Sequence record: NC_052657.1
From: Escherichia phage muut
Reading direction: 5' to 3' (one strand)
Length of the DNA: 64,000 nucleotides
Shown: one piece after another, positions 1 to 64,000 of the stretch
Numbering within the stretch: the first letter of the stretch is position 1
Layout of the letters: every line of letters starts with the position of its first letter
The notes under the pieces: generated by a model
What the model was told of the DNA's origin: nothing
The model's input: only the letters and a program-made list of their open reading frames with translations
Databases searched by the model: none
Program-made: the position numbers and the translations under genes

Positions 1-8957: not shown

Positions 8958-9388
8958 ATAAATTACTTCAGTGTTACCACAAAGTGACGAACTGCTTTTC
9001 GTGCAGCAGAAGCCAGAGGCTTAGCATACTTAAGTTCATCTTTTTCCATTATAAATTCTCTTTTAAATGAAAATGCAGGACTTATTGGCATTGCCTGCGC
9101 AAGCCCTCAAGGGGAACATAGGTTTTTGTATATTTAACGACCAGGATAACCATAAACCCGTCATCATTCACATTCAAGAGGTACACCATAAAACTGCCGG
9201 GGTCTTAAAACTATAATGATTCGCAAATCATTAATCAGACAGTTCGATGGCTCCTCGATTTTAGCTCACACTAAGGCAGTGAATCTCCAATAAACTAAAA
9301 AATCACTTAAAAAGAACCGCTAGAGTTTGAAGGAGAAAACCATGAGCGAAAAGAGAAATTTTCTCTAGCGATTCCATTTAAATAATCT

Positions 9389-9463
9389 TGGAGCGAGTAA
9401 CAGGACTTGAACCTGCACCTGGAGGGTGGAAACCTCATATGCTACCATTAACACTATACCCGC
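9389..9463 (-). tRNA. tRNA-Gly (anticodon UCC)
   Basis: 75 nt; anticodon loop TTTCCAC, T arm GCAGG-TTCAAGT-CCTGT, acceptor GCGGGTA/TACTCGC with one G-U, CCA. Confidence 0.6.
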
Positions 9464-9518
9464 TTAACAATATTACTCTAACATATTATTAGCCCCTTTG
9501 TCAAGAGGCTTTTAATAT

Positions 9519-9842
9519 TTATTTTAAAATAGTAGATGCACCACGTCTGTTTAGATATGCAACCGTAAAGCTCAAATCACCTATTTCTTCAGGTTCCCAC
9601 TGACCTTCTAAGCCATAACAAGAACAATGATATGCGTGTACTTCATAAAACAAAGATGTTTTCATATCATAGAAATAAACGTGAGATTCGCCTTCATAAT
9701 ATGCACAATCATAAGTGGCAGAAAGAATTACAATGTTATCCTTATCTAACTCTACTTCATAATATCTTTCAACATCTTCAATATCATCAAAACCATCGAA
9801 AACATTGATATTAAAATATTTCTCTAACTCTTTTTCTGTCAC
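9519..9842 (-). CDS. hypothetical protein (about 107 aa) embedded in tRNA array
   Basis: ORF between tRNA-Gly and tRNA-Thr; probable GTG start with AGGGGG RBS. Confidence 0.45.
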   Translation of the reverse strand: MTEKELEKYFNINVFDGFDDIEDVERYYEVELDKDNIVILSATYDCAYYEGESHVYFYDMKTSLFYEVHAYHCSCYGLEGQWEPEEIGDLSFTVAYLNRRGASTILK

Positions 9843-9865
9843 ATACACCCCCTTTAGAGTTAAAT

Positions 9866-9940
9866 TGGTGCTCCCACAAGGACTCGAACCTTGATAAGTT
9901 GCTTACAAGGCAACCGTAATAGCCGTTATACGATAGGAGC
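9866..9940 (-). tRNA. tRNA-Thr (anticodon UGU)
   Basis: 75 nt; anticodon arm GTTGC-CTTGTAA-GCAAC, T arm CAAGG-TTCGAGT-CCTTG, acceptor 7 bp with one G-U, CCA. Confidence 0.65.
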
Positions 9941-10019
9941 AAAATATTTGCTTGGTAGGATTTGATACCTACAATTCTAGAAAATTCTAGAGGTTTCTAT
10001 TAACTCTACAAGCACTATT

Positions 10020-10104
10020 TGGCGATGGATCAAGGATTTGAACCTTGCTAGAACTTTCGTTCACGGATTAACAGTCCGTCGCCCAACCACTAGGCCAATC
10101 CATC
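10020..10104 (-). tRNA. tRNA-Asn (anticodon GUU) with unusually long variable arm
   Basis: Exact acceptor GATGGAT/ATCCATC, CCA, discriminator G; anticodon arm ACGGA-CTGTTAA-TCCGT; 15-nt variable hairpin GAAC-GAAA-GTTC. Confidence 0.5.
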
Positions 10105-10111
10105 TTTAATT

Positions 10112-10198
10112 TGGTGCAGGTAGTTGGACTCGAACCAACGAAGCCCCGAAGGGCAGGAGATTTACAGTCTCCAGCAATTGCCGCTATGCGATACCTAC
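10112..10198 (-). tRNA. tRNA-Tyr (anticodon GUA)
   Basis: 87 nt type II; anticodon arm GGAGA-CTGTAAA-TCTCC, variable hairpin GCCC-TTCG-GGGC, T arm GTTGG-TTCGAGT-CCAAC, CCA. Confidence 0.7.
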
Positions 10199-10203
10199 GT
10201 GTT

Positions 10204-10278
10204 TGGTACATCGTGAAGGATTCGAACCTTCGACCTTGGAGTTAAAAGCCCTTGCTCTACCAACTAAGCTAACGATGT
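10204..10278 (-). tRNA. tRNA-Lys (anticodon UUU)
   Basis: 75 nt; exact acceptor ACATCGT/ACGATGT, D arm GCTT-AGTTGGTA-GAGC, loop CTTTTAA, T arm GAAGG-TTCGAAT-CCTTC; anticodon stem only 3 bp. Confidence 0.6.
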
Positions 10279-10406
10279 ATAAATTATCTTTAAAATAGCC
10301 AGTGTTTGCGGCACTGACTATGAGGTATCGGTAAAATGGCTGCCACCATCTGCCGAAAGTTTACTCTGCTAAAGTAAGTAGCCTCAACGCTACATTAAAG
10401 ATAACT

Positions 10407-10492
10407 TGGCGGTAGATGTAGGACTTGAACCTACACGCCGTTTCCGACGACAGTTTAGCAAACTGTTGTGGCTACCATTTCACCAATCTACC
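10407..10492 (-). tRNA. tRNA-Ser (anticodon GCU)
   Basis: 86 nt type II; exact acceptor GGTAGAT/ATCTACC, anticodon arm ACAGT-TTGCTAA-ACTGT, long variable arm, CCA. Confidence 0.7.
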
Positions 10493-10500
10493 GTTTTTAA

Positions 10501-10653
10501 TTATTCAAAACAACCGGAATCTTTTTGTTCTGCTTTTACCATACGAATATTTTTACCATCTTCAGATTGTTGAAGATTAGAATACTCATAAACAACTTTA
10601 TTATTTACAATCTTAACTCCGGTAACAACCTGTCCAATAGTTTTATAATTCAT
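10501..10653 (-). CDS. hypothetical protein (50 aa)
   Basis: Start moved to internal ATG (AGGAG RBS) because longer track ORF overlaps tRNA-Ser(UGA). Confidence 0.4.
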   Translation of the reverse strand: MNYKTIGQVVTGVKIVNNKVVYEYSNLQQSEDGKNIRMVKAEQKDSGCFE

Positions 10654-10671
10654 AAAGCTCCTAGTTGAATT

Positions 10672-10761
10672 TGGAGGAAGATAATGGAGTCGAACCATCA
10701 CCGTATCACTACAATGGGCCAGGGTTCAAACCTGGTTGCGCACCGCTGCGCCCTACCTTCC
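10672..10761 (-). tRNA. tRNA-Ser (anticodon UGA)
   Basis: 90 nt type II; acceptor GGAAGGT/ATCTTCC with one G-U, anticodon arm CCAGG-TTTGAAC-CCTGG, T arm GATGG-TTCGACT-CCATT, CCA. Confidence 0.65.
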
Positions 10762-10824
10762 CGTTATCATACTTTAAATCTAACATAAAACTATCTTGCT
10801 TGTCAAGCAGTTTTTAAAACTTTT

Positions 10825-10906
10825 TGGCCGGGGTGACAGGATTCGAACCTGCATACTCCAATTACTCGGTTAACGCCTGATTAGAAGTCAGGTGAGATAC
10901 ACCCCG
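10825..10906 (-). tRNA. tRNA-Arg-like (anticodon UCU), non-canonical arm order
   Basis: Exact acceptor CGGGGTG/CACCCCG, CCA, T arm GCAGG-TTCGAAT-CCTGT; UCU hairpin sits right after U8-A9 and a D-loop-like segment follows it. Confidence 0.4.
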
Positions 10907-10978
10907 TTTTCACAGTAACTATAACAAAAAACTAAGTAAATGTCAAGATATTTTTACTAAAAATATTATTTAAATTGA

Positions 10979-11084
10979 AGCCTAGTTATGGAATCGAACC
11001 ATATTTCGTATTTAGTTAGACAAAGCGGTCTAACATATTTTTCAGGCTTTGATGGCCTCGGAATTACCAAATACCCTACTAGGC
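10979..11084 (-). ncRNA. tRNA-like element, about 105 nt, with large insertion
   Basis: Exact acceptor GCCTAGT/ACTAGGC and T arm TATGG-TTCGATT-CCATA, no CCA; inner hairpins AGGC-CATCAAA-GCCT and GTTAGAC-CGCTTT-GTCTAAC. Confidence 0.3.
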
Positions 11085-11086
11085 GT

Positions 11087-11171
11087 TGGTGCAAGTGGAG
11101 GGATTCGAACCCTCAAGCATTTAAGCGTTGCGTTTTAAGCACAATGTGTATCACCAATTCCACCACACTTG
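11087..11171 (-). tRNA. tRNA-Leu (anticodon UAA)
   Basis: 85 nt type II; exact acceptor GCAAGTG/CACTTGC, anticodon arm TTGTG-CTTAAAA-CGCAA, T arm GAGGG-TTCGAAT-CCCTC, CCA. Confidence 0.65.
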
Positions 11172-11286
11172 CATATAGGAGATGCATAGCACCTCCTTTT
11201 AAATGGTGGTTCCCCAGGGTTACAATCCCTGCCCTCGACACTTATGAGGTGTGCGCTCTCGTCAGTGAGCTATGGAACCTTGAATA

Positions 11287-11553
11287 TTAAGCATACTGGG
11301 TCATTTCACCAGCTTCGCGTTTCTCCAGAAGAACTGCAATCAAAGCAATAGCTGCTTCTTCTTCGTGAGGAAGCCCCATTTCATCCAGAAGAGCAAGGAA
11401 GTCAATTACCAAACTTTCTGTTTTAAGGCTAACGCTACCATTTTCGTTTTCAGTAAGAACTGATTCAGGATCAAAAATAAAGATTGCTCCACCTTTATTA
11501 TCAATCAATACGTGCTTCTCAATCAATTCTTTGCCATAAGTCTTTTCTGTCAT
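11287..11553 (-). CDS. hypothetical protein (88 aa)
   Basis: ORF with AGGAG RBS; first gene downstream of minus-strand promoter. Confidence 0.5.
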   Translation of the reverse strand: MTEKTYGKELIEKHVLIDNKGGAIFIFDPESVLTENENGSVSLKTESLVIDFLALLDEMGLPHEEEAAIALIAVLLEKREAGEMTQYA

Positions 11554-11582
11554 AGTTTTCTCCTTTTGTTTAACTTGTGCTT

Positions 11583-11612
11583 ATCTTAGCAAATAACTAG
11601 CTATGTTGTCAA
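11583..11612 (-). promoter_or_regulatory. sigma70-like promoter (TTGACA-18-TAAGAT) reading toward tRNA array
   Basis: Perfect -35 TTGACA and -10 TAAGAT on minus strand about 30 nt upstream of the RBS of gene 11287-11553. Confidence 0.5.
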
Positions 11613-11718
11613 CTAGTTTTTACAATATTTTTTCTTGATCTGTAACCCAGTGTATAACCGCATACAAAAGATACAATAGCAATAAAAACAGATAAGCCAA
11701 AAATAATTTCTGTAGACA
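11608..11718 (-). CDS. small hydrophobic peptide (36 aa)
   Basis: ORF below track cutoff; AAGGAAA RBS; predicted single TM helix. Confidence 0.3.
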
Positions 11719-11732
11719 TACTGTTTCCTTAA

Positions 11733-11954
11733 TTATGTGAAATCTAATTCCTCCTCTGGTGCTGTGTAATTTAGAAGAAGATCAGTTACACTTTGATGTT
11801 GATAAACCCTTTCGGGACTGTCGTCGAATGCCAAACTTGTACAAATCGAGCATAGATCCGACTCTTGAATATTACCATTCCTGTCTCTACGGGAGTGATT
11901 AGTCAAGTGTCTGTTACAGGCTCGGCAACGAAAATAAAAATTATGTTGTTTCAT
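11733..11954 (-). CDS. small Cys-rich protein (73 aa), possible zinc-binding
   Basis: CxxC ... CxxC spacing (CRACN ... CSIC); AAGGA RBS. Confidence 0.45.
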   Translation of the reverse strand: MKQHNFYFRCRACNRHLTNHSRRDRNGNIQESDLCSICTSLAFDDSPERVYQHQSVTDLLLNYTAPEEELDFT

Positions 11955-12025
11955 AAATCCTTCGTGAAGCCCATCCAGGGCAGTTGCAGGCTCTCCTTAC
12001 CTTAATCTTATCACGAAGTTTTTAT

Positions 12026-13759
12026 TTAGTCAACCTGGATGGTTCCCATAGTACGAAGAACCTCTACATCAACACGGTTGCGGATATCAGTAAATGTTTC
12101 ATCACGTCCTTCTACTTGTGGTGTAATAACCGTACCATCTCTGAAGATAACTTGTAACTCATTGTCTTCATCTTGGATATCTTTAAAAGAAAGATTATCC
12201 ACAAGAGAAAGTTTACCATTTGTATCCTTAACAACCTTAATAAAACCTTTTGCAGAGCGTTTACCAGGATCAGTTTTAGGCTCCTTACTTACCAAAATTT
12301 CGTGTTCACCGATGATACTACCTGTTGCTTTAACAGCAAAACCAAAAGTATCTCGTGTATTGAACTGATAAGTATAACTACCAACACCAAATACAATATT
12401 GGAAGCTGCAAAACCTTTCTTCTTCAGTCGGCGTAAGATCTCGTGTTCTCGTTCAACAGTAATAGAATCACCATAAATCATACCGATGTGCTGATCAAGA
12501 ACCTTGTAGCCTTTTCGGTTGATAGTACCACCAAACACTTCCCAAAGGATTTGAATAGAACCTACTGCTTCACAATAAGGAATCTCATAAGTTTCATCAA
12601 TACAATCAGCAACACTGCAATCCTGAAGAACATTGTAATACTTATTAACATCAGCCAAATGAACTACTTCAGTGGCTGTAGCAATACCATTATTTAAAAG
12701 GTCTTCATAGTTATCAAAAGATTCAACATTGTATCCTGCAACAACTTTAACCGGATCTCCTGAGTCTGGACGAATAACAAGACGACCATTTCGTGACATA
12801 ATGGACTCTTTCAATTCTACCAGAATGCGAGTCAAGACAGCCCAGTAATCATAAGAATCTGCTACATATGAACAAAAACCTTCTGGAACAATTTCTTCAA
12901 TATAGCGGCGAAGAAACTCTTTCTCTGCTACATAACGAAGCCCATCAACATCATCTTTAAGATGTGGGAAATGTTTCTTCAGATCTTCAACAATAGCTCC
13001 AATGTTAGTCGTTGCTACTGAATGTTCTGTTGCCGGAATAGAACCTGCAACAAACTGATCATAATCAATACCATAATAATCATGCACAGTTTCAATAGCC
13101 AGAATATTATCTGTTCCTGTGAAAGATGCCAAATGAGCGATACCACTCTTATAACCATCTTCGACATTACTTAAACCACGTAGGCTAAAATCATGACACT
13201 GGAAGTTAACGTGATCAATATTATCACACGTTGCCATCGCATATGCCATAGCAATACGCTTATACTGAAAAGCTGCTGTAGCATTAGTCATTGTCTTCCA
13301 AGTTTCATCTGACAATAGTGTTTCCACATAATTAGTTAACCAAAAGAATTTTTCTAAAGTATTATGCACAGTAAACACAGGAACACCAATAGGACACAAA
13401 ACACCTTCTGGCAGAGATCGAACTTCCAGCGGAAGATAACCTAAATCGTGCAATTCTCCCCAACATTCAGCAGAAGGAGCAGAAGCACCTAATGCATTTT
13501 TAGACATACGATAAAATTTATTTACTGCTGCACTACGAGACATTTTAAAGAAGCTGTCCCACATAGTTACAAGGGCATCGGTGACTGCTCGACGAATACC
13601 TAAAACAATCACACCACGTGCTTCACGATCTGCATAGTGTGCAAAGTTTTTATCATTACGAGGAGTTAAATTAGAGAAAATGAGTTTTGTATTTTGGTTG
13701 TACATCTGCTTGTGACCAGGCTTATACCAATCAGTAGCAAAAGGTGCAAAAATATTCAT
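12026..13759 (-). CDS. nadV: nicotinamide phosphoribosyltransferase-family enzyme (NadV/Nampt-like; possibly Namat of NARP1)
   Basis: 577 aa; resembles NadV/Nampt by eye and co-operonic with a Prs-like gene; family membership inferred, not searched. Confidence 0.65.
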   Translation of the reverse strand: MNIFAPFATDWYKPGHKQMYNQNTKLIFSNLTPRNDKNFAHYADREARGVIVLGIRRAVTDALVTMWDSFFKMSRSAAVNKFYRMSKNALGASAPSAECWGELHDLGYLPLEVRSLPEGVLCPIGVPVFTVHNTLEKFFWLTNYVETLLSDETWKTMTNATAAFQYKRIAMAYAMATCDNIDHVNFQCHDFSLRGLSNVEDGYKSGIAHLASFTGTDNILAIETVHDYYGIDYDQFVAGSIPATEHSVATTNIGAIVEDLKKHFPHLKDDVDGLRYVAEKEFLRRYIEEIVPEGFCSYVADSYDYWAVLTRILVELKESIMSRNGRLVIRPDSGDPVKVVAGYNVESFDNYEDLLNNGIATATEVVHLADVNKYYNVLQDCSVADCIDETYEIPYCEAVGSIQILWEVFGGTINRKGYKVLDQHIGMIYGDSITVEREHEILRRLKKKGFAASNIVFGVGSYTYQFNTRDTFGFAVKATGSIIGEHEILVSKEPKTDPGKRSAKGFIKVVKDTNGKLSLVDNLSFKDIQDEDNELQVIFRDGTVITPQVEGRDETFTDIRNRVDVEVLRTMGTIQVD

Positions 13760-13830
13760 AGTTATGTCTCCTTGTTTGTTAATGTGGGAGTATCTTACTA
13801 GGCATACTCCCTATTATCAACACTTATTAT

Positions 13831-14724
13831 TTAAAAATTCCACACGTATGGAGATACAATTTGTTGTTGCAAATCTGACTGATTCTTAACAAGAACACCG
13901 GAATCTTCTTGGATGTTATCTTCCCACACATTAAGAGAATGAATGCAGTCAAAGTGCTCACTTAACTCTTTAAGACCTTTAGAAAAGATACCGTGTGTAA
14001 CATATAACTCAATCTTACCTGCGTTACGAGCACGTAGCACTTTAGCCAATTCAATAAAAGTTCTACCGCCGTCACAGATATCATCTACGATCATCAGGTT
14101 ACGCTTATTGAAATCCTGTACAGAAATGTCTGTACGAACAATAGCACCTGTCGCAGTATCTCTAACCTTCTCTGCACAGAACACATCTAAAGACATTTTC
14201 TTAGATAATTTAAATATTTTCTTAAGAGCACCACCATCAGGACTAACAAGAGCAAAATTCTCCATACGTAACTTCCACTTTAAAGTTTCGTAAGCAATCT
14301 CTTCTTGAGGTATTACACAGAGTCTGTCAAACACCGCTGGAGTAACATCACTATGTGGATCAGCAACGATAACACGTGAGAAATTTAATGAATTAATTAT
14401 AGAAGCAAATGCTTTAACTCCGAATGCTTCCCCAGGTTCACACACTCTGTCTTGTCGTGCATATGGCACATACAACATGAGCAAATCAACACAATATGGT
14501 TTATGATATAGCATATTGTCCAATGCATTCTTAGTCATAACCAAAGTCATCAAGTCTTTAGCAGATCTTACTTCTAAAGAGAGTAAGATTCTGTCTGTAG
14601 CATGATTGAAACCTGATAGATTCGTATCTAGTTGAACATGTTGTTCTCCACCAGAGAATGTAAAGACTTTAACGTCTACATCAGTAACATAACAGTTAAC
14701 ACCATGTAGAATACTAACTTTCAT
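13831..14724 (-). CDS. ribose-phosphate pyrophosphokinase-family enzyme (Prs-like; possibly Adps of NARP1)
   Basis: 297 aa; PRPP-binding loop MIVDDICDGGRTF typical of Prs / type I phosphoribosyltransferases; directly upstream of nadV-like gene. Confidence 0.6.
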   Translation of the reverse strand: MKVSILHGVNCYVTDVDVKVFTFSGGEQHVQLDTNLSGFNHATDRILLSLEVRSAKDLMTLVMTKNALDNMLYHKPYCVDLLMLYVPYARQDRVCEPGEAFGVKAFASIINSLNFSRVIVADPHSDVTPAVFDRLCVIPQEEIAYETLKWKLRMENFALVSPDGGALKKIFKLSKKMSLDVFCAEKVRDTATGAIVRTDISVQDFNKRNLMIVDDICDGGRTFIELAKVLRARNAGKIELYVTHGIFSKGLKELSEHFDCIHSLNVWEDNIQEDSGVLVKNQSDLQQQIVSPYVWNF

Positions 14725-14763
14725 TGTTTATCTCCTTAGTTAAGTTAGGACTTTATGTTCTCT

Positions 14764-14792
14764 ACTCTACATACAGATAGATCTAAAGTCAA
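14764..14792 (-). promoter_or_regulatory. sigma70-like promoter for prs-nadV operon
   Basis: On minus strand TTGACT-17-TAGAGT about 40 nt upstream of prs-like start. Confidence 0.45.
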
Positions 14793-14970
14793 TAGATATT
14801 TATTATTTAATTAATAATAAAATTAATAAAGAATCTATTGTTAGTATAGAGCATGTATGTTAGTATTATAAACATAACATAGTGCTATATGTAGACTACT
14901 CAGTTGTCTGTTAGATCATGTATCACAGGATTAGATAACACCCCCTCGCTGCGCTCGGCGTTTTTCGGGG

Positions 14971-14994
14971 GTTAGGGTAGCATACTTTTTTGCG
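14971..14994 (+). promoter_or_regulatory. conserved upstream element TTAGGGTAGCAT-N2-TTTTTT-N-CG (copy 1)
   Basis: Near-identical 24-nt motif recurs in opposite orientation at 55907-55930; both precede the first gene of an operon. Confidence 0.35.
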
Positions 14995-15133
14995 TTTGTC
15001 AACACCTTTTTAGATTATTTTTAAGTACAACCTAAACCTCCTAAAAACGATTGTAACGAGTTTTACTGTGAGGTAAGGTGATTGCATATCTTAAAGGCCA
15101 TTAGCTCGTTACAGAGCCGTATAGGAGGGAATA

Positions 15134-15502
15134 ATGAGGGTCACACGCTACGTTAGAAGTGAAACAATAGATGGAAGCATAATGTATGCTTTCTACGATG
15201 ATAAAACTTTTTGTTCTGCATTCTATGAAGAAGACTTGTCTACGGAATGGCAACAAATCATCTTCTTACTTGACATTTTGAAAAGAAGAGATAACTTTGA
15301 AGGTATTGAGTGGACAGCGGAAAGCAAAGTTATCGTTGCAGGTTTAAGCAAACATGAATTGCTTGACTTAGACTGTAAACTTTGTAATTATCAATTCTCA
15401 AAACGTTTACCATTAGAAAGACAGTTAGGAGTTGAGATTCATGTTGACTTGGGCGATGGAGTATCCTATACTTTCAACAATCATAGTGCTGACATTAATT
15501 AG
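15134..15502 (+). CDS. hypothetical protein (122 aa)
   Basis: First ORF of plus-strand operon; RBS AGGAGGG; no motif recognised. Confidence 0.45.
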   Translation: MRVTRYVRSETIDGSIMYAFYDDKTFCSAFYEEDLSTEWQQIIFLLDILKRRDNFEGIEWTAESKVIVAGLSKHELLDLDCKLCNYQFSKRLPLERQLGVEIHVDLGDGVSYTFNNHSADIN

Positions 15503-15568
15503 TGGAATCACAAAATGCGTCACAAGCATTTGCGATTGTTTAACACATTTTAAACAAAGGAAAAATAA

Positions 15569-15766
15569 ATGAATCAAACTATGCAAACAATCTATAGAGT
15601 CATCCTTGGTGAGTTCCATGTTGTTAAGTCAACATTGAATTATGAAGAAGCTAAAGAGAATTTCTTGCTTTGGGTTGAAGAATTCTCTGAAGTTGAAAAG
15701 GTGAGTTACAATTGTGTAACTTTAACTGCTGATCACGTACCTGTATTGGAGTTTATTAAGAAATGA
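15569..15766 (+). CDS. hypothetical protein (65 aa)
   Basis: Track ORF, co-oriented and tightly packed. Confidence 0.4.
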   Translation: MNQTMQTIYRVILGEFHVVKSTLNYEEAKENFLLWVEEFSEVEKVSYNCVTLTADHVPVLEFIKK

Positions 15767-16002
15767 AAAAAGAAATTTTAACTGATGTAACATATTCTTG
15801 TATTAGCAAAGGCGGTTTATATCGTGTAGTTGGCTTTCCTAAACCAGCGGGTGTATCTAAAGTATTTGATCCTGTTGTGATCTACGAAGATGTAAGGACT
15901 GGTCAACAGTATTGGCGATTCCAGCAAGATTTCTTACACCGCATGGAGGTTGTTGATGGCGAAAACACCGAAGAAGCGATCCGTAACAAAGCGCGCATCT
16001 AA
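15763..16002 (+). CDS. hypothetical protein (79 aa)
   Basis: Track ORF; start overlaps upstream stop. Confidence 0.4.
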   Translation: MKKEILTDVTYSCISKGGLYRVVGFPKPAGVSKVFDPVVIYEDVRTGQQYWRFQQDFLHRMEVVDGENTEEAIRNKARI

Positions 16003-16291
16003 AGATGGGGCGGCAAAAGCCGCTCCTAAGAAACAAAAATTTGACACAGAGGCTTTTGTCTTTGATACTCCAATAGAAAAGATAGAAGAAGCTCTTGCTA
16101 AATTTGAAGCACGTGATGCAGATCCTATGGCAGATCCTTTCACAGAAGATGAATTGTACTGGTTTGGCTGGTGGGTTTTGAATCTACCAGAAGCTAAAAA
16201 ACGAGGAATGAAGTCAGTTCCTATTTGTGCAAAAGAATCGGCTGTGTTAGGTTTATACGAGAAACCTAAAAGAAGGAGCAAAAAGAAATGA
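15956..16291 (+). CDS. lysine-rich basic protein (111 aa)
   Basis: Start reset to ATG 15956 (GGAGG RBS); K/A-rich N- and C-termini suggest nucleic-acid binding. Confidence 0.4.
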   Translation: MAKTPKKRSVTKRASKDGAAKAAPKKQKFDTEAFVFDTPIEKIEEALAKFEARDADPMADPFTEDELYWFGWWVLNLPEAKKRGMKSVPICAKESAVLGLYEKPKRRSKKK

Positions 16292-16566
16292 GAAAAACTT
16301 ATCTGAAGTGTTTGTCTGTTGTGCAAAATGAATGGTATTCAGGTTTGCTGACAGCAGGTAAGAAATATGAAGTGCTCAATAAACCAGGGGCAAGATTTTC
16401 ATTAATTAAGAACGACGAAGGCACTGAAATGCTTATTTCAGTTGCAGATTCTGTGTATGGTACTTTTGAGTTTGTCTATGAACATGCACCAATTATTCTT
16501 GAATACAGCGGTACAAACAAACCTTACACAGCTTTAGATGTGATCAACAACAAAAGGAATAAGTAA
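16288..16566 (+). CDS. hypothetical protein (92 aa)
   Basis: Track ORF, start overlaps upstream stop. Confidence 0.45.
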   Translation: MRKTYLKCLSVVQNEWYSGLLTAGKKYEVLNKPGARFSLIKNDEGTEMLISVADSVYGTFEFVYEHAPIILEYSGTNKPYTALDVINNKRNK

Positions 16567-16760
16567 TGTTTCTTATTTATTCAGGTAAAGCCAAATACAT
16601 GCAAGGTGTAAAGCGTGTAGAAGTAGCAGATACTGTAACTATAGGAAAATCCTTTATTCTTTATTTGTTTTATATCAATGGAGAAAGATTTGCTGTTTCT
16701 AAGAAGTTGGTAGATAATGGTAAAACTTGGAAAGAAGAGAAACAGGAAGGGGGTAGATAG
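16566..16760 (+). CDS. hypothetical protein (64 aa)
   Basis: Track ORF, start overlaps upstream stop. Confidence 0.4.
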   Translation: MFLIYSGKAKYMQGVKRVEVADTVTIGKSFILYLFYINGERFAVSKKLVDNGKTWKEEKQEGGR

Positions 16761-17101
16761 TGGCTAAAATTCTTTGGTTAGACGATTTAAGAGATCCTAA
16801 AGATTATGGTTATGAGGATGCCATTTGGTTAAAATCTTTTGAGGATTGGTTATCTTTTGTTTCAGATGAAGATAATTTCAATAATATCTCAGAGATACAC
16901 TTCGATAATGATCTTGGAGAAGATCAAGAAGGATATCATGCGTTCTTAGACGTAGAATGTATGTTGTACGCGGGTGAATGGGATGCTCTTAAAACTATCT
17001 ATGTTCATACATCAAATCCTTCTGCTGCTGGTAAATATATGTTAGCTAAGGAAAATTTTATTTCATCCTATGGTGTTGAAATTAAACGTGTTAACTATTA
17101 A
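16760..17101 (+). CDS. hypothetical protein (113 aa)
   Basis: Track ORF, start overlaps upstream stop. Confidence 0.45.
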   Translation: MAKILWLDDLRDPKDYGYEDAIWLKSFEDWLSFVSDEDNFNNISEIHFDNDLGEDQEGYHAFLDVECMLYAGEWDALKTIYVHTSNPSAAGKYMLAKENFISSYGVEIKRVNY

Positions 17102-17109
17102 GTAGGTAT

Positions 17110-17259
17110 TATGCATTACTCAGTTTGGTCAGAGCAAGAAGAGGATGAAGGGCGTTTTATCTATAAAGAGGAAGAAAACTGTAACGATATGAGTAATGAT
17201 CTTTTACTTCCTGATTACAGTTTTTTCGCTGATAGACTAAAAGAGTATAGGGAAAATTG
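17110..17259 (+). CDS. hypothetical acidic protein (49 aa)
   Basis: Sub-cutoff ORF filling gap; its stop overlaps next start (TGATG). Confidence 0.3.
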
Positions 17260-17619
17260 ATGTGCGCTACTAATCAACATGATATTTGTTACCAACCTCT
17301 TACCTGGATTGGTGAGGATCACTATGCTCAACGTGTTATAGTCTGCGCTGCGAATAAGTATATTCTCAATAATGGCGAAGAGTTAATTATTCCTTGTGTT
17401 AGACATGCAAATCCTGTACTATCTGCACAACTTAATGTTTTAAAAGATGCAGGATTGATTGATAAACTGTTTTGCTTACCTGATAATCAAGGGTTTATTG
17501 ATCAGTATTATAATTGGTGGAGTCGAAAAGATGCTTATATCATTGCAGATAACGCCAAACAAATTAACTACGAAAGAAATGGTCACAACAGTGAACTATT
17601 CAGCGAGGGATTATACTAA
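17257..17619 (+). CDS. hypothetical protein (120 aa)
   Basis: Track ORF; no motif recognised. Confidence 0.45.
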   Translation: MMCATNQHDICYQPLTWIGEDHYAQRVIVCAANKYILNNGEELIIPCVRHANPVLSAQLNVLKDAGLIDKLFCLPDNQGFIDQYYNWWSRKDAYIIADNAKQINYERNGHNSELFSEGLY

Positions 17620-18170
17620 TGTTTATTACAAGTGATTTGCATTTTATGCACAAACGTATCCGAGAGTTTGCTCCTGAATATCGCCCGTGGGAAGATATGG
17701 AGCATATGACAGAAGCACTGATCGAAGCATGGAATAAATGTGCCACAACACCAGGAGTAAAGATGTACCATCTTGGGGACTTCTGTTTCGGGACTGAAGA
17801 AGATACCCGTAAGATTGCTTCCCGTCTCCAAGGAGATATTACTTACTGTGTTGGGAACCATGATTACAGCAAACACAGAAAAGTGCTTGCAGAGTATGGA
17901 GAAGTTGTGTATTATGACGAAGTGAAATATCAGAAGCTGTTCTTCGTCTTAAGTCATTACCCTATGGCTGCCTGGAATAAACAAGGGCATGGATCAATCA
18001 TGCTACACGGACACTCTCACGGATCATTCCCTGATCATTTATATGGGAAAATGTTGGATGTTGGTTGGGATGCACACGGGAAAATCTTGCATTTTGACGA
18101 AATCATCTCTATTATGGATAAGCGTGATATTATTGTTGTAGATCATCATAAGATAATCAAAGGAGATTAA
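17619..18170 (+). CDS. calcineurin-like metallophosphoesterase (candidate RNA 3-prime/2-prime,3-prime-phosphatase)
   Basis: Motifs SDLHF, LGDFCFG, VGNHD, LHGHSHG; first gene of phosphoesterase-ligase-kinase trio. Confidence 0.65.
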   Translation: MFITSDLHFMHKRIREFAPEYRPWEDMEHMTEALIEAWNKCATTPGVKMYHLGDFCFGTEEDTRKIASRLQGDITYCVGNHDYSKHRKVLAEYGEVVYYDEVKYQKLFFVLSHYPMAAWNKQGHGSIMLHGHSHGSFPDHLYGKMLDVGWDAHGKILHFDEIISIMDKRDIIVVDHHKIIKGD

Positions 18171-18171
18171 G

Positions 18172-19104
18172 GTGGCTAAGTTCAATTGTGATGACCTGAT
18201 TGCAAAAGGTTTAGTGCATAAAAAAGAAGTTAAATCTGGAGAGTATGCTGGTCTTGCTGTACTTAAATACAAAAACAATGTATTCTGGGATAACTTGTGG
18301 AACGTTGACAAACGACTTTTAGATTGTCGTGGGTTGGTTGTTGACTCAGAAGACAATGTTGTTATTTGGCCTTTTACTAAAATCTTTAATCGTTTTGAAA
18401 ATGGTACAGATCTTCCAGCAGACGAAATTGTAGATGCTGTCCGTAAAGTAAACGGTTTTATGGCATCTGTAGGTGTGTACAAAGGGAAACTTGTTGTATC
18501 AACAACAGGGAGCCTAGAATCAGATTTCGCAATTATGGCAAAGAACCGTATTGTTTCCGAGTGTGACGACATAGAGTATTTCATTAAGTGGACAGAAAGT
18601 GCAAAAGCAACTTTTCTTTTTGAAATCTGTGATCCTTCTGATCCACATATTGTCGAAGAAGAACCAGGCGCATACTTAATTGGAGCAAGAATTCAAAATC
18701 TTGATGGGACAAGTTTCATGTTACCTGAAGGTGTTCTTGATGGGATTGCATCTGTTACAAAATTTAAACGTCCTGAAGTTTATCCGATGATTAAATTTTC
18801 AGATGTTGTTGAAATGTCTAAACATTGTAAACACGAAGGGTTTGTTGTTCGTGAAACAAACTATCCGTTTAACTTACTGTTAAAGATTAAGTCACCATAC
18901 TATCTTGCTAAAAAATTCCTTATGCGTGGTGGCAATAAGAAGTGGGATATGATTTGGGACAACCCAAACAATGCTAAACAAATTGTTGACGAAGAATATT
19001 ATACTTTGCTAGAATGGCTTCGAAACAACTTTACTAAGACTCAATGGGCTGCTTTAGATCCACAAGAGCGACGTAAAGAAATAGAAAACTTCTTTGGAGG
19101 CTAA
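18172..19104 (+). CDS. RNA ligase-like nucleotidyltransferase
   Basis: Motif I KVNGF, III FLFEICD, IV EGFVVRE, V LLKIKS; GTG start with AAAGGAG RBS. Confidence 0.55.
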   Translation: MAKFNCDDLIAKGLVHKKEVKSGEYAGLAVLKYKNNVFWDNLWNVDKRLLDCRGLVVDSEDNVVIWPFTKIFNRFENGTDLPADEIVDAVRKVNGFMASVGVYKGKLVVSTTGSLESDFAIMAKNRIVSECDDIEYFIKWTESAKATFLFEICDPSDPHIVEEEPGAYLIGARIQNLDGTSFMLPEGVLDGIASVTKFKRPEVYPMIKFSDVVEMSKHCKHEGFVVRETNYPFNLLLKIKSPYYLAKKFLMRGGNKKWDMIWDNPNNAKQIVDEEYYTLLEWLRNNFTKTQWAALDPQERRKEIENFFGG

Positions 19105-19509
19105 ATGAAACAACTTATCATCTTACGTGGTGTTTCAGGTGCAGGTAAATCTACAGTAGCAGAAATTATTTCTGAAGGTTATTGGCCTATCTGTGAGGCA
19201 GATCAATATCATTACACAGAAAGTGGTGTTTACGATTGGAAGCCAGAGAATGTAGGTAAAGCACACGCATGGTGTCAGAGTATTGTTCGTGATGCTATGG
19301 CATCTAATATTAAAAAGATTATTGTCTCTAACACTTCAACCACAGAGAAAGAACTTAAACCTTATTTAACTCTTGCTGAAGAGTTTGGTTATCAAGTTAT
19401 CTCTTTAGTAGTTGAAAATAGGCACGGTAACGACTCAATTCATGAGGTTCCACAACATATTCGTGATCAGCAAGAGAAACGTCTTCGCAGTTCACTTAAA
19501 CTACAATAA
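19105..19509 (+). CDS. polynucleotide 5-prime-kinase-like P-loop kinase
   Basis: ILRGVSGAGKST P-loop and later segment resembling T4 Pnk kinase domain. Confidence 0.6.
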   Translation: MKQLIILRGVSGAGKSTVAEIISEGYWPICEADQYHYTESGVYDWKPENVGKAHAWCQSIVRDAMASNIKKIIVSNTSTTEKELKPYLTLAEEFGYQVISLVVENRHGNDSIHEVPQHIRDQQEKRLRSSLKLQ

Positions 19510-19518
19510 GGAGAGTGT

Positions 19519-19839
19519 ATGGAAATTTATTCTGGTGAAGGTAAGTATTTTACAGTAGTCGATAATGGTGAAATTATTATTTATCGCTACGGAAGTGAGT
19601 GGAGGAACGAGACAGGAGACGGCTATATCTTATCTTTGCTCCGTTTGATTAATGATCTTACGGAAGAACTTGAAGAAACAAAACGTTCATATGATGACCA
19701 AGTAGATTCATTAGAAAACATTATTTCAGATCTAAATGAAGAAGTTTGTTATTTGAGTGGACAAGTTTCAGAGTTAACACTGGAATGTGAAGATTTAGGT
19801 GATGTTATTGCAGATTTAAATGAACGTCTTAAGGATTAA
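19519..19839 (+). CDS. hypothetical coiled-coil protein (106 aa)
   Basis: Track ORF; heptad-like acidic C-terminal half. Confidence 0.4.
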   Translation: MEIYSGEGKYFTVVDNGEIIIYRYGSEWRNETGDGYILSLLRLINDLTEELEETKRSYDDQVDSLENIISDLNEEVCYLSGQVSELTLECEDLGDVIADLNERLKD

Positions 19840-19842
19840 TAT

Positions 19843-20067
19843 ATGAGTACAGCTATCTATGTTAAAGGTGTAAGCGAAGATCAACAAATGTTATTCTCAT
19901 TTGGTGAGAATACTGAAATGGAAGATATGTTTAATGATATCCTTGATGCCCTTTCTTCGGAAGGGTTCACAATGATTACATACTTTATGGCAACATCTTC
20001 TGAATATGTTGATACAGATCTTGAAGATTTGATGGAAGAAATTCAAACTCTTGTGTATAATTGGTAA
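19843..20067 (+). CDS. hypothetical acidic protein (74 aa)
   Basis: Track ORF. Confidence 0.4.
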   Translation: MSTAIYVKGVSEDQQMLFSFGENTEMEDMFNDILDALSSEGFTMITYFMATSSEYVDTDLEDLMEEIQTLVYNW

Positions 20068-20264
20068 GGTTAACTATGACATTTATTGAAGAACTAACGA
20101 GAATTGCAAACGCGCCTAACAGTAGTGAAGATCCTTACTTTATGGTGGATGATTACACTGGTGGTAATATTGATGATGCCTATGAACTAGGCAGACTACA
20201 CGGTGAAATTGAAATGGCTAAATGGGTTCTTTCGCAACTGGAGGTTAAAGATGAAACAAACTAA
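20061..20264 (+). CDS. hypothetical protein (67 aa)
   Basis: Track ORF; overlaps both neighbours by a few codons. Confidence 0.35.
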   Translation: MVRLTMTFIEELTRIANAPNSSEDPYFMVDDYTGGNIDDAYELGRLHGEIEMAKWVLSQLEVKDETN

Positions 20265-21366
20265 TCCTACATTGTATGGTAAAACTTCTACAGGTAAAAT
20301 TAAACAGTGGTCAGTCTATACCGAAGGTAGTGTTGTAACTGTTGCTCATGGTCAATTAGGTGGAAAGATTACTAGCAAATCTTATACAGCAGAACCTAAA
20401 AATATTGGTCGCTCAAATGAAACAACAGCAGAAGAACAAGCTGAAATAGAAGCTCTTGCCAAATGGACAAAACAACTTAAGAATGGGTATTATAAAACAA
20501 AAGAGGAAGCTGAAAACCATGTTCCTTCCACACCCATGAAATGTCAGGATTATAAAGATTATGCTGATCGTGTTTTGTTCCCAGGTTATGCACAATATAA
20601 ATTGAATGGTCTACGTTCAATGATTAACATGCAAGGTGAATGTTTATCTAAAGCTGGGGAAGTATATAAACTTCCACCTCACTGGAAAGAAATTCCAACC
20701 TTCATTAAAGAAGTAGTTGGTCATCCTCTTGATGGTGAAGTTTTTGCTGGTCTGGGTGTCCTTAGCCTTCAACAAATTAATAGTGCGTGGAAAAAGCACA
20801 ATGCTAACACACCGCTTCTTAAATATTATGTATACGATGTTCCTGTGGCATCTGTACCATTTGAGAAGAGGGTTCAAGTTTTGGCTGCTCTAAAAGAAGT
20901 TGTTGAAGATAAAGGTTTAGATGAACTTATTTGTGTAGTACATACAGAGTACATTGAAAACCAAGAACAGTTTGATGCTTTCTATGCAAAAGCTCTACAT
21001 GAGAAAGCGGAAGGTGTGGTGTATCGTAACGCACAAGGTGTTTACGAATTCGATAAACGTTCTTATGATGTTATTAAACGTAAACCACGTCAGACGCTTG
21101 AAGTTAAAGTGGTAAGTGCAAAGCGTGATAAAAATGGTGACGGGGTATTGACAGGCGAGATGGAAAATGGTAAAGTAGTCGAATTCCTGATGCGTAAGGA
21201 TTCAGATGAAACCATTAACTATCGTAAAGCAGAAAATGCCGAAATGTTAATTGGTAAATTTGTTGAGATTGAGTATGAAGAGTTTTCCGATGGTGGAATA
21301 CCTACGAAACCAACAGGTGTCCGTTTACGGGAAATGGTGGAGGGAACATGGGAGCCAAGAGAGTAG
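20251..21366 (+). CDS. ATP-dependent polynucleotide (DNA) ligase
   Basis: Start reset to ATG 20251 (GGAGG RBS); motifs KLNG, LDGEV, EGVVYRN, VIKRK and OB-like C-terminus. Confidence 0.5.
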   Translation: MKQTNPTLYGKTSTGKIKQWSVYTEGSVVTVAHGQLGGKITSKSYTAEPKNIGRSNETTAEEQAEIEALAKWTKQLKNGYYKTKEEAENHVPSTPMKCQDYKDYADRVLFPGYAQYKLNGLRSMINMQGECLSKAGEVYKLPPHWKEIPTFIKEVVGHPLDGEVFAGLGVLSLQQINSAWKKHNANTPLLKYYVYDVPVASVPFEKRVQVLAALKEVVEDKGLDELICVVHTEYIENQEQFDAFYAKALHEKAEGVVYRNAQGVYEFDKRSYDVIKRKPRQTLEVKVVSAKRDKNGDGVLTGEMENGKVVEFLMRKDSDETINYRKAENAEMLIGKFVEIEYEEFSDGGIPTKPTGVRLREMVEGTWEPRE

Positions 21367-21977
21367 ACTTTGTAGGTAAGAAATGCGGTTGTTATACTGT
21401 CTTAGAAGAGATTGAAAGGGACAAACATGGCAAAAGACGTTTTACTTGTTCTTGTGATTGTGGTAATATTTGCACGGTAACTATGGAAACACTTAGGAAG
21501 AATAGAAGTTCTTATTGTTCCAAGTGTAGACCGAAAACAACACAAACAGGAGCATACAAATCGTGGGAAGCTATGTTAGGGAGATGCTATAACAAAAACA
21601 ATACTCACTTTGAATACTACGGTGGTCGTGGTATTAAGGTTTGTGATGCTTGGAGAAATTCATTCTCTGCATTCTTTGAGGATATGGGAGATAGACCTAA
21701 AGGCTTATCTCTTGACAGAATAGACTCGGAAAAAGATTACAGTAAAGAAAATTGTCGCTGGGCTACAAGGTCTGTCCAGTCATACAATACACGAAAACAG
21801 AAAAATAACACTTCTGGTAAAACAGGTGTTGTGTGGAGCGAGAAAGAAAAAAGATGGATTGCTCGTATATCCTATCAAGGAAAAGATATCCGTCTTGGAG
21901 CATTTATTGATATTGAAGATGCTATATCAGCAAGACAGGAAGCTGAAGTATTGTATTTTGGCAAGATTAAAACATAA
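21348..21977 (+). CDS. HNH-family homing endonuclease-like protein
   Basis: Cys cluster (KCGCY...CSCDCG) and segment YGGRGIKVCDAW...SLDRID...NCRWAT seen in phage HNH annotations; overlaps ligase end. Confidence 0.45.
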   Translation: MGAKRVDFVGKKCGCYTVLEEIERDKHGKRRFTCSCDCGNICTVTMETLRKNRSSYCSKCRPKTTQTGAYKSWEAMLGRCYNKNNTHFEYYGGRGIKVCDAWRNSFSAFFEDMGDRPKGLSLDRIDSEKDYSKENCRWATRSVQSYNTRKQKNNTSGKTGVVWSEKEKRWIARISYQGKDIRLGAFIDIEDAISARQEAEVLYFGKIKT

Positions 21978-21988
21978 AGGAGGTTGCA

Positions 21989-22180
21989 ATGAGCATTGAA
22001 GTTATTTTGATTCTTGTGTTGCTTTCTATTGTTGCTTGTGGTATAATTGTCGCATCAACTTTCCCTCACCCAACATGGTGGCAGAAGGCTAGTCTGATGA
22101 TTGTCTACGGTGCAGCAGGTGTACAAATGGGTGCAGTTGTTGTATATCTGGTGGAATTTACAAAACAATATTTTAAATAA
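21989..22180 (+). CDS. small membrane protein (63 aa)
   Basis: Two predicted TM helices. Confidence 0.4.
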   Translation: MSIEVILILVLLSIVACGIIVASTFPHPTWWQKASLMIVYGAAGVQMGAVVVYLVEFTKQYFK

Positions 22181-22189
22181 GGAGAAACA

Positions 22190-22912
22190 ATGATCGAGAA
22201 TTTTTTCAAACAAGTAAAAGTGGACAATAGCTTCTTTATCAAAGCTGCCGATCAAATTGTTGCTTGGAATGCTAAGGCACGTGGTGGAGTAACTCCAGAG
22301 TTTACTCAAGAGATGTTTGAAGCTCAACTTTCTTTTGTACGAGAAGAACTTAAAGAGTTCCAAGCAGCAGCACAGGAAAATGATCACGTTGAATTACTTG
22401 ATGCAGCAGCAGATATTTTTGTGGTAGCATCCTATCTGGCATTTATGTTCTTTGGTAAAGAAGGTGTTGATAAAGCTCTGGAAATGCCGACAGGAGATGT
22501 TCTGGCAGAAAACATTTACGATGTTATCATTGAATTCGATAAAATGGTAGAAAATGACTTGCAATTTGCCTTAATGTCTCTTACACTTACCCGTATGGCA
22601 CGAGATACTTTGGTGCGTTCTGTTTATAACGAGAAGAAGGTTATGCGTGAAGTGTTGAATAGCAATGAATCCAAGTATCCTACCAAGAAGCAACTCCTGG
22701 CTATTTGGGAAACTAAGGATATTATTGAAGCTCTTGAAAAAGAGTGCGATGCTATCGAGATGCGAAGCAAAGATCGTGCAGAAGGTTCTTATACTGGGGT
22801 ACATGCTGTATATAACGAAGTTCAAAAGGTATACGTATTCTTTGATGACAAAGGTAAAATTATGAAACCATCTACCTTTGTTAAACCTAATATCGCAGCA
22901 ATCATTGCTTAA
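22190..22912 (+). CDS. MazG-like NTP pyrophosphohydrolase (tentative)
   Basis: REELKEF...DHVELLDAAADIFVVA resembles the MazG/HisE EExxE...DxxD metal-binding helix pair. Confidence 0.35.
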   Translation: MIENFFKQVKVDNSFFIKAADQIVAWNAKARGGVTPEFTQEMFEAQLSFVREELKEFQAAAQENDHVELLDAAADIFVVASYLAFMFFGKEGVDKALEMPTGDVLAENIYDVIIEFDKMVENDLQFALMSLTLTRMARDTLVRSVYNEKKVMREVLNSNESKYPTKKQLLAIWETKDIIEALEKECDAIEMRSKDRAEGSYTGVHAVYNEVQKVYVFFDDKGKIMKPSTFVKPNIAAIIA

Positions 22913-22919
22913 GAAATAA

Positions 22920-22939
22920 AGCCCCTTCGGGGGCTTATT
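22920..22939 (+). terminator. putative terminator hairpin (UUCG loop)
   Basis: AGCCCC-ttcg-GGGGCT then TATTGG; T-run weak. Confidence 0.35.
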
Positions 22940-22948
22940 GGAGGTATT

Positions 22949-23227
22949 ATGTTAACAGCAGAAGATATCTTTAAACACGGTTTGCGTCAGGTAATCAAAT
23001 CCTTGAAGAATGCAGGTATTGAAGATATCACACAGGAAATTGTTGGTTTAGAAAAAGAAGGTAAGAGAACAGAGTTTAAGTTTTACACAGAAGAACAGTG
23101 GCTGAGTAATCCGCAAAACAAAGCTAATGAGGCTGTTAGTCTGTTTGGTAAATCTTATAAAGGATTTAAATATCCTGATCATATTGTCGAATATGATGGT
23201 GTAAAATATTTTGTAGTTATTATTTGA
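22949..23227 (+). CDS. hypothetical protein (92 aa)
   Basis: Track ORF. Confidence 0.4.
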   Translation: MLTAEDIFKHGLRQVIKSLKNAGIEDITQEIVGLEKEGKRTEFKFYTEEQWLSNPQNKANEAVSLFGKSYKGFKYPDHIVEYDGVKYFVVII

Positions 23228-23237
23228 GGAGAAAACT

Positions 23238-24122
23238 ATGTTTGCTAAAAATTTCAAATCTTGCGTAACCCTGATTTCTGGTGATGGTCTGTCTATTTCC
23301 GCACTGAACACAGTAACAGACAAACCGCTGGATTTTGTTGTGGCACAGGGGCAACAAGCACATACCATTGGTCTTGTTCGTTTTGAAGATGATGGTTCCT
23401 ATGTAAAAGTGTTCTCTGGTTTAGAGGTTATTAAAGTAGGGCAATCTGTTAAGAAAGTTAACAAGAAAAAAGTTAAACGCATTCTTAATGAAAAACTCCA
23501 AGAGATGGAACAAGAGTTTATTGCTGCAAATCCTACTAAAGAATTCTTCTTGGATAAAGAAAGTAAAAAAGCAATTGAGGCTGATATCGTGTTTTCTCTG
23601 CTCCCAGAAACAGAGGCAGATGATTTCTATAACTATGTTGTTGTAGACACTGAGAACAGTATTACCTACGTTCTTAATGGTACTAAGAAAATTAGTGAAG
23701 ATATTGCTGTGTTTCTTCGTGAGGTGTTGGGTACTTTCCCAGTTCTGCCGTTTAGTGTACACGAAGAAGCCATTATTAAAGGTTTTGATACCATCTTAGA
23801 AGAACATGAGGCTGAACGACTGACCCTTGGTAATTATATTAAACTTGAAGATTCTGAAGGTGTGGTTGTATGGAGTAAAGAATCCCTTTATGAATCTCGT
23901 GCAGTAGAACTTATGGAAGATGGTAAGCACGTTGTTGCCATTGGCCTGGAATATGACGGTTTCGTTAACTTTATTGTTGATAAAGAATTTAAGTTGAGTG
24001 GTATTAAATTCCCTAAATACTTTAACGATGAAGAAGGATCTTTTGAAGCATCTGTCCTTCTGTGCTTTAATGAAATCCGTGGTATTATGCAAGACCTTAT
24101 TAAGTCAACTATTCAAAAATAA
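23238..24122 (+). CDS. hypothetical protein (294 aa)
   Basis: Track ORF; no motif recognised. Confidence 0.45.
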   Translation: MFAKNFKSCVTLISGDGLSISALNTVTDKPLDFVVAQGQQAHTIGLVRFEDDGSYVKVFSGLEVIKVGQSVKKVNKKKVKRILNEKLQEMEQEFIAANPTKEFFLDKESKKAIEADIVFSLLPETEADDFYNYVVVDTENSITYVLNGTKKISEDIAVFLREVLGTFPVLPFSVHEEAIIKGFDTILEEHEAERLTLGNYIKLEDSEGVVVWSKESLYESRAVELMEDGKHVVAIGLEYDGFVNFIVDKEFKLSGIKFPKYFNDEEGSFEASVLLCFNEIRGIMQDLIKSTIQK

Positions 24123-24125
24123 TAC

Positions 24126-24155
24126 TTGACTTACTAATTTAATATGTGTTAATAT
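24126..24155 (+). promoter_or_regulatory. sigma70-like promoter (TTGACT-18-TAATAT) followed by 5-prime-UTR hairpin
   Basis: -35 TTGACT at 24126; 7-bp hairpin 24156-24178; then AAGGAGA RBS and ATG 24197. Confidence 0.5.
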
Positions 24156-24196
24156 GCCTACCTACTTAGTTAGGTGGGCTTTTAAGGAGACACACC

Positions 24197-24409
24197 ATGA
24201 AAAAACTTCTTGTCGGTTTACTTTTAGTAATCAGTTCTTATTCTTATGCTGGTCAAATAACTTTAATTAATTCTGGAGAACAAGTTTCTGGAAGTACAAA
24301 ATACTGTTTTTACTCTAACGGTATGTACGACAAGGTTATAGAGGTTTCTGCAAGTCGTCAGTGTCCCTACACACGAACATTCTCAACAGAGAGTTCAGAT
24401 GATGAATAG
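24197..24409 (+). CDS. small secreted protein (70 aa)
   Basis: N-terminal signal peptide MKKLLVGLLLVISSYSYA. Confidence 0.4.
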   Translation: MKKLLVGLLLVISSYSYAGQITLINSGEQVSGSTKYCFYSNGMYDKVIEVSASRQCPYTRTFSTESSDDE

Positions 24410-24417
24410 GAGGTAAT

Positions 24418-25536
24418 ATTAGCGGTTACATTTTAATCCAACCGGAAGACCTGCACAAATATGTTGACGAGAACACAATTCTTGCAATAGACTACGATCA
24501 AGTGGCGTTCCAAGCATCTTCAGCTTTAGAGCAAAGAAAAATCCACGCTGTACACAAGGCTTCCGGTAATGTAAAAGAGTTTGAAACAAGAACAGATTTT
24601 TGGGGTAAATCTTCAAAAAATATTGGAGGATGGTTAGGAGCACTTAACGCGCAACGCGAAGCTGCTGGTAAGAAGTTGTTCTCCAAGGAAGATTTTGAAA
24701 TAAAAGATGTTCAAATAGTCCCAGAGAATATTTCTTTTACGTTTCAAGCTGCAAAGACAAAAATAACCCAGATGGTGGATCACCTAAAACTTCAAAAGTA
24801 TTGCGGTGTCATCGGGGTAGGAAAAACCTTCCGGCATTCTTTCAAAATGCCAAAAGAATATAAATCAGAACGATCAGATTTAAGACCAATCCAATTATCA
24901 GATACTAAAGATTATCTAGTTGAAAAACATAACGGTGACGTTGTTACTGGTATTGAGGCAGATGATGCTTTAGAAATCTATGGATATGCAGGGTATAAAG
25001 CCTACAAGGAAACTGGTAAGTTTTCTCATATTGTAGCATCTATCGACAAAGATAGCTTACACACACCAAGTTTACTCTTTAACTTTTATAAAGAGGATGG
25101 TGTTTATAAAAATCCTTGTGTTATTCTGATTGATGAATCTATCGGTGATATCTGGATCGTAGAAAAAGGTAAGAAAAAAGAAGTTAAGGGTTGGGGTAGT
25201 TACTGGTTAGCTTATCAAATGCTAATGGGCGATAAGACAGATAGTATTCGACCTTACCAAGATTTCGATGTTAAGTTTGGAGATATTACTTGCTTTAATC
25301 TTATTTCCAAATGTAAAACACAGGCTGAACTTTTTCAGACAGTTAAAGATCAGTATTATGAATGGTTCCCAGATGGCGTTAAATTTACTTCTTGGGATGG
25401 TGAAGAAGTAGAAATGACAACTGATGAATGGATAGAGACAATTTTTCAGTTGGTATATATGAAACGTTGGGCGAATGATGAAACAACTTTTGAAAGTATG
25501 CTACAAGCATATATTTCAGAGCAGGAGGAACATTGA
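24418..25536 (+). CDS. rnh: RNase H / 5-prime-3-prime flap exonuclease (T4 rnh-like); non-AUG start likely
   Basis: Motifs ILAIDYDQVAF, EADDALEIYG, SIDKDS, MGDKTDSIRP; conserved N-terminus lies upstream of first in-frame ATG/GTG. Confidence 0.65.
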   Translation: MSGYILIQPEDLHKYVDENTILAIDYDQVAFQASSALEQRKIHAVHKASGNVKEFETRTDFWGKSSKNIGGWLGALNAQREAAGKKLFSKEDFEIKDVQIVPENISFTFQAAKTKITQMVDHLKLQKYCGVIGVGKTFRHSFKMPKEYKSERSDLRPIQLSDTKDYLVEKHNGDVVTGIEADDALEIYGYAGYKAYKETGKFSHIVASIDKDSLHTPSLLFNFYKEDGVYKNPCVILIDESIGDIWIVEKGKKKEVKGWGSYWLAYQMLMGDKTDSIRPYQDFDVKFGDITCFNLISKCKTQAELFQTVKDQYYEWFPDGVKFTSWDGEEVEMTTDEWIETIFQLVYMKRWANDETTFESMLQAYISEQEEH

Positions 25537-26495
25537 GTAAATTAACAGACGAACAGAAAGCCTTGATTGTATCTATGAAAGCACAAGGTTATTCTTCGCG
25601 TAAGATTGCACAAGAGGTGTTGGGAAGTTCTACTAAGAAGAGCACAGTAAATGATTACTTAGCTCGTGTAAATTCACCACATCGCGGTGCTCCGCAAGAT
25701 AAAGGTGGGCCAGTAATTAAAATTATTGACGTAGAGACAGCACCGGAGATTGTGTATAGCTTCTCACGTTTCAAAGCCTTTATTGCACCTGAACAAGTTA
25801 TTCGTCGAGGTTACTTGCTTTCCTATTCATCTGCTGATTTAGAAACAGGGGAAGTAGAAGGTAAGAACCTTAGCAATTACCCTCTGTTTGACATAGATCA
25901 TACAGATGATTGGGAATTATGTCAAGATCTGTGGCACTTGCTTGACGATGCAGATATTGTGATCGCGCACAACGGTATTAAGTTTGATAAGGCTTATATT
26001 AACCAACGTTTTGCTTTTCACGGTATGGAGCCACCATCACACTATGTTGTAATTGATACACTCAAGGCAGCTAAGAAGCAGTTTGCACTACCTTCTAATG
26101 CGCTTAAAGAAATGTGTTTGTATTTTGATACAGAAAACTTTAAACTTGACAATGAAGGTTTTCCTTTGTGGAAAGCATGTTGTGAAGGAGACAGACACGC
26201 CTTCTTCCGTATGCAAACATACAACGATGGTGATGTTGTTTCTCTTAGAGATCTTTACATCAAACTTCGTGCGTGGATTCCACAACATCCTAACGTATCT
26301 GCATTCTATGACGATGAAAAACTTCGTTGTCCTCGTTGCGGTAAAGAGCACCTTGAAGTTGTTCCTGGTAAGGTTTACACAACAGCGGTTAGTACATTCC
26401 AAGTGCTAAGATGCACATCATGTAATAGCCTGTCTCGTGGACGTGTTAATTTGCGTAGCAAAGAGAAGCGTGTAAACACTGTTATTGGAATTTAA
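25533..26495 (+). CDS. DEDD-family 3-prime-5-prime exonuclease with N-terminal HTH and C-terminal zinc ribbon
   Basis: Exo motifs IIDVETAPE and AHNGIKFDKAYI; C-terminal CPRCG...CTSCN. Confidence 0.5.
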   Translation: MSKLTDEQKALIVSMKAQGYSSRKIAQEVLGSSTKKSTVNDYLARVNSPHRGAPQDKGGPVIKIIDVETAPEIVYSFSRFKAFIAPEQVIRRGYLLSYSSADLETGEVEGKNLSNYPLFDIDHTDDWELCQDLWHLLDDADIVIAHNGIKFDKAYINQRFAFHGMEPPSHYVVIDTLKAAKKQFALPSNALKEMCLYFDTENFKLDNEGFPLWKACCEGDRHAFFRMQTYNDGDVVSLRDLYIKLRAWIPQHPNVSAFYDDEKLRCPRCGKEHLEVVPGKVYTTAVSTFQVLRCTSCNSLSRGRVNLRSKEKRVNTVIGI

Positions 26496-26500
26496 TAAAA

Positions 26501-26524
26501 AGGGGCGAAAGCCCCTTTATTTTT
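26501..26524 (+). terminator. rho-independent terminator (GNRA loop)
   Basis: AGGGGC-gaaa-GCCCCT followed by TTATTTTT. Confidence 0.6.
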
Positions 26525-26533
26525 GGAGGATTT

Positions 26534-26935
26534 ATGACTACAGCACTGGATATTCAAATTGATGGTGATCACTACAAACGTATGCGTATGCAACCTTTGG
26601 AACTTGCATATCTAATTGGTGCAACTCCTTGTTTCACTAAGTTAGCTAAGTATGCTTGTCGAAACAAAGGTGATCGTGTGATCAACCTAAACAAAGCGAT
26701 TCACGTTATTCATATTGAAAAAGAATTGAGTGATAAATATTACAATATGTTGTATGAAGCCTACCCTAACTTAAAAAATCCTGTAAAAATTGAGTTAGCT
26801 AATCAGCTAATTGATTTATACACAGACGATGATCTTGTTCGTAAGGCTTTAAAAGCAATGTATAAAGGTAAGTATATTGAAGCAGCAGATGCTATTGAAC
26901 AATTGAAGGAGAGTGTAGATGGCTTCTCACGGTAA
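26534..26935 (+). CDS. hypothetical protein (133 aa)
   Basis: Track ORF with AGGA RBS. Confidence 0.45.
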   Translation: MTTALDIQIDGDHYKRMRMQPLELAYLIGATPCFTKLAKYACRNKGDRVINLNKAIHVIHIEKELSDKYYNMLYEAYPNLKNPVKIELANQLIDLYTDDDLVRKALKAMYKGKYIEAADAIEQLKESVDGFSR

Positions 26936-27113
26936 ACAATACGGAGAGGGTGAAGTATATAAAATATACAATAAACGTGGAGATAAACTCCTATATACAA
27001 TCACAATCCCAGAAAACATGTGTAAGGCTGGTTTAGACCGTATGCTTTTCTTTAAATATAACATTCCACCTGGAGATTATGTAGCTAAAAAGGTGAGCAC
27101 TATTGGAAAATAA
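26919..27113 (+). CDS. hypothetical protein (64 aa)
   Basis: Track ORF. Confidence 0.35.
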   Translation: MASHGKQYGEGEVYKIYNKRGDKLLYTITIPENMCKAGLDRMLFFKYNIPPGDYVAKKVSTIGK

Positions 27114-27678
27114 AGAACCTAAAGTTATTTGGGGAGATGGAACACCTTGGAAAACTCAAGCAGCCTTTTATACATATTTAAGGGGTTGCTTAAGGAAAGC
27201 ATGGGTGAGACACCCGAATAAGATAAAAAAGATCCAATCTGTACGATTTAAAGCCGATAGGTTGGATAAAGATGGCAATGTAGTTTTAGATAAGAAAACA
27301 GGCAAACCGAAACAGGTTTGGAATTGTCAATGTGAATTGTGTGGACATACAGGAGGTATGAAAGACTTTCAAGTAGACCATATTAATGCAGCAGGTACAT
27401 TAACCTGTTATGAAGATATCCCAAGTTTTGTTTTACGCCTATTATATGTAACAGAAGACGATCTGCGTGTAGTTTGTAAGCAGTGTAACGCTATCCTAGC
27501 TTATGCTGACAAGCACGATATGACATTCAGGGAAGCAAAAGCGGAGAAGGAAGCGATAGCTTTATGCCAGTCTAAAAAGGATAAAAATTGGCTAACGAAG
27601 CGCGGAATTTCACCAGAAAGTACAGTAAGTAAGCGAAGAAAACAAATAGTAAAAATTCTTCTTGACGAAGAGAAATAA
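27103..27678 (+). CDS. HNH endonuclease-like protein
   Basis: CQCELCGH...FQVDHINAAG...CKQCN fits HNH His-Me finger with zinc ligands. Confidence 0.5.
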   Translation: MENKEPKVIWGDGTPWKTQAAFYTYLRGCLRKAWVRHPNKIKKIQSVRFKADRLDKDGNVVLDKKTGKPKQVWNCQCELCGHTGGMKDFQVDHINAAGTLTCYEDIPSFVLRLLYVTEDDLRVVCKQCNAILAYADKHDMTFREAKAEKEAIALCQSKKDKNWLTKRGISPESTVSKRRKQIVKILLDEEK

Positions 27679-27723
27679 TAAAGTATTATCGCTCCCACAA
27701 ATGGGAGCGTTAGAGGAGAAAAT

Positions 27724-28287
27724 ATGGCTAAACTTTATTTCCGATATAGTCCAATGAACAGTGGTAAAAGCACACATCTTCTACAAACAGCTTGGAACTA
27801 TAAAGAAAGAAATATGAAAGTTCTTCTTTTAACTTCAGCTTTAGATACCAGATCTGGTTGTGCTATTGCTTCTAGGATAGGTATTAAAGAGGAAGCAAAA
27901 CCAGTTAAAACAAAAGAAGATATGCTGGAAATTTATACACAACTTAAAGAAAATCCAGTAGATGCAGTATTTGTGGACGAATCACAATTCCTAACTAAAG
28001 ATATGGTTGACATTCTTGGAGATGTGGTAGATAATTACGATATTCCTGTATTCTGTTATGGACTTAAAACAGATTTTGCTACAGAATTGTTTGAAGGTTC
28101 TGAACGGTTATTAGCCATAGCAGATTCAATTACAGAATTGAAAAGCATTTGTAAATGTGGAAGAAAAGCTATTTTCAATGCTAGACTTATCGACTCTAAA
28201 GAACAGATTGTTATTGGGGGAGAAGACATTTACGAAACAATGTGTAGAAAATGTTATAACAGGAGAAATAATGCGTCTAGTATGTGA
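27724..28287 (+). CDS. tdk: thymidine kinase
   Basis: Near-collinear with E. coli Tdk: P-loop MNSGKST, DESQFL, C-terminal zinc motif CKCGRKA...CRKCY. Confidence 0.9.
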   Translation: MAKLYFRYSPMNSGKSTHLLQTAWNYKERNMKVLLLTSALDTRSGCAIASRIGIKEEAKPVKTKEDMLEIYTQLKENPVDAVFVDESQFLTKDMVDILGDVVDNYDIPVFCYGLKTDFATELFEGSERLLAIADSITELKSICKCGRKAIFNARLIDSKEQIVIGGEDIYETMCRKCYNRRNNASSM

Positions 28288-28861
28288 TTGGGATTTAGTA
28301 ATAGCTCCTGCGGATATAGAATGGTTAAATTGGTTAAATGCGGTAAGTAGATCTAATATCAAATTTGATAAGGCACATAAGACTGTGCATTATGATATTA
28401 CGAAATATTTTCCTGATTTTAAAAAACAATTTGGTGTAGATCCTTACTCTTTTTGGGATAACCAACATCTATATGATACTATGGGAGTAGTACCTAATAG
28501 TACAGATGTTGTTCATCGTATAATTGCAAATGGAGCTAATATATCTATAGCAAGCCACACTAAGGGTGGACACCTTAGTTCTAAATATAGACACGTAACA
28601 CGATCTTTAGATAAAGTGGACTTTAGTAGAACATCTGGTAATGGCTTTTTCGCAACAAAAGAAAAATACTTATTACCTTGCGACGTAACTATTGACGATA
28701 GGGCTGAAAATCTTGTCCTATTTCCAGATGAAACGTTGAAAATATATTTCAACACTATTTACGAAGATCCATACTTGGAAGAGTTAAAGAAACTTCCTAA
28801 TGTAATTATCACTGGTTTAGATAATCAGTGGGAAGAAATTGAAAGTATTTTACTACCTTAA
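28271..28861 (+). CDS. HAD-family 5-prime(3-prime)-deoxyribonucleotidase-like protein (tentative)
   Basis: Start reset to ATG 28271 (AGGAG RBS); DxD motif (VCDWDLV) and DD motif (TIDDRAEN). Confidence 0.4.
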   Translation: MRLVCDWDLVIAPADIEWLNWLNAVSRSNIKFDKAHKTVHYDITKYFPDFKKQFGVDPYSFWDNQHLYDTMGVVPNSTDVVHRIIANGANISIASHTKGGHLSSKYRHVTRSLDKVDFSRTSGNGFFATKEKYLLPCDVTIDDRAENLVLFPDETLKIYFNTIYEDPYLEELKKLPNVIITGLDNQWEEIESILLP

Positions 28862-28870
28862 GGAGAAATA

Positions 28871-29842
28871 ATGACAAACTCTATTTCAGCAAAAATTATT
28901 GCACACTCTCAAACATCTGAAGGTAAGGATATTGTTACCTTTGAACTTGAATATCCTCGAATCATTCACTCTGAATTGATGACGCATCGTTTGTTTTCTC
29001 GTAATGCCGCATCAAGTCGAGCTATCCCTGTTAAAACTCTAATTGAAATGGTACGGCAATCTCCCGCACGTCCTTATCGTTTTGGTGCTAACCAACCAGG
29101 TATGCAAGATAAAGGCACAGATCACGATGCCCTGATTGATGCAGGTTACACTGCAAAAGAATGGTGGGACTTGGCTGCGCTAAGTGCTGCACGTTTTGCA
29201 GAAGAGTTTGCCCTTGCTGGTTATCATAAACAGGTTGCAAACCGCCTACTAGAACCATTCCAGCGTATGAAGACTGTAGTAACCACTACAGAGCTAGAAA
29301 ACTTCTTGTGGTTGCGCGTAGATGCTGATGCAGATCCTACTATTGAGGCTCTTGCTAAAGAAATTAAAAAACTGTATGAATCTTCTGAACCATATCTTCT
29401 TTTCCCAGGGGAATGGCATACACCTTACGTTAATCGTGATCGAGATCCAGAAACTGGTATGATCCGTTATTTCTTGGGTGAAACCTTCTCCAACGAGAAA
29501 ATGTTGACAGAAGAGGAAGCAAAAGCTATTTCAGCTTCTTGTTGCGCTCAGGTAAGTTATCGTAAATTGAATGATACTAAAGATAAAGCATTGGATATCT
29601 ATTCTCGTTTGCTGTCTGGACAAAAGGTACATGCATCTCCGTTTGAACACCAGGCAACACCAATGAAAGAAATGGATTTGTCAGGATTAAAACAACAGAA
29701 AGGTGGTATTAATATTCCTCCGTTCCCTACTTCTTGGGAAGAAGGTATTACACACATGGATCGTAAACATCGTTTGTGGAGTGGAAACTTCTGTGGTTGG
29801 ATTCAACATCGTCAACTTTTGACTAACCATACAAAATGGTGA
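28871..29842 (+). CDS. thyX: flavin-dependent thymidylate synthase
   Basis: ThyX signature RHRLFSRNAASSRAIP (RHRxxSxxxxSxR). Confidence 0.85.
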   Translation: MTNSISAKIIAHSQTSEGKDIVTFELEYPRIIHSELMTHRLFSRNAASSRAIPVKTLIEMVRQSPARPYRFGANQPGMQDKGTDHDALIDAGYTAKEWWDLAALSAARFAEEFALAGYHKQVANRLLEPFQRMKTVVTTTELENFLWLRVDADADPTIEALAKEIKKLYESSEPYLLFPGEWHTPYVNRDRDPETGMIRYFLGETFSNEKMLTEEEAKAISASCCAQVSYRKLNDTKDKALDIYSRLLSGQKVHASPFEHQATPMKEMDLSGLKQQKGGINIPPFPTSWEEGITHMDRKHRLWSGNFCGWIQHRQLLTNHTKW

Positions 29843-29859
29843 TCAACTTAAAATTATAG

Positions 29860-29888
29860 TTGACTTTTAATTGAGATTCGTGTAGTAT
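29860..29888 (+). promoter_or_regulatory. sigma70-like promoter (TTGACT-17-TAGTAT) followed by 8-bp hairpin
   Basis: Hairpin AGGAGAGC-tat-GCTCTCCT at 29900-29918, then RBS and ATG 29940. Confidence 0.5.
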
Positions 29889-29939
29889 AGGCTAACGTTA
29901 GGAGAGCTATGCTCTCCTTAAAAGAGAGAAGGAGAATTT

Positions 29940-30350
29940 ATGTCACTAATTAATACAACCATTTGGGCGACCGTAAGTATGTCTACCATTAAGGCTACAC
30001 CGATCTGGAAAGAAATGGCTAAAAAGCACGGAGGAAAAATTCCTCACGAGTATCATAACACTACATTGCGAGCAGCATTAGTAATGCTTGGTATGTCTAC
30101 CGATGGACATTATACAGTAGAACGTGGTGTTAATATTCGTAGTAACAACAATCGACGTGTGGTGTTTGCAAATACTACATTGTATACTTTCCCAGTTCGA
30201 CAAGACTATAAATATAAGCGAATCTATCAAGGTGTAGATATTTTGCACTTTGGAGAAGAAGATTTTACAGGTTGGGGTAGCTCTCATATCAAAATGGAAG
30301 ACTTCGGAAATGAACATGATCCATCACGAGATGATGATTCTGAATTCTAA
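29940..30350 (+). CDS. hypothetical protein (136 aa)
   Basis: Track ORF. Confidence 0.45.
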   Translation: MSLINTTIWATVSMSTIKATPIWKEMAKKHGGKIPHEYHNTTLRAALVMLGMSTDGHYTVERGVNIRSNNNRRVVFANTTLYTFPVRQDYKYKRIYQGVDILHFGEEDFTGWGSSHIKMEDFGNEHDPSRDDDSEF

Positions 30351-30611
30351 TTGAGAGGCCAAATGACAGAAAGTAATAAATATGAAGGCTGTGAAATTGA
30401 AGTCTATTTTGATGAAACATTAGGTTGCAATGTAACAGTTATCCTTGATACATCTAAAAGATTATCCCCAAAAAGACAAGAAGCAGACCGCAAAGCAAAG
30501 GCAAAAGGTTTTGAAGGTATAGATCATTTTGAAGGTTTTCTATACGCAAATGGCTTATATAATGAGATGCGTGGCGGTTATGATGTAGATGTTCTAAACA
30601 TGCACAATTAA
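30351..30611 (+). CDS. hypothetical protein (86 aa)
   Basis: Track ORF. Confidence 0.4.
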   Translation: MRGQMTESNKYEGCEIEVYFDETLGCNVTVILDTSKRLSPKRQEADRKAKAKGFEGIDHFEGFLYANGLYNEMRGGYDVDVLNMHN

Positions 30612-30622
30612 TAGGAGAGGAA

Positions 30623-32884
30623 GTGACTCAGTATCTAAGCAAATCTATCCGTTATGTAACAAAAACAAACGGCAAGAAAGAAGAATTTAATCCAGAAAAA
30701 CTTCGTAAATGGTCAGAGTTTGCTGCTGGTAAATTAAATTGGTCTGAAATTGAACTCGAAGCTGTTAAACGTTGTTACGACGGTGTGCCTACTCGTGATT
30801 TACATAAAGCTATGATAGCAGCATGTATTGATAAGAAAGATCAGGCATATAGTGATATGGCAGGTCGGTTACTTCTTGGTATGATTTATAAACAGGCTCA
30901 TGGGGGATATCACAATATCCCCTCCCTCCTGGATTTCTACAATATGTCTGTAAGTAAAGGCTATTGGGGAAAAATGGATTATACAGAAGAAGAAATTATT
31001 GAGATTGGTAAAATTGTCAATCACGATAAAAACCTAACTTATGGTTATTCCGTACTGCGCCAGATGGTTGATAAGTATCTTGTGAAAGATGCGATCAATG
31101 ATGTTGTTTTTGAATCACCACAGTTTTTATTCATTGGTGTAGCAATGAAGGTAATGGAAATTCAACCAAAAGATCGCAGAGTAGAAGACATTAAACGTCT
31201 ATATACCTACGTAAGTGATCTTAAGATTAATTTACCATCACCTTATTTAACAACGTTGCGTACTAAGATTAAAGGTAGTGCTTCTTGTTGTCTGTTTAGA
31301 GCAGATGATACAGCAGAATCTTTAGCAATTGCTAACTATCTTGCTCATGAATATACATTGAATAATGCAGGTATTGGTGTTAACCTCCAAACCCGTGCTA
31401 CAGGACAAGGTGTTAAGAACAACCGTATCGTTCACGGTGGTCTTTTACCATATCTGAAATGGATGGAAACAAGTGTTGGAGCATCAAAACAAGCAAGCCG
31501 TGGTGGAAGTGCAACAGTAACGTTTACAATATTAGAACCTGATTTTGAAGATCTGGTACGTTTGAAAAACCCAACTACTGTTAGTGAAAAACGAGTAGAT
31601 AAACTTGATTACTCTATTGTAGTAAACAATGCTTTCCTGCGCCGTGCAGCAAAAGGTAAAGATTGGATGCTAGTCAGTTATGACGAAGCACCAGAACTCT
31701 ATGATGCGCTTTATAAAAGCGAGGAAGAGTTTGAAGAAGTATATGAAAAAGTTAGTCGCAAACGAATTAAGAAAAAGTTTGTAAAAGCACGAGATCTTCT
31801 GGCAGAAATTATTACACAAAGAGCAGAGACAGGACGTATTTATATGTTCTTTGCGGATAATGCTAATAAGCATACTCCGTTTAAGGATGTTATTTATCAG
31901 TCAAACTTGTGCCAAGAAATTTTCTTACCTACGAAAGCATTTCACAGTATGACTGATCTTTTCACAGGTGAGAATACAGAAGATCAAGAATTGGCATTAT
32001 GCTTCCTGTCTTCTATTGTAGCTGGTCGTGTTACACCAGAAGAATATGAAGATGTTGCATATTATACCGTTCTAACTATTGATAATGTTATTGAAACAAT
32101 GCAGTATCCGTTTAAACATAACGAAATCACTGCTAAAGCACGTAGGTCTATCGGTGTAGGTATTACAAACCTGGCACATTATCTGGCAAGTAATTTTGTT
32201 ACTTATTCAGATCCTTACGGCAAAAAACTAATTCACGAATTAGCAGAAAGACATTATTACTGGTTAGCAAGAGCTTCTCTTCGTTTGGCAAAAGAGAAAG
32301 GTAATGCAGAATGGATGCATAAAACCAAATGGCCTGAAGGATGGTTGCCTATTGATACCTACGCTAAAGCTGTAGACGATATTGGCAATTTTAAACTTAA
32401 AATGGATTGGGAAGGTTTACGACAAGATATCATTGCACAAGGTGGTATCCGAAATAGCGTATTAGCAGCTATTGCTCCAAATGAGTCCAGTAGTCTTGTA
32501 AGTAATACGACTAACTCTGTGTATCCTGTACGTGATACTATAGTTTATAAACAAAGCCAAAAGGGTAATGTTCTGTTTATTGTGCCAGACTACGATAAAC
32601 TAAAAGATATTTACCAATCGGCTTGGGATACACCAGATAAAGATATGGCTGAAGCATATGGACTGTTGACTAAATTCTTAGATCAAGGTGCATCATGTGA
32701 TAAGTGGATTGACTATTCTAAGATGGAAGGTGGTCGTTTATCCATTAAATCAGAAATGCAATATATTCTTCAGTTTGCAAAACTTGGTGGTAAATCTTTG
32801 TACTATCTAAATAGCAGAACAAAATCGGCAACCTCACTCGCTCAAGAGGATGAAGAATCCGGTTGTGAGGCTTGTAAGATGTAA
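30623..32884 (+). CDS. nrdA: ribonucleotide reductase class Ia large subunit
   Basis: 753 aa; N-terminal ATP-cone-like region; active-site NLCQEI; GTG start with AGGAGAGG RBS. Confidence 0.85.
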   Translation: MTQYLSKSIRYVTKTNGKKEEFNPEKLRKWSEFAAGKLNWSEIELEAVKRCYDGVPTRDLHKAMIAACIDKKDQAYSDMAGRLLLGMIYKQAHGGYHNIPSLLDFYNMSVSKGYWGKMDYTEEEIIEIGKIVNHDKNLTYGYSVLRQMVDKYLVKDAINDVVFESPQFLFIGVAMKVMEIQPKDRRVEDIKRLYTYVSDLKINLPSPYLTTLRTKIKGSASCCLFRADDTAESLAIANYLAHEYTLNNAGIGVNLQTRATGQGVKNNRIVHGGLLPYLKWMETSVGASKQASRGGSATVTFTILEPDFEDLVRLKNPTTVSEKRVDKLDYSIVVNNAFLRRAAKGKDWMLVSYDEAPELYDALYKSEEEFEEVYEKVSRKRIKKKFVKARDLLAEIITQRAETGRIYMFFADNANKHTPFKDVIYQSNLCQEIFLPTKAFHSMTDLFTGENTEDQELALCFLSSIVAGRVTPEEYEDVAYYTVLTIDNVIETMQYPFKHNEITAKARRSIGVGITNLAHYLASNFVTYSDPYGKKLIHELAERHYYWLARASLRLAKEKGNAEWMHKTKWPEGWLPIDTYAKAVDDIGNFKLKMDWEGLRQDIIAQGGIRNSVLAAIAPNESSSLVSNTTNSVYPVRDTIVYKQSQKGNVLFIVPDYDKLKDIYQSAWDTPDKDMAEAYGLLTKFLDQGASCDKWIDYSKMEGGRLSIKSEMQYILQFAKLGGKSLYYLNSRTKSATSLAQEDEESGCEACKM

Positions 32885-32891
32885 TGAAACT

Positions 32892-32912
32892 AGGGGGCTT
32901 TGTCCCCCTTTC
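32892..32912 (+). terminator. putative terminator/attenuator hairpin between nrdA and next gene
   Basis: AGGGGG-ctttgt-CCCCCT followed by TTTCTT. Confidence 0.4.
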
Positions 32913-32924
32913 TTAAGGAGGAAT

Positions 32925-33260
32925 ATGCCTACATTAGTTGTATTACCTGGGGCAACACCACAAAGACGCTGGGGAAATTATACACTGGTAGATAGTAAAG
33001 ATTTTACATTCGATTGGTGTTGTCATTATATTGCAGGTTTTCAATTTTCCAGTGTTGAAATATGGGCTTCCAATGATCCCATAGCTACCTGGTATGCTTT
33101 AACCAGAGCAAGGTATGAGGGAGAGGTTACTATACTACTCACAAAGAGTGTATGGGACGCATTAGAGAAGGCTTACCTAGAGGATGGTATGGAGAGAGAA
33201 CACATTGATACAATAAAAGCAATGTGTGATATTGTGGAGGATTTAAATGGCAGCAATTAA
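32925..33260 (+). CDS. hypothetical protein (111 aa)
   Basis: Start reset to ATG 32925 (AAGGAGG RBS) so that terminator hairpin is not translated. Confidence 0.4.
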   Translation: MPTLVVLPGATPQRRWGNYTLVDSKDFTFDWCCHYIAGFQFSSVEIWASNDPIATWYALTRARYEGEVTILLTKSVWDALEKAYLEDGMEREHIDTIKAMCDIVEDLNGSN

Positions 33261-34332
33261 CTTATACAACGACACTTACAAAGAAGGTTTCTACCCTGTA
33301 TTTTTGGGAGAACAGTTAGGTATTTTTGATTCTATTAATGTAACATACCCAGAAATGCATCGTCTGTACAAACTACAAAAACAGCAAGATTGGGATGAAA
33401 ACGAAGTAAACTTAGATCAGACACGAAAAGATTTCGTAGCTTGTTCTAAAAGCAACTATGATGTTATGATCAAAAACCTATCCTTCCAATGGGAAAATGA
33501 TTCACTTGCTAAATCAATCATCACTTTGTTTGCACCATTTTTAAGCAACAACGAAGCATGTGCAATGATGATGAAGCAATCAGAAATGGAAGTTTTACAC
33601 GCTTTGACATATTCTGAAATTATTCGTCAGTGTATCCCTAATCCAAATGAAGTTATCGATCAGATTATGGAGAATGAAAGAATCTTCCAGAGGATGGGTA
33701 TAGTTGAAGAGATAATGAGTGATCTGGCAGAGGCAGGACATAAATATGCTCTAGGTCTGATTGAGAAGGATGATAACCTTCGTCTACTGATTCTGAAAGG
33801 AATGATTGCACTTATCGGTCTGGAAGGCATTCAATTCATATCATCTTTTGCTGCAACATTTGCCTTAGCAGAGCAGCAACTGTTTGTAGGTGCAGCTAAA
33901 CTCATTCAAAAAATTATGTTGGATGAACTATTGCACGTTAAAATGGATTATGCTATTATTGATGCACTGCTGAAAGATCCTGTCTGGAGAAAAGTATACG
34001 AAGATAATATCGACGTTCTGACAGAAATTCTTGACACAGTAGTTGGACAAGAGGAAGATTGGTGTGACTATCTGTTTAGTGAAGGAAGGATTATCGTTGG
34101 TGGTAACGCAGAGTTGTTCAAACTTTGGGTTTACTTCAATGCTGCGCCTATCTATCGCAGACTGAAAATGAAACACAAATTCCGTGCACCGAAGAAAAGT
34201 CCACTACCTTGGATGGATGTTTGGTTAAATCCAGATCAAATTCAAGCAGCAGCACAGGAGATCCAAATTACAGCTTACAAACTGAATTCAGCAAATAAAG
34301 ACGTAAGTGATGACGAGGAGTTAGACTTTTAA
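33247..34332 (+). CDS. nrdB: ribonucleotide reductase class Ia small subunit
   Basis: 361 aa with ExxH iron-ligand motifs (EVLHALTYSE, ELLHVKMDY); adjacent to nrdA. Confidence 0.8.
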   Translation: MAAINLYNDTYKEGFYPVFLGEQLGIFDSINVTYPEMHRLYKLQKQQDWDENEVNLDQTRKDFVACSKSNYDVMIKNLSFQWENDSLAKSIITLFAPFLSNNEACAMMMKQSEMEVLHALTYSEIIRQCIPNPNEVIDQIMENERIFQRMGIVEEIMSDLAEAGHKYALGLIEKDDNLRLLILKGMIALIGLEGIQFISSFAATFALAEQQLFVGAAKLIQKIMLDELLHVKMDYAIIDALLKDPVWRKVYEDNIDVLTEILDTVVGQEEDWCDYLFSEGRIIVGGNAELFKLWVYFNAAPIYRRLKMKHKFRAPKKSPLPWMDVWLNPDQIQAAAQEIQITAYKLNSANKDVSDDEELDF

Positions 34333-34550
34333 TGAAACTACTTTGTGTTGGATTAATTTCTGACTTCAAAGACGTTTTCGAAAAGGGAGCCTCTTATGAG
34401 GCTTCCGAATTACAGAATGGTTTCTGTGATGTTTACGGTAAACGTTTAAAAAAGAATGGTGATCATTGGCTAGGAGTTATGTCTTGCGGTCACATTATAG
34501 TTAATGGTGTAGCCAAGTTTGAAATTATCAAAGGAGAAAAAGATGATTGA
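34332..34550 (+). CDS. hypothetical protein (72 aa)
   Basis: Track ORF. Confidence 0.4.
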   Translation: MKLLCVGLISDFKDVFEKGASYEASELQNGFCDVYGKRLKKNGDHWLGVMSCGHIIVNGVAKFEIIKGEKDD

Positions 34551-34725
34551 TTTTGTTGATGTAGATATTAATTCTGACTTAACAGAAGATGAAGGTGGCG
34601 CTTTTGTGTGTTCAGATGGGGAAAAATGTTTTACTCTGATGGTAGAAACTTATGATGGTATCACAGAAATTCTGTTAACAGAGAATGAGTTAAAACAGAT
34701 GTTAGAAAAGATTGAGGAGCTTTAA
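34519..34725 (+). CDS. hypothetical protein (68 aa)
   Basis: Track ORF. Confidence 0.4.
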   Translation: MKLSKEKKMIDFVDVDINSDLTEDEGGAFVCSDGEKCFTLMVETYDGITEILLTENELKQMLEKIEEL

Positions 34726-34726
34726 T

Positions 34727-34867
34727 AATGGATGATGTAAGTATTTGTCCTATCTGCGGCGGCACTGGGAATTTTATTGTTAGTATGGAACAATTTATTC
34801 CTTGTTGGAATTGTAACGGCTTAGGTTTCGTTCATACAGAAGAAAAAGAAGAAGAGGAAGATAGTGG
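34727..34867 (+). CDS. small zinc-ribbon protein (46 aa)
   Basis: Sub-cutoff ORF with GAGGAG RBS; CPICGG...CWNCNG. Confidence 0.4.
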
Positions 34868-35190
34868 GAGTTGATATTGCATGGCGTATGTTACAGGGTG
34901 CACCTTTTAATAAATGGGAAGAGGCTGTAGGAGAAGATCCTAGAATTGAAGAAGAATTTGATGGAGATTTTAATTGGTTCTTACAAGAAGGTCTTGATTT
35001 AAGCCGTATCTCACCTTTCTATGACGCTGATGCATCTTATTGCATATATGGGATTTATTTAGAAGGTGGCGAAGGAAGTATAGCTGTAGATCTTGAGCAA
35101 CTAAATAAGAATGCAAAAGAAGCCTACGCACAACTTCTTGAAAAATATAACATTGAAACGGAAACTATTATTTCTCAACACGTTTGGTAA
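34864..35190 (+). CDS. hypothetical protein (108 aa)
   Basis: Track ORF. Confidence 0.4.
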   Translation: MGVDIAWRMLQGAPFNKWEEAVGEDPRIEEEFDGDFNWFLQEGLDLSRISPFYDADASYCIYGIYLEGGEGSIAVDLEQLNKNAKEAYAQLLEKYNIETETIISQHVW

Positions 35191-35203
35191 GGAGGATAGT
35201 AGA

Positions 35204-35401
35204 ATGATGCTAGATCAACTGATCAATGCTCCTCGCGTAACAGTAAGTCCAAAAACATTTGCATCACTTTTAGAAGATGCTAGAGAGGTTTATAACTTTA
35301 CTGAAGAAGAGCTTCCTGTTCCTGTTAAAAAAGGTTCCAGATGGTTGTTTTATGAAGGTATTATTTTTACTGAAGGGAATAATTGGAAGGAGACTAAATG
35401 A
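35204..35401 (+). CDS. hypothetical protein (65 aa)
   Basis: Start reset to ATG 35204 (AAGGAGG RBS). Confidence 0.4.
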   Translation: MMLDQLINAPRVTVSPKTFASLLEDAREVYNFTEEELPVPVKKGSRWLFYEGIIFTEGNNWKETK

Positions 35402-36387
35402 AATACTTAGTAACAGGTGGTTTAGGCTTTATTGGAAGTGCGGTAGTTCGTTTCCTGGCTAAAAACACTAAGAATGATATTTACGTTATAGATAAATGGG
35501 GTTACGCTTCAGACCCTAGAAATTTATCAGAAACACCTAATGTAAAGTTTTGTCGTGTTGACTTGACAAATGCTCAGTTAACTGCTAAGATTGTGGCAGA
35601 TGTTAATCCAGATTATATAATGCATCTTGCAGCAGAAAGTCACGTAGATAATTCAATAGCATCACCGAGTGTTTTTATAAATTCAAATATTGTTGGAACA
35701 TTTAATCTTCTAGAAGCTGTTCGTTTAATGGGAGATAAATCAAATCTTAAAATGTTTCATCATATTTCAACAGATGAAGTGTATGGTGATCTGGAAGAAG
35801 GGGATTATCCGTTTACAGAACAGAATCCTTATAAGCCAAGTAGTCCATATGCTGCATCTAAGGCAGCAAGCGATCATTTGGTAAGAGCGTGGCATCGTAC
35901 TTATGGTATTCCGACAGTTATAACAAATTGTTCAAATAATTTTGGAGCGTATCATCATCCAGAAAAACTAATACCTAAAACGATAACAAATATTTTGATG
36001 CATAAACCAATCCCTGTTTATGGCAATGGTCTTCAAGTAAGAGATTGGTTATACGTTGACGATCACGCAGAAGCATTACACCTAGTAGTAACTAAAGGCA
36101 AATCTGGAGAAACATATAATATTGGGAGCAGAAACCCTAGAACTAATATTGATGTAATCTATATGATTTGTGATTATATGGATGCGGTGTATCCATCTGA
36201 AACAGATGCTTGTAGCCTCATTGAGATGGTTACAGATAGGCCTGGGCATGATTTAAGATATGAAGTGAATCCTTATAAGATTGAAAAGGAATTAGGGTGG
36301 AAAGCTAAAGGCACATTTGAAGAAAAACTTTATTCAACCATTGATTGGTATGTAGATAACAAAGAGTGGTGGGAAAATAAAGTTTAA
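35398..36387 (+). CDS. rmlB: dTDP-glucose 4,6-dehydratase
   Basis: GGLGFIGS Rossmann motif, [10 protein letters not shown] (YxxxK), [22 protein letters not shown]; collinear with E. coli RffG/RmlB. Confidence 0.9.
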
Positions 36388-36395
36388 GGAGGAGT

Positions 36396-37265
36396 ATGAA
36401 AGGTATTATCTTAGCAGGTGGTAGTGGAACAAGACTTTACCCAGTTACTAAAGGGGTTAGTAAACAACTATTACCAATTTACGATAAACCTATGATTTAT
36501 TATCCACTCTCTGTCCTAATGCTTTCTGGAATTAGGGAAATACTAATAATTACGACACCAGAAGATCAAATTAATTTTGTAAATCTTCTAGGTGATGGTT
36601 CTTCTTTTGGTATTTCCCTACAGTATGCAATACAGGACAACCCAAAAGGTTTAGCAGAAGCGTTTATTATTGGTGAGAGCTTTATTGGTGAAGATTCTGT
36701 AGCACTTGTTCTAGGTGATAATTTGTTCTTTGGTCAGAGTTTTGGTAGCATTTTAGATTCTGCTAAAGAACATATTGAAAAGAATGGTGGAGCTAATATT
36801 TTTGGGTATCACGTAAATGATCCTGAAAGATTTGGTGTTGTTGAGTTTGATTCTGAAGGTACAGTGGTAAGTATTGAAGAAAAACCAAAAGCACCAAAAA
36901 GCAATTATGCAATTACAGGCTTGTACTTTTACGATAATTCTGTTATACAGAAAGCTAAAAGCGTTAAACCTTCTGCTAGAGGGGAATTAGAGATCACAGA
37001 TATAAATGAGATGTACTGGAAAGAAAAGACTTTACGTGTCTGTAAACTAGGAAGAGGTTTCACTTGGCTGGATACAGGAACACATGAAAGTCTTATGGAA
37101 GCATCTCAATTTGTTCATGCAATAGAAAAGCAACAAGGTATGAAGGTTGCATGCCTGGAAGAGATTGCTTTTAAAAATGAATGGATTACTTTAGACTCTG
37201 TAAAAAGTTCTGGAGAGGTTTTAAGTAAAACAGACTACGGTAAGTATTTACTTAAATTAAAATAA
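36396..37265 (+). CDS. rmlA: glucose-1-phosphate thymidylyltransferase
   Basis: [17 protein letters not shown]...[17 protein letters not shown] nearly identical to RmlA N-terminus. Confidence 0.9.
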
Positions 37266-37277
37266 AGGGGGAATTAA

Positions 37278-37832
37278 ATGATTCAAGCAACAAAAATCGA
37301 AGATTTGTTGATCATTCAACCTGACGTTTACGGAGATGAACGTGGTTTTTTCTTAGAAAGTTTTAATCAGGCTTTATATGATCAATACATAGGTAAACAA
37401 AACTTTGTCCAAGATAACCATTCACGTTCTATTCGAGGAGTTCTACGTGGGCTTCATTTTCAAAAGAAAAACCCACAAGGGAAGTTAGTACGTTGTGTTC
37501 GTGGTGAAGTTTATGATGTTGCTGTAGATATTAGGGTTGATAGTCCAACATTTGGAGAATGGGTAGGTGTTCTCTTATCTGAAAAGAATAAAACACAATT
37601 TTGGATTCCTCCTGGTTTCGCTCATGGCTTTGTTGTGATTAGTGACATTGCTGATTTTGAATATAAATGTACAGAATATTACGATCCGACTTCAGAGTGT
37701 AGTCTTGCGTGGAATGATCCAGATATCAATATTGATTGGGGTTTTGATTTAATCTTTAATGATATTAATTTTAAACCTATCTTGTCACAAAAAGATCAGG
37801 AAGCCAAAACACTAAAGGAGATCATATTTTGA
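37278..37832 (+). CDS. rmlC: dTDP-4-dehydrorhamnose 3,5-epimerase
   Basis: YGDERGFFLESF and RGLHFQ cupin motifs typical of RmlC. Confidence 0.85.
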   Translation: MIQATKIEDLLIIQPDVYGDERGFFLESFNQALYDQYIGKQNFVQDNHSRSIRGVLRGLHFQKKNPQGKLVRCVRGEVYDVAVDIRVDSPTFGEWVGVLLSEKNKTQFWIPPGFAHGFVVISDIADFEYKCTEYYDPTSECSLAWNDPDINIDWGFDLIFNDINFKPILSQKDQEAKTLKEIIF

Positions 37833-38659
37833 CAAAATTTTTAATCTTTGGTTCAAAAGGTCAATTAGGACAATCTTTGGCAAAAGTTGCACCAGAAGAT
37901 GTTATTTTGATTGAAGCAAGTGATATAGACATTACCAACTTTAAAGATGTTATGAATAGTCTTGTACAGCACGTGCCTGATGTTGTTGTGAATTGTGCGG
38001 CTTACACGGCAGTAGATAAAGCTGAAGAAGATGTTAACACCTGTATAAATGTTAATGCATACGGTGCAACAAACATTGCCAAAGCATGTAATGATTTACT
38101 GATACAGTTTGTACATATTTCAACAGACTATGTTTTTGATGGGCATGTTGCTGGCACAGAAGATAGTAAAACAAACCCCTTGAACACCTACGGTTACAGT
38201 AAACAATTAGGTGAAACTTTAGTACAAACAGTTTGTCCTACAGCACTTATTATCAGAACAGCTTCTGTTTATAGTGAATTTGGACATAACTTTTTGAAAA
38301 CTATGTTGGAACGCTACAACGGTGGTCAAAAAGAATTTAATGTAGTATGTGATCATTTATCATGTCCTACTTATGCACCTGATCTTGCAGAAACAATTTT
38401 TAAACTTGTAAAAGATGGTGTAAATAGTAAAATTGTACACTATGCAGGTGCAGATTATATTTCTTGGTATGATTTTGCACGAAAGATATTTCTTGTTATA
38501 GATTTATCTGTTACAGTTAATCCTGTATCTGCTTCAACCTATAATTCCAAAGCAGTCAGACCAGCAACATCTTATTTAAAAACAGATCCTACTTTAAATC
38601 CGCGAAGTGTTGATAGCGGTATTGTAAGAACTTTAACTATACTTTTAAACAAGGAGTGA
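37829..38659 (+). CDS. rmlD: dTDP-4-dehydrorhamnose reductase
   Basis: N-terminal IFGSKGQLG Rossmann motif, STDYVFDG; completes rmlBACD order. Confidence 0.8.
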   Translation: MTKFLIFGSKGQLGQSLAKVAPEDVILIEASDIDITNFKDVMNSLVQHVPDVVVNCAAYTAVDKAEEDVNTCINVNAYGATNIAKACNDLLIQFVHISTDYVFDGHVAGTEDSKTNPLNTYGYSKQLGETLVQTVCPTALIIRTASVYSEFGHNFLKTMLERYNGGQKEFNVVCDHLSCPTYAPDLAETIFKLVKDGVNSKIVHYAGADYISWYDFARKIFLVIDLSVTVNPVSASTYNSKAVRPATSYLKTDPTLNPRSVDSGIVRTLTILLNKE

Positions 38660-38922
38660 AAATGAATTTTATTATCTACGGTAAACCAAATTGTCCTTTC
38701 TGCACTAACGCTAAGATTCTACTAGAACAGCGTGAACAGGATTTTAAATACCTTACCTTAGATGAAGACTATTCTTTAGATCAGATTCAGACTCTGGTCT
38801 TAGAGAAAACAGGTGTTCTACCACGTACATTTCCTCAGATTTTTGTGGAAGATGGTGAACAGCTAACCCACGTAGGAGGTTTTTCTGAACTACGTGAATT
38901 CATGGCTCAGATTGCGGAGTAA
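38656..38922 (+). CDS. glutaredoxin / NrdH-like redoxin
   Basis: 88 aa with CPFC active site. Confidence 0.65.
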   Translation: MKMNFIIYGKPNCPFCTNAKILLEQREQDFKYLTLDEDYSLDQIQTLVLEKTGVLPRTFPQIFVEDGEQLTHVGGFSELREFMAQIAE

Positions 38923-38926
38923 CAAT

Positions 38927-39070
38927 ATGAAAGGTAAACAGAAACGTAAGATCTTTTCTCGTGCTTTGGCAACAGAGCTTAAGTCCCAAACTAAAAAGAC
39001 GAAGCCTAAACGTGAAATGTCTCCTGAACACCTACTGTTTCAAGAGCTAGATCATGGGGAGGGCGACTAA
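38927..39070 (+). CDS. small basic protein (47 aa)
   Basis: Sub-cutoff ORF filling gap before lysozyme; weak RBS. Confidence 0.3.
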   Translation: MKGKQKRKIFSRALATELKSQTKKTKPKREMSPEHLLFQELDHGEGD

Positions 39071-39082
39071 TATAAGGAAAAC

Positions 39083-39583
39083 ATGGCTAAAGTAGTTGAT
39101 GTGTTTGATATGTTACGTTTTGATGAAGGACTAAAGCTAACTGTATATCCTGATACCGAAGGGTATTGGACAGTTGGTATTGGACACCTTCTGACAAAAC
39201 TCAAAGATAAAGCAGAAGCTATACGTATTCTTGATAACTTAGTAGGTAGAAAAACCAATGGGGTTATTACTGAAGCGGAAGCTAGAAGAATCTTTGAGAG
39301 TGACGTAAAGAAAGCGATACAACAAATCCATTCAAGTGCCATATTATCTCCTATTTACGATAAAGTAAGTCCTAATCGTAAAATGGCTATTATTAATATG
39401 GTATTTCAAATGGGATTGAAAGGTGCAGAATCTTTCAAAAATAGCTTGACTTTAGTGAGTAATTCATATTATACTCAAGCCTCTATAAATTTACGTAAAA
39501 GTAAATGGTATCGCCAAACGCCTAATCGCGCAGAGCGTGTAATTCAGGTACTTAAAACTGGAACATTAGACGCTTATAACTAA
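39083..39583 (+). CDS. e: T4-type lysozyme (endolysin, GH24)
   Basis: Collinear with T4 lysozyme: DEGLKLTVYPDTEGYWTVGIGHLL with catalytic E/D/T. Confidence 0.9.
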   Translation: MAKVVDVFDMLRFDEGLKLTVYPDTEGYWTVGIGHLLTKLKDKAEAIRILDNLVGRKTNGVITEAEARRIFESDVKKAIQQIHSSAILSPIYDKVSPNRKMAIINMVFQMGLKGAESFKNSLTLVSNSYYTQASINLRKSKWYRQTPNRAERVIQVLKTGTLDAYN

Positions 39584-39587
39584 ACAA

Positions 39588-39608
39588 AGGGGCGAAAGCC
39601 CCTTTTAT
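39588..39608 (+). terminator. rho-independent terminator (GNRA loop)
   Basis: AGGGGC-gaaa-GCCCCT followed by TTTTAT; same hairpin as at 26501 and 51598. Confidence 0.6.
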
Positions 39609-39621
39609 AAGGAGTGCAAAC

Positions 39622-40374
39622 ATGGGAAATAAAACCGCAAAGGCTCGTCGTCAATCAGCAGCCAATGATGACAAACGTGCCAGTCGTTATGCGGCTAAAG
39701 CAGTAGGAAATGATGATTACCGTCTTGATGAATTTACCCCTGTTGGGAATCAAGAAGCTATTGTAAGAAGCATGGTTTGGAATGATTTAACCATTGTTAA
39801 TGCCCCAGCAGGAACAGGAAAAACGACAACAGCACTATGGAAAGCATTGCAAATGCTTAAAGCTGGTGATTTCAGAAAGTTGATTTTCCTTAAAAACCCG
39901 ACAGAAGTAGGTGATGATCAAATTGGTTTCTTATCTGGAGATAAGACTGATAAACTAGCAGCACATTACGAATCAACTAAAAGAATTTTCCAACAGTTTA
40001 TGACTGCAAATAAATTGGAAAACGATATTGCAAGTGGCAAAATTGAACTTAATATTCCAAACTATGCACTAGGTGCTACGTGGGATAACAGCATTATTCT
40101 TATTGATGAAGTTCAACTTATGTCACCAAATACAGTAAAACTTCTCCTTGAGCGAGCAGGTCTTAATACACGTATTGTCATTATGGGTGATGTTAATCAA
40201 ACATATGCAATTAAACGAAGAGCTAATGGGTTAGGTGATTTGTTAGATCGTGTTGTTCCTATTAACGAAGAAGGAGAAAGGGAAGCTATTGTAGATTTTA
40301 TTGGTTATGTTGAAATGACAACTGCTGATAACCAACGTTCCCGTTTGTCTCAGTTCATCACGGAAGTATATTAA
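39622..40374 (+). CDS. phoH: PhoH-like ATPase
   Basis: Walker A NAPAGTGKTT and Walker B-like IILIDEVQ. Confidence 0.8.
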   Translation: MGNKTAKARRQSAANDDKRASRYAAKAVGNDDYRLDEFTPVGNQEAIVRSMVWNDLTIVNAPAGTGKTTTALWKALQMLKAGDFRKLIFLKNPTEVGDDQIGFLSGDKTDKLAAHYESTKRIFQQFMTANKLENDIASGKIELNIPNYALGATWDNSIILIDEVQLMSPNTVKLLLERAGLNTRIVIMGDVNQTYAIKRRANGLGDLLDRVVPINEEGEREAIVDFIGYVEMTTADNQRSRLSQFITEVY

Positions 40375-40410
40375 TAATTACAAGGCAAGGATGCCTGTTA
40401 TGGAGGTTAA

Positions 40411-40902
40411 ATGACGCTAATTGAGATTGATCGCAATGGTATTGATGAATGCTATCAAGCTGGCTTAGTTAAGCCGAATGAGTTTAGACAGATTTATATT
40501 GACAAGATTGAAAAAGAAATATCTCTTCGTTTAGAGAACATGGCAACTTTGCAAAAAGTTCAGATGTTTTTTAGTTGGTTGAAAGGAGAGGATTGGCTAA
40601 CTAAATATTACCAGGAATTATCTGATAGTCAAGAAGGCTTGTTTGAGTGTATAATAAATGTAGCTGGGTCTAATTCAGAGTTACTCCTGATTGATGAAGA
40701 AGATTCTAAACTTCTTTTTCTTAGCAGTATTTTTCACAAGAAATCTATGTTAGTAAGAAATTGCAGTGATTTACTAAATCATCCACTAACAAGAACTAAT
40801 AAAATTCTTGTGGATAAAGAAACACTAAGAGCTATTGATTACCTCCGTAAATATGTAAGCGGTGGTAAAGCAGTCCTTAAAACACTACAGGAGGAAGTAT
40901 AA
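40411..40902 (+). CDS. hypothetical protein (163 aa)
   Basis: Track ORF. Confidence 0.45.
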   Translation: MTLIEIDRNGIDECYQAGLVKPNEFRQIYIDKIEKEISLRLENMATLQKVQMFFSWLKGEDWLTKYYQELSDSQEGLFECIINVAGSNSELLLIDEEDSKLLFLSSIFHKKSMLVRNCSDLLNHPLTRTNKILVDKETLRAIDYLRKYVSGGKAVLKTLQEEV

Positions 40903-41555
40903 TGACAACAATTATTGCAACACGTAACAAAATTTTGTCTGACGGTAAGGTAACAGTAGGTAGTCGTGTAGACACTTTAAACTTCAAGAAAGTGCGTAAA
41001 ATTGGGGACTACCTTGTTGGTGGTGCAGGACGTCTGTCTTCTATCCTGACTTTCTTTTCTTGGTTTGAACAAAACTTACAATGCCAGGCAGCACAAGAGA
41101 CAATCCCAGGTTTGGTGATCCAGTCAGATCCCGATAAAGAAGATGAAGAGTTTGTGGCATTGGTTGTTCATCCAGACGGTAAAATTTATATGCACGAGGG
41201 TAATAATCCAACGCGAGCATATCCTTTAACTGAAGATTATTATGCTGTTGGTAGTGGGGCAGATTTTGCTTTAGCAGCTTTAGATGCAGGGGCAACTCCA
41301 GAAGAAGCGATGGAAGTTGCAAAACTGCGAGATGCTTTTTCCGGCGGTGAAACTTTTATCGAAGAGATCGAAGAACAACTGGAGTTAACAGCGGAAGATA
41401 TTCTGAACTTCAGCAAGGAGCAACTAATTAGTATGCTGTTGACTGGTGATCCTGATAGCGATGAAGCTGAAAGTATTTTAGCAGAAATGAAAGAATCACA
41501 AGAAAAAGTATTGACAGTCTCTGAAAAACTTGATAAAGTGTCCTCTGATAATTAA
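40902..41555 (+). CDS. HslV-like Ntn-hydrolase peptidase with acidic C-terminal extension
   Basis: N-terminus MTTIIATR (Thr2 nucleophile), KKVRKIGDYLVGGAGR and YAVGSGADFALAALDAG parallel E. coli HslV. Confidence 0.5.
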   Translation: MTTIIATRNKILSDGKVTVGSRVDTLNFKKVRKIGDYLVGGAGRLSSILTFFSWFEQNLQCQAAQETIPGLVIQSDPDKEDEEFVALVVHPDGKIYMHEGNNPTRAYPLTEDYYAVGSGADFALAALDAGATPEEAMEVAKLRDAFSGGETFIEEIEEQLELTAEDILNFSKEQLISMLLTGDPDSDEAESILAEMKESQEKVLTVSEKLDKVSSDN

Positions 41556-41564
41556 TCTAGTATA

Positions 41565-41585
41565 AACCCCCTCAAGGGGGTTATT
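41565..41585 (+). terminator. putative terminator hairpin
   Basis: AACCCCC-tcaa-GGGGGTT followed by ATTAGG; T-run weak. Confidence 0.4.
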
Positions 41586-41595
41586 AGGAGGAGAT

Positions 41596-42024
41596 ATGTT
41601 ACCAGTACCTGTAACCTTTGTAGAAAAAGCCTACTACTCTTTAGAACAAAACTGTAAAAGAGCTAAAAATTTTATTGAAAGTTTAGCAGAACAGCGTTAC
41701 ACTGTATCTAAAAAGGGATGGTTCAGAACTTCACAATATTCAGTCAACCCTTTCGGAGAAGTTCGTGTGTTGTACGGCAACACAGAAAATATCTTAGAAA
41801 GAATGTTAGAACTAGATAGGATCTCCTCCTGTGATTATCAACTGTTGAAATTTTACGATGTGTCAGAAAACATTAAAAACTTTCTTGACGATTTATGTAA
41901 ACGAAAAACAGAAGAAGATACAATACCAGTATCTATGGAAGAATTAACGTTCTTAAGAGATATTATGGTTTTTGAAGAAAACCCTGAAATCACAAAAGAG
42001 GAGATTTTAAGTAGTGGCAAATAA
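41596..42024 (+). CDS. hypothetical protein (142 aa)
   Basis: Track ORF. Confidence 0.45.
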   Translation: MLPVPVTFVEKAYYSLEQNCKRAKNFIESLAEQRYTVSKKGWFRTSQYSVNPFGEVRVLYGNTENILERMLELDRISSCDYQLLKFYDVSENIKNFLDDLCKRKTEEDTIPVSMEELTFLRDIMVFEENPEITKEEILSSGK

Positions 42025-42523
42025 GTATGATCGTCCACCAACTGATTACTATCCTACTCCACAAAAATGTATAAATGCATTATTTAGTGTAATAGATTTT
42101 AATAACCTTAAAGAAGAAGGTTTTATTTTTGCAGAACCGTGTAAAGGCGCTGCTGCTGCAATTTATCAACATTTTCCAGAAGGATCAGAATATTGTGAGT
42201 TAGAAGAAGGGAAGGATTATTTTAACCACGAATGGCATACTAAGCCGGATATTATAATCACAAATCCACCATTCAGACTTGCACTTGAGTTCTTGCAAAA
42301 GAGCTTAAAAGAAGCAGACGTTTGCATATACTTGTTGCGTCTTGGGTTCCTAGAGTCTATTAAACGAAGGGAATTCCATAAACAGAACCCACCAACAAAT
42401 TTGATTGTTCTTTCTGAACGACCATCTTTTGTTGCAGGTGGTACTGATAAGACAGCATATGCTTGGTACGTCTACGACCCAAAAAACAGGCTGGGTTTAA
42501 CTCAACCTTTCTATTTTGTTTAA
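42014..42523 (+). CDS. small phage-type N6-adenine DNA methyltransferase (tentative)
   Basis: YYPTP near N-terminus and catalytic IITNPPF motif; GTG start. Confidence 0.5.
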   Translation: MANKYDRPPTDYYPTPQKCINALFSVIDFNNLKEEGFIFAEPCKGAAAAIYQHFPEGSEYCELEEGKDYFNHEWHTKPDIIITNPPFRLALEFLQKSLKEADVCIYLLRLGFLESIKRREFHKQNPPTNLIVLSERPSFVAGGTDKTAYAWYVYDPKNRLGLTQPFYFV

Positions 42524-42767
42524 GAGGAGCATTTTTATGACCGAGAAATTTATTGTTACTATGGAACTCACCTTTGATGAAGAAGATTTTGATCTTCACG
42601 TATCAACTAAAGCAGATAACATTCACACGACACAGAGTGTTGCAATCGCTATGTTCTTTAAGCAAGCAATTGCAAAACAAGCTGAAGTGTGTGCTGGTTT
42701 AGCTGTAGAGTACGCAGAAGTTGTCAAGGTTCTTGAAAGTGCTCGCAACAACGATTGGGATGAATAA
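42516..42767 (+). CDS. hypothetical protein (83 aa)
   Basis: Track ORF. Confidence 0.4.
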   Translation: MFKRSIFMTEKFIVTMELTFDEEDFDLHVSTKADNIHTTQSVAIAMFFKQAIAKQAEVCAGLAVEYAEVVKVLESARNNDWDE

Positions 42768-42970
42768 TGGCATACAATTACTATCTGGTATATTTTAACG
42801 AAACTAAGAAAAAAGACACAGGAACTAATGTTTATGCGGAATCGGAAGAACACGCAAAAGCTATTGGTTCAGTGCTTCTTTCTAGAATAGCAGGTGAAGA
42901 AATTCCTGTAGAGGCTATCTTTGCAGAAGTTGACCCTGGTATTCAAGAAGATGATATTACCACTACTTAA
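42767..42970 (+). CDS. hypothetical protein (67 aa)
   Basis: Track ORF. Confidence 0.4.
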   Translation: MAYNYYLVYFNETKKKDTGTNVYAESEEHAKAIGSVLLSRIAGEEIPVEAIFAEVDPGIQEDDITTT

Positions 42971-42973
42971 CTG

Positions 42974-43002
42974 TTGACTTTAACATTGAGGTAGTGCATA
43001 CT
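42974..43002 (+). promoter_or_regulatory. sigma70-like promoter (TTGACT-17-CATACT) followed by hairpin
   Basis: Hairpin TCCTGT-aacaga-ACAGGA at 43003-43020, then GGAGGG RBS and ATG 43028. Confidence 0.5.
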
Positions 43003-43027
43003 TCCTGTAACAGAACAGGAGGGTATT

Positions 43028-43690
43028 ATGAAGTTTGTACTGTATCATCGACTTTCTAAGAAGAAACAACAAGGCAACCAGTATGGTATAGAATCACAGG
43101 AAGCAGATATCCAACGCTTCCTGGATTCACAAGAAAATTATACTATTGTAGGTAGCTTTGCAGAGTTTTATTCTGGTAAAGGCGATTGGAAGCAACGTAG
43201 AGAGCTTGTAAAAGCTGTTAATCTTTGCAAAGAAACAGGTGCTACACTTGTTGTTGCTAAGGTTGACCGTCTTGGACGTAACACAGCTTCTGTTGCAACC
43301 TTGTTAGAGATGATTAATGTACGGATAGCCACTATGCCCTCCGCTGAAAATATGATAATAAATATTTTAGCAGTTCTGGCAGAAGAAGAGGCTCGTGCAA
43401 TATCTGATCGTGTTAAGAAGAGCCTTAAGGTAGCAAAAGCGAAGGGAACGCTTCTTGGTGCAGCAAACCCTAAATACAAAAGAACAGATTATACGAAAAC
43501 GGAAGAAGCAAAACGCTCAAAAGAGTTTGCACTTTCTTTAAAAGATTCTTTAGTTGCATACAGAGCTTGTAAAACGCCATATATGACGATTGCAAAGCAT
43601 CTGAATGAATCAGGAAAGAGAACTATTCGTGGGAGTTTGTTCGATGCCAAAGCGGTACAACGTCTTTGTGCAAAATTGAATATTAAATAA
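43028..43690 (+). CDS. serine recombinase (resolvase/invertase family)
   Basis: N-terminal YHRLSKKKQ (catalytic Ser), VVAKVDRLGRN, C-terminal HTH-like region. Confidence 0.7.
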   Translation: MKFVLYHRLSKKKQQGNQYGIESQEADIQRFLDSQENYTIVGSFAEFYSGKGDWKQRRELVKAVNLCKETGATLVVAKVDRLGRNTASVATLLEMINVRIATMPSAENMIINILAVLAEEEARAISDRVKKSLKVAKAKGTLLGAANPKYKRTDYTKTEEAKRSKEFALSLKDSLVAYRACKTPYMTIAKHLNESGKRTIRGSLFDAKAVQRLCAKLNIK

Positions 43691-43699
43691 GGAGGAAAC

Positions 43700-43903
43700 A
43701 TGGCAGTTCAATCTTTTGAGGAGACTGTTAAAAAACAATTCCTATCGAAGCGAGCGATGGTTGAATTTTTGCATTTTCTCGAAGTAGATAGGGTACTTAT
43801 TGAGACTACACCAGATGGTAACTGGCAAGTCTCGTATATTGCCACCAGGCATATCGTAGACAGTACGAAAGAAGAAAATTCGGAAGTTACGGTTGCTAGT
43901 TAA
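43700..43903 (+). CDS. hypothetical protein (67 aa)
   Basis: Track ORF. Confidence 0.4.
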   Translation: MAVQSFEETVKKQFLSKRAMVEFLHFLEVDRVLIETTPDGNWQVSYIATRHIVDSTKEENSEVTVAS

Positions 43904-43914
43904 AGGAGTTAAAT

Positions 43915-44487
43915 ATGCGTTTAGCTTTTAACGGGAAGATAAGCACAGCAAACATATTGTCAGCAGTAGGATTATTAGGTAAAAAATTCACACCTTTCAG
44001 TTTACCAGTTTGTGTAGATTTTGATCATGTGTTTGATATTAATAATCCTTCACGTTGTATCGCCAGAAGTAATATTGATAACCCAAGTGAAAATCTGTTT
44101 TATATTACTAAACCATCCCAAGCAATTTTGAATCAATGGGAAGCAGGTCTGATTAAACCAGGTAAATATTTTGCATTACTACCTTGTAAATCATTGGCTA
44201 TAGAGGACAGTCTAAACTATGCAAACAATCTTGTTGTTACAGCATTCATTGTCTCAGAAAAAGAAGAAACTGCGGCACTTGCAAATACTGTTAAATCTTT
44301 GTATGATGCTTTGGGTGTTACTTACACTACCTTCGTTTGTGAAGATATTCCACATTGCGTTGAATTTGTGGTGAATGGTGTAACTGTATGTCGTGTAGAA
44401 ACAACTCAAGACGAAGACGTTTTTATTACTGTAGCCGATGTAATATCTGAACCTGTGTTTAGCTACGCAGTTTCATTAACACATTAA
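43915..44487 (+). CDS. hypothetical protein (190 aa)
   Basis: Track ORF. Confidence 0.45.
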   Translation: MRLAFNGKISTANILSAVGLLGKKFTPFSLPVCVDFDHVFDINNPSRCIARSNIDNPSENLFYITKPSQAILNQWEAGLIKPGKYFALLPCKSLAIEDSLNYANNLVVTAFIVSEKEETAALANTVKSLYDALGVTYTTFVCEDIPHCVEFVVNGVTVCRVETTQDEDVFITVADVISEPVFSYAVSLTH

Positions 44488-44497
44488 GGAGAAGGGG

Positions 44498-44824
44498 ATG
44501 AAAATAACGACAGAACAGGCTTTAATAGACAAAGGAAGGGAAATCTTAGAAAGTCATTTGGAGGATATTCAAAGGACTCCAGGGTATCTCGGCTGGCGTA
44601 TACAAGAAGCCGTCGATTTTCTACCCCGTAAAAATAAAGAGATTGAAGTAAGATCTCTATTCCTCCTTGTTAAAGTAGATGGTGACGCTATATACAAAGA
44701 TGTAGCGTCTCACATTGAACAAATAGAAGAAAAAGCCTACAAAGAATTTGCAGATCTTGTTGTAGAACATAATATAGAAGGTAAAGTTAATATCTTTATA
44801 CTTATGGATTTTGAGGAGAGTTGA
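44498..44824 (+). CDS. hypothetical protein (108 aa)
   Basis: Track ORF. Confidence 0.4.
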   Translation: MKITTEQALIDKGREILESHLEDIQRTPGYLGWRIQEAVDFLPRKNKEIEVRSLFLLVKVDGDAIYKDVASHIEQIEEKAYKEFADLVVEHNIEGKVNIFILMDFEES

Positions 44825-45567
44825 TGCTAGTATATCAAGAAATTAGTGTAAAAGATGATCAAGACCTGTTTATTATTGGTGATTTACATGGTTGCTTTGA
44901 TTTGTACCAGAAAGGTGTTAATACTTTAGGTATCCGAGATCAAGATGTTGTTGTATCTTTAGGAGATCTTACAGATCGCGGCAAGCAGAATTTTCGTTGT
45001 GTTGTTGAATTCACCAGAAAGCTAAATCGTTATGGTATTCGTGGAAACCATGAAGATATGATGATTAAAGGGTTGCTAGAAGGTGATAGACGATATTACG
45101 AATGTTGGTTTCAGAACGGAGGCCATACAGTTCTAGACGAGTGTGGAGAAGAGGGTGCAACTGCTCTTGCTTTGATGCTAGAAGATTTACCTGTTGTACT
45201 TGTTGTCAATTATCGTAATATGAAACTAGGCTTTATTCACGGTGGTTATCCTTCAGTTTTGGAACATTTACCAGTGACAGAAGTTTTGCCATTTTGTTTG
45301 AATATGAATAAAGAGCAAGTTTCTCGATTCACAGAATCTTTAATGTGGGATCGTGATATGATAGATTGCGCCCTTGAAGGGATTCTTCTTCCTAGAGTTT
45401 CAGGAGTAGATTATGTATTTCACGGGCATTCTTATGTTCCTAAACCTGTAATTAGCAGTAATAGGGTATATATGGATACAGGATCTTGCTTCAATGGTAA
45501 TTTAACCTTTGCATATTTTGATGATACAAATACGTTACAATTTTATTCTACTTTAGAGGAGGACTAA
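44821..45567 (+). CDS. Ser/Thr protein phosphatase (PPP-family metallophosphatase)
   Basis: GDLHG, GDLTDRG, RGNHE motifs. Confidence 0.75.
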   Translation: MMLVYQEISVKDDQDLFIIGDLHGCFDLYQKGVNTLGIRDQDVVVSLGDLTDRGKQNFRCVVEFTRKLNRYGIRGNHEDMMIKGLLEGDRRYYECWFQNGGHTVLDECGEEGATALALMLEDLPVVLVVNYRNMKLGFIHGGYPSVLEHLPVTEVLPFCLNMNKEQVSRFTESLMWDRDMIDCALEGILLPRVSGVDYVFHGHSYVPKPVISSNRVYMDTGSCFNGNLTFAYFDDTNTLQFYSTLEED

Positions 45568-45887
45568 TGTATAAAGTCACAATTAAAGAGACGGTAGGGA
45601 ATATTACGAAAGAAACTACTATTGAAACGGAAGACGTTGAGTTAGTCAAAGAGCTTTTATTTCCAAAATCAGAAATAAAAGATAATGACGAACAGTTGGA
45701 TGAAGATAACGATACAGCAAGGGATAAATGGAAGAAACAACTAGCGGAGATTTGGAAAAAGCCTCAAGTAACGCCTCCATTTGATCCTCGTACACCTTAT
45801 AGTCCTTGGGAAATTGGAAGCCCTTGGTTTACGTACCCTATTACTCCAATTGTTACTCCCAGTATTATTCCCAATATTACTTGTTAA
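45567..45887 (+). CDS. hypothetical protein (106 aa)
   Basis: Track ORF. Confidence 0.4.
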   Translation: MYKVTIKETVGNITKETTIETEDVELVKELLFPKSEIKDNDEQLDEDNDTARDKWKKQLAEIWKKPQVTPPFDPRTPYSPWEIGSPWFTYPITPIVTPSIIPNITC

Positions 45888-45897
45888 GGAGAAAACC

Positions 45898-46476
45898 ATG
45901 AGCGATTTATTCTACACAGGTGTTGGTAGTAGAGATATTACAGACGAAGAATGGGACACTATGGTAGCTGTTGCAAAATGGTTATCTACATGGTTCATTT
46001 TGCGATCTGGTAAAGCAGAAGGTGCAGATTCCGCATTTGAATGCGGGGTATATGATAGTGGAAACAATACAAAGAAAGAAATATACATTCCTTGGCCTTC
46101 GTTTAAAGGTAATGAGATAGATGGAGAGGTTATTGTTCTTGACAGACCAGATAGTGTAAACTATGCTCTAACCTTGCAATATGCAAAAGAATTGCATCCA
46201 GCTTGGGACAGATTATCTCAAGGTGCTAAAAAATTACATCAAAGAAATATCCACCAAGTTCTTGGAAGAGATCTTGAGAATCCAAAACCATCTTGTTTTC
46301 TTTTAGCTTGTGCAAATACAGATAAAAATGGAGATCCTTTAGGTGGTACAAGAACAGCTTGGATGTTGGCTAAAAAGTTTAATGTTCCTTGTTTTAATAT
46401 TCGAGGTAAAAGTAAAAAACAAATTTTCGAATTTATTAAGCCTATTTTAGAGGAGAATGGTCTTGTCCAGAAATAA
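45898..46476 (+). CDS. hypothetical protein, possible DprA/SLOG-like Rossmann domain
   Basis: Start reset to ATG 45898 (AAGGAG RBS); TGVGSRDI...SGKAEGADSAFECG loosely resembles DprA nucleotide-binding motif. Confidence 0.3.
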   Translation: MSDLFYTGVGSRDITDEEWDTMVAVAKWLSTWFILRSGKAEGADSAFECGVYDSGNNTKKEIYIPWPSFKGNEIDGEVIVLDRPDSVNYALTLQYAKELHPAWDRLSQGAKKLHQRNIHQVLGRDLENPKPSCFLLACANTDKNGDPLGGTRTAWMLAKKFNVPCFNIRGKSKKQIFEFIKPILEENGLVQK

Positions 46477-46981
46477 TATAAGCATCATTAAAGATAGCTT
46501 TATTGATGTAACAAACGATATTGTACCTACAATACAATATATAGTTGAGGCACAAGGTTTAAACTTTATACGTGATAAAGTTAAGATTGTTTTTCATAAC
46601 ACTCCAGGTTTTGTAACAGTAGGTTCAACAAAAACGCCGTGCTCTACAGATCTGATTACTTTAGACAAAAACTTAACACAAGAAGAAGTAGAAATTCTTA
46701 ACCTCTATTGGCTAGGTTTTAAAAGATATGAGGATACAGCTTTATCCCGAATGTCAACTATTTTAGCTAACATTCTAGTTCGGAAAATTTCTAAACTATG
46801 GGATGAAGAAAACCCAGATGAAATAGTTTTACACTTTGCTAAACCGGAAGACGGGGCATATGATATAGACACATCTGAAATGGCTTATGGGTTTATTATT
46901 TCTGGTAATGTATTACAGATGGAATCTTTATTGTATGTTGAGACAGTAAAACACAATAACAACTACGAGGAGGTTGTATGA
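46457..46981 (+). CDS. hypothetical protein (174 aa)
   Basis: Track ORF with GAGGAG RBS. Confidence 0.45.
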   Translation: MVLSRNNISIIKDSFIDVTNDIVPTIQYIVEAQGLNFIRDKVKIVFHNTPGFVTVGSTKTPCSTDLITLDKNLTQEEVEILNLYWLGFKRYEDTALSRMSTILANILVRKISKLWDEENPDEIVLHFAKPEDGAYDIDTSEMAYGFIISGNVLQMESLLYVETVKHNNNYEEVV

Positions 46982-47235
46982 AAGGTTTAGAGTTTAACTT
47001 TGTAGATGCGTGGGAAGGATGGGATGAACTAGGAGTAGGGGATTTATGTTTTTATGATGTTACCTTGAAGGAAGAATACAAACATCTAGCCCCTAGTGAA
47101 GATTGCGATGTGATTCTATCTATTCTATTAAGTCAGTCTATAGTGCAATTTGATTTTCTAAAAGGTAGTGAGTGTATTGAAAGTAAAGCATTCCGTTTAG
47201 AAGTTTCTCTTGGTGAAGAAGTTCCTGTAGAATAA
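46978..47235 (+). CDS. hypothetical protein (85 aa)
   Basis: Track ORF. Confidence 0.4.
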   Translation: MKGLEFNFVDAWEGWDELGVGDLCFYDVTLKEEYKHLAPSEDCDVILSILLSQSIVQFDFLKGSECIESKAFRLEVSLGEEVPVE

Positions 47236-47239
47236 TATA

Positions 47240-47263
47240 AACCCGCTTCAGCGGGTTTTTTGT
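47240..47263 (+). terminator. rho-independent terminator
   Basis: AACCCGC-ttca-GCGGGTT followed by TTTTTT. Confidence 0.7.
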
Positions 47264-47291
47264 TGACAACACCAGTTTTTTCGAATAAACT
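47263..47291 (+). promoter_or_regulatory. sigma70-like promoter (TTGACA-17-TAAACT)
   Basis: Immediately after terminator; precedes RBS and ATG 47321. Confidence 0.45.
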
Positions 47292-47320
47292 ACAGAAAAA
47301 CAGAAGAGGAGAAGATTAGC

Positions 47321-47731
47321 ATGTACTATAGTGACTATTTTGTAAACCCAACAAAAGAACAACTTCAATCAGCAGCGGATAAGATGCAGATTGTAGTTAA
47401 AGAATGTGAGAAAATAAGAAAACAACTACAAGAAGAGATTGTTGTTGTTAATAAATGGTTTGGTCTTAAGAAGAAAATTGTTAGTAAACACAATATCATC
47501 CTTGAAAAAGCAAAAACGACAGGAACTAGTTACGCCTTACAAGCCTTGTTACTAAATTACATTGATATAGAACAACATTCTCTTCTGCACTGTTGGCTTA
47601 ACAGCCCTAGTATTGAGAATCTCTTGTTCTGGTTATCGTGTGAATCTGTACTTTTAAATGAGAATGAGGCTTACCGTTTAAACTTCTGCCTCAAGGCAGA
47701 ATTACCAGCTAGTGTTAAGGAGAAGAAGTAA
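47321..47731 (+). CDS. hypothetical protein (136 aa)
   Basis: Track ORF. Confidence 0.45.
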   Translation: MYYSDYFVNPTKEQLQSAADKMQIVVKECEKIRKQLQEEIVVVNKWFGLKKKIVSKHNIILEKAKTTGTSYALQALLLNYIDIEQHSLLHCWLNSPSIENLLFWLSCESVLLNENEAYRLNFCLKAELPASVKEKK

Positions 47732-47733
47732 TA

Positions 47734-48723
47734 ATGAAAGTTTTAAGTCTTTTTGATGGTATGTCAGGAGGAATGCTTGCGCTAAAAAGTGCAGGTATTG
47801 AAGTAGATACATATTACGCTTCAGAATTAGACAAATTTGCCGTAGCTGAAAGCCAAGCAAATTTTCCAGATATTATTCAGTTAGGTGATGTTACAAAATG
47901 GAGAGAATGGGATATCCCGTGGGGAGAAATTGATCTTTTGTTAGGTGGTAGTCCGTGTCAAGGCTTCTCTTCTTCTGGTAAGGGTTTGAACTTTCAAGAT
48001 CCGCGATCTAAGTTATTCTTCGAATATGTTGAAATTCTTGAACATATTAAAAAGTTTAATCCTAATGTTAAGTTCATGCTTGAAAACGTTAAGATGAAAG
48101 TGGAGTGGGAAAACGTGATCACAAGTTACTTAGGTGTTGATCCCGTATTCATTAACTCCGCAGATTTCACGGCACAGAATAGACAACGTTTATACTGGTG
48201 CAACTGGGAAATAAAACCCTGGGAGATTACCAATGAAGTGTTGCAAGATATCATTGAAGATGATAGTATTGTAGACAGAGATAAGGCTTATTGCATAGAT
48301 GCAAATTATGCCAAAGGTGGTAATATAGAACAGTATTTTGAAAAGAGTCGCAGACAACTGGTTTTTTATCCGGCAGCAATATATGGGCGTAGAATTAATG
48401 AAAATGGCAAACGTAGTACATCTAAAACTGATCGTTTGGTACATTGTTTGGAAGTTCAGGACAGTGAAAAAACTCGTTGCCTCACGACTGTGCCTAAAGA
48501 CGTACTATTAGCCTACATTCCACCTGGAAGATATCTAGATGCTTTTGAAAAATTGAGTGAAGGCGTACATTATAGAAAGTTAACGGTTAAAGAGTGTTGC
48601 CGCTTGCAAGGTGTGCCAGATGATTACTTTAAAGTGAGTAGTAACACACAAGCATATAAGATGTTAGGTAACGGTTGGACTATACCTGTCATTGCACATA
48701 TTCTTAAATGTATGGAGGAATAG
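47734..48723 (+). CDS. dcm: DNA (cytosine-5)-methyltransferase
   Basis: Motif I LFDGMSGG, PC motif GGSPCQGFS, ENV motif (FMLENV). Confidence 0.8.
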   Translation: MKVLSLFDGMSGGMLALKSAGIEVDTYYASELDKFAVAESQANFPDIIQLGDVTKWREWDIPWGEIDLLLGGSPCQGFSSSGKGLNFQDPRSKLFFEYVEILEHIKKFNPNVKFMLENVKMKVEWENVITSYLGVDPVFINSADFTAQNRQRLYWCNWEIKPWEITNEVLQDIIEDDSIVDRDKAYCIDANYAKGGNIEQYFEKSRRQLVFYPAAIYGRRINENGKRSTSKTDRLVHCLEVQDSEKTRCLTTVPKDVLLAYIPPGRYLDAFEKLSEGVHYRKLTVKECCRLQGVPDDYFKVSSNTQAYKMLGNGWTIPVIAHILKCMEE

Positions 48724-48848
48724 TGGAAACATTGTGGAAAGGCTGGAAGACTGCTCTGATAGCCTTTATAATTCCATTAACTTTTCTTGGTTGGTGTTTT
48801 TGGGAATTTATCTTTTGGTTAATTTCCCATATACATTGGGGGTAATAT
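48723..48848 (+). CDS. small hydrophobic protein (41 aa)
   Basis: Sub-cutoff ORF, GTG start after GGAGG RBS; one TM helix. Confidence 0.3.
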
Positions 48849-49458
48849 GACTCAAAAAGTTGCATATCAAGTAGATCGTGAAGACGGTGAAGGTAGTGTT
48901 GTAGTTTTTGATACACATGGTCTTGCAGCAAGACGCAAAGGTGCTTGTCTACTGGACATTGGTGGTGAAGATGAATACTGCACTGTACGTAGAGTAAAAG
49001 AATTTGATCAATATGCTGAAAAAGGTTTTGTACCTGCAAAAGCACTATTAGAAGCTGGATGGTGGATACCTAGTGCACATGATTATGATATTTTGGAATC
49101 AGATACAGACGATTTTAACAGTGAAGATTTTGTTTTTTCTCTGGATGAAAAATGCGTTTGGAAAGATTGGGATGAAATGGAACGCCATGCTTATTTTATA
49201 AACGAAGCATTAGATCGTAAAACTTGGTTTGAGAATACAGTTAAAGCAGCGTATCCTCAATTTACTTTTACAGAATTTTGGGGTGGCCCACACCATATTA
49301 CTCATGTGGCATACTTCGAGTTCCCAGGCTCACGCTATAAAGGTACTGTCTATTGGGATTGGGACGAGGACAAAGAACCTTCTGCTCAAGACTTCCGTTG
49401 CTATGTTTGTCAAGGTGATCAAGAAGCCCTTGACAAGTACCTTAAAAGTCTGGTATAA
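48847..49458 (+). CDS. hypothetical protein (203 aa)
   Basis: Track ORF. Confidence 0.45.
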   Translation: MTQKVAYQVDREDGEGSVVVFDTHGLAARRKGACLLDIGGEDEYCTVRRVKEFDQYAEKGFVPAKALLEAGWWIPSAHDYDILESDTDDFNSEDFVFSLDEKCVWKDWDEMERHAYFINEALDRKTWFENTVKAAYPQFTFTEFWGGPHHITHVAYFEFPGSRYKGTVYWDWDEDKEPSAQDFRCYVCQGDQEALDKYLKSLV

Positions 49459-49459
49459 T
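49430..49459 (+). promoter_or_regulatory. consensus sigma70 promoter (TTGACA-18-TATAAT) overlapping stop of upstream gene
   Basis: Perfect hexamers; followed by hairpin 49477-49495, GGAGGA RBS and ATG 49513. Confidence 0.55.
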
Positions 49460-49476
49460 CCGTAAAACTTAACCAA

Positions 49477-49499
49477 AGCCCCAAGCAGGGGCTTTATTT
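49477..49499 (+). terminator. hairpin with T-run (terminator and/or 5-prime-UTR stem-loop)
   Basis: AAGCCCC-aagca-GGGGCTT followed by TATTTG. Confidence 0.45.
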
Positions 49500-49512
49500 G
49501 TCTGGAGGATAT

Positions 49513-50046
49513 ATGGGTTTTGATGACATGTTATTATATGAGGAGGCTTGTGTGAAAGAAGCTATGGCTTTACCAGTTTTATCTATTGATATTACAACAG
49601 TAGACACTTTTTCAGATTGTGAAACGTGTGGATCGTATTCGTCTATTGTACATGAAGTTAGTGGGGATTTAGGCACTTACGAAGATGGAGATTATGCAAG
49701 TTGTTTAGGTGATAATCGAGATGGTGAAGTGGCGAATGTTGCAAACTGGATTGCTTCTAAGTTAAAAGAAAGAAATCGTCCGTTCCCTAATCTTCTTACA
49801 CCAGAAGCTATGCTTAAAGCTGAACAAGAGATGTATGATTATGGTTATAAAGTAGATTATGACTATAATGATCCTAAATATAAAAAATTGAGTGACAAGT
49901 ATTGGGAACTAGCTAATGCTTATGATAAATACTACTCTACAGAAAACATTGTTAAATTGTTTTTAGATTTTGGAGTAGAAATTAATTGGGATTTCGAAGA
50001 GGAAGAGCGTTACGACGCATCTTCTTGGGAGGACGAGGGTGAATGA
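49513..50046 (+). CDS. hypothetical acidic protein
   Basis: Start reset to ATG 49513 (GGAGGA RBS). Confidence 0.4.
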   Translation: MGFDDMLLYEEACVKEAMALPVLSIDITTVDTFSDCETCGSYSSIVHEVSGDLGTYEDGDYASCLGDNRDGEVANVANWIASKLKERNRPFPNLLTPEAMLKAEQEMYDYGYKVDYDYNDPKYKKLSDKYWELANAYDKYYSTENIVKLFLDFGVEINWDFEEEERYDASSWEDEGE

Positions 50047-50783
50047 TAGAACGAAAACCCTTACCAGATAGAGATTACTTGTTATCAAGGTTTAGTGTGG
50101 AGAATGGTCGTCTTGTTTGGAAACCTAAACCTTCTACAACAAAAGAGAACAAAAGGTGGAATAGCAGATACGCAGGGAAGATTGCAGGGACTATTGATAA
50201 AGCTGGTTACTCTCATGTCAAAATAGATGGTATTGTATACTTGGAGCACAGAGTTTGTTTTAAAATGTATCATAATTACTGTCCAGATGTTATAGACCAT
50301 GATGACGGCAATAAACTTAATAATGCGGAAAGTAATTTATTGGATAGTAACTATTTATTAAATAATAACAATAGACACGTGGATGGGTTAGAAGGTATTT
50401 ATGAAAAGGATGGTGTTTTTCTTTGGGTTATAAACTACAACCAAGAAACTTTCTCTGTTTCAGGTTTCAAAACTAAAGAGGAAGCTATTGTAGCTAGAGC
50501 TTTAGCAAAACAAGAAATTTTGAAAGGATCTTATATCAAAAAAGAAAAGAAGCGTATAGATAACACTTCAGGATTAAGCTGTGTGTTTGTGGCAACAAGA
50601 GAGAGAACATTCTTTTTCAAGTTTGTGTTTGACAAGATCACGTATTGCAAATATGGTTTCAACGATCCAGAGAGATGTGCTATAGCTCTGGAGAAACTAA
50701 GATTGAAGGTGATGAAAGAAAAATATAAACCTGCAAATAAAAGCATTTGCGAAAAATATAAGGAGGAGATTTATGCCGCGTAG
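50043..50783 (+). CDS. HNH homing endonuclease with AP2-like DNA-binding domain
   Basis: HNH motif VIDHDDGNKLNNAESNL; downstream SGFKTKEEAIVARALA AP2-like segment. Confidence 0.65.
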   Translation: MIERKPLPDRDYLLSRFSVENGRLVWKPKPSTTKENKRWNSRYAGKIAGTIDKAGYSHVKIDGIVYLEHRVCFKMYHNYCPDVIDHDDGNKLNNAESNLLDSNYLLNNNNRHVDGLEGIYEKDGVFLWVINYNQETFSVSGFKTKEEAIVARALAKQEILKGSYIKKEKKRIDNTSGLSCVFVATRERTFFFKFVFDKITYCKYGFNDPERCAIALEKLRLKVMKEKYKPANKSICEKYKEEIYAA

Positions 50784-51588
50784 AGTCATATTCATAACTG
50801 GTGCAGGACTATCTGTGGATAGCGGTATCCCAGCTTTTAGAACAGATACTTCTTCAGGGAAGGCGTTATGGTCTTCTTATGATCTTTTTGAGGTCTGTGA
50901 CATTTTCAACTTCCGTGACGGTTATCAGCAAGAACAAGGTGTTCTTGATGCTATGGGTGGTTTAGATGCAGAAGGATATAACCTCTACCGTAAAACTCAC
51001 GACTTTTACAATAAACGTCGCGTGGAATTAGAGAAAGTTGACCCGAATCCAGCACATCTTCAGATTGGAGAATGGTTCAAAAAATATGGCCCAGAACGAA
51101 TTATTAACATTACTACTAACGTGGATGACCTCCTTGAACGAGCAGGAGTAGATAGGGAAGAAGTGCTACATGTGCACGGTTTTCTTCCTGAAATTACTTT
51201 TCAAAGAAAAGCTGGACAACCTACAATTGTAAAAGATGTTGGTTATCAAGCCATAGATGTAGATGACTACCATTATGTAAAACCTAATGTAATTTTCTTT
51301 GGGGAAGCTGCTCCACTTTACACGGATATGTATCATATTTTTGATACTTTGACCATGCAAGATTTGGTTGTTGTAGTAGGATGTTCAAACCAAGTTATCA
51401 ATTTTAATTGGGAATTATTCCCTGCACTTAATATGGGTACAAAAATGATCGTTGTTAACCCAGGAATTAATTACGAAGAAACTCTTCTTTACGAAGACAG
51501 AGGAGTTTTTGTTTATCGAGAAAAGGCCGCAGATGCTTTTAGCAATCCTGCTTTCATAAAAATGATAGAAGATCATTTGACTAAGTAA
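50773..51588 (+). CDS. Sir2-family NAD-dependent deacylase / ADP-ribosyltransferase
   Basis: NAD-binding signature GAGLSVDSGIPAFR near N-terminus; 271 aa. Confidence 0.7.
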   Translation: MPRRVIFITGAGLSVDSGIPAFRTDTSSGKALWSSYDLFEVCDIFNFRDGYQQEQGVLDAMGGLDAEGYNLYRKTHDFYNKRRVELEKVDPNPAHLQIGEWFKKYGPERIINITTNVDDLLERAGVDREEVLHVHGFLPEITFQRKAGQPTIVKDVGYQAIDVDDYHYVKPNVIFFGEAAPLYTDMYHIFDTLTMQDLVVVVGCSNQVINFNWELFPALNMGTKMIVVNPGINYEETLLYEDRGVFVYREKAADAFSNPAFIKMIEDHLTK

Positions 51589-51597
51589 CTTGACCAA

Positions 51598-51621
51598 GGG
51601 GCGAAAGCCCCTTTTCTTATA
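51598..51621 (+). terminator. rho-independent terminator (GNRA loop)
   Basis: AGGGGC-gaaa-GCCCCT followed by TTTTCTTAT. Confidence 0.55.
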
Positions 51622-51631
51622 GGAGAATATT

Positions 51632-51889
51632 ATGACCACAGAACAAATCGTTAAAGACCATTTTATGATGCACTACGTTTATTACTTCAATAATAATCAA
51701 CAGAAAGGTGAGGGATTTTGTTATCTATCCGCACAACAAGGTTTTGGTATCCGTCAAGCAGATATTAACGGAGCAGTGGCTGGAATTACAAAAGGCTTGG
51801 TTGCAAACCTTAAAGATAATGTTGTTGTTGTCCCAACGTGCATCTCTTATCTCTCAACCTGCCCTGAAGAAGATTTTATGCATTCCTAA
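51632..51889 (+). CDS. hypothetical protein (85 aa)
   Basis: Last plus-strand ORF before convergent junction. Confidence 0.4.
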   Translation: MTTEQIVKDHFMMHYVYYFNNNQQKGEGFCYLSAQQGFGIRQADINGAVAGITKGLVANLKDNVVVVPTCISYLSTCPEEDFMHS

Positions 51890-51960
51890 AACCTCCTGTA
51901 ACGCATTCTAACGCACTTTTTATTTTAGTAATACGTTTCCCTATCTAATGCAAACAAAAG

Positions 51961-51992
51961 CCCCTAGAATCACTTCTAGGGGTTTTATTTTA
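51961..51992. terminator. bidirectional terminator at convergent junction
   Basis: 9-bp hairpin CCCCTAGAA-tcact-TTCTAGGGG flanked by A-run upstream and TTTTATTTT downstream. Confidence 0.65.
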
Positions 51993-52064
51993 GTCTTCTG
52001 TAAAATATCCTATGACAACAATGATAAAGATGATTAACACTACGATACTCTCTAGTAAAGTCAT

Positions 52065-52286
52065 CTATAGATCTCGTTCATATAATTCAATTATCAATTC
52101 ATCCTCTGCTGTTATCGTACCAATTTGCCAAGTATGAAGATAAACCTCTGTATAAGAGTGTATCTTACTATCTAACAAGCACAACCACGTATTGTTGCTT
52201 ACCTTTTCTTGAATATGAACCTTAACCACGAAAGGGTGAGGGTTATCTACTAAGAAACCAATACTACCTTCTACAACTACAGACAT
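52065..52286 (-). CDS. hypothetical protein (73 aa)
   Basis: Track ORF. Confidence 0.4.
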   Translation of the reverse strand: MSVVVEGSIGFLVDNPHPFVVKVHIQEKVSNNTWLCLLDSKIHSYTEVYLHTWQIGTITAEDELIIELYERDL

Positions 52287-52324
52287 AATACCTCCTATTG
52301 TTTATGCTAAGACAAATAAAAACA

Positions 52325-52353
52325 CACATACAAGAAAACCCGCCGAAGCGGGT
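52325..52353 (-). terminator. rho-independent terminator
   Basis: On minus strand ACCCGC-ttcg-GCGGGT followed by TTTCTTG, just downstream of gene 52361-52684. Confidence 0.55.
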
Positions 52354-52360
52354 TTATGTG

Positions 52361-52684
52361 TTATACAATGTGTTTTGTTTTAACGTGCGAAGATTTAAAA
52401 ATCTTATTATGTAATGAAATACAACTATCACGGAACACATAGTAGTTAACAACATCTGGTTTATCAACACAGAGTGTAGCCACAACTTTCATAGGTATAG
52501 ATACATTCTCACGAAGAGTAACACTACCTTTCAAACGTTCAGATGAAATGTGAATCAAACCTTCTTTTTCATCAATGATAACTTCTTTAACATTTTTGAA
52601 ATTATAACAAGAGTTGTCAACATAAGATACCCTTGCTTTTGTTTGCTTCTGTTTAGGACGAGAACCAGTGTTTATTTTTTGCAT
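52361..52684 (-). CDS. hypothetical protein (107 aa)
   Basis: Track ORF. Confidence 0.45.
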   Translation of the reverse strand: MQKINTGSRPKQKQTKARVSYVDNSCYNFKNVKEVIIDEKEGLIHISSERLKGSVTLRENVSIPMKVVATLCVDKPDVVNYYVFRDSCISLHNKIFKSSHVKTKHIV

Positions 52685-52692
52685 AGTTTTCC

Positions 52693-52980
52693 TTATTTGC
52701 TTTCACGAGCAAAATAATAATTTTCATATTCATTACGTGTAACGATTTCTGGATGATCAGGTTCACCGTAACTAAGTTTAATTTCAGGATACACTTTGGT
52801 GTTGAATAGACACGTAACACCTCTCATATAATATCCTGTAGGACTTAAAACAACATCATCTTCACTTACACTTGAGAATTTTATTTCACCATTAGTATCT
52901 TTGACGACAATAAGAGCATGTTCAGGCCAATCAAGATTCTCTTCTTTCAGTTTTTCATAAACTTCTTGCACTAGTTCCAT
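52693..52980 (-). CDS. hypothetical protein (95 aa)
   Basis: Track ORF with GGAGG RBS. Confidence 0.45.
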   Translation of the reverse strand: MELVQEVYEKLKEENLDWPEHALIVVKDTNGEIKFSSVSEDDVVLSPTGYYMRGVTCLFNTKVYPEIKLSYGEPDHPEIVTRNEYENYYFARESK

Positions 52981-52989
52981 ATTGCCTCC

Positions 52990-53163
52990 TCAGATTACAA
53001 ATTTTTCTTCTTCTGGTTTCTCGTAGTTGGGAGAATAAACGTGGGATGGATTAAAACCTTTAAAGCTACCTCGCCCTTTTCGTGGACAATTGAATGTTTT
53101 AGCTTTGTGATCACCAAAAGATTTACCACAATGTACACATTTATAATTGGTATCTTTGAACAT
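52990..53163 (-). CDS. small zinc-ribbon protein (about 57 aa)
   Basis: Alternative frame to track ORF 52995-53192; AGGAGAG RBS; CVHCGK...CPRKG. Confidence 0.4.
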   Translation of the reverse strand: MFKDTNYKCVHCGKSFGDHKAKTFNCPRKGRGSFKGFNPSHVYSPNYEKPEEEKFVI

Positions 53164-53214
53164 TTTACTCTCCTTTGAAAGATAGGCTGCACAGCAGTAC
53201 AGCCTTTTAAAAAA

Positions 53215-53319
53215 TTAGTGTTTAAATTTTTCGATTACTTCGTCAACTTTAGCGATGATAACATCTTGGTACTTGTGACCAAAATAACCAACAACAACAC
53301 CAACAATAAACGTCATCAT
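53215..53319 (-). CDS. small protein (34 aa)
   Basis: Sub-cutoff ORF with AAGGAG RBS. Confidence 0.3.
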   Translation of the reverse strand: MMTFIVGVVVGYFGHKYQDVIIAKVDEVIEKFKH

Positions 53320-53919
53320 TTACTTCTCCTTTTTAACTATAATGGCTTCTTCATTCAGAGTAAACAGCAAGGAAGATGTATCACCAACACACCTTGCACC
53401 TGGAATGAGTTCTAAAATTTTAGAGGATATAGCAATAGTATCTTCATCCAGTACATATTCTCCAGGTAACAATCTTAATGTTATTGGAAAATCTACGGAT
53501 GCCAAACCAGAGAACATCCCATCATTAAGAAGAACAACTTCTAAACCGTTACCTTCTTGTTGAGCATTATGCACTTTTTCCGGTAAGAAGTCAATACATT
53601 GATTTAAAATTTCCACATTTAATTCTACACCAGTACGAGCTTTATAAACTCTAGCCAAATCTATGATCCGAGGATCAATACTGGCGTAAGGGGATTCTAG
53701 GTGTTTTGGATCAATAGGAGCAACGCGCAATTTACCATCGAGAGATATCCACGTTACAATCCACATTTCACCAATCCCAGGTTGATCTCGCGCAGTAAGG
53801 AATTCTACTAATGCTCCAGGATTAGGCATTATGTAATCTTGTGTGATCAACATGTTCTTTACTCGCAAAAGCATTCCTGGCTTTAGTAAGCCCTTCTCAC
53901 CACTCCAATATTCTTTCAT
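53320..53919 (-). CDS. hypothetical protein (about 199 aa)
   Basis: Start reset to internal ATG 53919 preceded by AGGAG. Confidence 0.45.
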   Translation of the reverse strand: MKEYWSGEKGLLKPGMLLRVKNMLITQDYIMPNPGALVEFLTARDQPGIGEMWIVTWISLDGKLRVAPIDPKHLESPYASIDPRIIDLARVYKARTGVELNVEILNQCIDFLPEKVHNAQQEGNGLEVVLLNDGMFSGLASVDFPITLRLLPGEYVLDEDTIAISSKILELIPGARCVGDTSSLLFTLNEEAIIVKKEK

Positions 53920-53932
53920 TTTTACTCCTGCT

Positions 53933-54205
53933 TTAATGTCGTAGTTCACTAAACTTACAAACAAAGTGAACGTTAAGAAAAGTTAGTTTTCGATCTGGTG
54001 TAAACTCTGTTACTGTTTTATACACCTGTGCAATACCGAACCTGTTGACAGCAGGTACTGACAATTGGCTTATACATTTCATAGCTGACAGTTTTGCCTC
54101 TTCTTCAGATGCAAAATAAGTAAACATACCTTCTTCGTCAACTATAATTTCTTGTGTAACACAATCTACAAAACAAAAGAAAACATTAGGTAATTTTTCC
54201 GACAT
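53933..54205 (-). CDS. hypothetical protein (90 aa)
   Basis: Track ORF. Confidence 0.4.
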   Translation of the reverse strand: MSEKLPNVFFCFVDCVTQEIIVDEEGMFTYFASEEEAKLSAMKCISQLSVPAVNRFGIAQVYKTVTEFTPDRKLTFLNVHFVCKFSELRH

Positions 54206-54206
54206 A

Positions 54207-54419
54207 TTAGTTGTTCCTGTACTTAGAGAACAAAGTATTGACTAACCAGTCAGCAAACAGTAATCCGAGTGTACCAATACCGTAACCGATAAGCATAATG
54301 TAAGGCACTGCCTTATTTTCATTACCTGTCATTACTTCAGGAAAAATCAAAAACACAATACCGTTACCAACGATAATCCAGAACATAAGAAACACAAACA
54401 TACGAAGCAACATTGTCAT
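54207..54419 (-). CDS. small membrane protein (70 aa)
   Basis: Two predicted TM helices. Confidence 0.4.
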   Translation of the reverse strand: MTMLLRMFVFLMFWIIVGNGIVFLIFPEVMTGNENKAVPYIMLIGYGIGTLGLLFADWLVNTLFSKYRNN

Positions 54420-54420
54420 A

Positions 54421-54603
54421 TTATTCTTCCTCCTTCACTTCTTCAACTTTACGAAGCATACGTTTATCAAATGTAGCTTTCTGTAGTTGTTCATTAACAT
54501 CAAACCACACCACTTCGCAAGTATCGTAGGTAGATACCATTACAGTCATTAACATTTCTTCACTAGCAAGACGTACAATATCACCTGTTTTAATATTTAC
54601 CAT
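54421..54603 (-). CDS. hypothetical protein (60 aa)
   Basis: Track ORF. Confidence 0.35.
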   Translation of the reverse strand: MVNIKTGDIVRLASEEMLMTVMVSTYDTCEVVWFDVNEQLQKATFDKRMLRKVEEVKEEE

Positions 54604-55007
54604 AACTCCTCCAGAAGTTTACCAAGTTTAGTTTTAAATTCATTATCCCACGCTATACGAACTATGTCAAGATCACCTTGTGCATTACGTTTTGTATCTA
54701 AGTAGTAACCACCATGCTCATAGCGGTGTTTTATATGCTCGATCAGACGTTCTTTACCACTCTTGGATAAATAGTCATCAAATTCCCCATTGAAAAGGTC
54801 TAAGATTGTTTGTCTATTATCTCCTAATTGAGTGATTCTAAAACTAATCAAAGATCCCTGTAAACCTATATCTGTTTGTTTAAGAGAAAACCCATGACCA
54901 AAGCCGCCTGTAACTATAACAAGCGGTTTTCCTGTGATAGAGCTTTTAATAACATCTTGCTTAGGTTCTGCCAAAGATGTTAGAAACTCTTTTAACCATT
55001 TGAACAT
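54597..55007 (-). CDS. hypothetical protein (136 aa)
   Basis: Track ORF with AGGAGAG RBS. Confidence 0.45.
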   Translation of the reverse strand: MFKWLKEFLTSLAEPKQDVIKSSITGKPLVIVTGGFGHGFSLKQTDIGLQGSLISFRITQLGDNRQTILDLFNGEFDDYLSKSGKERLIEHIKHRYEHGGYYLDTKRNAQGDLDIVRIAWDNEFKTKLGKLLEELW

Positions 55008-55112
55008 AAACTCTCCTGTGTGGCGTGGCTTTGCCTAAGCGCCGAAGGCGCGGATCAAATATAAGCTGAATTTATTACGCCCAGGTAGCCAGGGCGCATA
55101 AATATCAGAAAT

Positions 55113-55361
55113 TTACCATCGAATAACTATTCGAGTAAAGTTTTCATCGTAATGAGATGTTTCTGTATCAATAAAAGTTGAAAAACCTTCAGCATCCAAG
55201 CTAACTTTTACGAAAGTTGGATAGAGCGTGTATATAGCAGCTTCTCTGTCTCCATCTTTAGCTGCTCTTTCAATATACGCGTAGACGTTTTGTAAACTCT
55301 CTTTTGCTTTGTTAAGTTCTGCGTTTTCTGCCAGTTCTCTCATTTTATCTGCTACAGTCAT
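55113..55361 (-). CDS. hypothetical protein (82 aa)
   Basis: Track ORF. Confidence 0.4.
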   Translation of the reverse strand: MTVADKMRELAENAELNKAKESLQNVYAYIERAAKDGDREAAIYTLYPTFVKVSLDAEGFSTFIDTETSHYDENFTRIVIRW

Positions 55362-55630
55362 TTGTCAGTATCCTTTTCAATAAATCCTGTGGTTTTACAA
55401 GGCACACATTCATACATTTGTCCAACATCTGCAACTACCCAACCCATTCCACTGCAATAAGGGCAGATTGTTTTGTTCTCTTTAGCATACACAGCCAGAA
55501 GTCTTTCTTCTAGCTTATTGTAATCAGCAAGAAGAACATAATCCCCTTCTGGATCTGGTACAATATCACATTGACCAGCAGCACCTTGGCTGTACACCTC
55601 TAAGTCATATCGTGTAACCATTATTCCCAC
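55358..55630 (-). CDS. hypothetical Cys-containing protein (90 aa), paralog of 60765-60989
   Basis: Shares CDIV-DP-G-Y...DY..L block with ORF 60765-60989. Confidence 0.45.
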   Translation of the reverse strand: MGIMVTRYDLEVYSQGAAGQCDIVPDPEGDYVLLADYNKLEERLLAVYAKENKTICPYCSGMGWVVADVGQMYECVPCKTTGFIEKDTDK

Positions 55631-55839
55631 TCCGCAATCAGTTTTGGATTTTCTGCACGAGAATAGAATGTTGTAATGTCACCGTAAGTGTACTCTTGTT
55701 CCGACAGTTTTACAAGAGAGATCATTTCACGATCTGGAGTACCGGAGATCCAATCGAACACAGCAACACCCCGAGGTGTTACATAGAAACCAGATGTATT
55801 ACCCGTAAACTTATCTTTTGCTTTATATAATTTGTACAC
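55621..55839 (-). CDS. hypothetical protein (72 aa)
   Basis: GTG start with GAGGAG RBS; first gene after conserved upstream element. Confidence 0.4.
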   Translation of the reverse strand: MYKLYKAKDKFTGNTSGFYVTPRGVAVFDWISGTPDREMISLVKLSEQEYTYGDITTFYSRAENPKLIAEWE

Positions 55840-55906
55840 TTTCTACTCCTCATAGATAAAATCTATTAAAAACCTGCTATCAATCGGTACAAACAGTTTT
55901 ACTTTT

Positions 55907-55930
55907 CGTAAAAAACATGCTACCCTAATC
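55907..55930 (-). promoter_or_regulatory. conserved upstream element TTAGGGTAGCAT-N2-TTTTTT-N-CG (copy 2)
   Basis: Reverse-complement match to motif at 14971-14994, with further downstream similarity. Confidence 0.35.
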
Positions 55931-56046
55931 TTATATACCGAGCGATAGCGAGGTAGAGAATATTCCATGTTATACATGGAAAGAGTATATGTAATGTTAC
56001 TAACTCTATAACTAACTATATACTCTTTATACCTTACTTACTACTC

Positions 56047-56310
56047 TTATTGAAGTTCAAAGATATCCCCATCTCCATCATATCCATACTCTAACTCTCC
56101 TGTATCATATAATACAATAAAGTCTGTATCATCTTCAATAAAAGATTTAGCATAATCTACTAACTCTTCATTATCTTCATACCCTTCCAGGTACTCAATA
56201 CGACCATTGATACATTTAGCTGCAACAACTCCTGGGCCATTGCTTGGAGTCCACTCACTGTATACTCGCATACCTAATTCTTTAATCATTGTTTGTCTCC
56301 TCATAATCAA
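56047..56310 (-). CDS. hypothetical protein (87 aa)
   Basis: Track ORF. Confidence 0.4.
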   Translation of the reverse strand: MIMRRQTMIKELGMRVYSEWTPSNGPGVVAAKCINGRIEYLEGYEDNEELVDYAKSFIEDDTDFIVLYDTGELEYGYDGDGDIFELQ

Positions 56311-56506
56311 TGTAGTTGTAACACTTATTCTTTAAGAAATCTTCTGCTTGTTTCTTGTGTTTTAGAATGATGCACTTCTCTTTATTCTGTTCTACATCAT
56401 TATGTAGATTGTATAAGTTAGATGCACCATACAGAATACCAATTAACAAAAGCAAAAAGATTGCTGTTGATAACAAAAATTGTTGCAACTTGTTTACAGA
56501 CTTCAT
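56282..56506 (-). CDS. small membrane protein (74 aa), paralog of 61294-61503
   Basis: N-terminal TM helix; shared C-terminal block KE-C-I-LKH...AE-FL...C..Y..Y. Confidence 0.45.
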   Translation of the reverse strand: MKSVNKLQQFLLSTAIFLLLLIGILYGASNLYNLHNDVEQNKEKCIILKHKKQAEDFLKNKCYNYIDYEETNND

Positions 56507-56556
56507 AAACCCTCCTTATCGTTAGTACACATTGATACTAACAAGAAGTTAAGATC

Positions 56557-56733
56557 GTGTCAACATCTTTGTGTTAATTTTATCCACTGTTCACATTCTT
56601 CTTTTGTGTCGTACTCTACAGGCTTCCCTGTATCATTTCCACAACCATCTCCGAACGTAGCCCACCAGGAGAATAGAAAACAAGTTTCTCTTACTCTCCA
56701 CTTATTGGCATAGGGTACAACATAATAACTCAT
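56557..56733 (-). CDS. hypothetical protein (58 aa)
   Basis: Sub-cutoff ORF with AAGGA RBS; start overlaps upstream stop. Confidence 0.35.
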
Positions 56734-56981
56734 AAGATTGTGATCCTTAGCTCATTTTCTAAGGTATGTCTCACACACTCTTTGAAATTGTTATCAATAT
56801 ACACCACACGTACTCCATGAGGTGTGTCTTTACATTCAAACACATTATATACAGTATCAGATAAGACATGTTGTACGTTTACTTGTCCAATGCCATTTTT
56901 AACCACAACCATTACTTTCAGTAAACTTGTATGGTTTTTAACTTCATCTTCTACATATGCTACAACATCTTTGATATTCAT
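56730..56981 (-). CDS. hypothetical protein (83 aa)
   Basis: Track ORF. Confidence 0.4.
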   Translation of the reverse strand: MNIKDVVAYVEDEVKNHTSLLKVMVVVKNGIGQVNVQHVLSDTVYNVFECKDTPHGVRVVYIDNNFKECVRHTLENELRITIL

Positions 56982-57277
56982 GGTTTCTCCTGTTTAAGTA
57001 CGATATAAGATTGACGAGATTTCCATCGCCCTATCTTAACAAGGCAAATAATGCCTCTCTTTAACAGATATTTCATATCTTCGTCATAAGCTGTTTGCAA
57101 TTGCCACTTACTGTTAACAGGAAGAGAACCATGTACCCTTAAATGAGCTAACAGATACTTTCTTCGCTCCTTCCCATAAGGCAGATATTGCCATTCTTTC
57201 TTTGATACAGGTTCATGTACTTTACGATGCCAGTAAGTAAGGTGTCTTCTTTTATGTAAACCCCTATTCCTTACCAT
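56978..57277 (-). CDS. hypothetical basic protein (99 aa)
   Basis: Track ORF; Arg/Lys/His-rich. Confidence 0.4.
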   Translation of the reverse strand: MVRNRGLHKRRHLTYWHRKVHEPVSKKEWQYLPYGKERRKYLLAHLRVHGSLPVNSKWQLQTAYDEDMKYLLKRGIICLVKIGRWKSRQSYIVLKQEKP

Positions 57278-57516
57278 TATACCTCTACCTCCGTTACCCC
57301 AGGATCTCTAGTCCAGGTATAGTAGAGCATACCATCTTCTTTCAGTGCAATGCGATCACTTTCGTCTCGAAGATATAGGTCACATACTACGCGCAGTTGC
57401 GGATCTGATCCGAGTAGTTCTGAAACAATAAGGTCATCACCGCTCATACGAGCAACAATCACTGCATATTGACCAGTATCTGCATCAAAAATTGGTTGTC
57501 CGATGTTTAATTGCAT
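57277..57516 (-). CDS. hypothetical protein (79 aa)
   Basis: Track ORF. Confidence 0.4.
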   Translation of the reverse strand: MQLNIGQPIFDADTGQYAVIVARMSGDDLIVSELLGSDPQLRVVCDLYLRDESDRIALKEDGMLYYTWTRDPGVTEVEV

Positions 57517-57701
57517 TGTGTTGTCTCCTTATTCAGTACGTTGTTTTGTGCTGCGCACCAGCACTCATAAAAACCTTGGGTTAATGGCATAGTGTAGTTT
57601 CCAGAAGGATCTCTTTCGAGATCCCCATCTGCATAACAACCACTACCTAAGAACCATTTTTCAAAATCGGATAAATCATCCCAATCTACACTATTTTTCA
57701 T
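57507..57701 (-). CDS. hypothetical protein (about 64 aa)
   Basis: Start reset to internal ATG to remove 86-nt overlap with upstream gene. Confidence 0.35.
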   Translation of the reverse strand: MKNSVDWDDLSDFEKWFLGSGCYADGDLERDPSGNYTMPLTQGFYECWCAAQNNVLNKETTQCN

Positions 57702-57702
57702 A

Positions 57703-58161
57703 TTATACTGTCTTATACCCGACAATAGCAACCTGATTCGTAGGCTTCCAACGACCAATAATCTCACCAGAAATCTCTGTGCTACCATTTATGTATTGGT
57801 AATGGGTATCATCATGATTAACCCACGCCATAACGTCAAGAGTAGGGGTTTTGACGTGTACCAGTAGTGTAGCCCATTCTGGGGCTTCTTTAATATCCAC
57901 AGAATCTTGCCAATCTTCTTCGATGTGCCAAGTAGGTTCACCATCAACATCTGTAACGAAGAAACGAGCTTTCATACGTTTAAAGAACATTGGTGTATAC
58001 CCATGATCGCACTCTGGGATAAAATCATCCATCGTCTCGTCATAGGTGAAATATTGTCCATCTTTGTAATGAAAAGATGCACAAAATAGTTCATTACGAG
58101 CAGGAACATGCCATACAGCTACAAAACTACGACCATGTGGATAATGTTTAACCTCTTTCAT
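57703..58161 (-). CDS. hypothetical protein (152 aa)
   Basis: Track ORF. Confidence 0.45.
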   Translation of the reverse strand: MKEVKHYPHGRSFVAVWHVPARNELFCASFHYKDGQYFTYDETMDDFIPECDHGYTPMFFKRMKARFFVTDVDGEPTWHIEEDWQDSVDIKEAPEWATLLVHVKTPTLDVMAWVNHDDTHYQYINGSTEISGEIIGRWKPTNQVAIVGYKTV

Positions 58162-58176
58162 AGTTTTCTCCTTATT

Positions 58177-58521
58177 TTATTCAAAAGAATCAATTCGATT
58201 TTGTTCTATGTCAATTGCAGCATCTAAGATAAGTTTTAATGCTTCGAATTGCAAGTCTTCCTCTAAAGAGAAGACATATAAAACAACAGATTCCAAGTAA
58301 GACAGCACCCCAAGACTAAGAGTTGCAATTTCTACTCCTGCATCGGAGAAGCCTGTTTGCAAAATTTCTTTGAAGAAACGTTGTTTATCAACAATAGCAG
58401 ATAAAATAAGCGTTTTACGCTCGTCTGCTGATCGTACTGTGCAGTATATGTTGCTAAAAGAATCTAACCACATTTTGATCATACCTTGTCGGTACATAAG
58501 GATTTCAATATCAGCCAACAT
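58177..58521 (-). CDS. hypothetical protein (about 114 aa)
   Basis: Start reset to internal ATG 58521 preceded by AGGAGA. Confidence 0.4.
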   Translation of the reverse strand: MLADIEILMYRQGMIKMWLDSFSNIYCTVRSADERKTLILSAIVDKQRFFKEILQTGFSDAGVEIATLSLGVLSYLESVVLYVFSLEEDLQFEALKLILDAAIDIEQNRIDSFE

Positions 58522-58522
58522 A

Positions 58523-58711
58523 TTATTTCTCCTCTGGAGAAAGGTTTGCATTAACTTGATAGTAAAAATCAAAATCCTTGTGTTGATCGCACCATTCTTG
58601 AGCTTCTTTAAATGACGCAAATTGCATAGTGAATGTTGCCATCCACGTGTTCATACTTTTATTGAACTTGTCGATAAAAAATGTTTGCATTATTCCTCCC
58701 ATTTTATCCAA
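58523..58711 (-). CDS. hypothetical protein (62 aa)
   Basis: Track ORF. Confidence 0.4.
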   Translation of the reverse strand: MDKMGGIMQTFFIDKFNKSMNTWMATFTMQFASFKEAQEWCDQHKDFDFYYQVNANLSPEEK

Positions 58712-58908
58712 AGGCAGTATTCTGGAACATAAACCTCCTTCCCTTTGTTATTTACAAAGGTGTACTCCACAAATTCTGCTTTATATGTTTTGTTATATTC
58801 CTGTGCTGCTGGCACAGGACATTTTGTAATGCGCGTTTCAGTCCAACGGCGGTGTATAACCGCCTTGTTCTTTGGATCAAACGGATGTATAAAGTGTGTT
58901 TTACTCAT
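58690..58908 (-). CDS. hypothetical protein (about 72 aa)
   Basis: Track ORF, start trimmed to internal ATG. Confidence 0.35.
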   Translation of the reverse strand: MSKTHFIHPFDPKNKAVIHRRWTETRITKCPVPAAQEYNKTYKAEFVEYTFVNNKGKEVYVPEYCLWIKWEE

Positions 58909-59305
58909 GCGCCATTTCCACAAGATTTTTAATCATAGTTTCTCGACAGAGATTCCACATATCTGAAGCAACCATAGAAGCATATTCATCGGGGTTGGAT
59001 TCTGGTAAAACCTCTTTAACTGCTTCTGGCGTTGGGCTGCACATAGCAGGTAGTGCTTTAAGTGCATCTTCAATAGAGAGCTTCTTACCTTCACTGTAAA
59101 TAACTTCGTAAGCATAGTCATTTACATCTTCTGGAATATCTTGATCCAGGTAACGCACAGTCGAGTTATGCATTTTGTTCATAGCTTCACTAACACCAGC
59201 GCCACAAAGCTGTGCAACTTCTTTAGAGATACAGTCACAAATAACAACTTCGTAAGGCTTTCCACCATAATACTGCGCATTATATTTGATTTTAACAGAC
59301 CACAT
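58901..59305 (-). CDS. hypothetical protein (134 aa)
   Basis: Track ORF. Confidence 0.45.
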   Translation of the reverse strand: MWSVKIKYNAQYYGGKPYEVVICDCISKEVAQLCGAGVSEAMNKMHNSTVRYLDQDIPEDVNDYAYEVIYSEGKKLSIEDALKALPAMCSPTPEAVKEVLPESNPDEYASMVASDMWNLCRETMIKNLVEMAHE

Positions 59306-59315
59306 ATTACTCTCC

Positions 59316-60002
59316 TTATTTAACGTGTTTTAGCAATTCAATGTTAGCAGAATAATTTTCACCACAATTGGTAACGCTCAACAGTGACCATTTACAAGAG
59401 AATACACCTTTTAGATGATCTGGAACACACATTAGCGGAACATAAACTGTTTCTGAATCTTGTGTTTGCTCTGTTTTGTTAACATTGCAACAAAATGGCA
59501 ATACATCATCATGAATCATTTTACATTCACTCAAATTATCTAACATATGTGAAACTTGTTCTGAAGTTTCAAACATTTGTGCTTCACAAGCCAGCGCACC
59601 AACCACTTGATAAGCCTCTCCACACAAATCTTCTAGCTCTAAGATACGTTCAGACATAGCTTCAATGATGGCTGATCGTGCTTTCACCTTAGTTTCTGCT
59701 TCTTTAATTTTCTTCTCAAGTTCTGCAATGTACTTCAGTAGTGCACTAACAACATCTGGAGTATTTTCTTGATCATCTTGGGAAATTTTTACCAAAGAAG
59801 AAGCTGCTTTGCAGCGCACTTTAGGCTCTACGTAGCCAAAAGTCATATTTTCCGAAGAAGATTGTTGTGAAAACCAGTGTTTGTTCGAAGAAAACACAGG
59901 TTCATCTTCAAACCAGAACACATCTCCAGTGATATCACGAGCCATGAAATTTGCATTGTCTGGAACTTCGTAACGATGCCCTTCAAACATAATCTCTTTC
60001 AT
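59316..60002 (-). CDS. hypothetical protein (228 aa)
   Basis: Track ORF. Confidence 0.45.
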   Translation of the reverse strand: MKEIMFEGHRYEVPDNANFMARDITGDVFWFEDEPVFSSNKHWFSQQSSSENMTFGYVEPKVRCKAASSLVKISQDDQENTPDVVSALLKYIAELEKKIKEAETKVKARSAIIEAMSERILELEDLCGEAYQVVGALACEAQMFETSEQVSHMLDNLSECKMIHDDVLPFCCNVNKTEQTQDSETVYVPLMCVPDHLKGVFSCKWSLLSVTNCGENYSANIELLKHVK

Positions 60003-60586
60003 TACACATCCTCCATTTGGAACATCTCTTTGTGGTTAGAATAGATCTGTTTGAAAATCTTGTCAAGGCGTTCATATGATTCTTTATGCTCTTGTTTCCA
60101 TCCGTGATTTCGGATTTTATCTGCCAGATCATAAACCTCGCATAAAACTTTGGCAAAGTTGGTATTACCTATAGCACAAGCCTCAAAACCTTGAACTAAA
60201 CCCTCTACATCATACCACGTATAGTCAGAGTCACTAGGAGGATTCCCTGCATCGGCTAAACGTTGCCTCACCCATTCGATACGTTTTTCATTTAAATGGC
60301 ACTTACCTTCTCTACACTCTTGTTCTAATTCTTCTTTAGATTCGTTGAATGGGTGAAGGACAGGAAGTTCTGCTTTTTGCAATTGCTCCAGGTATTCACC
60401 TACAATGCGCATAGCTTCACTGTGTGTACACTTTCTGCCTGTGTGCCAATAACGGAAGATACTTTCTGTTAAACAGATGTTTTTACTAAACATCGCATTG
60501 TCTTTAACATTCGATCTATTAACCCAGTCTAAGTAATATACATAAAACTGCAATAATTCATAACTGCTTGGTATAATTTTACTCAT
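60002..60586 (-). CDS. hypothetical protein (194 aa), member of LLQFY/PFN paralog family
   Basis: Shares LLQFY...LHPFN...QWV-RI blocks with ORFs 61496-61864 and 63647-63997. Confidence 0.45.
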   Translation of the reverse strand: MSKIIPSSYELLQFYVYYLDWVNRSNVKDNAMFSKNICLTESIFRYWHTGRKCTHSEAMRIVGEYLEQLQKAELPVLHPFNESKEELEQECREGKCHLNEKRIEWVRQRLADAGNPPSDSDYTWYDVEGLVQGFEACAIGNTNFAKVLCEVYDLADKIRNHGWKQEHKESYERLDKIFKQIYSNHKEMFQMEDV

Positions 60587-60589
60587 AAC

Positions 60590-60763
60590 CTCTCCTTAAT
60601 TGTGAAAAATGTTATCAATCAATATGACTAATAATACAAGGATAGAAGGGAGTAGGAACAGAAATCTTAACATTATGTGATGCGTGTGAGAAGCGGCTTT
60701 AGCGCCAGCCGCCAATAAGCCTACTAATCCTACAATAAAGAGCAGTTGTTCAGGGACACCCAT
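60590..60763 (-). CDS. small membrane protein (57 aa)
   Basis: Sub-cutoff ORF filling gap; weak RBS. Confidence 0.25.
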
Positions 60764-60764
60764 A

Positions 60765-60989
60765 TTATGGAACACTTGGATACTCCGTAAGTTCGGCTAA
60801 TAGTTGGATATGTGGACACGTGAATTGTTGTCCTGGATAGCGTGAGCTAATATCATCCAGTAAAGCAATCACAGCATTGTGCAATGCTTCGTAATCCTCA
60901 TAATACACCATCTCTCCATTAGGATCTTCAACAATATCACAGTGACAAGCGTGAGCAGTACACGCATCCCATTCCAGACGTTTTACCAT
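60765..60989 (-). CDS. hypothetical Cys-containing protein (74 aa), paralog of 55358-55630
   Basis: Shared CDIVEDPNGEMVYYEDYEAL block. Confidence 0.45.
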   Translation of the reverse strand: MVKRLEWDACTAHACHCDIVEDPNGEMVYYEDYEALHNAVIALLDDISSRYPGQQFTCPHIQLLAELTEYPSVP

Positions 60990-61035
60990 AAACCCTCCTA
61001 TTTATATATCAAGAAACACAAAAGAATAACATCTA

Positions 61036-61284
61036 TCACCAAACCGTTACTACTCCGGTACGTAGCGTCTCTTCATGTCCCCAAATATCCGCTTCAATTG
61101 TAATTACAACCCACTCCGTGTTCCACTGAATACCAGTGATCTCTGTGAGATGTGCAGCTTCACGTTGTAGTGAGGCTGTGTCTGTAAGAGACGCACGTAA
61201 AGCATCCAATTCTTGTTCAATTTTGGTACGTTCTTCTTCGGTAATCGGTGTACCAACACGATCAAAGGTAAAAATATCTAACAT
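61036..61284 (-). CDS. hypothetical protein (82 aa)
   Basis: Track ORF. Confidence 0.4.
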   Translation of the reverse strand: MLDIFTFDRVGTPITEEERTKIEQELDALRASLTDTASLQREAAHLTEITGIQWNTEWVVITIEADIWGHEETLRTGVVTVW

Positions 61285-61293
61285 ACTTCCCTC

Positions 61294-61503
61294 CTAATTA
61301 TAATTCACATAGCGCCCACAATCCTGTTCAAGAAATTTTTCAGCATCCCTTTGGTGCTTTAACACGATGCACTGTTCTTTTTTAGCTTCACTTTCACGAG
61401 CTTCTCTTGCCATATACTCACCTAAACGAATGATACTAGAGAATAACACGTATGCAAGAATAAGACAAACAGTGATTGCACAGAAAGTTTTAAACTTAAC
61501 CAT
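61294..61503 (-). CDS. small membrane protein (about 69 aa), paralog of 56282-56506
   Basis: Start reset to ATG 61503 (GGAGGA RBS); TM helix plus shared C-terminal block. Confidence 0.45.
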   Translation of the reverse strand: MVKFKTFCAITVCLILAYVLFSSIIRLGEYMAREARESEAKKEQCIVLKHQRDAEKFLEQDCGRYVNYN

Positions 61504-61864
61504 TGTATTCCTCCATATCACGAATACGATCAATCACCCATTGTACACGTTCTTTATTAAGGTGTGCAATGCCTAGTTCTGTTTCCGTAAAGTAGTGCGA
61601 GAAATCCGTATTAAACGGATGTAAATGGTTCAAACCCGCTTTCTTAAATTGTTCCTTCATTTCCTCTCGTACAGAGGATTGGAGCTTTGATACATTCTCA
61701 ACATCTTTTATCCAAGCAATATTGTACAAGAAGTCTACAAGACACGTGCAAAGACCATAATGCTTTTTGCTAAAGTTTGTATCTTCTTGTTCTAACCACC
61801 ACTCATAAAATTGTAGCAAATAGGGGCTGCTTTTCATGCTACACACTTTACTATTCTCTTGCAT
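61496..61864 (-). CDS. hypothetical protein (122 aa), LLQFY/PFN paralog family
   Basis: Shares blocks with 60002-60586 and 63647-63997. Confidence 0.45.
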   Translation of the reverse strand: MQENSKVCSMKSSPYLLQFYEWWLEQEDTNFSKKHYGLCTCLVDFLYNIAWIKDVENVSKLQSSVREEMKEQFKKAGLNHLHPFNTDFSHYFTETELGIAHLNKERVQWVIDRIRDMEEYNG

Positions 61865-61873
61865 GACTTCTCC

Positions 61874-62173
61874 TTAATACCAGTCTACGATCACTGAATC
61901 TACAAAGCCCTCTTTGGTGTTTAAAGCATACACCTTACTAAGCCCATGCTCTCGTAGTGCTTCCATAGCAAGATCAATCAAATCAACTTGTCGTTTCTTT
62001 GCTTGTTCATTTTTTGGATAGTCATCCAAACCGAAAACAGATGGTTTAAATGCTTTGGAGTATTTGCCAGTCTTAGCCTGATCATAACAGTCCTGAATAA
62101 TTTCCTCAATAGGAAACCATAAACCTTCTCCACTTTGCTTTGCAATACAGCGCAGTTTTTCTGTAATAGTCAT
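61874..62173 (-). CDS. hypothetical protein (99 aa)
   Basis: Track ORF. Confidence 0.4.
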   Translation of the reverse strand: MTITEKLRCIAKQSGEGLWFPIEEIIQDCYDQAKTGKYSKAFKPSVFGLDDYPKNEQAKKRQVDLIDLAMEALREHGLSKVYALNTKEGFVDSVIVDWY

Positions 62174-62382
62174 TCTTCCTCTCCTTTCAATTTACACTCA
62201 AAGATACCATTCTTAATGTTATCTGTCAAATAAAGGCTATCTTCTATCTCTTCTTTTGTATACACATAAGCCTCCTTTTCCACGTCTGTCAGACCTTGCA
62301 TCGGAGCTAGTAGCCACCAACCCCGCCAGTCAAACATAGGAGACTTATCAGATACACGAAGAATGTATCTGTCATTACACAT
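62170..62382 (-). CDS. hypothetical protein (70 aa)
   Basis: Track ORF. Confidence 0.4.
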   Translation of the reverse strand: MCNDRYILRVSDKSPMFDWRGWWLLAPMQGLTDVEKEAYVYTKEEIEDSLYLTDNIKNGIFECKLKGEEE

Positions 62383-62385
62383 ATA

Positions 62386-62838
62386 TTATACGATGTTCAC
62401 ACTAATATCTGCAACACCAACAAGAGAATAGACTTCAACTACACTCTGTGTACGATCCAGCTTGTAACGTTTCGCCTCTTTTTCAACTTCCTCACGGGAG
62501 ATGGTTTCCATGATCGGAACTCCATCAACTACAAGCAGGTATTTTTCTTCGTGTTTACTTTTTGGTGCTTCCTCTAAGACTTCTACAAAATACTCAAACT
62601 CACTTTTTACGAGCAACGTGTAACACTGAAGAAAGTCTCCTTCATTTTGAGCGATAATTTCTTGTTCTCCTGCTAAGGATTGCAAAGCAGTGACACCATA
62701 CCAATCATCCACATCTAATACACGAAAATAGGAATCACCTAAAAAAGAAGCAATCCTGCTATTGCACTCAGACATATTAGCAAACTTACGGATATAAGAT
62801 GGGTTTTTAAAACGATACACTTTACCAATTTCAAACAT
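62386..62838 (-). CDS. hypothetical protein (150 aa)
   Basis: Track ORF with AAGGAG RBS. Confidence 0.45.
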   Translation of the reverse strand: MFEIGKVYRFKNPSYIRKFANMSECNSRIASFLGDSYFRVLDVDDWYGVTALQSLAGEQEIIAQNEGDFLQCYTLLVKSEFEYFVEVLEEAPKSKHEEKYLLVVDGVPIMETISREEVEKEAKRYKLDRTQSVVEVYSLVGVADISVNIV

Positions 62839-62859
62839 TACACAACTCCTTATTGTTCA

Positions 62860-63027
62860 AGAGTAAAAGGAATGATTTCACCATAGCTGTATTGCATGGC
62901 ATTCACTTCTGCTTCTGCACGTTGTGCTAGTTCTAATGTTGCACAGATTTTATAAGGTACAGTGCTGCATTGGCTCCAGCCTGGGGGTATTCTTTGTTAC
63001 TAAGTACACAGTAGTTTGTTTATCCAT
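62860..63027 (-). pseudogene. small gene interrupted by +1 frame change at a C5 homopolymer
   Basis: ATG 63027 with AGAGGA RBS opens a 25-codon frame; a 44-codon frame continues in +1 register; junction at CCCCC 62984-62988. Confidence 0.35.
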
Positions 63028-63041
63028 CTTCTTTTCCTCTT

Positions 63042-63257
63042 TTAAACAGTATATTCGTGTGGAAGGAAAACATAGTCTTCTCCTTCAACAACATCAACTA
63101 CTTCCCACTTCCAGCCAGGTACTTGGCTCATTGTCTTGAATGACACATAAGCAACTCCGCTGTAAGCGATATCGGCATCTAACATAAGAGGGAAAGCAAC
63201 GTGTGTCAACCCCAGATAACCACAATTATTTTCAATACACACCTGAATGCTTTTCAT
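63042..63257 (-). CDS. hypothetical protein (about 71 aa)
   Basis: Start reset to internal ATG 63257 (GGAG RBS) to remove overlap. Confidence 0.4.
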   Translation of the reverse strand: MKSIQVCIENNCGYLGLTHVAFPLMLDADIAYSGVAYVSFKTMSQVPGWKWEVVDVVEGEDYVFLPHEYTV

Positions 63258-63258
63258 G

Positions 63259-63576
63259 TTATGCTCCATTAAAGACGGGGCGCGTAGCGTTACGTTCATC
63301 ATCAACTGTAATAAGGTTTTTCATAACCATAACACCCTGAATATAGCCTAGCCAACGATGGCGTTTGGTTTCAGACATACCATTACACCCATCCTGAATT
63401 TCATTCAACATCCACAGTAAGTGGGAAACACCTGTTTCACTAGTATCTGGATCTTCTACAGAACTAAGCATAGTTTCATAGCGTTCACAAATTTCTGGGT
63501 AGAATTCATAGTCCTGTTGTACATCTCGCATTTCTCGAATGGAGTGAGGATCAATATACAAAGCTAAGGTTCTCAT
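63259..63576 (-). CDS. hypothetical protein (105 aa)
   Basis: Track ORF. Confidence 0.4.
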   Translation of the reverse strand: MRTLALYIDPHSIREMRDVQQDYEFYPEICERYETMLSSVEDPDTSETGVSHLLWMLNEIQDGCNGMSETKRHRWLGYIQGVMVMKNLITVDDERNATRPVFNGA

Positions 63577-63646
63577 TTACACCTCTCATTAGTAGTTTGT
63601 TATGCGCGATATTGCATATCTTATGGAACACAGTGTACAGACATTT

Positions 63647-63997
63647 CTATTCAATGCAAGCATTATTTGCATCTTCGATTCTGTCTTTCACCCATTGAAG
63701 ACGTAACGTGTTGGTATGACACGCCAAGTCTATACACTCTGAAAGGTAATCCATGCAATCTACATTGAACGGAAGATTGTAGTCCAGTCCTGCACATGTA
63801 AATTGTTTCCTCATTTCGTATTTCAAACTATCCAACAAACGATCACGCCATCTTTTATCTTCTTCTCTAGTTGTCTCACCAACAAAATCATCTACATAAT
63901 CTACCAGACAACCACATAAGCCACTCGTTGTGCGATTCATTGCAGGATAGTTGGCAATCCATGCTTTATAGAAGCGAAGCAATGTTGCACTACTCAA
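63647..63997 (-). CDS. hypothetical protein (116 aa), LLQFY/PFN paralog family
   Basis: Shares LLRFY...GLCGCLVD...LPFN...LQWVKDRI blocks with 61496-61864. Confidence 0.45.
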   Translation of the reverse strand: MSSATLLRFYKAWIANYPAMNRTTSGLCGCLVDYVDDFVGETTREEDKRWRDRLLDSLKYEMRKQFTCAGLDYNLPFNVDCMDYLSECIDLACHTNTLRLQWVKDRIEDANNACIE

Positions 63998-64000
63998 CGG

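What the first reader, a model, noticed from the sequence alone, without database searches (positions are those of the whole stretch)
12026..14792. NadV-like plus Prs-like gene pair with its own promoter: candidate NAD+ reconstitution (NARP1-like) counter-defence module
A 577-aa nicotinamide-phosphoribosyltransferase-family protein and a 297-aa PRPP-synthetase-family protein (PRPP loop MIVDDICDGGRTF) are co-transcribed from a TTGACT-17-TAGAGT promoter. This pairing matches the recently described phage NAD+ reconstitution pathway 1, in which a Prs homolog (Adps) phosphorylates ADP-ribose and a Nampt homolog (Namat) rebuilds NAD+, countering NAD+-depleting immunity. Sequence alone cannot separate this from canonical Prs plus NadV salvage.
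Basis: partly seen in the sequence, partly recalled or inferred. Interest (0 to 1): 0.7.

Follow-up and report, generated by a model that had tools for sequence, protein, structure and literature searches.

The report
Known phage NAD+-rebuilding gene pair (NARP1)

Summary
The window comes from a phi92-like E. coli myophage (Justusliebigvirus, 99% nucleotide identity). Both ORFs are exactly as described: a 297-aa Prs-like protein (13831-14724, minus strand) followed by a 577-aa Nampt-like protein (12026-13759, minus strand).

The NARP1 reading is supported, and sequence alone can separate it from ordinary salvage:
- The Nampt-like protein carries the published Namat signature GSXΦXΦXΦTRD (GSYTYQFNTRD; aromatic Y462 and F466). 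Three true Nampts lack this aromatic pair.
- Its best solved relative is SPβL1 Namat.
- The Prs-like protein clusters with experimentally verified Adps enzymes. On the canonical Prs model it scores 99.8 bits, against 533 for E. coli Prs.
- Its pyrophosphate loop (CDGGRT) is identical to that of Bas63 Adps.
- The 98-99% identical phi92, alia and PaulScherrer proteins are already listed as Adps and Adps-associated Namat in the supplementary tables of the NARP1 discovery paper.

The claimed promoter exists as a string but is a chance-level match. A perfect TTGACA-N14-TGn-TACCCT promoter 210 bp further upstream is the better candidate, because it is conserved across three genera. No terminator follows the pair.

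No macro-domain phosphatase (Adpp) or Nmnat domain was found in the ten neighbouring ORFs scanned. No experiment has been done on this phage. Verdict: already known, low interest.

The parts
13831..14724 (-). adps: ADP-ribose pyrophosphokinase (Prs-like), 297 aa, first gene of the pair
   Evidence: ORF. Pfam, NCBIfam and PHROG hits. 39-41% identical to the verified ICP1 Adps against 24-25% to E. coli Prs. Catalytic equivalents conserved: F23, R90, H124, D163, K186, R188, D214, D215, D218. PP loop CDGGRT identical to Bas63 Adps. AF2 model pLDDT 94.8 with a PRPS fold.
12026..13759 (-). namat: nicotinamide ADP-ribose transferase (Nampt-like), 577 aa, second gene
   Evidence: ORF. Best PDB sequence hit is 9W5X/9W5W, the SPβL1 Namat (398 bits against 169 for human NAMPT). 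Best fold hit is also 9W5X (E 1e-49, TM 0.94 on the target). SCH motif GSYTYQFNTRD at aa 460-470; catalytic H246 and R330 conserved.
14732..14737 (-). AAGGAG ribosome-binding site of adps, 7 nt before the ATG
   Evidence: Read directly from the sequence.
13768..13773 (-). AAGGAG ribosome-binding site of namat, 8 nt before the ATG
   Evidence: Read directly from the sequence.
13777..13822 (-). Stem-loop in the adps-namat spacer (8-bp core GGGAGTAT/ATACTCCC), with no T-run after it
   Evidence: Fold -15.7 kcal/mol, z = -2.33. Not conserved in phage Tr1, which has a different, longer spacer. Function unknown and probably minor.
14764..14792 (-).
   Evidence: Present, 9 of 12 matches, no TG extension. 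Sites at this match level occur at only modestly above shuffle frequency (24 against 15.7 +/- 3.7). Tr1 has TTGACC-17-TAGTAT at roughly the same place, so it may still be real. ESCO13 is not alignable there.
14974..15002 (-). Stronger promoter candidate TTGACA-N14-TGc-TACCCT (distal, 'P1'), which would give a leader of about 240 nt
   Evidence: Zero mismatches to an extended -10 pattern that is enriched in the window (12 against 3.15 +/- 1.73; 0 of 100 shuffles). Core conserved in Tr1 and ESCO13.
14725..14973 (-). Conserved leader or intergenic segment between P1 and the adps start codon
   Evidence: 72% identical to Citrobacter phage Tr1, with perfectly conserved blocks. Fold z = -1.98, marginal. 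No Rfam family matches it.

Best explanation
This is a NARP1 (NAD+ reconstitution pathway 1) module of a phi92-like E. coli phage.

Proposed mechanism. When an NAD+-cleaving defence (SIR2-HerA/Nezha, DSR, type I Thoeris, SEFIR and similar) splits NAD+ into ADP-ribose and nicotinamide, the first enzyme, Adps, uses ATP to pyrophosphorylate the free ribose 1''-OH of ADP-ribose, giving ADPR-PP. The second enzyme, Namat, then joins nicotinamide to ADPR-PP and releases pyrophosphate. NAD+ is regenerated directly, without NMN and without host NadR or PncC.

Shown here: gene order, family membership, the substrate-selectivity signature, and the prior listing of the orthologues.

Inferred by homology to the Bas63, SPβL1 and ICP1 enzymes: the chemistry and the counter-defence effect in this phage.

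Likely transcription: from a host sigma-70-type promoter in the divergent intergenic region, as the first genes of a leftward unit that continues into small ORFs and the tRNA cluster.
For: - The window is 99% identical to phi92-like phages.
- phi92 FR775895_00103 is listed as an Adps homologue with 'Namat within 10 genes = Yes'. FR775895_00104, and the alia and PaulScherrer proteins, are listed as 'Adps-associated' in the discovery paper's supplementary tables.
- The Namat SCH motif with both aromatic positions is present. It is absent from three genuine Nampts and kept in 117 of the 120 closest homologues.
- The best sequence and fold match in the PDB is the SPβL1 Namat.
- Adps nests with ICP1 Adps, away from E. 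coli and human PRPS.
- On PRK01259 the window protein scores 99.8 bits and verified Adps proteins 74-101 bits, against 533 for E. coli Prs; the cut-off is 297.
- Catalytic and ADPR-contact residues are conserved, and the PP loop is identical to that of Bas63 Adps, whose operon was shown in vivo to counter SIR2-HerA.
- Adps-then-Namat order with a short spacer is the same as in Bas63, ICP1 and SPβL1.
Against: - No experiment exists for phi92-like phages in the papers searched.
- ICP1 residues F92 and F223 are not conserved here (C95 and E225), although they are not conserved in Bas63 or SPβL1 either.
- The selectivity-clamp loop differs from described cases. The sequence is K37-N38-F39, so the fourth residue, which stacks in Bas63 (W43), is Asn; the stacking residue would have to be F39.
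- Namat here carries two insertions (about aa 251-278 and 343-399) that are absent from the solved SPβL1 structure. Bas63 has them too.
- Namat enzymes keep some PRPP-dependent NMN synthesis in vitro, so a side role in ordinary salvage is not excluded.
- The 'loss of the C-terminal alpha11-alpha12 module' criterion could not be settled, because the model has one C-terminal helix, aa 282-295.
Confidence: 0.9

Rival explanations
1. Ordinary salvage. The pair is a canonical PRPP synthetase plus a nicotinamide phosphoribosyltransferase (NadV) that make NMN, and host NadR or PncC would finish the route to NAD+.
For: General family models call the proteins ribose-phosphate diphosphokinase and nicotinate/nicotinamide phosphoribosyltransferase, and GenBank records annotate them that way. 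NF006629 does not separate Namat from Nampt. Namat retains NMN-forming activity in vitro.
Against: The Prs-like protein scores a third of the cut-off on the Prs models, in the same range as verified Adps proteins. SPβL1 Adps gave no PRPP-synthetase product, and Bas63 still overcame SIR2-HerA in a pncC nadR double mutant. The aromatic clamp residues that define ADPR-PP selectivity are present. In the discovery paper's survey, 97% of Adps-clade genes had a Namat homologue nearby, while bacterial prs genes only very rarely did.
Confidence: 0.04
2. Same chemistry, different purpose. The enzymes rebuild NAD+ from ADPR and nicotinamide mainly to sustain phage metabolism or to recycle ADPR made by housekeeping or phage NAD+-consuming enzymes, rather than as a dedicated counter-defence.
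For: Adps-like and NARP1-like genes also sit in non-mobile regions of bacterial chromosomes. Chromosomal homologues at about 45% identity were seen here, for example in Geminocystis and Thorsellia. The genes appear to be expressed with the tRNA cluster in what looks like a general leftward unit.
Against: In Bas63 the ADPR-PP intermediate appeared only when a NAD+-cleaving defence was present, and deletion mattered only on the defence host. The module is an accessory cassette that is missing from the same syntenic site in the sister genus Phapecoctavirus, as expected for a conditionally useful counter-defence gene set.
Confidence: 0.06

Closest known systems
NARP1 of Escherichia phage Bas63 (JohannRWettstein, genes 79-80), the in vivo reference system (bioRxiv 10.1101/2024.02.11.579819)
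   Same: Same host species and the same adps-then-namat order with a short spacer. The Adps PP loop DDICDGGRTF is identical. The Namat SCH motif is of the same type (GSYTYQ[F/Y]xTRD). Namat is the long form, with both insertions.
   Different: Only 30-34% (Adps) and 43% (Namat) identical. Bas63 is a Felixounavirus, whereas this phage is a Justusliebigvirus. The clamp loop here is KNF rather than KWF. The second Namat insertion is shorter here.
Adps of Vibrio phage ICP1 (UniProt F1D1Q1; structures and kinetics in PMC13586617)
   Same: It is the closest verified Adps (39-41% identity) and the sister branch in the NJ tree. The equivalents of F18, R87, H121, D161, K185, D212, D213 and D216 are all conserved.
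   Different: The PP loop is CDGAAS in ICP1 and CDGGRT here. F92 and F223 are not conserved. The window protein has 17 more residues, including a longer C-terminal helix.
Namat of Bacillus phage SPβL1 (PDB 9W5X and 9W5W; PMC12774641)
   Same: It is the best sequence and fold match in the PDB. The catalytic His and R306 (R330 here) are conserved, as are aromatic clamp positions F392 and Y396 (Y462 and F466 here).
   Different: The window protein is 86 aa longer because of two insertions. The clamp-loop Arg40 is Lys37 here.
NARP2 (Nampt plus Nmnat, Vibrio phage KVP40 type) and bacterial NadV (H. ducreyi, PDB 9KE8)
   Same: Same Nampt fold and catalytic core. Both hit NF006629 above its cut-off.
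   Different: They lack the aromatic pair in the clamp helix (GGGLLQ... and GAQTYQR...). They are partnered with Nmnat, not with an Adps. They use PRPP.
NARP1-AP (NARP1 with the macro-domain ADPR-1''-phosphate phosphatase Adpp; bioRxiv 10.64898/2026.01.28.702374)
   Same: The core Adps and Namat genes.
   Different: No macro-domain gene was found among the neighbouring ORFs scanned. By inference from that paper, this module should not rescue NAD+ after aRES-type cleavage.

Membership tests
NARP1 (Adps + Namat) | A Prs-like gene and a Nampt-like gene within 10 genes of each other (the criterion of the discovery paper), typically adjacent in one operon | tested here: met
   The genes are adjacent on the same strand with a 71-nt spacer and no terminator-like site between them. 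The order is the same as in Bas63, ICP1 and SPβL1.
NARP1 (Adps + Namat) | The Prs-like protein belongs to the Adps clade, separate from cellular Prs | tested here: met
PRK01259 gives 99.8 bits against 533 for E. coli Prs and 74-101 for verified Adps. The phi92 orthologue is listed in Supplementary Table 1 of the discovery paper.
NARP1 (Adps + Namat) | Adps catalytic and ADPR-contact residues (ICP1 numbering F18, R87, H121, D161, K185, D212, D213, D216) | tested here: met
   All are conserved: F23, R90, H124, D163, K186, D214, D215, D218 (residue roles).
NARP1 (Adps + Namat) | Adps lacks the C-terminal alpha11-alpha12 filament module of PRPS | tested here: inconclusive
   The protein is 297 aa against 315 for E. 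coli Prs, and its C-terminus has no sequence similarity to the PRPS tail. However, the AF2 model has one C-terminal helix, aa 282-295, and Foldseek aligns about 294 columns to PRPS. No solved Adps structure is in the PDB copy for comparison.
NARP1 (Adps + Namat) | [quoted passage not shown] | tested here: met
   The window has GSYTYQFNTRD (Y462, F466). The pair is absent from the D480 and Matisse Nampts and from H. ducreyi NadV. It is present in 117 of 120 close homologues.
NARP1 (Adps + Namat) | Namat selectivity-clamp loop supplies a stacking residue (third residue Arg, or Lys/Tyr followed by a stacking fourth residue) | tested here: inconclusive
   The third residue is Lys37, as in Bas63 and ICP1. 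The fourth is Asn38, not aromatic, and a conserved Phe39 follows. The pattern xDK[N/L/Y]F is typical of this subfamily. Whether F39 stacks on adenine needs a ligand-bound model.
NARP1 (Adps + Namat) | Enzymatic conversion of ADPR + ATP to ADPR-PP and of ADPR-PP + nicotinamide to NAD+, and rescue from NAD+-depleting defence | not testable with these tools
   Shown for Bas63 (in vivo), SPβL1 and ICP1 (in vitro). No data were found for phi92-like phages.
Canonical PRPP synthetase (Prs) | Score above the curated cut-off of NCBIfam Prs models | tested here: not met
   The best full-length Prs model (PRK01259) gives 99.8 bits against a cut-off of 297, and all equivalog models fail. Only the broad TIGR01251 subfamily model is barely passed (119 against 113). 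E. coli Prs scores 533 on PRK01259.
NARP2 (Nampt + Nmnat) | Nampt of the Nmnat-associated clade, with an Nmnat gene in the phage | tested here: not met
   The protein is 32% identical to Nmnat-associated Nampts against 41-44% to Namats, and it has the Namat motif. The orthologues are labelled 'Adps-associated'. No Nmnat domain was found in the 10 neighbouring ORFs scanned. The rest of the window was not scanned for Nmnat.
NARP1-AP | Macro-domain ADPR-1''-P phosphatase (Adpp) in or next to the operon | tested here: not met
   No Macro domain was found in the ten neighbouring ORFs scanned, which lie between 9.5 and 19.5 kb of the window.

The most novel reading that the evidence does not exclude
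The long-form Namat found in large enterobacterial myophages has two confidently folded insertions. One is a helical extension at about aa 251-278. The other is a small alpha/beta subdomain at about aa 343-399, next to the RPDSGD active-site strand. It also has a variant clamp loop (K-N-F). These features could give it a property that the solved short-form SPβL1 enzyme lacks, such as docking to Adps for channelling of the labile ADPR-PP, regulation, or a shifted substrate range. Separately, the conserved leader of about 240 nt downstream of the P1 promoter could be a regulatory RNA element.
Probability: 0.1. Interest if true: 0.4.

Novelty: already known. Interest (0 to 1): 0.15.

Why it matters
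NARP1 lets a phage undo NAD+ depletion by many unrelated defence systems with only two enzymes. Knowing which therapeutic or model phages carry it helps predict host range on strains with SIR2, TIR or DSR defences.

For this window, the value is confirmatory. It shows that public annotation (ribose-phosphate pyrophosphokinase and nicotinamide phosphoribosyltransferase) hides a known counter-defence module, and that a short motif plus sub-threshold Prs scores are enough to re-annotate it.

The absence of an Adpp phosphatase predicts sensitivity to aRES-type defence, which is a testable practical point for phi92-like phages. The comparison with ESCO13 shows that the module behaves as an accessory cassette at a fixed hotspot behind a conserved promoter.

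Tried and rejected
1. Rejected as unsupported: the match is at chance level, and a better conserved promoter lies upstream.
2. The 73-aa zinc-ribbon ORF just downstream (11733-11954) as a third NARP1 component. Rejected: it is 74% conserved in Tr1, but in ESCO13 it sits at the same site without Adps or Namat.
3. NF006629 or Pfam as a way to tell Namat from Nampt. Useless: both types score alike.
4. A search for solved Adps structures. None is in the PDB copy; only PRPS enzymes appear.
5. Phylogenetic footprinting of the promoter within phi92-like phages. Uninformative, because the region is 95-99% identical in all of them.
6. Rfam on the whole window. Only tRNAs were found, and nothing in the leader.
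7. The adps-namat spacer hairpin as a conserved element. It is not conserved in Tr1.
8. Guessing BASEL accession numbers cost three extra look-ups before Bas63 was found.
9. The annotation of phage 'cardinal' was fetched for context but is almost entirely 'hypothetical protein'.
Full report
**Observation.** ORF 13831..14724(-) encodes 297 aa and ORF 12026..13759(-) encodes 577 aa. Each is preceded by AAGGAG 7-8 nt before the ATG. The 297-aa protein matches the phosphoribosyl-transferase and PRPP-synthetase domains, TIGR01251 and phrog_619. The 577-aa protein matches PF04095, NF006629 and phrog_448. The window is 99% identical over this stretch to phi92-like E. coli myophages (arall, Eryne, alia, phi92; genus Justusliebigvirus).

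**The promoter claim.** TTGACT-17-TAGAGT exists at 14792..14764(-). It matches only 9 of 12 positions, and 24 such sites occur in 4.4 kb against 15.7 +/- 3.7 in shuffles, so this one match carries no weight on its own.

The gene pair begins at a divergent intergenic region (14725-15133), so a leftward promoter must lie there. The best candidate is a perfect TTGACA-N14-TGc-TACCCT extended -10 promoter at 15002..14974(-). That pattern is clearly enriched in the window: 12 sites with at most one mismatch against 3.15 +/- 1.73 expected, reached by 0 of 100 shuffles. Its core AAGTATGCTACCCTA is invariant in Citrobacter phage Tr1 and in Escherichia phage ESCO13, which represent other lineages of the same subfamily.

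No terminator-like site follows the Nampt-like gene on the minus strand. Three small ORFs and 15 tRNA genes continue on the same strand, with another TG-extended promoter-like site overlapping the stop codon (12033..12005). The pair is therefore better described as the first two genes of a longer leftward unit than as a self-contained operon.

**What it is.** NARP1 was described in phage Bas63. Deleting genes 79-80 made the phage sensitive to SIR2-HerA, ADPR-PP appeared only in infected defence-carrying cells, and the effect did not need host PncC or NadR. The SPβL1 homologues made ADPR-PP from ADPR + ATP, and NAD+ from ADPR-PP + nicotinamide. I fetched the reference genes from Bas63, SPβL1 and ICP1, E. 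coli prs, and two Nmnat-associated phage Nampts.

**Nampt-like protein.**
- It is 41-44% identical to the three Namats and 32% to the two Nmnat-associated Nampts.
- Its best PDB sequence matches are 9W5X and 9W5W (398 bits). These are the SPβL1 Namat structures. Next come H. ducreyi NadV at 340 bits and human NAMPT at 169 bits.
- An AlphaFold2 model (pLDDT 91.3) gives the same order by fold: 9W5X at E 1e-49 and TM 0.94 on the target, then HdNadV, then NAMPT.
- Overall similarity does not separate Namat sharply from NadV, so the deciding test is the published selectivity determinant. [quoted passage not shown]
- The window has GSYTYQFNTRD (Y462, F466). Bas63, ICP1 and SPβL1 have the same type. 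The Nmnat-associated Nampts have GGGLLQ.. and HdNadV has GAQTYQRNTRD.
- 117 of the 120 closest database homologues keep the motif.
- The catalytic His (H246) and the Arg of RPDSGD (R330, equivalent to SPβL1 R306) are invariant.

**Prs-like protein.**
- It is 39-41% identical to ICP1 Adps, which was shown biochemically to make ADPR-PP. It is 30-34% identical to Bas63 Adps, 28-31% to SPβL1 Adps and 24-25% to E. coli Prs.
- In an NJ tree with eight further Adps homologues from the discovery paper's table, it sits beside ICP1 Adps inside the phage group. E. coli and human PRPS fall outside.
- On NCBI's Prs model PRK01259 (cut-off 297 bits), E. coli Prs scores 533, the three verified Adps proteins score 74-101, and the window protein scores 99.8.
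- All residues that PMC13586617 assigns to ADPR or catalysis are conserved: F18, R87, H121, D161, K185, D212, D213, D216 in ICP1 numbering. The PP loop CDGGRT is identical to that of Bas63.
- ICP1 F92 and F223 are not conserved, but they are not conserved in Bas63 or SPβL1 either.
- The AF2 model (pLDDT 94.8) has the PRPS fold (TM about 0.73) and one C-terminal helix. The 'loss of alpha11-alpha12' criterion could therefore not be settled.

**Prior knowledge.** The discovery paper's Supplementary Table 1 lists phi92 FR775895_00103 (one residue different from the window protein in the part shown) as an Adps-family protein with a Namat within 10 genes. Supplementary Table 2 lists the phi92, alia and PaulScherrer (BASEL Bas60) Nampt-like proteins as 'Adps-associated'. 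The module is therefore already catalogued. I found no paper that tests it experimentally in a phi92-like phage.

**Variants and context.**
- A Pfam scan of ten neighbouring ORFs found no Macro domain (Adpp) and no Nmnat. This is plain NARP1, not NARP1-AP or NARP2. By inference, it should fail against aRES, which leaves ADPR-1''-phosphate.
- In the sister genus Phapecoctavirus (ESCO13), the same neighbourhood is present without Adps or Namat: RNA ligase, phosphoesterase, divergent region with the conserved P1 core, zinc-ribbon ORF, tRNAs, spanin and terminase. A 61-aa ORF takes their place. NARP1 is thus an accessory cassette at a fixed hotspot.
- In Citrobacter phage Tr1 the Namat gene is 885 aa because an element of about 300 aa lies exactly inside RPD|SGD. 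It begins with Cys, and ...VCGN precedes Ser, which is intein-like.

**Differences from characterised members.** The window Namat is a long form, with two insertions relative to SPβL1 and ICP1 (about aa 251-278 and 343-399). Both are modelled with high confidence, the second as a small alpha/beta subdomain. Bas63 shares them, so they are compatible with function in vivo. The clamp loop reads K37-N38-F39, whereas in Bas63 the fourth residue (W) stacks. The pattern xDK[N/L/Y]F is conserved in this subfamily. These are the only features that leave room for something new.

**Verdict.** The finding is a known system in a phage lineage where it had already been listed. Interest is low.

Noticed in passing
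window 16760-19509 (+): An RNA-repair-like gene cluster lies about 2 kb from the NARP1 pair and next to the tRNA array. It comprises a cyclic-phosphate-processing receiver domain protein (PF20274, E 2e-14), a metallophosphoesterase (phrog_547), a T4 Rnl1-type RNA ligase (PF09511, E 2e-14) and a small AAA_33/polynucleotide-kinase-like ATPase. It is possibly a tRNA-repair counter-measure to anticodon nucleases.
   Followed up: partly
window 14725-15002 (-): A conserved extended -10 promoter (TTGACA-N14-TGc-TACCCT) is followed by a leader of about 240 nt. The leader has blocks that are invariant across Justusliebigvirus, Citrobacter phage Tr1 and Phapecoctavirus ESCO13, for example CGAGCGCAGCGAG and, between the window and Tr1, GATCTAACAGAC.ACTGAGT.GTCTA. 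No Rfam family matches and the fold z-score is -1.98.
   Followed up: partly
whole window, e.g. 10946..10918(-), 35563..35591(+), 41511..41539(+), 56563..56535(-), 62229..62201(-): The pattern TTGACA-N14-TGnTAnnnT occurs 12 times (at most one mismatch) against 3.15 +/- 1.73 expected. These sites are probably the phage's host-RNA-polymerase promoters.
   Followed up: no
L012 (Citrobacter phage Tr1) 6438-9095: The Namat gene is 885 aa. An insertion of about 300 aa splits the active-site motif RPD|SGD. It starts with Cys and ends ...VCGN before Ser, which looks like an intein. Pfam found no domain in the insert.
   Followed up: partly
L013 (Escherichia phage ESCO13) 3765-4720: This locus has the same synteny and the same conserved promoter core as the window, but no Adps or Namat. 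A 61-aa ORF sits there instead. NARP1 is therefore an accessory cassette at this site. I did not check whether ESCO13 carries NARP1 elsewhere in its genome.
   Followed up: partly
window 11733-11954 (-): A 73-aa Cys4 zinc-ribbon protein (phrog_37033) lies directly downstream of Namat. It is 74% identical in Tr1, is present in 133 phage records, and is often left unannotated. It occurs without NARP1 in ESCO13, so it is not part of the module.
   Followed up: yes
window 8242-11279 (-): ARAGORN finds 15 tRNA genes. Rfam adds one at 10828-10906 that ARAGORN does not call. Rfam does not report ARAGORN's tRNA-Ser 10672-10761 or tRNA-Met 11204-11279 at its gathering score.
   Followed up: no
L006 (phi92) 6992-7142, equivalent to window ~13017-13167: The phi92 record annotates a 151-nt 'hypothetical tRNA' inside the Namat coding sequence. 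Neither ARAGORN nor Rfam finds anything there in the window, so it is probably an annotation artefact.
   Followed up: partly
public records MG065689, MG065645, MG065656: Records named 'Campylobacter phage' (A110a, A145, C3) are 97-99% identical to E. coli phi92-like phages across this region. This suggests mislabelled hosts or contaminating phages in those deposits.
   Followed up: no
proteins P0061, P0062, P0088, P0104: Adps-like proteins at about 43-45% identity are encoded on bacterial chromosomes (Geminocystis spp., Thorsellia anophelis). This agrees with reports of bacterial NARP1 homologues. I did not examine their context.
   Followed up: no
window 13777-13822 (-): There is a stem-loop with a perfect 8-bp core in the adps-namat spacer (-15.7 kcal/mol, z = -2.33). 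No T-run follows it, and it is not conserved in Tr1.
   Followed up: yes

What the first reader, a model, noticed from the sequence alone, without database searches (positions are those of the whole stretch)
14725..15133. AT-rich divergent intergenic region with short repeats and inverted repeats
The 409-nt region separating the leftward NAD-module operon from the rightward early operon contains TGTTAGTAT twice, a CCCCC...GGGGG inverted repeat and a 9-bp inverted repeat (TGTAACGAG / CTCGTTACA), plus promoter-like hexamers on both strands. This density of repeats could mark a bidirectional control region or a replication origin.
Basis: seen in the sequence. Interest (0 to 1): 0.35.

Follow-up and report, generated by a model that had tools for sequence, protein, structure and literature searches.

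The report
Phage early-promoter hub with conserved leader hairpin
The spacer is an ordinary two-way start region for host RNA polymerase in a phi92-like phage, and one of its promoters belongs to an undescribed three-copy 'promoter plus RNA hairpin' module shared across related phages and some bacterial mobile elements.

Summary
None behaves as an origin-type repeat.

- **What the window is:** a phi92-like myovirus (Justusliebigvirus). The 409-nt spacer separates the PRPP-synthetase/NAMPT/tRNA operon (leftward) from gp106A (rightward).
- **Predicted promoters:** three sigma70-type promoters rank in the top 0.1% of the window. P_L2 (14792>14764, -) and P_R (14838>14866, +) lie back to back around a 35-nt pure A/T tract with UP-element geometry. 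P_L1 lies further out (15002>14974, -).
TGTTAGTAT is the extended -10 of P_R. The CCCCC/GGGGG repeat is not conserved. The 9-bp inverted repeat is the core of a strong 5'-UTR hairpin that buries the gp106A ribosome-binding site.
- **The new finding:** P_L1 is TTGACA-N17-TGC-TACCCT-AA followed by a 15-nt hairpin with an invariant tandem G.A/A.G loop. This module occurs exactly three times per genome, one copy antisense. It is conserved across five lineages of Stephanstirmvirinae and recurs in integrative, primase-encoding elements in bacterial contigs.
- **Origin hypothesis:** the whole-genome GC-skew minimum sits here but follows gene orientation. I found no iterons and no DnaA-box enrichment, so there is no independent origin evidence.

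All start sites and functions are predictions.

The parts
14764..14792 (-). P_L2: proximal leftward sigma70-type promoter TTGACT-N17-TAGAGT. The predicted start is about 14756-14758, some 33 nt upstream of the PRPP synthetase ATG.
   Evidence: Rank 28 of 91,345 scored sites. The -35 GTCAA is invariant in Justusliebigvirus, Tr1, the three Klebsiella phages and 05F01. The start site is inferred.
14796..14830 (.). A 35-nt pure A/T tract between the -35 elements of P_L2 and P_R. It is read as a shared UP-element-like tract.
   Evidence: It is the longest A/T run in the window. The next three longest runs (2947, 9510, 10958) also lie 4-12 nt upstream of the -35 of top-ranked promoters. An A/T tract of variable sequence and length is present at this spot in all relatives compared. 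A 12-nt expansion occurs in phage inny and in L018.
14838..14866 (+). P_R: rightward promoter TTGTTA-N17-TGT-TAGTAT, predicted start about 14873. The two TGTTAGTAT copies are its -35-overlapping copy (14839-14847) and its extended -10 (14858-14866).
   Evidence: Rank 71. The same architecture is present in Tr1 (TTGTAA-N17-TGT-TAGTAT) but not in the Klebsiella phages or 05F01. TGTTAGTAT is also the extended -10 of the rank-6 promoter at 56563-56535.
14894..14917 (.). Conserved block GACTACTCAGTTGTCTGTTAGATC. Its function is unknown. It lies in the leaders of both P_R and P_L1.
   Evidence: Conserved with 2 changes in Citrobacter phage Tr1 and absent from the Klebsiella phages. Unexplained.
14915..14942 (-). 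Region of the second, variable hairpin of the P_L1 leader RNA.
   Evidence: A second hairpin follows the GA hairpin in most copies, with covarying stems TTCATG/CATGAA, TTCCATG/CATGGAA, GTTTCAT/ATGAAAC and TGTTCCTG/CAGGAACA. It is weakest in this copy.
14944..14958 (-). Tandem-GA hairpin. On the minus strand it reads 5'-CC GA GC [GCA] GC GA GG-3', at about +9 to +23 of the predicted P_L1 transcript.
   Evidence: Across 10 distinct copies 84% of cells are paired against 74% in shuffles (1 of 500 shuffles reaches this). The covariation score is 0.41 against 0.21 (0 of 500). Slid registers give 27-49% paired. The G.A/A.G columns are invariant. The covariance model finds exactly 3 hits per genome.
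14941..14971 (.). It corresponds to the C-rich discriminator of P_L1 plus the 3' flank of the GA hairpin.
   Evidence: The spacer between box A and box B differs in every relative and the C5/G5 arms are not kept. It is therefore incidental to this copy.
14974..15002 (-). P_L1: distal leftward promoter TTGACA-N17-TGC-TACCCT(AA), predicted start about 14966.
   Evidence: Rank 15 of 91,345. The -35 GTCAA is invariant in every relative compared, and the 12-mer ATGCTACCCTAA in all but 05F01, which carries TAATAT there. Of 58 independent GTATGCTACCCTAA instances in IMG/VR, 13 carry TTGAC at exactly the 17-bp-spacer offset, against 0.06 expected.
15031..15139 (+). Long 5'-UTR hairpin of gp106A. CCUCCUA (15037-15043) pairs with the Shine-Dalgarno UAGGAGG (15122-15128).
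   Evidence: -35 kcal/mol, z = -3.5, and 0 of 200 shuffles fold as well. It is specific to Justusliebigvirus, because relatives have a different, shorter leader. There is no covariation support.
55898..55953 (+). Second copy of the module in the window (c3): TTTACT-N17-TGC-TACCCT (55898-55926) plus the hairpin CC GA GC [GATA] GC GA GG (55938-55953). It is antisense to the surrounding minus-strand genes.
   Evidence: nhmmer E = 4e-15, covariance model 31.8 bits, promoter rank 148. The hairpin is the MFE structure on this strand (-9.5 kcal/mol, z = -2.4) against -4.9 on the complement. The orthologous antisense copy, with an intact TTGACT, is present in Phapecoctavirus nepoznato.

Best explanation
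The spacer is the main divergent early-promoter region for the host sigma70 RNA polymerase in a phi92-like phage.

Two back-to-back promoters share a central pure-A/T tract placed like an UP element. P_L2 reads leftward to the PRPP synthetase / NAMPT / tRNA operon. P_R reads rightward to gp106A.

A third promoter, P_L1, lies about 210 bp further right and also fires leftward, so it faces P_R. Their predicted transcripts would overlap by about 90 nt.

P_L1 is a special module. It has a perfect -35, a 17-bp spacer, an extended -10 'TGC' and an invariant, G+C-rich -10 (TACCCT-AA). A few nucleotides after the start it has a 15-nt RNA hairpin built from two short stems around a tandem sheared G.A/A.G loop, capped by a GNA or GNNA loop. 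A second, variable hairpin follows.

The whole module occurs three times per genome. Two copies head long operons and one is antisense. I infer that it marks transcripts for a common fate through its 5' RNA structure. The most likely fates are binding of a phage or host factor that controls elongation (antitermination) or RNA stability.

On the rightward side, a long 5'-UTR hairpin occludes the gp106A ribosome-binding site.

Shown here: sequence architecture, ranks, conservation, covariation and copy number. Inferred: start sites, RNA (not DNA) as the folded species, and the function of the hairpin.
For: Identity and annotation: the window is 98.8% identical to phi92, and nothing is annotated in the spacer except ribosome-binding sites.

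Promoter scan: P_L1, P_L2 and P_R rank 15, 28 and 71 of 91,345 sites. Predicted promoters are co-oriented with the genes in 23-24 of the top 25 and 42 of the top 50. 16 of the top 25 have TG at -15/-14.

Conservation: the two GTCAA (-35) blocks are invariant across all compared relatives and box B is kept in all but 05F01, while the flanks diverge.

Promoter geometry, tested independently in IMG/VR: TTGAC is found at the 17-bp offset in 13 of 58 instances of the 14-mer, against 0.06 expected. There are 71 stretches for TACCCT against 9 and 1 for the matched -10 variants.

A/T tract: its geometry is repeated at three other strong promoters.

Hairpin: covariation and slide controls, strand asymmetry in c3, and the hairpin appears in the MFE fold of 11 of 15 copies.

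Copy number: exactly 3 per genome.

Orthologous positions and orientations are kept in Tr1, Sichuanvirus and Phapecoctavirus.

Published predictions for rV5 give the same general promoter picture (PMC3606486).
Against: - No transcription start has been mapped for this phage group. I found no transcriptome study.
- TACCCT matches only 3 of 6 positions of the -10 consensus.
- The position weights in my scan are approximate values recalled from published compilations.
- Nearest-neighbour folding does not single out the c1 hairpin (z about +1 on both strands).
- The covariation rests on 10 related sequences, and most of the stem is invariant.
- P_R is not conserved in the Klebsiella phages or in 05F01. 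These have a strong promoter next to the first rightward gene instead.
- The antisense copy c3 serves no gene, so 'mRNA leader' cannot be the whole story.
Confidence: 0.7

Rival explanations
1. The module encodes short non-coding RNAs in their own right, acting as antisense or trans-acting regulators or as primer RNAs, and is not an mRNA leader. The promoter would exist to make the structured 70-130-nt 5' RNA.
For: Copy c3 is antisense, has no ORF to serve, and is conserved in that orientation in a second genus. The same module heads 400-700 nt without a credible ORF in two integrative elements. The two-hairpin architecture recurs.
Against: No intrinsic terminator follows any copy. Copies c1 and c2 run directly into genes in the same direction. 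There is no Rfam family match.
Confidence: 0.2
2. The spacer is a replication origin of the T4 oriF or T7 type. A promoter (P_L1) fires into a downstream A/T-rich unwinding element (14796-14830), and the transcript forms an R-loop that primes DNA synthesis.
For: The whole-genome cumulative GC-skew minimum falls here. A promoter is followed 135-170 nt later by a pure A/T tract that is kept, with variable sequence, in all relatives compared. The box A sequence type GCGAAGC is a known very stable DNA mini-hairpin reported at phage origins (own knowledge). The module also occurs in primase-encoding elements.
Against: The skew follows gene orientation, and its strength follows gene class rather than direction from this point. 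The same conclusion was published for rV5. The A/T tract has UP-element geometry shared with other promoters. Copies c2 and c3 have no comparable A/T tract. There are no iterons and no DnaA-box enrichment. GTTCCTG repeats are genome-wide.
Confidence: 0.08
3. Box A and box B act at the DNA level. Either they form an operator for a phage repressor or activator overlapping the -10 and the early transcribed region, or the purine-rich strand forms a single-stranded DNA hairpin used as a priming or loading signal.
For: Box B is conserved far beyond what sigma70 needs: it is invariant across genera, while the -10 of P_L2 varies. The hairpin sequence type is exceptionally stable as DNA (own knowledge).
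Against: The stems covary while the two G.A positions on one strand stay fixed. In L048 entirely different stems keep the GA/AG core. This fits a folded single strand better than a duplex operator. The single-stranded DNA version cannot be separated from the RNA version with these tools.
Confidence: 0.1
4. The conserved core is read on the plus strand, either as a rightward promoter with TAGCAT as its -10 or as a small terminator (CGCTG-CGCT-CGGCG followed by TTTTT).
For: The terminator scan flags 14947-14960 on the plus strand. TAGCAT fits TAnnAT. Copy c3 points the same way as its neighbouring genes in this reading.
Against: There is no -35 on that strand (rank 843). The T-run and the small stem are absent in Tr1 and the Klebsiella phages. 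Copy c2 is antisense in this reading. The TTGAC enrichment at a 17-bp spacing exists only for the minus-strand reading.
Confidence: 0.03

Closest known systems
Divergent sigma70 promoters with extended -10 regions in rV5-like phages (Kropinski et al. 2013, PMC3606486)
   Same: Host-type promoters are spread over the genome, about a third have extended -10 regions, bidirectional promoters lie between divergent gene blocks, and skew changes are tied to transcription orientation.
   Different: That work predicts generic promoters. It does not describe a TACCCT-type -10, a leader hairpin, or a three-copy module.
Rfam GA-cis RNA (RF02987)
   Same: The 3' hairpin of the model (CcGAgcGaAagcGAgG, two stems around a GA/GA internal loop) matches box A almost base for base on the same strand.
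   Different: The score is 21.3 bits against a gathering score of 34.7. The 5' half of the model aligns only across a 61-nt insertion that lies upstream of the predicted start. The other copy tested with Rfam, c2, gives no hit. It is not a member.
Lambda nut boxB and HK022 put elements (processive antitermination; own knowledge)
   Same: A short hairpin with a GNRA-like loop, or a pair of hairpins, sits just downstream of early promoters at the head of long operons.
   Different: No boxA sequence is present. The stem carries a tandem G.A loop that those elements lack. No N-like protein was identified. One copy is antisense. This is a functional analogy only and was not tested.
T4 oriF / ori(34) and the T7 primary origin (promoter plus downstream unwinding element; own knowledge)
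   Same: At copy c1 a promoter is followed by an A/T-rich tract. One copy of the module (c3) is a promoter without a gene, as at T4 ori(34).
   Different: The A/T tract is placed as an UP element for two other promoters. Copies c2 and c3 lack such a tract. There are no replication data.
Lambda N-leader type RBS-sequestering hairpin (own knowledge)
   Same: The gp106A 5' UTR folds into a long stem that pairs an anti-SD with the SD.
   Different: It is specific to Justusliebigvirus, has no covariation support, and cleavage by RNase III is untested.

Membership tests
sigma70 promoter with extended -10 | -35 close to TTGACA, a 17 +/- 1 bp spacer, and a -10 of the form TAnnnT | tested here: met
   P_L1 is TTGACA-17-TACCCT, P_L2 is TTGACT-17-TAGAGT and P_R is TTGTTA-17-TAGTAT. 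They rank 15, 28 and 71 of 91,345 sites.
sigma70 promoter with extended -10 | TG at -15/-14 | tested here: met
   Present in P_L1 (TGC) and P_R (TGT), absent in P_L2. 16 of the top 25 sites in the window have it.
sigma70 promoter with extended -10 | Transcription starts 6-8 nt downstream of the -10, made by sigma70 holoenzyme | not testable with these tools
   I found no transcriptome or in vitro data.
UP element | An A/T-rich tract at about -40 to -60 of a strong promoter | tested here: met
   14796-14830 begins 4 nt upstream of the P_L2 -35 and ends 8 nt upstream of the P_R -35. The same geometry is seen at 2947, 9510 and 10958. The effect on promoter strength was not tested.
Rfam GA-cis (RF02987) | A score at or above the curated gathering threshold over the whole model | tested here: not met
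   21.3 bits against 34.7. Only the 3' hairpin aligns credibly.
Replication origin | Iterons or clustered initiator (DnaA) boxes | tested here: not met
   No tandem repeats. DnaA-like boxes number 209 against 216 expected, with one 1-mismatch site in the spacer.
Replication origin | A skew inflection not explained by gene orientation | tested here: not met
   The global minimum is here, but every inflection coincides with a strand switch. Coding-strand skew by block is 0.09, 0.14, 0.13, 0.17 and 0.09, which follows gene class.
Replication origin | Initiation of DNA synthesis at the site | not testable with these tools
   This needs marker-frequency or 2-D gel data.
Intrinsic terminator | A G+C-rich stem directly followed by a U-run, conserved in relatives | tested here: not met
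   The single scan hit (14947-14960, +) loses both its stem and its T-run in Tr1 and the Klebsiella phages.
nut/put-type antitermination element | A hairpin or hairpins just downstream of an early promoter | tested here: met
   The hairpin begins 4-10 nt after the predicted start in the copies where it folds.
nut/put-type antitermination element | A boxA sequence or N-like protein, and read-through of terminators | not tested
   No boxA-like sequence was seen by eye in the 5' tails. No protein search was done.

The most novel reading that the evidence does not exclude
The TACCCT-promoter / tandem-GA-hairpin module is the recognition target of a dedicated trans-acting factor of Stephanstirmvirinae phages, for example a processive antiterminator or an RNA-binding switch. 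That factor would co-ordinate two long operons and one antisense transcript. Small integrative, primase-encoding elements of Enterobacteriaceae would have copied the module so that their own replication operon responds to infection by these lytic phages, making it a satellite-helper signal.
Probability: 0.15. Interest if true: 0.7.

Novelty: new variant of a known kind. Interest (0 to 1): 0.42.

Why it matters
The promoter hub itself is expected for this phage group.

The module is of more interest. It is an undescribed, sharply conserved cis element that ties a fixed, unusual -10 sequence to a structured 5' RNA with a tandem G.A motif. It occurs in a fixed number of copies, including a conserved antisense one.

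It gives a concrete handle on temporal gene control in phi92/phAPEC8-type phages, which are widely used in phage-therapy collections and whose transcription programme is unstudied.

Its presence in integrative primase-bearing elements suggests a possible link between lytic myoviruses and satellites.

The over-representation of TTGAC-N17-TGCTACCCTAA across unrelated viral contigs suggests a wider promoter class that standard consensus scans under-score.

Tried and rejected
1. Plus-strand reading of the conserved core, as a promoter with TAGCAT or as a terminator. Rejected on geometry, conservation and the orientation of copy c2.
2. CCCCC/GGGGG as a functional stem. It is not conserved, and its 5' arm lies upstream of the predicted start.
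3. TGTTAGTAT as a regulator-binding repeat. It is an extended -10, the same 9-mer is the -10 of the promoter at 56563, and the occurrence at 34778 is in coding sequence with no promoter context.
4. Small ORFs in the spacer. Only 22-25-aa ORFs lie wholly inside it and one 51-aa TTG-start ORF overlaps its edge; none is conserved.
5. The phage ALITA record ending at 14839 as a physical genome end. The record is simply linearised inside the A/T tract.
6. The 'repeat_region' annotated in phage inny. It is the 12-nt expansion of the A/T tract.
7. GTTCCTG as an iteron. It has 31 sites spread over the genome.
8. DnaA boxes and tandem repeats. None found.
9. Membership of Rfam GA-cis. The score is below threshold.
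10. A search for the integrative-element module in complete E. coli genomes. No match.
11. Literature search for TACCCTAA promoters. Only irrelevant hits.
12. Polymorphism mapping among four close relatives. There are too few variable sites to be informative.

Full report
**What the window is.** The window is a phi92-like myovirus (Justusliebigvirus, Stephanstirmvirinae). Positions 13000-17000 are 98.8% identical to phi92 and 95-99% identical to about 54 other records. The finding covers exactly the spacer between the PRPP synthetase gene (13831-14724, minus strand, phi92 gp107) and the gp106A orthologue (15134-15502, plus strand). The phi92 record annotates only ribosome-binding sites there. 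No credible ORF lies in the spacer. No Rfam family reaches threshold and no tRNA is present.

**The observation.**
- TGTTAGTAT lies at 14839 and 14858. The window has 4 copies against 0.9 expected.
- CCCCC-N21-GGGGG lies at 14941-14971 and is unique in the window, against 0.03 expected.
- TGTAACGAG / CTCGTTACA lie at 15052-15060 and 15105-15113.
- Overall GC is only slightly low, 33.5% against 37.1%. The spacer does hold the longest pure A/T run of the window, 35 nt at 14796-14830.

**Promoters.** I scored -35, spacer, TG and -10 over both strands of the whole window. The position weights are approximate values recalled from published E. coli compilations.
- The best sites are TTGACA-N17/18-(TGn)-TAnnnT.
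- 23-24 of the top 25 and 42 of the top 50 point the same way as the local genes. This shows the scan is picking real signals.
- Three sites in the spacer are in the top 0.1% of 91,345: P_L1 (minus, 15002>14974, TTGACA-17-TGC-TACCCT, rank 15), P_L2 (minus, 14792>14764, TTGACT-17-TAGAGT, rank 28) and P_R (plus, 14838>14866, TTGTTA-17-TGT-TAGTAT, rank 71).
- The second TGTTAGTAT is therefore the extended -10 of P_R and the first overlaps its -35. The same 9-mer is the extended -10 of the rank-6 promoter at 56563.
- The A/T tract fills the 45 bp between the -35 elements of P_L2 and P_R. The next three longest A/T runs of the window also sit 4-12 nt upstream of the -35 of top-ranked promoters. The tract is therefore best read as an UP-element-like feature shared by two back-to-back promoters.
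- The rV5 genome paper describes the same general layout for a related phage: sigma70-type promoters, a third of them with extended -10 regions, and bidirectional promoters between divergent blocks (PMC3606486).

**Comparative footprint.** I used the flanking PRPP synthetase gene as an anchor to fetch the orthologous spacers of Citrobacter phage Tr1, three Klebsiella phages (Sichuanvirus type) and Klebsiella phage 05F01.
- Most of the spacer is unalignable. Two GTCAA blocks are invariant, and they are the -35 elements of P_L2 and P_L1. A core CCTCGCTnCGCTCGG ... TTAGGGTAGCAT is nearly invariant.
- The arms of the CCCCC/GGGGG repeat are not kept.
- Relatives have a strong rightward promoter (TTGACA-N17-TATCAT, -TACCAT or -TAAGAT) next to the first rightward gene. 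That segment is missing from the window. P_R, which is conserved only in Tr1, is the best rightward candidate here.
- On that reading P_R (start about 14873) and P_L1 (start about 14966) face each other, with roughly 90 nt of overlap. This is an inference.

**The module.** The conserved core is not unique to this spacer.
- A profile search finds a second copy in the window, c3, at 55890-55958. It finds exactly three copies in the complete genome of phage arall, which is 98% identical to the window.
- Read on the minus strand of the spacer, every copy is TTGAC(a/t)-N17-TG(c/g)-TACCCT-AA. After 10-14 nt comes CC GA GC [loop] GC GA GG.
- Two tests fix the reading strand. First, among 58 distinct IMG/VR instances found with the 14-mer GTATGCTACCCTAA alone, 13 carry TTGAC at exactly the offset that gives a 17-bp spacer, against 0.06 expected. 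Only 2 carry it at any other offset. Second, the pattern TTGAC-N14/15-ATGCTACCCTAA gives 71 stretches in at least 25 unrelated flank families. Matched variants with GGG or CGC inside the -10 give 9 and 1.
- The TACCCT-type extended -10 promoter is therefore a real and recurrent phage promoter variant. In the phi92 group its sequence is held far more tightly than the -10 of P_L2.

**The hairpin.** Across 10 distinct copies the outer and inner pairs change in step. The outer pair C-G becomes A-T in copy c2, in Phapecoctavirus and in 05F01. An inner G-C becomes A-T in 05F01.
- The two G.A/A.G columns never vary. Loops seen across all copies are GAA, GCA, GATA, GAAT, GTAA and GAAA.
- 84% of cells are paired against 74% in shuffles (1 of 500 shuffles reaches this). 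The covariation score is 0.41 against 0.21 (0 of 500). Slid registers give 27-49%.
- An unrelated 92-kb contig (L048) has different stems around the same GA/AG core after the same promoter.
- For c3 the hairpin is the MFE fold on the purine-rich strand (z = -2.4) but not on the complement.
- The hairpin appears in the MFE fold of 11 of 15 copies, starting 4-10 nt from the predicted 5' end. A second, variable hairpin with a covarying stem follows.
- A covariance model of the hairpin hits exactly three places per genome, at 31.8-34.6 bits, with nothing else up to E = 10. In 0.8 Mb of other viral loci it gives significant hits only in phi92-, Phapecoctavirus- and Sichuanvirus-type contigs.
- The 3' hairpin of Rfam GA-cis has the same architecture and almost the same sequence. 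The family threshold is not met, however, and the rest of that alignment is implausible.
- Caveats: nearest-neighbour folding does not favour the c1 triloop version, and the sequences are few and related.

**Positions of the copies.**
- c1 heads the leftward block: PRPP synthetase, NAMPT, 15 tRNAs, then terminase and head genes.
- c2 lies upstream of the arall_75 (phi92 gp208) gene, near the start of the 39-kb replication block. Its position and orientation are kept in Tr1, Sichuanvirus and Phapecoctavirus.
- c3 is antisense to its neighbours and has no ORF to serve. The orthologous antisense copy, with an intact TTGACT, is present in Phapecoctavirus nepoznato.
- A module that is conserved where it cannot be expressing a protein argues that the RNA, or the act of transcription, is the functional product.

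**Outside phages.** A scan of bacterial genome contigs gave mostly chance hits. Six of them carry TTGAC at promoter spacing as well. Three are small contigs with the same sequence as Phapecoctavirus copies over the stretches compared. Two lie in large contigs, a 505-kb Scandinavium contig and a 243-kb uncultured-bacterium contig.
- There the module sits in an integrative element. The Scandinavium element has an integrase, a primase/helicase-type protein with DUF5906, a weak endonuclease VII match and an HTH regulator. The other element has a primase, an endonuclease VII match and a DNA invertase.
- In both, the module heads several hundred nucleotides without a credible ORF before the primase operon.
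- In the phage collection, the only relatives of that segment that contain the module are the c2 copies of Stephanstirmvirinae. There is no match in complete E. coli genomes.

**The origin hypothesis.**
- The whole-genome cumulative GC skew has its global minimum at this spacer. However, every inflection coincides with a strand switch. Coding-strand skew is 0.09 in the two late structural blocks and 0.13-0.17 in the other three, which does not fit a replication direction from here.
- There are no tandem iterons, no DnaA-box enrichment and no clustering of GTTCCTG.
- The A/T tract is accounted for as an UP element, and copies c2 and c3 lack one.
- An R-loop-type origin (promoter plus unwinding element) cannot be excluded without replication data. 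I put it at about 8%.

**The rightward leader.** Positions 15031-15139 fold into a long hairpin of -35 kcal/mol (z = -3.5, 0 of 200 shuffles as good). It is specific to Justusliebigvirus and has no covariation support. Some polymorphisms in phage inny weaken its outer pairs.

**Verdict.** The finding is real. In its broad sense, a divergent promoter region, it is ordinary and already expected for this phage group. The repeats are by-products of promoter elements and a UTR hairpin, and the origin reading is unsupported. The part worth following up is the P_L1 module: an undescribed, tightly conserved promoter-plus-tandem-GA-hairpin unit present three times per genome, once antisense, and shared with integrative primase-encoding elements.

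Noticed in passing
window 55898-55953 (+); arall MN850584 58903-58973 (outside the window): Two further copies of the promoter-plus-GA-hairpin module. The one in the window is antisense to the surrounding early-type small genes.
   Followed up: yes
L179 (Scandinavium sp. MAG contig NZ_DATBBJ010000073.1) about 5335-5395 (-); L186 (CBCTJT010000005.1) about 7350-7400 (-): The same module heads a long ORF-free leader in integrative elements. The Scandinavium element encodes an integrase, a primase/helicase-type protein (DUF5906), a weak endonuclease VII match and an HTH protein. The other element encodes a primase, an endonuclease VII match and a DNA invertase. The layout is satellite-like.
   Followed up: partly
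IMG/VR loci L104-L156 (about 30 contigs of 42-44 kb, many from sample 3300045988): A family of about 43-kb viral contigs carries TTGACCC...ATGCTACCCTAA followed by a conserved CCCCCTACACCACCCAAGGGTCCACC leader. It has the same -10 module and a different downstream element. The phage type was not identified.
   Followed up: no
window 8242-11279 (-): A cluster of 15 tRNA genes lies downstream of the NAD-salvage genes in the leftward block. Several top-ranked predicted promoters lie inside it (10946, 10806, 9504).
   Followed up: no
phi92 NC_023693 49736-49886 (about window 13017-13167): The phi92 record annotates a 151-nt 'hypothetical tRNA' inside the NAMPT coding sequence. ARAGORN finds no tRNA there in the window, so it is probably a spurious feature.
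   Followed up: partly
window 14797: The A/T tract carries a 12-nt expansion (ATTTATTATTTA) in phage inny and in an IMG/VR relative. This changes the distance between the two back-to-back -35 elements from 45 to 57 bp.
   Followed up: partly
window 50036-51283, 21329-22164 and 8069-8165: These segments do not align with phage arall in an otherwise 97-99% identical genome. They are local replacements or indels, and the first lies beside the convergent strand switch.
   Followed up: no
GenBank MG065639, MG065645, MG065656, MG065689: Four records named 'Campylobacter phage' with host C. jejuni are about 98% identical to phi92-like coliphages over this region. The host label looks doubtful.
   Followed up: no
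records OZ035770 vs MN850632 (alia) and OZ035773 vs MT932211 (VEcB): The OZ records of the same phages are 1,433 and 1,183 bp longer, which may reflect direct terminal repeats. By position the record ends would fall just upstream of the terminase gene (about window 5.5-7 kb), not at the finding.
   Followed up: no
window 15444-15472 (+): A strong predicted promoter (TTGACT-17-TATACT, rank 18) lies inside the 3' end of gp106A. It would serve the downstream small genes independently of the spacer.
   Followed up: no
window 14894-14917: The block GACTACTCAGTTGTCTGTTAGATC is conserved between Justusliebigvirus and Tr1. Short similar strings (GATCTAACAG, ACTAACAAT) occur in the leaders of the integrative elements. 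It is unexplained.
   Followed up: partly

Follow-up and report, generated by a model that had tools for sequence, protein, structure and literature searches.

The question raised by positions 14971-14994 of the DNA analysed here, a stretch of 64,000 nt from Escherichia phage muut (NC_052657.1) referred to below as the window, is whether a short motif found there, and again as its reverse complement at 55907-55930, constitutes a regulatory site shared by two operons, as proposed in an earlier note on this sequence, and which strand such a site would serve. Megablast searches assigned the window to the phi92-like phages (Justusliebigvirus, Stephanstirmvirinae), with many records 97-99.9% identical to it, the closest being that of VEcB (OZ035773.1). 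Genes occupy the minus strand from 1 to 14724, a block including 15 tRNA genes between 8242 and 11279, the plus strand from 15134 to 51889 and the minus strand again from 52065 to 64000; GC skew within the window tracks gene direction. As the minus-strand genes end at 14724 and the plus-strand genes begin at 15134, the first site (S1) lies in a divergent gap, 409 nt in length, between the homologues of gp107 (PRPP synthetase) and gp106A. The second (S2) is found in a 207 nt gap between the homologues of gp023 and gp024, within a block of small early-type genes.

The observation of a repeated motif was confirmed, in that the 12-mer TTAGGGTAGCAT occurs exactly at 14972-14983 on the plus strand and at 55917-55928 on the minus strand, hence at two sites in opposite orientations. 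The intervals first given for it mark the right sites, though they are 1-2 nt off in position, and the 23 nt pattern in which it was first written is exact at S1 but has three mismatches at S2, owing to the displacement of the T-run by one nucleotide. The further similarity that had been remarked upon is also present, consisting of CCTCGCT-N-CGCTCGG upstream and the T-run followed by GT(C/A)AA downstream. A repeated 12-mer is not in itself rare or significant, since by our arithmetic around 4e9 position pairs multiplied by 4^-12 leave a few hundred chance pairs in 64 kb, and the computed expectation of 0.01 for the pattern refers to one picked after the fact. The repeat is nevertheless real, because similarity among the copies spans approximately 70 nt, a third copy exists, the element is conserved across genera in which the flanks have diverged, and it is recovered by a model trained without close relatives. 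The earlier note had called for a motif search across the full genome, and this identified the third copy (S3) outside the window, at position 73610 of VEcB, the closest complete genome, between the homologues of phi92 gp208 and gp209.

When the complementary strand is read, every copy consists of TTGAC(A/T) or TTTACT, 14-15 nt of spacer and TGC-TACCCT-AA. The full arrangements are TTGACA-N14-TGC-TACCCT-AACCCCCGAAAAACG-CCGAGCGCAGCGAGG at S1, TTTACT-N14-TGC-TACCCT-AATCTTATATA-CCGAGCGATAGCGAGG at S2 and TTGACT-N14-TGC-TACCCT-AAACCTGAAAGGTGA-CGAGCGAAGCGAG at S3. The sequence elements of an extended -10 promoter can be located in these copies. The hexamer TACCCT conforms to TAnnnT, with A at -11 and T at -7, in all copies, while matching TATAAT at three of six positions; TG is present at -15/-14 in all family members, as a TGC directly 5' of TACCCT or, in the S2 copy of Ro121c4YLVW, as TGG; and a purine is found 7-8 nt past TACCCT in the family members inspected. 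Upstream, a near match to TTGACA lies at 17 +/- 1 nt, being TTGACA itself at S1, TTTACT at S2 and TTGACT at S3 and in most other copies, with the 17-18 nt separating the -35 and -10 boxes being first T-rich and then A-rich. This -35 box was left out of the search patterns and therefore represents independent evidence: of the 13 distinct hits that the first two pattern scans gave in viral and genomic sequences, 11 have it at 17-18 nt, and in the third, metagenomic scan it accompanies nearly every hit on a phi92-like (Stephanstirmvirinae-type) contig.

The contention that the site is not explained by sigma70-like promoters consequently finds no support, as the motif corresponds to a TG-extended -10 on the complementary strand, accompanied by a near-consensus -35 at 17-18 nt. 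What had been described as downstream similarity is the -35 box, and the T-run is the A-tract of the spacer seen from the other strand; a simple consensus scan overlooked this promoter because TACCCT matches only three of six positions. We thus consider that a conserved module for transcription initiation, composed of a promoter and a hairpin leader, is probably present, the motif being its -10 region seen from the wrong strand, and would put the probability of this reading, which draws on sequence comparisons, at roughly 60%.

The distribution of the module was defined through several searches. Distant BLAST matches to S1 were found in intergenic regions of Klebsiella phage KP13-26 and of Phapecoctavirus genomes, and pattern scans specifying only TGCTACCCTAA and the element GAGCG-N-AGCGAG picked up 11 loci in viral, 5 in genomic and 41 in metagenomic sequences. 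With TGCTACCCTAA and the hairpin stem fixed in the pattern by which a large part of the family was gathered, the invariance of these positions is partly a matter of ascertainment. Cross-genus copies recovered by relaxed searches, which read TGGTACCCT (Ro121c4YLVW), TACCCTAG and TACCCTAC, show single-position differences only. Overall, TGCTACCCTAA and the CGAGC...GCGAG stem are nearly unchanged at the three paralogous sites, in several genera and even in an unrelated chromosomal island, while the spacers and flanks diverge. A covariance model (R2) built from 17 sequences, none of them from Justusliebigvirus, hit the window at exactly 14939-15010 on the minus strand (59 bits) and 55891-55958 on the plus strand (56 bits), the next best match scoring 12 bits.

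Both Justusliebigvirus and Phapecoctavirus carry exactly three copies per genome at matching positions; neither a relaxed search for the core or the upstream element nor a covariance-model search found others in VEcB. At least one further lineage has all three types, represented by loci L155, L182 and L188 from a single metagenomic sample. A relaxed scan of viral contigs for TTGAC-N28-52-CGAGCG-N-AGCGAG gave more than 120 matches, mostly unrelated, among which only L084 and L102 seem to be relatives. Some pattern matches were set aside as unrelated or due to chance: L144, L149 and L184, in which a Chloroflexi repeat, CATTCCGAGCGAAGCGAGGAATC, comes after TGCTACCCTAA; the L162 group; L174; and possibly L017, which has no -35 box. 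The proposal of a shared regulatory site is hence upheld insofar as the motif belongs to a conserved intergenic module with further copies genome-wide.

At S1, the whole module from the -35 to the first hairpin (H1) extends over 14939-15010 on the minus strand, where it scored 65 bits with the full covariance model (R1). It comprises the -35 hexamer TTGACA at 14997-15002, 17 nt upstream of TACCCT; the pattern-required extended -10 TGC-TACCCT at 14974-14982, the complement of the GGGTAGCA core; a start predicted from sigma-70 spacing rules at the G at 14966, 8 nt past the -10; and H1, CCGAGC-GCA-GCGAGG, at 14944-14958. Approximately 170 nt into the leader is a 35 nt run of pure A/T at 14796-14830, which spans 135-170 nt downstream of the predicted start and has counterparts at the equivalent position of Ro121c4YLVW and L013. 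Directly beyond it, a consensus scan detected a second sigma-70-like promoter, TTGACT-17-TAGAGT, at 14764-14792 on the minus strand, 40 nt before the start of the gp107 homologue. As the A/T run abuts the -35 box of this second promoter at 14792, it is best interpreted as an UP element; a role in DNA unwinding is conceivable. The gene reached first from the S1 promoter is the gp107 homologue, a ribose-phosphate pyrophosphokinase (13831-14724, minus strand); PRPP synthetase is too widespread for tblastn searches with it to be informative.

The S1 promoter strand is co-directional with the downstream genes in both genera, firing toward the side of the PRPP synthetase and the tRNA genes. The Ro121c4YLVW copy of this type, for instance, occupies the divergent gap between gp265 (minus) and gp264 (plus) and is directed at gp265, gp266 and the tRNA cluster, and S1-type metagenomic loci are likewise found in divergent gaps, most being co-directional according to crude ORF calls. 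Similarly, the promoter strand of S3 runs in the same direction as the annotated downstream genes in phi92 (gp208), KP13-26 and Ro121c4YLVW, in the last of these between gp093 and gp092, and crude ORF calls at eight S3-type metagenomic loci also place the promoter co-directionally with its neighbours.

The S2 module lies at 55890-55958 on the plus strand (68 bits with R1), antisense to the minus-strand genes around it. Its -35 hexamer, TTTACT (55898-55903), is retained in most S2-type copies elsewhere (L153, L170, L171, L175, L176 and L182), with TTGACT found instead in Ro121c4YLVW and L018/L177; the extended -10 TGC-TACCCT is at 55918-55926, the start predicted from spacing is the A at 55933, 7 nt past the -10, and H1, here CCGAGC-GATA-GCGAGG, is at 55938-55953, as supported by folding and alignment. 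Two further hairpins follow. H2, TTCCATG-TTATA-CATGGAA (55963-55981), is succeeded on the minus strand by TATTCTCT and so resembles a terminator for the gp023 transcript, and its stem changes from TTCCATG/CATGGAA to TTTCATG/CATGAAA in other lineages, where the loop is variable. H3 is a long hairpin, AAAGAGTATAT...ATATACTCTTT (55980-56028), that reaches to within 19 nt of the stop codon of gp023; stems equivalent in structure but different in sequence exist in L171 and L182, and the changes between lineages in these stems are compensating. Such hairpins are symmetrical with respect to strand, and thus the H2 and H3 stems do not indicate which strand uses them. The 110 nt S2 leader including H3 has a predicted folding energy of -27.1 kcal/mol (z = -3.5).

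The S2 -35 box is separated by 59 nt from the start codon of the gp024 homologue (55621-55839, minus strand), a gene oriented oppositely to the promoter, while on the other side a transcript from S2 would be antisense to the 3' end of the gp023 homologue (56047-56310, minus strand). No gene co-directional with S2 occurs over more than 8 kb, and S2 is antisense to the nearby genes in every lineage examined. The Ro121c4YLVW copy, reading TGGTACCCT, falls in the gap separating gp184 from gp183 and is oriented against both genes, and at all eight S2-type metagenomic loci crude ORF calls place the end of an opposite-strand gene 75-140 nt downstream of the module. In all lineages checked, S2 keeps its place beside the start of the gp024 homologue, which is gp184 in Ro121c4YLVW and has equivalents in five metagenomic lineages (L153, L171, L175, L176 and L182) that share a C-terminus ending ...LIAEW.

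Common to all these loci is the hairpin H1, of the form (C)CGAGC-GNA/GNNA-GCGAG(G), found 11-15 nt past the -10 in module copies. Its inner C-G, G-C and C-G pairs are invariant around two tandem G.A mismatches, and the loop varies between GAA, GCA, GATA, GAAA, GTAA and GGGA, always retaining the first G and the last A. The outer closing pair covaries, being C-G in 16 sequences and A-U in nine; given that the inner pairs never vary, the covariation rests on the outer ones. Across the H1 alignment 89.5% of cells are paired, as opposed to 28-49% when the partner columns are slid. H1 is present in the predicted minimum-energy folds, and the leaders of S2, S3 and KP13-26 are more structured than shuffled sequences (z = -3.5 to -4.7). 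The symmetry of the hairpin means that its stems would be expected also in RNA of the sense strand and in DNA when single-stranded.

A number of known elements were considered as identities for the module and rejected. An intrinsic terminator on the strand of the earlier note is not supported, as no stable hairpin common to the copies precedes the T-run after GCAT; a 5 bp stem before a different T-run exists at S1 only, and the terminator-like site on the gene strand of the S2 gap is H2 (55963-81), outside the motif. The late promoter of rV5/T4 type, TggTAaAAtA / TATAAATA (PMC3606486), is found on neither strand of the module. Matches with two mismatches to the 12-mer inside tRNA genes are D-arm look-alikes, rather than signs of a tRNA-like fragment; neither ARAGORN nor Rfam found an RNA gene at the module sites, and an Rfam search of nine module-containing loci returned only tRNAs at or above the gathering threshold, and no family for the module. 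A resemblance to a hammerhead-like core (CUGAnGA...GAAA) was dismissed when alignments inspected by eye showed that positions A6 and A14 are not conserved. In the literature, we found no description of a promoter-plus-hairpin module of this kind, nor any transcript maps, 5'-end or RNA-seq data for phi92-like phages or Phapecoctavirus, and a text search with GCTACCCTAA matched only unrelated eukaryotic and miscellaneous papers. A preprint on Hok toxins mentions phi92 solely on account of its host range and is irrelevant to the module.

The module is also found outside phages. The non-phage pattern matches are L141, on a 505 kb contig of a Scandinavium metagenome-assembled genome, L016/L183 and L142. 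In L141, L016 and L183 it is preceded by a tyrosine integrase gene of the same orientation, and in L142 it is likewise situated between a tyrosine integrase and a DUF5906/primase-like gene. Approximately 800-900 nt beyond the module in the island are genes for an endonuclease VII-like protein and a DUF5906 protein (PHROG 'DNA primase'), and L183 continues with an HTH regulator, a resolvase, an Eco29kI restriction-modification pair and a tRNA-Leu. The island leader has a second hairpin of the S2 type, then AGAGTATGT, and crude ORF calls indicate that the promoter strand of island copies is co-directional with the genes. When island proteins were compared with two phage genomes by tblastn, no shared regulator emerged; two kinds of island ORF did match, a cytosine methylase (L016 and L183) and one 225 aa ORF. 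From its gene content, the island looks like a P4-type satellite or a defence island carrying the phage module, and a functional link between it and the phages is a matter of speculation.

If the module does initiate transcription, it would be recognised by E. coli RNA polymerase carrying a sigma factor of the sigma-70 family, and the resulting RNAs would begin with the H1 hairpin at around +5 to +25. From S1, a leader of approximately 240 nt would run through the second promoter into gp107 (PRPP synthetase), gp108 and the tRNA cluster. S2 would fire against the early-gene block, back-to-back with gp024, producing a highly structured RNA of about 100 nt that would continue antisense into gp023; it may function as a small or antisense RNA, or mark a boundary of convergent transcription. 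A putative trans factor, of either phage or host origin, may recognise the hairpin together with the CCC of TACCCT and the AA, and would thereby co-regulate the three units; it could, for example, activate or repress them, or bind the leader RNA as an antiterminator or stabiliser. Against the module acting in this manner are the match of TACCCT to only three of six consensus positions and the fact that S2, as a conventional promoter, would yield only non-coding or antisense RNA.

Comparison with characterised systems helps to define what is distinctive about the module. It shares with E. coli sigma-70 extended -10 (TGn) promoters of the phage-early type the -35, spacer, TG, TAnnnT and purine start, but TACCCT, C at -13 and AA at -6/-5 are near-invariant where ordinary promoters drift, and a fixed leader hairpin goes with the promoter. 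Promoters preferred by sigma-S typically have C at -13 and C at -8, and the presence of these bases in the module is a lead in that direction. The lambdoid nut sites (boxA and boxB, bound by N) and the HK022 put RNAs generate terminator-resistant RNA polymerase via promoter-proximal RNA, and the module might work in a comparable manner: long transcripts would carry, over roughly their first 25 nt and close to the promoter, a small hairpin whose loop is GNRA-like, and there are few copies per genome. However, boxA (CGCTCTTA; CGCTCTT(T)A) is absent from the aligned leaders, with CGCTCGG occurring on the opposite strand only, and hence the module is not a nut site; its stem, with two G.A mismatches and a loop of 3-4 nt, also differs from the perfect 5 bp stem and pentaloop of boxB, and one copy, S2, has no operon to antiterminate.

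A more specific reading, which we consider possible but hold at low confidence, is that the module is the target of a lineage-specific regulator controlling the three units, the conserved antisense or small RNA opposite the early genes among them. This could be a protein reading both the unusual -10/discriminator and the 5' GNA/GNRA hairpin and serving, for instance, as a processive antiterminator, an RNA stabiliser or a switch. The same reading holds that the island copy would switch on a replication operon at infection, the integrative island perhaps having copied the module so as to respond to the same signal. A precedent exists in P4, the Psid and PLL promoters of which resemble P2 late promoters and respond to Ogr/Delta. 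By analogy, an integrase island with a P4-type primase-like gene (DUF5906) here shares the promoter and leader of the phages; by contrast with P4 and P2, the phages concerned are virulent phi92-like myoviruses, and the shared element is the -10 and leader rather than an upstream activator site. A helper-satellite relationship between phi92-like phages and the island is accordingly put forward only as speculation by analogy.

At the other extreme, the module may be an ordinary strong early sigma-70 cassette with a stabilising 5' stem-loop, duplicated and dispersed by recombination, with neither a dedicated trans factor nor any special role for the conserved bases. The relatives of rV5 are reported to employ many host-type promoters, 11 of 33 with an extended -10, and the only promoters described in the rV5 study are generic sigma-70 promoters and those with the late motif (PMC3606486). 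Consensus sigma-70 promoters with 5' hairpins are also plentiful in the phage itself: a cluster of approximately 17 near-consensus examples occupies VEcB 81985-89770, outside the window, each followed by a different GC-rich 5' hairpin of the GGCGGGAAATGGTTTCCCGCC type. Yet the -10 of these generic early promoters varies freely (TAAGAT, TAATAT, TATAAT and others), whereas TGCTACCCTAA and the hairpin of the module are nearly fixed, from which we infer an additional recognition constraint, and the antisense placement of S2 is conserved as well. We therefore find this explanation rather doubtful.

That the module is a promoter-primed replication origin, or an element acting at the level of DNA through a primer transcript or C-GNA-G mini-hairpins extruded in single-stranded DNA, appears unlikely. 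Single-strand initiation signals would be one comparison for the DNA-level role. The few copies at fixed positions, three per genome, and the lack of a gene to express from one of them would suit such a role, as would the position of the island module upstream of a primase-like gene. GNA-type loops closed by C-G recur in the leaders, and hairpins of the d(GCGAAGC) type are exceptionally stable as DNA. The T4 origins oriF and oriG and the primary origin of T7 are promoter-primed, with an A/T-rich unwinding element downstream, and the module resembles them in being a dedicated promoter class of few copies with, at S1, an A/T tract 135-170 nt downstream; there the 35 nt run is accompanied by GATC-containing boxes within a non-coding divergent gap of some 400 nt, an arrangement repeated in Ro121c4YLVW and L013. 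Nevertheless, the run at 14796-14830 is placed just where the second promoter would have its UP element, no A/T-rich unwinding region accompanies S2 or S3, GC skew in the window merely follows gene direction, and there are no linked iterons or initiator gene.

The original interpretation, of a phage-specific promoter or activator site acting on the strand as written to drive gp106A (15134, plus) and gp024 (55839, minus), is very improbable. In a variant of it, TAGCAT might be the -10 and CTCGCT-N-CGCTCGG an upstream factor site. Its description of the sites as 60-150 nt upstream of the first gene of an operon is accurate, there being 140 nt to the ATG of gp106A at 15134 and 67 nt to the GTG of gp024 at 55839; S2 is syntenic with the gp024 homologue, and no convincing sigma-70 promoter for gp024 was found between the S2 module and the gene. 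Even so, the promoter in the module points away from both of the operons that it was said to precede and serve. In the orientation originally assumed, S3, like the corresponding copies of KP13-26, Ro121c4YLVW and eight metagenomic lineages, would be antisense to every neighbouring gene, no -35-like element occurs on that strand at the module copies, the spacing between CGCTCGG and TAGCAT is inconstant (15 to 19 nt), and the well-placed TTGACT on the other strand is left unexplained. The earlier interpretation is consequently supported in part, and the module might yet affect the gp024 operon through divergent or convergent transcription. Finally, a functionless chance repeat, although exact 12-mers are expected to recur in 64 kb by our own arithmetic, is already refuted by the 70 nt or so of similarity, the third copy, conservation in at least three lineages and scores of 56-59 bits against a background of 12.

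The control of transcription in phi92- and rV5-like phages, which are widely used as candidates for therapy, is essentially uncharacterised, and the conserved transcription-initiation module proposed here provides concrete promoter and leader sites that are present in three copies and invariant across genera. One prediction is that a boundary of the early genes gives rise to a conserved antisense or small RNA, and the island copy is a hint that virulent coliphages and satellite or defence islands of the chromosome may engage in cross-talk. Should the module prove to be merely a host-type promoter with a stabilising stem-loop, it would be useful for annotation, yet ordinary. If, on the other hand, it is the target of a regulator to which the island copy also responds, the island, which carries a restriction-modification system, would represent a satellite or an infection sensor for a group of virulent myoviruses.

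Across the family of modules consisting of a predicted promoter and a 5' hairpin, the spacer that separates the -35 box from the -10 box is usually a short inverted repeat in which a T-run pairs with an A-run (alignment A3, columns 14-28), with examples including TTTTTC-A-GAAAAA, TTTC-GCT-GAAA and ACTT...AAGT. Such a repeat might serve as a dyad operator or as a curvature element. The spacer of S1, the copy directed towards gp107 in the window, has no such T-run/A-run repeat.

The S1 leader also contains a second promoter-like site, TTGACT-17-TAGAGT (window 14764-14792), 40 nt ahead of gp107, with a 35 nt run of pure A/T (14796-14830) directly upstream of it, and the same layout is present in the Phapecoctavirus Ro121c4YLVW and at locus L013. 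Recurring GATC-containing boxes, similar to AGATCTAAC, are found in leaders of the S1 type. Downstream of gp107 and gp108, which the predicted S1 promoter would drive, lies a cluster of 15 tRNA genes on the minus strand (window 8242-11279); in the phi92 record, a 'hypothetical tRNA' is annotated within the gp108 coding region.

The stretch separating the back-to-back S2 module from the start of gp024 is itself conserved (window 55840-55897, minus strand, with equivalents in L153, L171, L175, L176 and L182), reading TCCGATT(A/G)AT, GATTGATAG and CCGATTAGGAGG in that order with intervening sequence, and a small TAG-loop-CTA hairpin is found immediately 5' of the ribosome-binding site. No sigma-70-like promoter was found in this stretch, either in the window or in the five equivalents. 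Outside the window, approximately 17 near-consensus sigma-70 promoters (TTGACA-N16-17-TAAGAT/TAATAT/TATAAT) are clustered on the plus strand of the closest genome, VEcB, at 81985-89770, each with a conserved, GC-rich GGCGGGAAATGGTTTCCCGCC-type hairpin no more than about 10 nt downstream; the cluster is probably the immediate-early promoter array.

Beyond phages, module copies occur in integrative islands at L141 5335-5369 (-), L183 895-930 (+), L016 4733-4768 (+) and L142 7342-7375 (-). In L141, L016 and L183, a tyrosine integrase gene directly precedes the module, and some 800-900 nt beyond it lie two genes, one endonuclease VII-like and the other DUF5906/primase-like; past these two, L183 carries genes for an HTH regulator and a resolvase, followed by an Eco29kI restriction-modification pair and tRNA-Leu. 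Such islands look like P4-type satellites or defence islands. The hairpin core recurs in Chloroflexi-type metagenomic contigs (L144 4873-4908, L149 2303-2338 and L184 2392-2427), where TGCTACCCTAAC is followed by CCTGTCATTCCGAGCG(A/C)AGCGAGGAATC, forming a hairpin of the same tandem-G.A/GNA type as that of the module, but with a longer stem (ATTCC...GGAAT). The -35 box is absent at all three repeats, which probably represent an unrelated family having the hairpin core in common.

The first gene after S3-type promoters encodes a small hydrophobic protein of ~68-90 aa (MDVMTIRF...IIFLIIL...), represented by phi92 gp208 (L006 2899-3105), with homologues following the copies in L007, L012, L152, L155 and others. 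A highly structured leader of 85-110 nt precedes this gene, an arrangement which, by analogy of layout, recalls small membrane-toxin loci.

Follow-up and report, generated by a model that had tools for sequence, protein, structure and literature searches.

Three abutting genes at positions 17619–19509 of the stretch of Escherichia phage muut DNA that we analysed (sequence record NC_052657.1; 64,000 nucleotides, hereafter the window) raise the question of what a phage does with a phosphoesterase, a ligase and a kinase encoded side by side. Defences that cleave tRNA are common in bacteria, among them PrrC, RloC, PARIS, Retron-Eco7, OLD-family tRNases and HEPN effectors, and, to our knowledge, T4 Pnkp and Rnl1 make up essentially the only phage RNA-repair system studied experimentally. 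Our analysis suggests that the trio is probably a dispersed, or 'split', heal-and-seal system for mending RNAs, particularly tRNAs, that the defence nucleases of bacteria have cleaved. Since protein families, linkage and fusions agree, we regard this role as well supported by inference. The module is widespread in phages and already annotated, with GenBank records that say RNA ligase or RNA repair, and our finding confirms both this annotation and a published comparative-genomics prediction; we found no biochemical or genetic tests of the trio proteins in the literature.

The genes lie on the plus strand exactly where a preliminary description of this DNA had placed three contiguous, coupled genes, with junctions as tight as it had described. 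A dinuclear metallophosphoesterase of 183 aa (17619–18170), predicted to heal 3' ends, is followed by an ATP-dependent RNA ligase of 310 aa with a GTG start (18172–19104) and by a Pnk-type P-loop polynucleotide 5'-kinase of 134 aa (19105–19509), predicted to heal 5'-OH ends; these are the equivalents of phi92 gp097, gp096 and gp095, respectively. The TAA of the upstream gene, the gp098 equivalent, is shared with the phosphoesterase ATG in a TAATG overlap. A single base separates the phosphoesterase TAA from the ligase GTG, which has AGGAG 7 nt to its 5' side, and the ligase TAA directly abuts the kinase ATG, with GGAGG 6 nt 5' of it. Scans of 14.5–23.5 kb gave no excess of promoter-like sites (34, compared with 29.5±6 in shuffled sequence) or of terminator-like sites (4, compared with 4.5), which would fit a single long transcript. 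We take the trio to be part of an early/middle operon and the phage to be a phi92-like myovirus.

The kinase matches Pfam AAA_33 (6.9e-10) and PHROG 505, 'polynucleotide kinase' (5.8e-9), and its profile finds Pnkp1 (4xrp, 1.8e-6), T4 Pnk (3.5e-5) and CthPnk (1.4e-4) in the PDB; searches of the PDB with single sequences of the ligase and the kinase returned nothing significant. Twenty-six homologues retain the P-loop, G9xxG12xGK15(S/T)T, and Asp33 without variation, and Asp33-x-Tyr35-His36 aligns with T4 Asp35-x-Tyr37-Arg38. An AF2 model (pLDDT 91.6) has CthPnk and T4 Pnk as its best Foldseek matches (TM 0.75–0.80), so that the resemblance to T4 Pnk claimed in the preliminary description is upheld by profile and structure alike. 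With its P-loop, its Asp general base and a Pnk fold free of an NMP-binding/lid domain, the protein is of the Pnk type. Counting against an RNA-repair role, His36 (at least 90% conserved) stands where T4 Pnk has its essential Arg38, the residue that holds the acceptor 3' phosphate. The invariant Arg106 (ENRHG) aligns with T4 Arg122, four residues from the lid Arg126, in a gapped region of the HMMER alignment.

A different use for such a kinase would be DNA-end healing or nucleotide metabolism, in which kinase and phosphoesterase would process 5'-OH/3'-phosphate DNA nicks for a neighbouring DNA ligase, or would join MazG, thymidine kinase and nucleotidase in acting on free nucleotides, and the Rnl1-like protein would do something else or contribute little. 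DNA is indeed a substrate of T4 Pnk and mammalian PNKP as well, and the kinase gives a weak match to the dNMP kinases of PHROG 139 (1.4e-4), confined to the P-loop. The fold, however, is that of Pnk: adenylate and UMP/CMP kinases align to the model with TM of only 0.43–0.53, which, together with the Pnk sequence matches, speaks against an NMP kinase. We consider this use quite unlikely, a view to which the genomic linkage described below contributes.

The ligase was described beforehand as a nucleotidyltransferase with a KxNG motif, and both parts of that description stand. It matches Pfam RNA_lig_T4_1, and T4 Rnl1 is the sole PDB match of its family profile, Trl1 going undetected by sequence. 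K92-V-N94-G95 and the residues of motifs III, IV and V are invariant in 22 homologues, with K92xN94G95, E151, E222-G223 and K238xK240 aligning with T4 K99, E159, E227-G228 and K240/K242. Also invariant are R53, K70 and F72, the counterparts of T4 Rnl1 R54, K75 and F77; the Phe76 position carries Ile or Val. In the N-terminal sub-module of T4 Rnl1, Arg54 and Lys75 contact the ATP gamma-phosphate, next to an aromatic residue (PMC6379707). Motifs I, III, IV and V together with this sub-module make the protein an Rnl1-type adenylyltransferase in the features common to Rnl1, Rnl4 and Rnl6.

What sets one family of RNA ligases apart from another is the domain appended to it; that of Rnl1, at the C-terminus and about 120 aa long, confers tRNA specificity (PMC6379707, PMC11404444). 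In the phage ligase, ~65 residues follow motif V as a short helical C-terminal module, and the T4 Rnl1 profile alignment ends at residue 249. Judged from this extent, the ligase probably lacks the T4 Rnl1 C-terminal domain, a likeness of a few helices being possible. The position of the essential T4 Lys119 (motif Ia) is taken by the invariant Thr112 of an STTG motif. Both the missing tRNA-specificity domain and the missing Lys119 weigh against the RNA-repair reading.

PHROG 562 and many GenBank product lines name the family 'RNA ligase and tail fiber protein attachment catalyst', and T4 gp63 indeed has both activities. That the homologue attaches tail fibres is nevertheless hardly credible, since the name was carried over from T4 on a homology confined to the nucleotidyltransferase domain. 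The neighbours of the gene serve early nucleic-acid metabolism and are not tail genes, and it is fused or coupled to the kinase and the phosphoesterase; the T4-specific C-domain appears to be absent and the catalytic ligase residues are strictly conserved.

All superfamily motifs of the dinuclear, calcineurin-like metallophosphoesterases (DxH, GD, GNH(D/E), H and GHxH) are present in the phosphoesterase, bearing out its earlier assignment to the calcineurin type. Its metal-ligand motifs D6xH8, G53D54, G79N80H81, H113 and G131H132xH134 are invariant in 28 homologues. As also claimed beforehand, a metallophosphoesterase would here stand in for the HAD domain of T4 Pnk. The protein belongs to PHROG 547, 'phosphoesterase' (8.5e-55). 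Its single sequence scores 20.6 against Pfam Metallophos_2, under the gathering cut-off of 27; homologues bear PF12850/PF00149, and the family profile matches Aquifex aeolicus aq_1665 (PDB 1xm7, 2.9e-22). Neither CthPnkp nor lambda phosphatase was matched by this profile in the PDB, and the enzyme belongs to the aq_1665 clade; the phosphoesterase of C. thermocellum Pnkp, for which the preliminary description had suggested a comparison, falls in the lambda-phosphatase clade. The window has a lambda-phosphatase-like enzyme as a separate gene at 44821–45567.

We predict that the phosphoesterase is a 2',3'-cyclic phosphodiesterase and/or a 2'/3'-phosphomonoesterase. Within its family, one member (P0363) is fused to an RNA ligase domain and another (P0416) to the RNA-repair HAD_SAK_2 ('Swiss-army-knife') domain. 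Its sole solved relative, aq_1665, has no known function, a point against the RNA-repair reading. A family of this size (23,332 cluster representatives), about twice as common in phage genomes as the ligase (1216 compared with 605), is not dedicated to this ligase.

Linkage was followed over a 7 kb radius in 80 diverse IMG/VR viral loci with a ligase homologue (39–97% identity). The kinase accompanies the ligase in 74 of these loci and the phosphoesterase in 65; the order is phosphoesterase–ligase–kinase in 36 and kinase–ligase–phosphoesterase in 22, and twelve loci encode kinase and ligase as a single polypeptide of ~420 aa. Phosphoesterase, ligase and kinase form a conserved core, and cREC, SIR2 and MazG are lineage-specific parts found in 10–13 of the 80 loci. 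Conserved synteny, the kinase–ligase fusions and the fusions of the phosphoesterase to RNA-repair domains point firmly to a functional coupling of the three genes. Per-genus counts over 50,697 phage genomes agree between ligase and kinase (605 and 614 records, respectively), with rV5 and Mydo among the matches to both. Among sequenced phages, at least 600 carry the trio, with Escherichia, Pseudomonas, Vibrio, Klebsiella and Acinetobacter among their hosts; carriers include the genetically tractable phi92-like BASEL phages PaulScherrer, EmilieFrey and JohannJBalmer.

The same loci bear on whether DNA could be the substrate. An ATP-dependent DNA ligase is encoded 0.7 kb downstream of the trio, and such a gene lies within 7 kb of the RNA ligase in 43 of the 80 loci; because a DNA ligase is so often nearby, DNA-end healing is possible for both healing enzymes. 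The phi92 block also encodes MazG, RdgC, a DNA polymerase subunit, thymidine kinase and 5'(3')-deoxyribonucleotidase, company that would suit a role in DNA or nucleotide metabolism. Against such a role, the kinase in the twelve fusions is joined to RNA ligase, not DNA ligase, the per-genus counts of kinase and RNA ligase agree, and the phosphoesterase family is itself fused to RNA-repair domains. A DNA-specific ligase and a dNMP kinase, the two outcomes that the preliminary description had set against its own reading, are both disfavoured. In the locus of a distant relative, L084, a Thg1-like tRNA 5'-end repair polymerase is encoded in the same operon; the window and the other stored loci contained no Thg1-like protein.

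We then considered the tRNA genes of the phage. An array on the minus strand (8242–11279) comprises 15 tRNA genes detected by ARAGORN and a degenerate Arg(UCU)-like element detected by Rfam at 10828–10906, which has no D-arm and a long variable arm; the phi92 annotation counts 16 tRNA genes. The 16-gene array of the preliminary description is thus present with a degenerate last member, but 'beside' describes its position only loosely: 6.3 kb separate it from the cassette, which is on the other strand, and the two blocks are transcribed divergently from an intergenic region at 14725–15133. Among the nuclease targets said to be encoded, Lys, Tyr, Asn and two Met tRNA genes were found. Across 40 diverse loci, 23 have tRNA or tmRNA genes within 7 kb of the ligase and 11 have at least three, a proximity that comes with no proper null model.

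Several further genes surround the trio, of which the preliminary description had mentioned neither a cREC gene 0.5 kb upstream, nor MazG downstream, nor a sirtuin at 50.8 kb. The cREC protein (16760–17101, plus strand, 113 aa, the phi92 gp100 equivalent) matches PF20274 cREC_REC at 2.3e-14 (54.3 bits, cut-off 27); in 10 of the 80 loci, all rV5/phi92-like, such a gene adjoins or sits inside the ligase module. cREC is predicted to open cyclic phosphates (PMC7824862, PMC9503650). The gp098 equivalent (17257–17619, plus strand) is a conserved 120-aa protein of PHROG 839 (3.9e-47; unknown function) with no Pfam, NCBIfam or PDB relative, and is probably not core because only 3 of the 80 loci have it. 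Its label in some GenBank records, 'putative anti-restriction nuclease', has no visible basis. NCBIfam contains no model for the gp098 equivalent, cREC or any member of the trio. The MazG-like nucleotide pyrophosphohydrolase (22190–22912, plus strand; Pfam PRA-PH 3.2e-7, PHROG 671 5.9e-28) has counterparts within 7 kb of the ligase in 13 of the 80 loci. MazG is listed as a component of the rV5-type neighbourhood (PMC9503650), and we regard it as an accessory of that neighbourhood with a putative link to RNA repair.

The sirtuin (SIR2 family; 50773–51588, plus strand; Pfam SIR2 3e-20) is 31 kb from the kinase; no sirtuin gene lies within 7 kb of the trio, and the flanking ORFs of the sirtuin yielded nothing but an HNH match. 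In rV5-like loci (L004–L008, L013 and L016), SIR2 directly follows the kinase on its 3' side, and it accompanies the ligase in 11 of the 80 loci. Between the tRNA array and the trio lies a NAMPT-like/PRPP-synthetase-like gene pair with about ten small genes, and NAMPT-like genes occur within 7 kb of the ligase in 40 of the 80 loci. The domain pair and synteny suggest orthology to the characterised NARP1 enzymes; Bas63 (JohannRWettstein) was not among 60 records matching the pair at the DNA level.

These neighbours invite a yeast-like, NAD+-dependent ligation, proposed for the rV5/Mydo neighbourhood by Iyer et al. 2022 (PMC9503650). cREC and/or the phosphoesterase would open the cyclic phosphate and leave 3'-OH,2'-PO4 ends, the ligase would need the 2'-PO4 as Trl1 does, the sirtuin, acting like Tpt1/KptA, would use NAD+ to strip the 2'-phosphate from the junction, the phosphoesterase and MazG would clear ADP-ribose by-products, and the NAMPT-like/PRPS-like pair would recycle these to NAD+. 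The ligase motifs I and IV (KVNG, EGFVVR) do resemble those of Trl1 (TLKENG, EGFVIR) more than those of T4 (KEDG, EGYVAV). In addition, the invariant His159 lies at +8 from the motif III Glu, and Lys247/Lys248 and Arg252 at +7/+8/+12 counted from the second Lys of motif V. The residues that bind the 2'-PO4 in Trl1, His227 (+9) and Arg334/Arg337 (+9/+12), are similarly placed (PMC6379707, PMC11404444), a correspondence of linear spacing only.

Such a pathway nonetheless appears unlikely to us. Of the 80 loci, just 10 combine the ligase with cREC, 11 with SIR2 and 13 with MazG, leaving the trio as the conserved core, and the ligase profile finds T4 Rnl1, not Trl1. Sirtuin and ligase are also distributed differently: the 982 phage records with a sirtuin, many of them ~105–115-kb Salmonella and Escherichia phages, include 289 from Salmonella, which has 14 ligase records, and the ten genera named among the sirtuin records do not include Pseudomonas, which has 175 ligase phages. 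We know of no sirtuin with 2'-phosphotransferase activity. The phosphoesterase as a NARP1-associated ADPR-1''-phosphate phosphatase is unsupported, the published enzyme being a Macro-domain protein and not a metallophosphoesterase.

A long shot, in our estimate, is that the ligase clade forms a distinct family, neither Rnl1 nor Rnl6, in which an Rnl1/Rnl6-type core and a short C-module of its own would recognise the 2'-phosphate end as Trl1 does, with His159, Lys247-Lys248 and Arg252 as the candidate triad. The phi92/rV5-like phages would then run eukaryote-style tRNA ligation, with cREC or the phosphoesterase as cyclic phosphodiesterase and the sirtuin as an NAD+-consuming Tpt1 analogue, and the NARP1-type neighbour genes would couple RNA repair to NAD+ recycling.

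Under the preferred heal-and-seal reading, the Pnk-type kinase would first transfer an NTP phosphate to the 5'-OH end, and the binuclear metallophosphoesterase would next open and remove the 2',3'-cyclic (or 3'/2') phosphate, leaving a 3'-OH. The Rnl1-like ligase, adenylylated on Lys92, would then convert the 5'-phosphate into AppRNA and seal the break. The analysis shows the families of the proteins, their intact catalytic motifs and fold relationships, and the conserved linkage and fusions of their genes; this order of reactions, the activity on RNA ends and the phosphoesterase product are inferred, as is RNA, specifically tRNA, as the substrate. Host or phage-encoded tRNAs would be restored and translation kept going, in a counter-defence role presumably selected by anticodon nucleases. 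If this is true, heal-and-seal counter-defence would be a general phage strategy, the very large family of aq_1665-type phosphoesterases would gain its first function, and a 134-aa kinase and a 310-aa ligase would be compact new enzymes for RNA work.

T4 Pnkp and Rnl1, which repair tRNA-Lys after PrrC cleavage, carry out the same three steps predicted here: 5' kinase action, 3' end healing and ATP-dependent sealing. Both systems are phage-encoded and accompanied by a tRNA cluster; their kinases belong to one P-loop Pnk family, and T4 Rnl1 shares with the phage ligase its adenylyltransferase domain and the N-terminal sub-module with the Arg54/Lys75 equivalents. However, T4 Pnkp has a DxDxT (HAD) phosphatase fused to its kinase, whereas the window encodes a stand-alone binuclear metallophosphoesterase and a free-standing 134-aa kinase whose His36 replaces Arg38. 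The ligase, at 310 aa compared with 374 aa, has KxNG instead of KxDG in motif I, an invariant Thr for T4 Lys119, and a ~65-aa C-terminal module not alignable with the Rnl1 tRNA-specificity domain.

In Clostridium thermocellum Pnkp-Hen1, likewise, a Pnk-type kinase is found together with an ATP-dependent ligase and a metallophosphoesterase that serves as 2',3'-cyclic phosphodiesterase/phosphatase, and CthPnk (4jt2) is the best structural match of the phage kinase (TM 0.77). Pnkp is one polypeptide with an Rnl4 ligase and a phosphoesterase of the lambda-phosphatase clade, partnered with the 2'-O-methyltransferase Hen1, unlike the separate phage genes in the order phosphoesterase–ligase–kinase and the aq_1665-clade enzyme that they include; the neighbouring ORFs scanned contained no Hen1/methyltransferase domain. 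With the fungal/plant tRNA ligase Trl1 (LIG-KIN-CPD) and Tpt1, the phage system shares the Trl1-like motifs I and IV and, in relatives, a kinase–ligase fusion, and cREC and sirtuin could mimic CPD and Tpt1 (PMC9503650). The phage fusions run kinase–ligase where Trl1 runs ligase–kinase–CPD, the module has no counterpart of the Trl1 2H cyclic phosphodiesterase, and the ligase C-domain does not appear to be the five-helix Rnl6 C-domain of Trl1.

Aquifex aeolicus aq_1665 (PDB 1xm7), the only solved phosphoesterase relative, has the same N-terminal motif layout. An RNA-repair neighbourhood centred on a sirtuin has been predicted in rV5 and Mydo (Iyer, Burroughs, Anantharaman and Aravind 2022, Viruses 14:1977, section 3.7.3; PMC9503650), with the same families: a T4-like tRNA ligase, cREC, a nucleotide kinase, MazG, a calcineurin-like phosphoesterase and a sirtuin. 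The window, which is phi92-like and falls into the same broad group of phages, has ligase, kinase, phosphoesterase, cREC and MazG within 16760–22912 and a displaced sirtuin. In rV5/Mydo, cREC lies between ligase and kinase, whereas here it is upstream of the trio and the sirtuin is 31 kb away. The phosphoesterase, 'occasional' in that account (PMC9503650), is in our sample a core partner, present in 65 of 80 loci.

Three ORFs on the + strand encode a 183-aa phosphoesterase (17619-18170), a 310-aa ligase with a GTG start (18172-19104) and a 134-aa kinase (19105-19509), exactly where the preliminary description had placed them. The upstream gene overlaps the phosphoesterase gene at TAATG, the phosphoesterase/ligase junction reads TAA-g-GTG, the ligase/kinase junction is TAA directly followed by ATG, and a Shine-Dalgarno sequence lies 6-8 nt 5' of each of the three starts. 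Since promoter-like and terminator-like sites show no excess between 14.5 and 23.5 kb, and the first convincing hairpin (22919-22944) appears only after MazG, the trio is part of a single long + strand block, whose start follows the divergent intergenic region (14725-15133). Antisense to the trio, positions 18039-18584 also read as a 181-aa ORF, which is a by-product of the coding frames.

About 54 phi92-like coliphages (Justusliebigvirus, Stephanstirmvirinae) match the region 16500-19900 at 97-99% identity, phage Nernie being closest (99.1%) and phi92 standing at 97.7%. The trio is near-identical to long-deposited sequences, annotated in several records as RNA ligase/RNA repair, phosphoesterase and polynucleotide kinase. 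Phi92 carries gp097 as 'phosphoesterase', gp096 unnamed and gp095 as 'ATPase', and other records use 'RNA ligase', 'putative RNA ligase/RNA repair', 'polynucleotide kinase' or 'nucleoside/nucleotide kinase'. The label 'tail fibre attachment' was rejected as a name inherited from T4. Records of 'Campylobacter phage' with C. jejuni as host (MG065639, MG065645, MG065656, MG065689 and others) show ~98% identity to phi92-like or, in other cases, rV5-like coliphages; the likeliest explanation is mislabelling or contamination.

To see how the three families travel together, we searched the six-frame ORFs of 80 IMG/VR loci with a ligase homologue (39-97% identity) using HMMs of each family; although several loci are incomplete, the kinase was found within 7 kb of the ligase in 74 and the phosphoesterase in 65. 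The commonest orders were phosphoesterase-ligase-kinase (36/80) and its reverse, kinase-ligase-phosphoesterase (22/80), nearly always on the same strand and mostly abutting. Kinase and ligase matches fell in a single ORF at 12 of the 80 loci, and the four such cases inspected are true kinase-ligase fusions of ~420 aa. Among INPHARED genomes, 605 records contain the ligase and 614 the kinase, with nearly equal counts per genus (ligase/kinase: Escherichia 197/196, Pseudomonas 175/173, Vibrio 83/89, Klebsiella 36/36, Acinetobacter 24/24). In the ligase-bearing genera with listed counts the phosphoesterase equals or exceeds the ligase in frequency, and overall its records are twice as numerous, with Staphylococcus, Bacillus and Enterococcus phages among them. 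Its best 150 relatives include one fused to a PF09414 RNA ligase domain (P0363) and one fused to a PF18143 'Swiss-army-knife RNA repair' HAD domain (P0416). Linkage, co-distribution and fusions, by guilt-by-association and Rosetta-stone reasoning, argue for a shared function of the trio in RNA-end processing. Healing of DNA ends together with the adjacent DNA ligase, a gene that lies near the RNA ligase at 43 of 80 loci, is a weaker reading because the fusions join RNA-repair domains. In one distant locus, L084, a Thg1-like gene (PF04446, 5854-6561) precedes phosphoesterase, ligase and kinase in a shared operon; Thg1-like proteins are 3'-5' polymerases used in tRNA 5'-end repair, and none was found in the window or the other stored loci. 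The opposite strand of L084 encodes a PnuC-like NMN transporter and an AAA_28 kinase.

The published rV5/Mydo neighbourhood, which lists cREC, MazG and a sirtuin, has been read as NAD+-utilising RNA repair (Iyer et al. 2022, PMC9503650). All three are present in the window: a cREC domain protein (16760-17101; PF20274, 2.3e-14; defined in PMC7824862), MazG (22190-22912, + strand) and a SIR2-family sirtuin (50773-51588, + strand), the last 31 kb from the cassette. Iterated HMMs placed cREC near the ligase at 10, SIR2 at 11 and MazG at 13 of the 80 loci, all of them rV5/phi92-like; in rV5-like relatives the sirtuin lies directly 3' of the kinase (for example 8724-9497 in locus L004). Sirtuin homologues occur in 982 phage records with a distribution unlike that of the ligase, many being ~105-115-kb Salmonella/Escherichia phages absent among the ligase matches. 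The conserved core is therefore the phosphoesterase-ligase-kinase trio, to which particular lineages have added the NAD+-linked parts. Searches gave no support for two GenBank labels of phage JLBYU50, 'putative RNA ligase and tail attachment protein' for the cREC gene (3761-4102 in locus L082, equivalent to 16760-17101) and 'putative anti-restriction nuclease' for the gp098 equivalent, a 120-aa ORF at 17257-17619. Between the DNA ligase and a small gene before MazG lies an HNH endonuclease gene (21348-21977, + strand; PHROG 374, 3.6e-71), sharing 19 nt with the end of the DNA ligase ORF. Phi92 lacks it at this place, and it probably encodes a mobile homing endonuclease.

The cassette had been described as lying beside a 16-gene tRNA array. 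An array is present on the - strand (8242-11279), with 15 tRNAs called by ARAGORN and an extra Arg(UCU)-like element (10828-10906, - strand; Rfam 38.6 bits, no ARAGORN call), but it is 6.3 kb away, on the opposite strand, in a divergent transcription unit. With its D-arm down to 4 nt and a variable region of ~20 nt, the extra element could represent a pseudogene or else an atypical tRNA. A tRNA or tmRNA gene lies within 7 kb of the ligase at 23 of 40 diverse loci, and three or more at 11. These raw counts, drawn from related phages that are not independent samples, hint at a recurring 'translation-protection' neighbourhood. Contigs with the fused kinase-ligase carry a tmRNA ~5-6 kb downstream (L053 13189-13591, L057 10399-10801, L059 12208-12604, L062 12208-12610), with tag peptides AANDANYGDYALAA or ANDDVYNLALAA; it is a further translation-rescue element by the repair genes. 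Between array and cassette, in the same unit as the array, are NAMPT-like (12026-13759) and PRPP-synthetase-like (13831-14724) genes on the - strand, a pair whose two-domain operon layout is that of NARP1 (Adps and Namat), the system shown in phage Bas63 to remake NAD+ out of ADP-ribose and nicotinamide (bioRxiv 10.1101/2024.02.11.579819). Bas63 is absent among the 60 records that match the pair at the DNA level. NAMPT-like genes occur within 7 kb of the ligase at 40, and PRPS-like genes at 32, of the 80 diverse viral loci.

Elsewhere on the + strand, a dTDP-sugar block (35398-38659) comprises an RmlB-like dehydratase (35398-36387), an RmlA-like nucleotidyltransferase (36396-37265), a 184-aa ORF (37278-37832) and an RmlD-like reductase (37829-38659); this unusual phage cargo may serve host-surface or DNA modification. 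A serine recombinase/resolvase-domain protein (43028-43690, 8.4e-22) and a C5 cytosine DNA methyltransferase (47734-48723, 1.7e-43) lie in one + strand block. The window also encodes PhoH (39622-40374), ThyX (28871-29842) and the RNR small subunit (33247-34332).

The phosphoesterase is a metallophosphoesterase, as first proposed: it matches PHROG 547 (8.5e-55), and each of the five motifs of the superfamily is invariant across 28 homologues. The single sequence falls slightly under the Pfam Metallophos_2 cut-off, its profile matches Aquifex aq_1665 (1xm7, 2.9e-22), and the family numbers 23,332 cluster representatives (E<=1e-3). It is outside the lambda-phosphatase/CthPnkp clade. A second metallophosphoesterase, of lambda-phosphatase/PrpA type (44821-45567, + strand; Pfam Metallophos 2.9e-13, NCBIfam Ser/Thr phosphatase 4.9e-27), weakly matches bacterial Pnkp TIGR04075 (3.2e-6); the C. 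thermocellum Pnkp phosphatase belongs to the clade of this gene and not to that of the ligase-linked one.

The kinase matches Pfam AAA_33 (6.9e-10), PHROG 2071 'ATPase' (8.9e-58) and PHROG 505 'polynucleotide kinase' (5.8e-9), and the P-loop, D33 and the NTxT, ENRHG and HxVP motifs are invariant across 26 homologues. Its top PDB profile matches are Pnkp1 of the Pnkp1-Rnl-Hen1 repair complex (1.8e-6), T4 Pnk (3.5e-5) and CthPnk (1.4e-4), and T4 D35-x-Y37-R38 aligns with D33-x-Y35-H36. CthPnk and T4 Pnk are also the closest folds to the AF2 model (pLDDT 91.6), at TM 0.75-0.80 versus 0.43-0.66 for gluconokinase, PFK-2 and adenylate kinases, which bears out the proposed resemblance to T4 Pnk. The most economical reading, which we consider probable, is heal-and-seal logic of the T4/CthPnkp type: the kinase would phosphorylate the 5'-OH, the metallophosphoesterase would turn 2',3'>p (or 3'-p/2'-p) into 3'-OH, and the ligase would seal the break.

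For the ligase, K92, N94 and G95 of the proposed KxNG motif are invariant among 22 relatives (50-86% identity), as are R53, K70, F72, E151, E222, G223, K238 and K240; a word-indexed search found 2,574 relatives. It matches Pfam RNA_lig_T4_1 (2.2e-14), and its profile retrieves only T4 Rnl1 from the PDB (E 1.3e-9), pairing the invariants with T4 R54, K75, F77, K99/G102, E159, E227/G228 and K240/K242 and stopping short of the C-domain, at T4 residue 249. In a Foldseek search with the confident AF2 model (pLDDT 90.7), T4 Rnl1 and fungal Trl1-LIG come top (E 1e-13 to 1e-11), then archaeal Rnl3, then Rnl2, Rnl5 and DNA ligases. In our comparison, T4 Rnl1 scored 21.9 (261 residues aligned), Trl1-LIG 20.1-21.3, Rnl3 ~16, Rnl5 12.7, Rnl2 11.7, CthPnkp-C (Rnl4) 7.8 and all DNA ligases below 9. 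These matches make the protein an RNA ligase whose adenylyltransferase is of Rnl1/Rnl6 type. Because appended C-domains define RNA ligase families (PMC6379707) and only ~65 helical residues follow motif V, it is outside Rnl1 in the strict sense. The invariant H159, K247-248 and R252 have linear spacing like that of the Trl1 His-Arg-Arg triad; an unlikely variant of the scheme is Trl1-like, with the 2'-PO4 kept, bound by these candidate residues and later taken off by the sirtuin.

This type of neighbourhood was already published as a prediction (PMC9503650), and we found no experimental work on it in the literature. Overall, our analysis is a solid and useful confirmation, without surprise. 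It adds that the trio, not the sirtuin, is the core, that kinase-ligase and phosphoesterase-RNA-repair fusions exist, and that linkage to NARP1-type (40/80) and tRNA genes is frequent. It also adds that the ligase lies equally far from Rnl1 and from Rnl6, with a C-module of its own. At the position of T4 Rnl1 Lys119 the phage enzyme has an invariant Thr, and its motifs I (KxNG) and IV (EGFVVR) resemble TLKENG and EGFVIR of Trl1 (PMC6379707).
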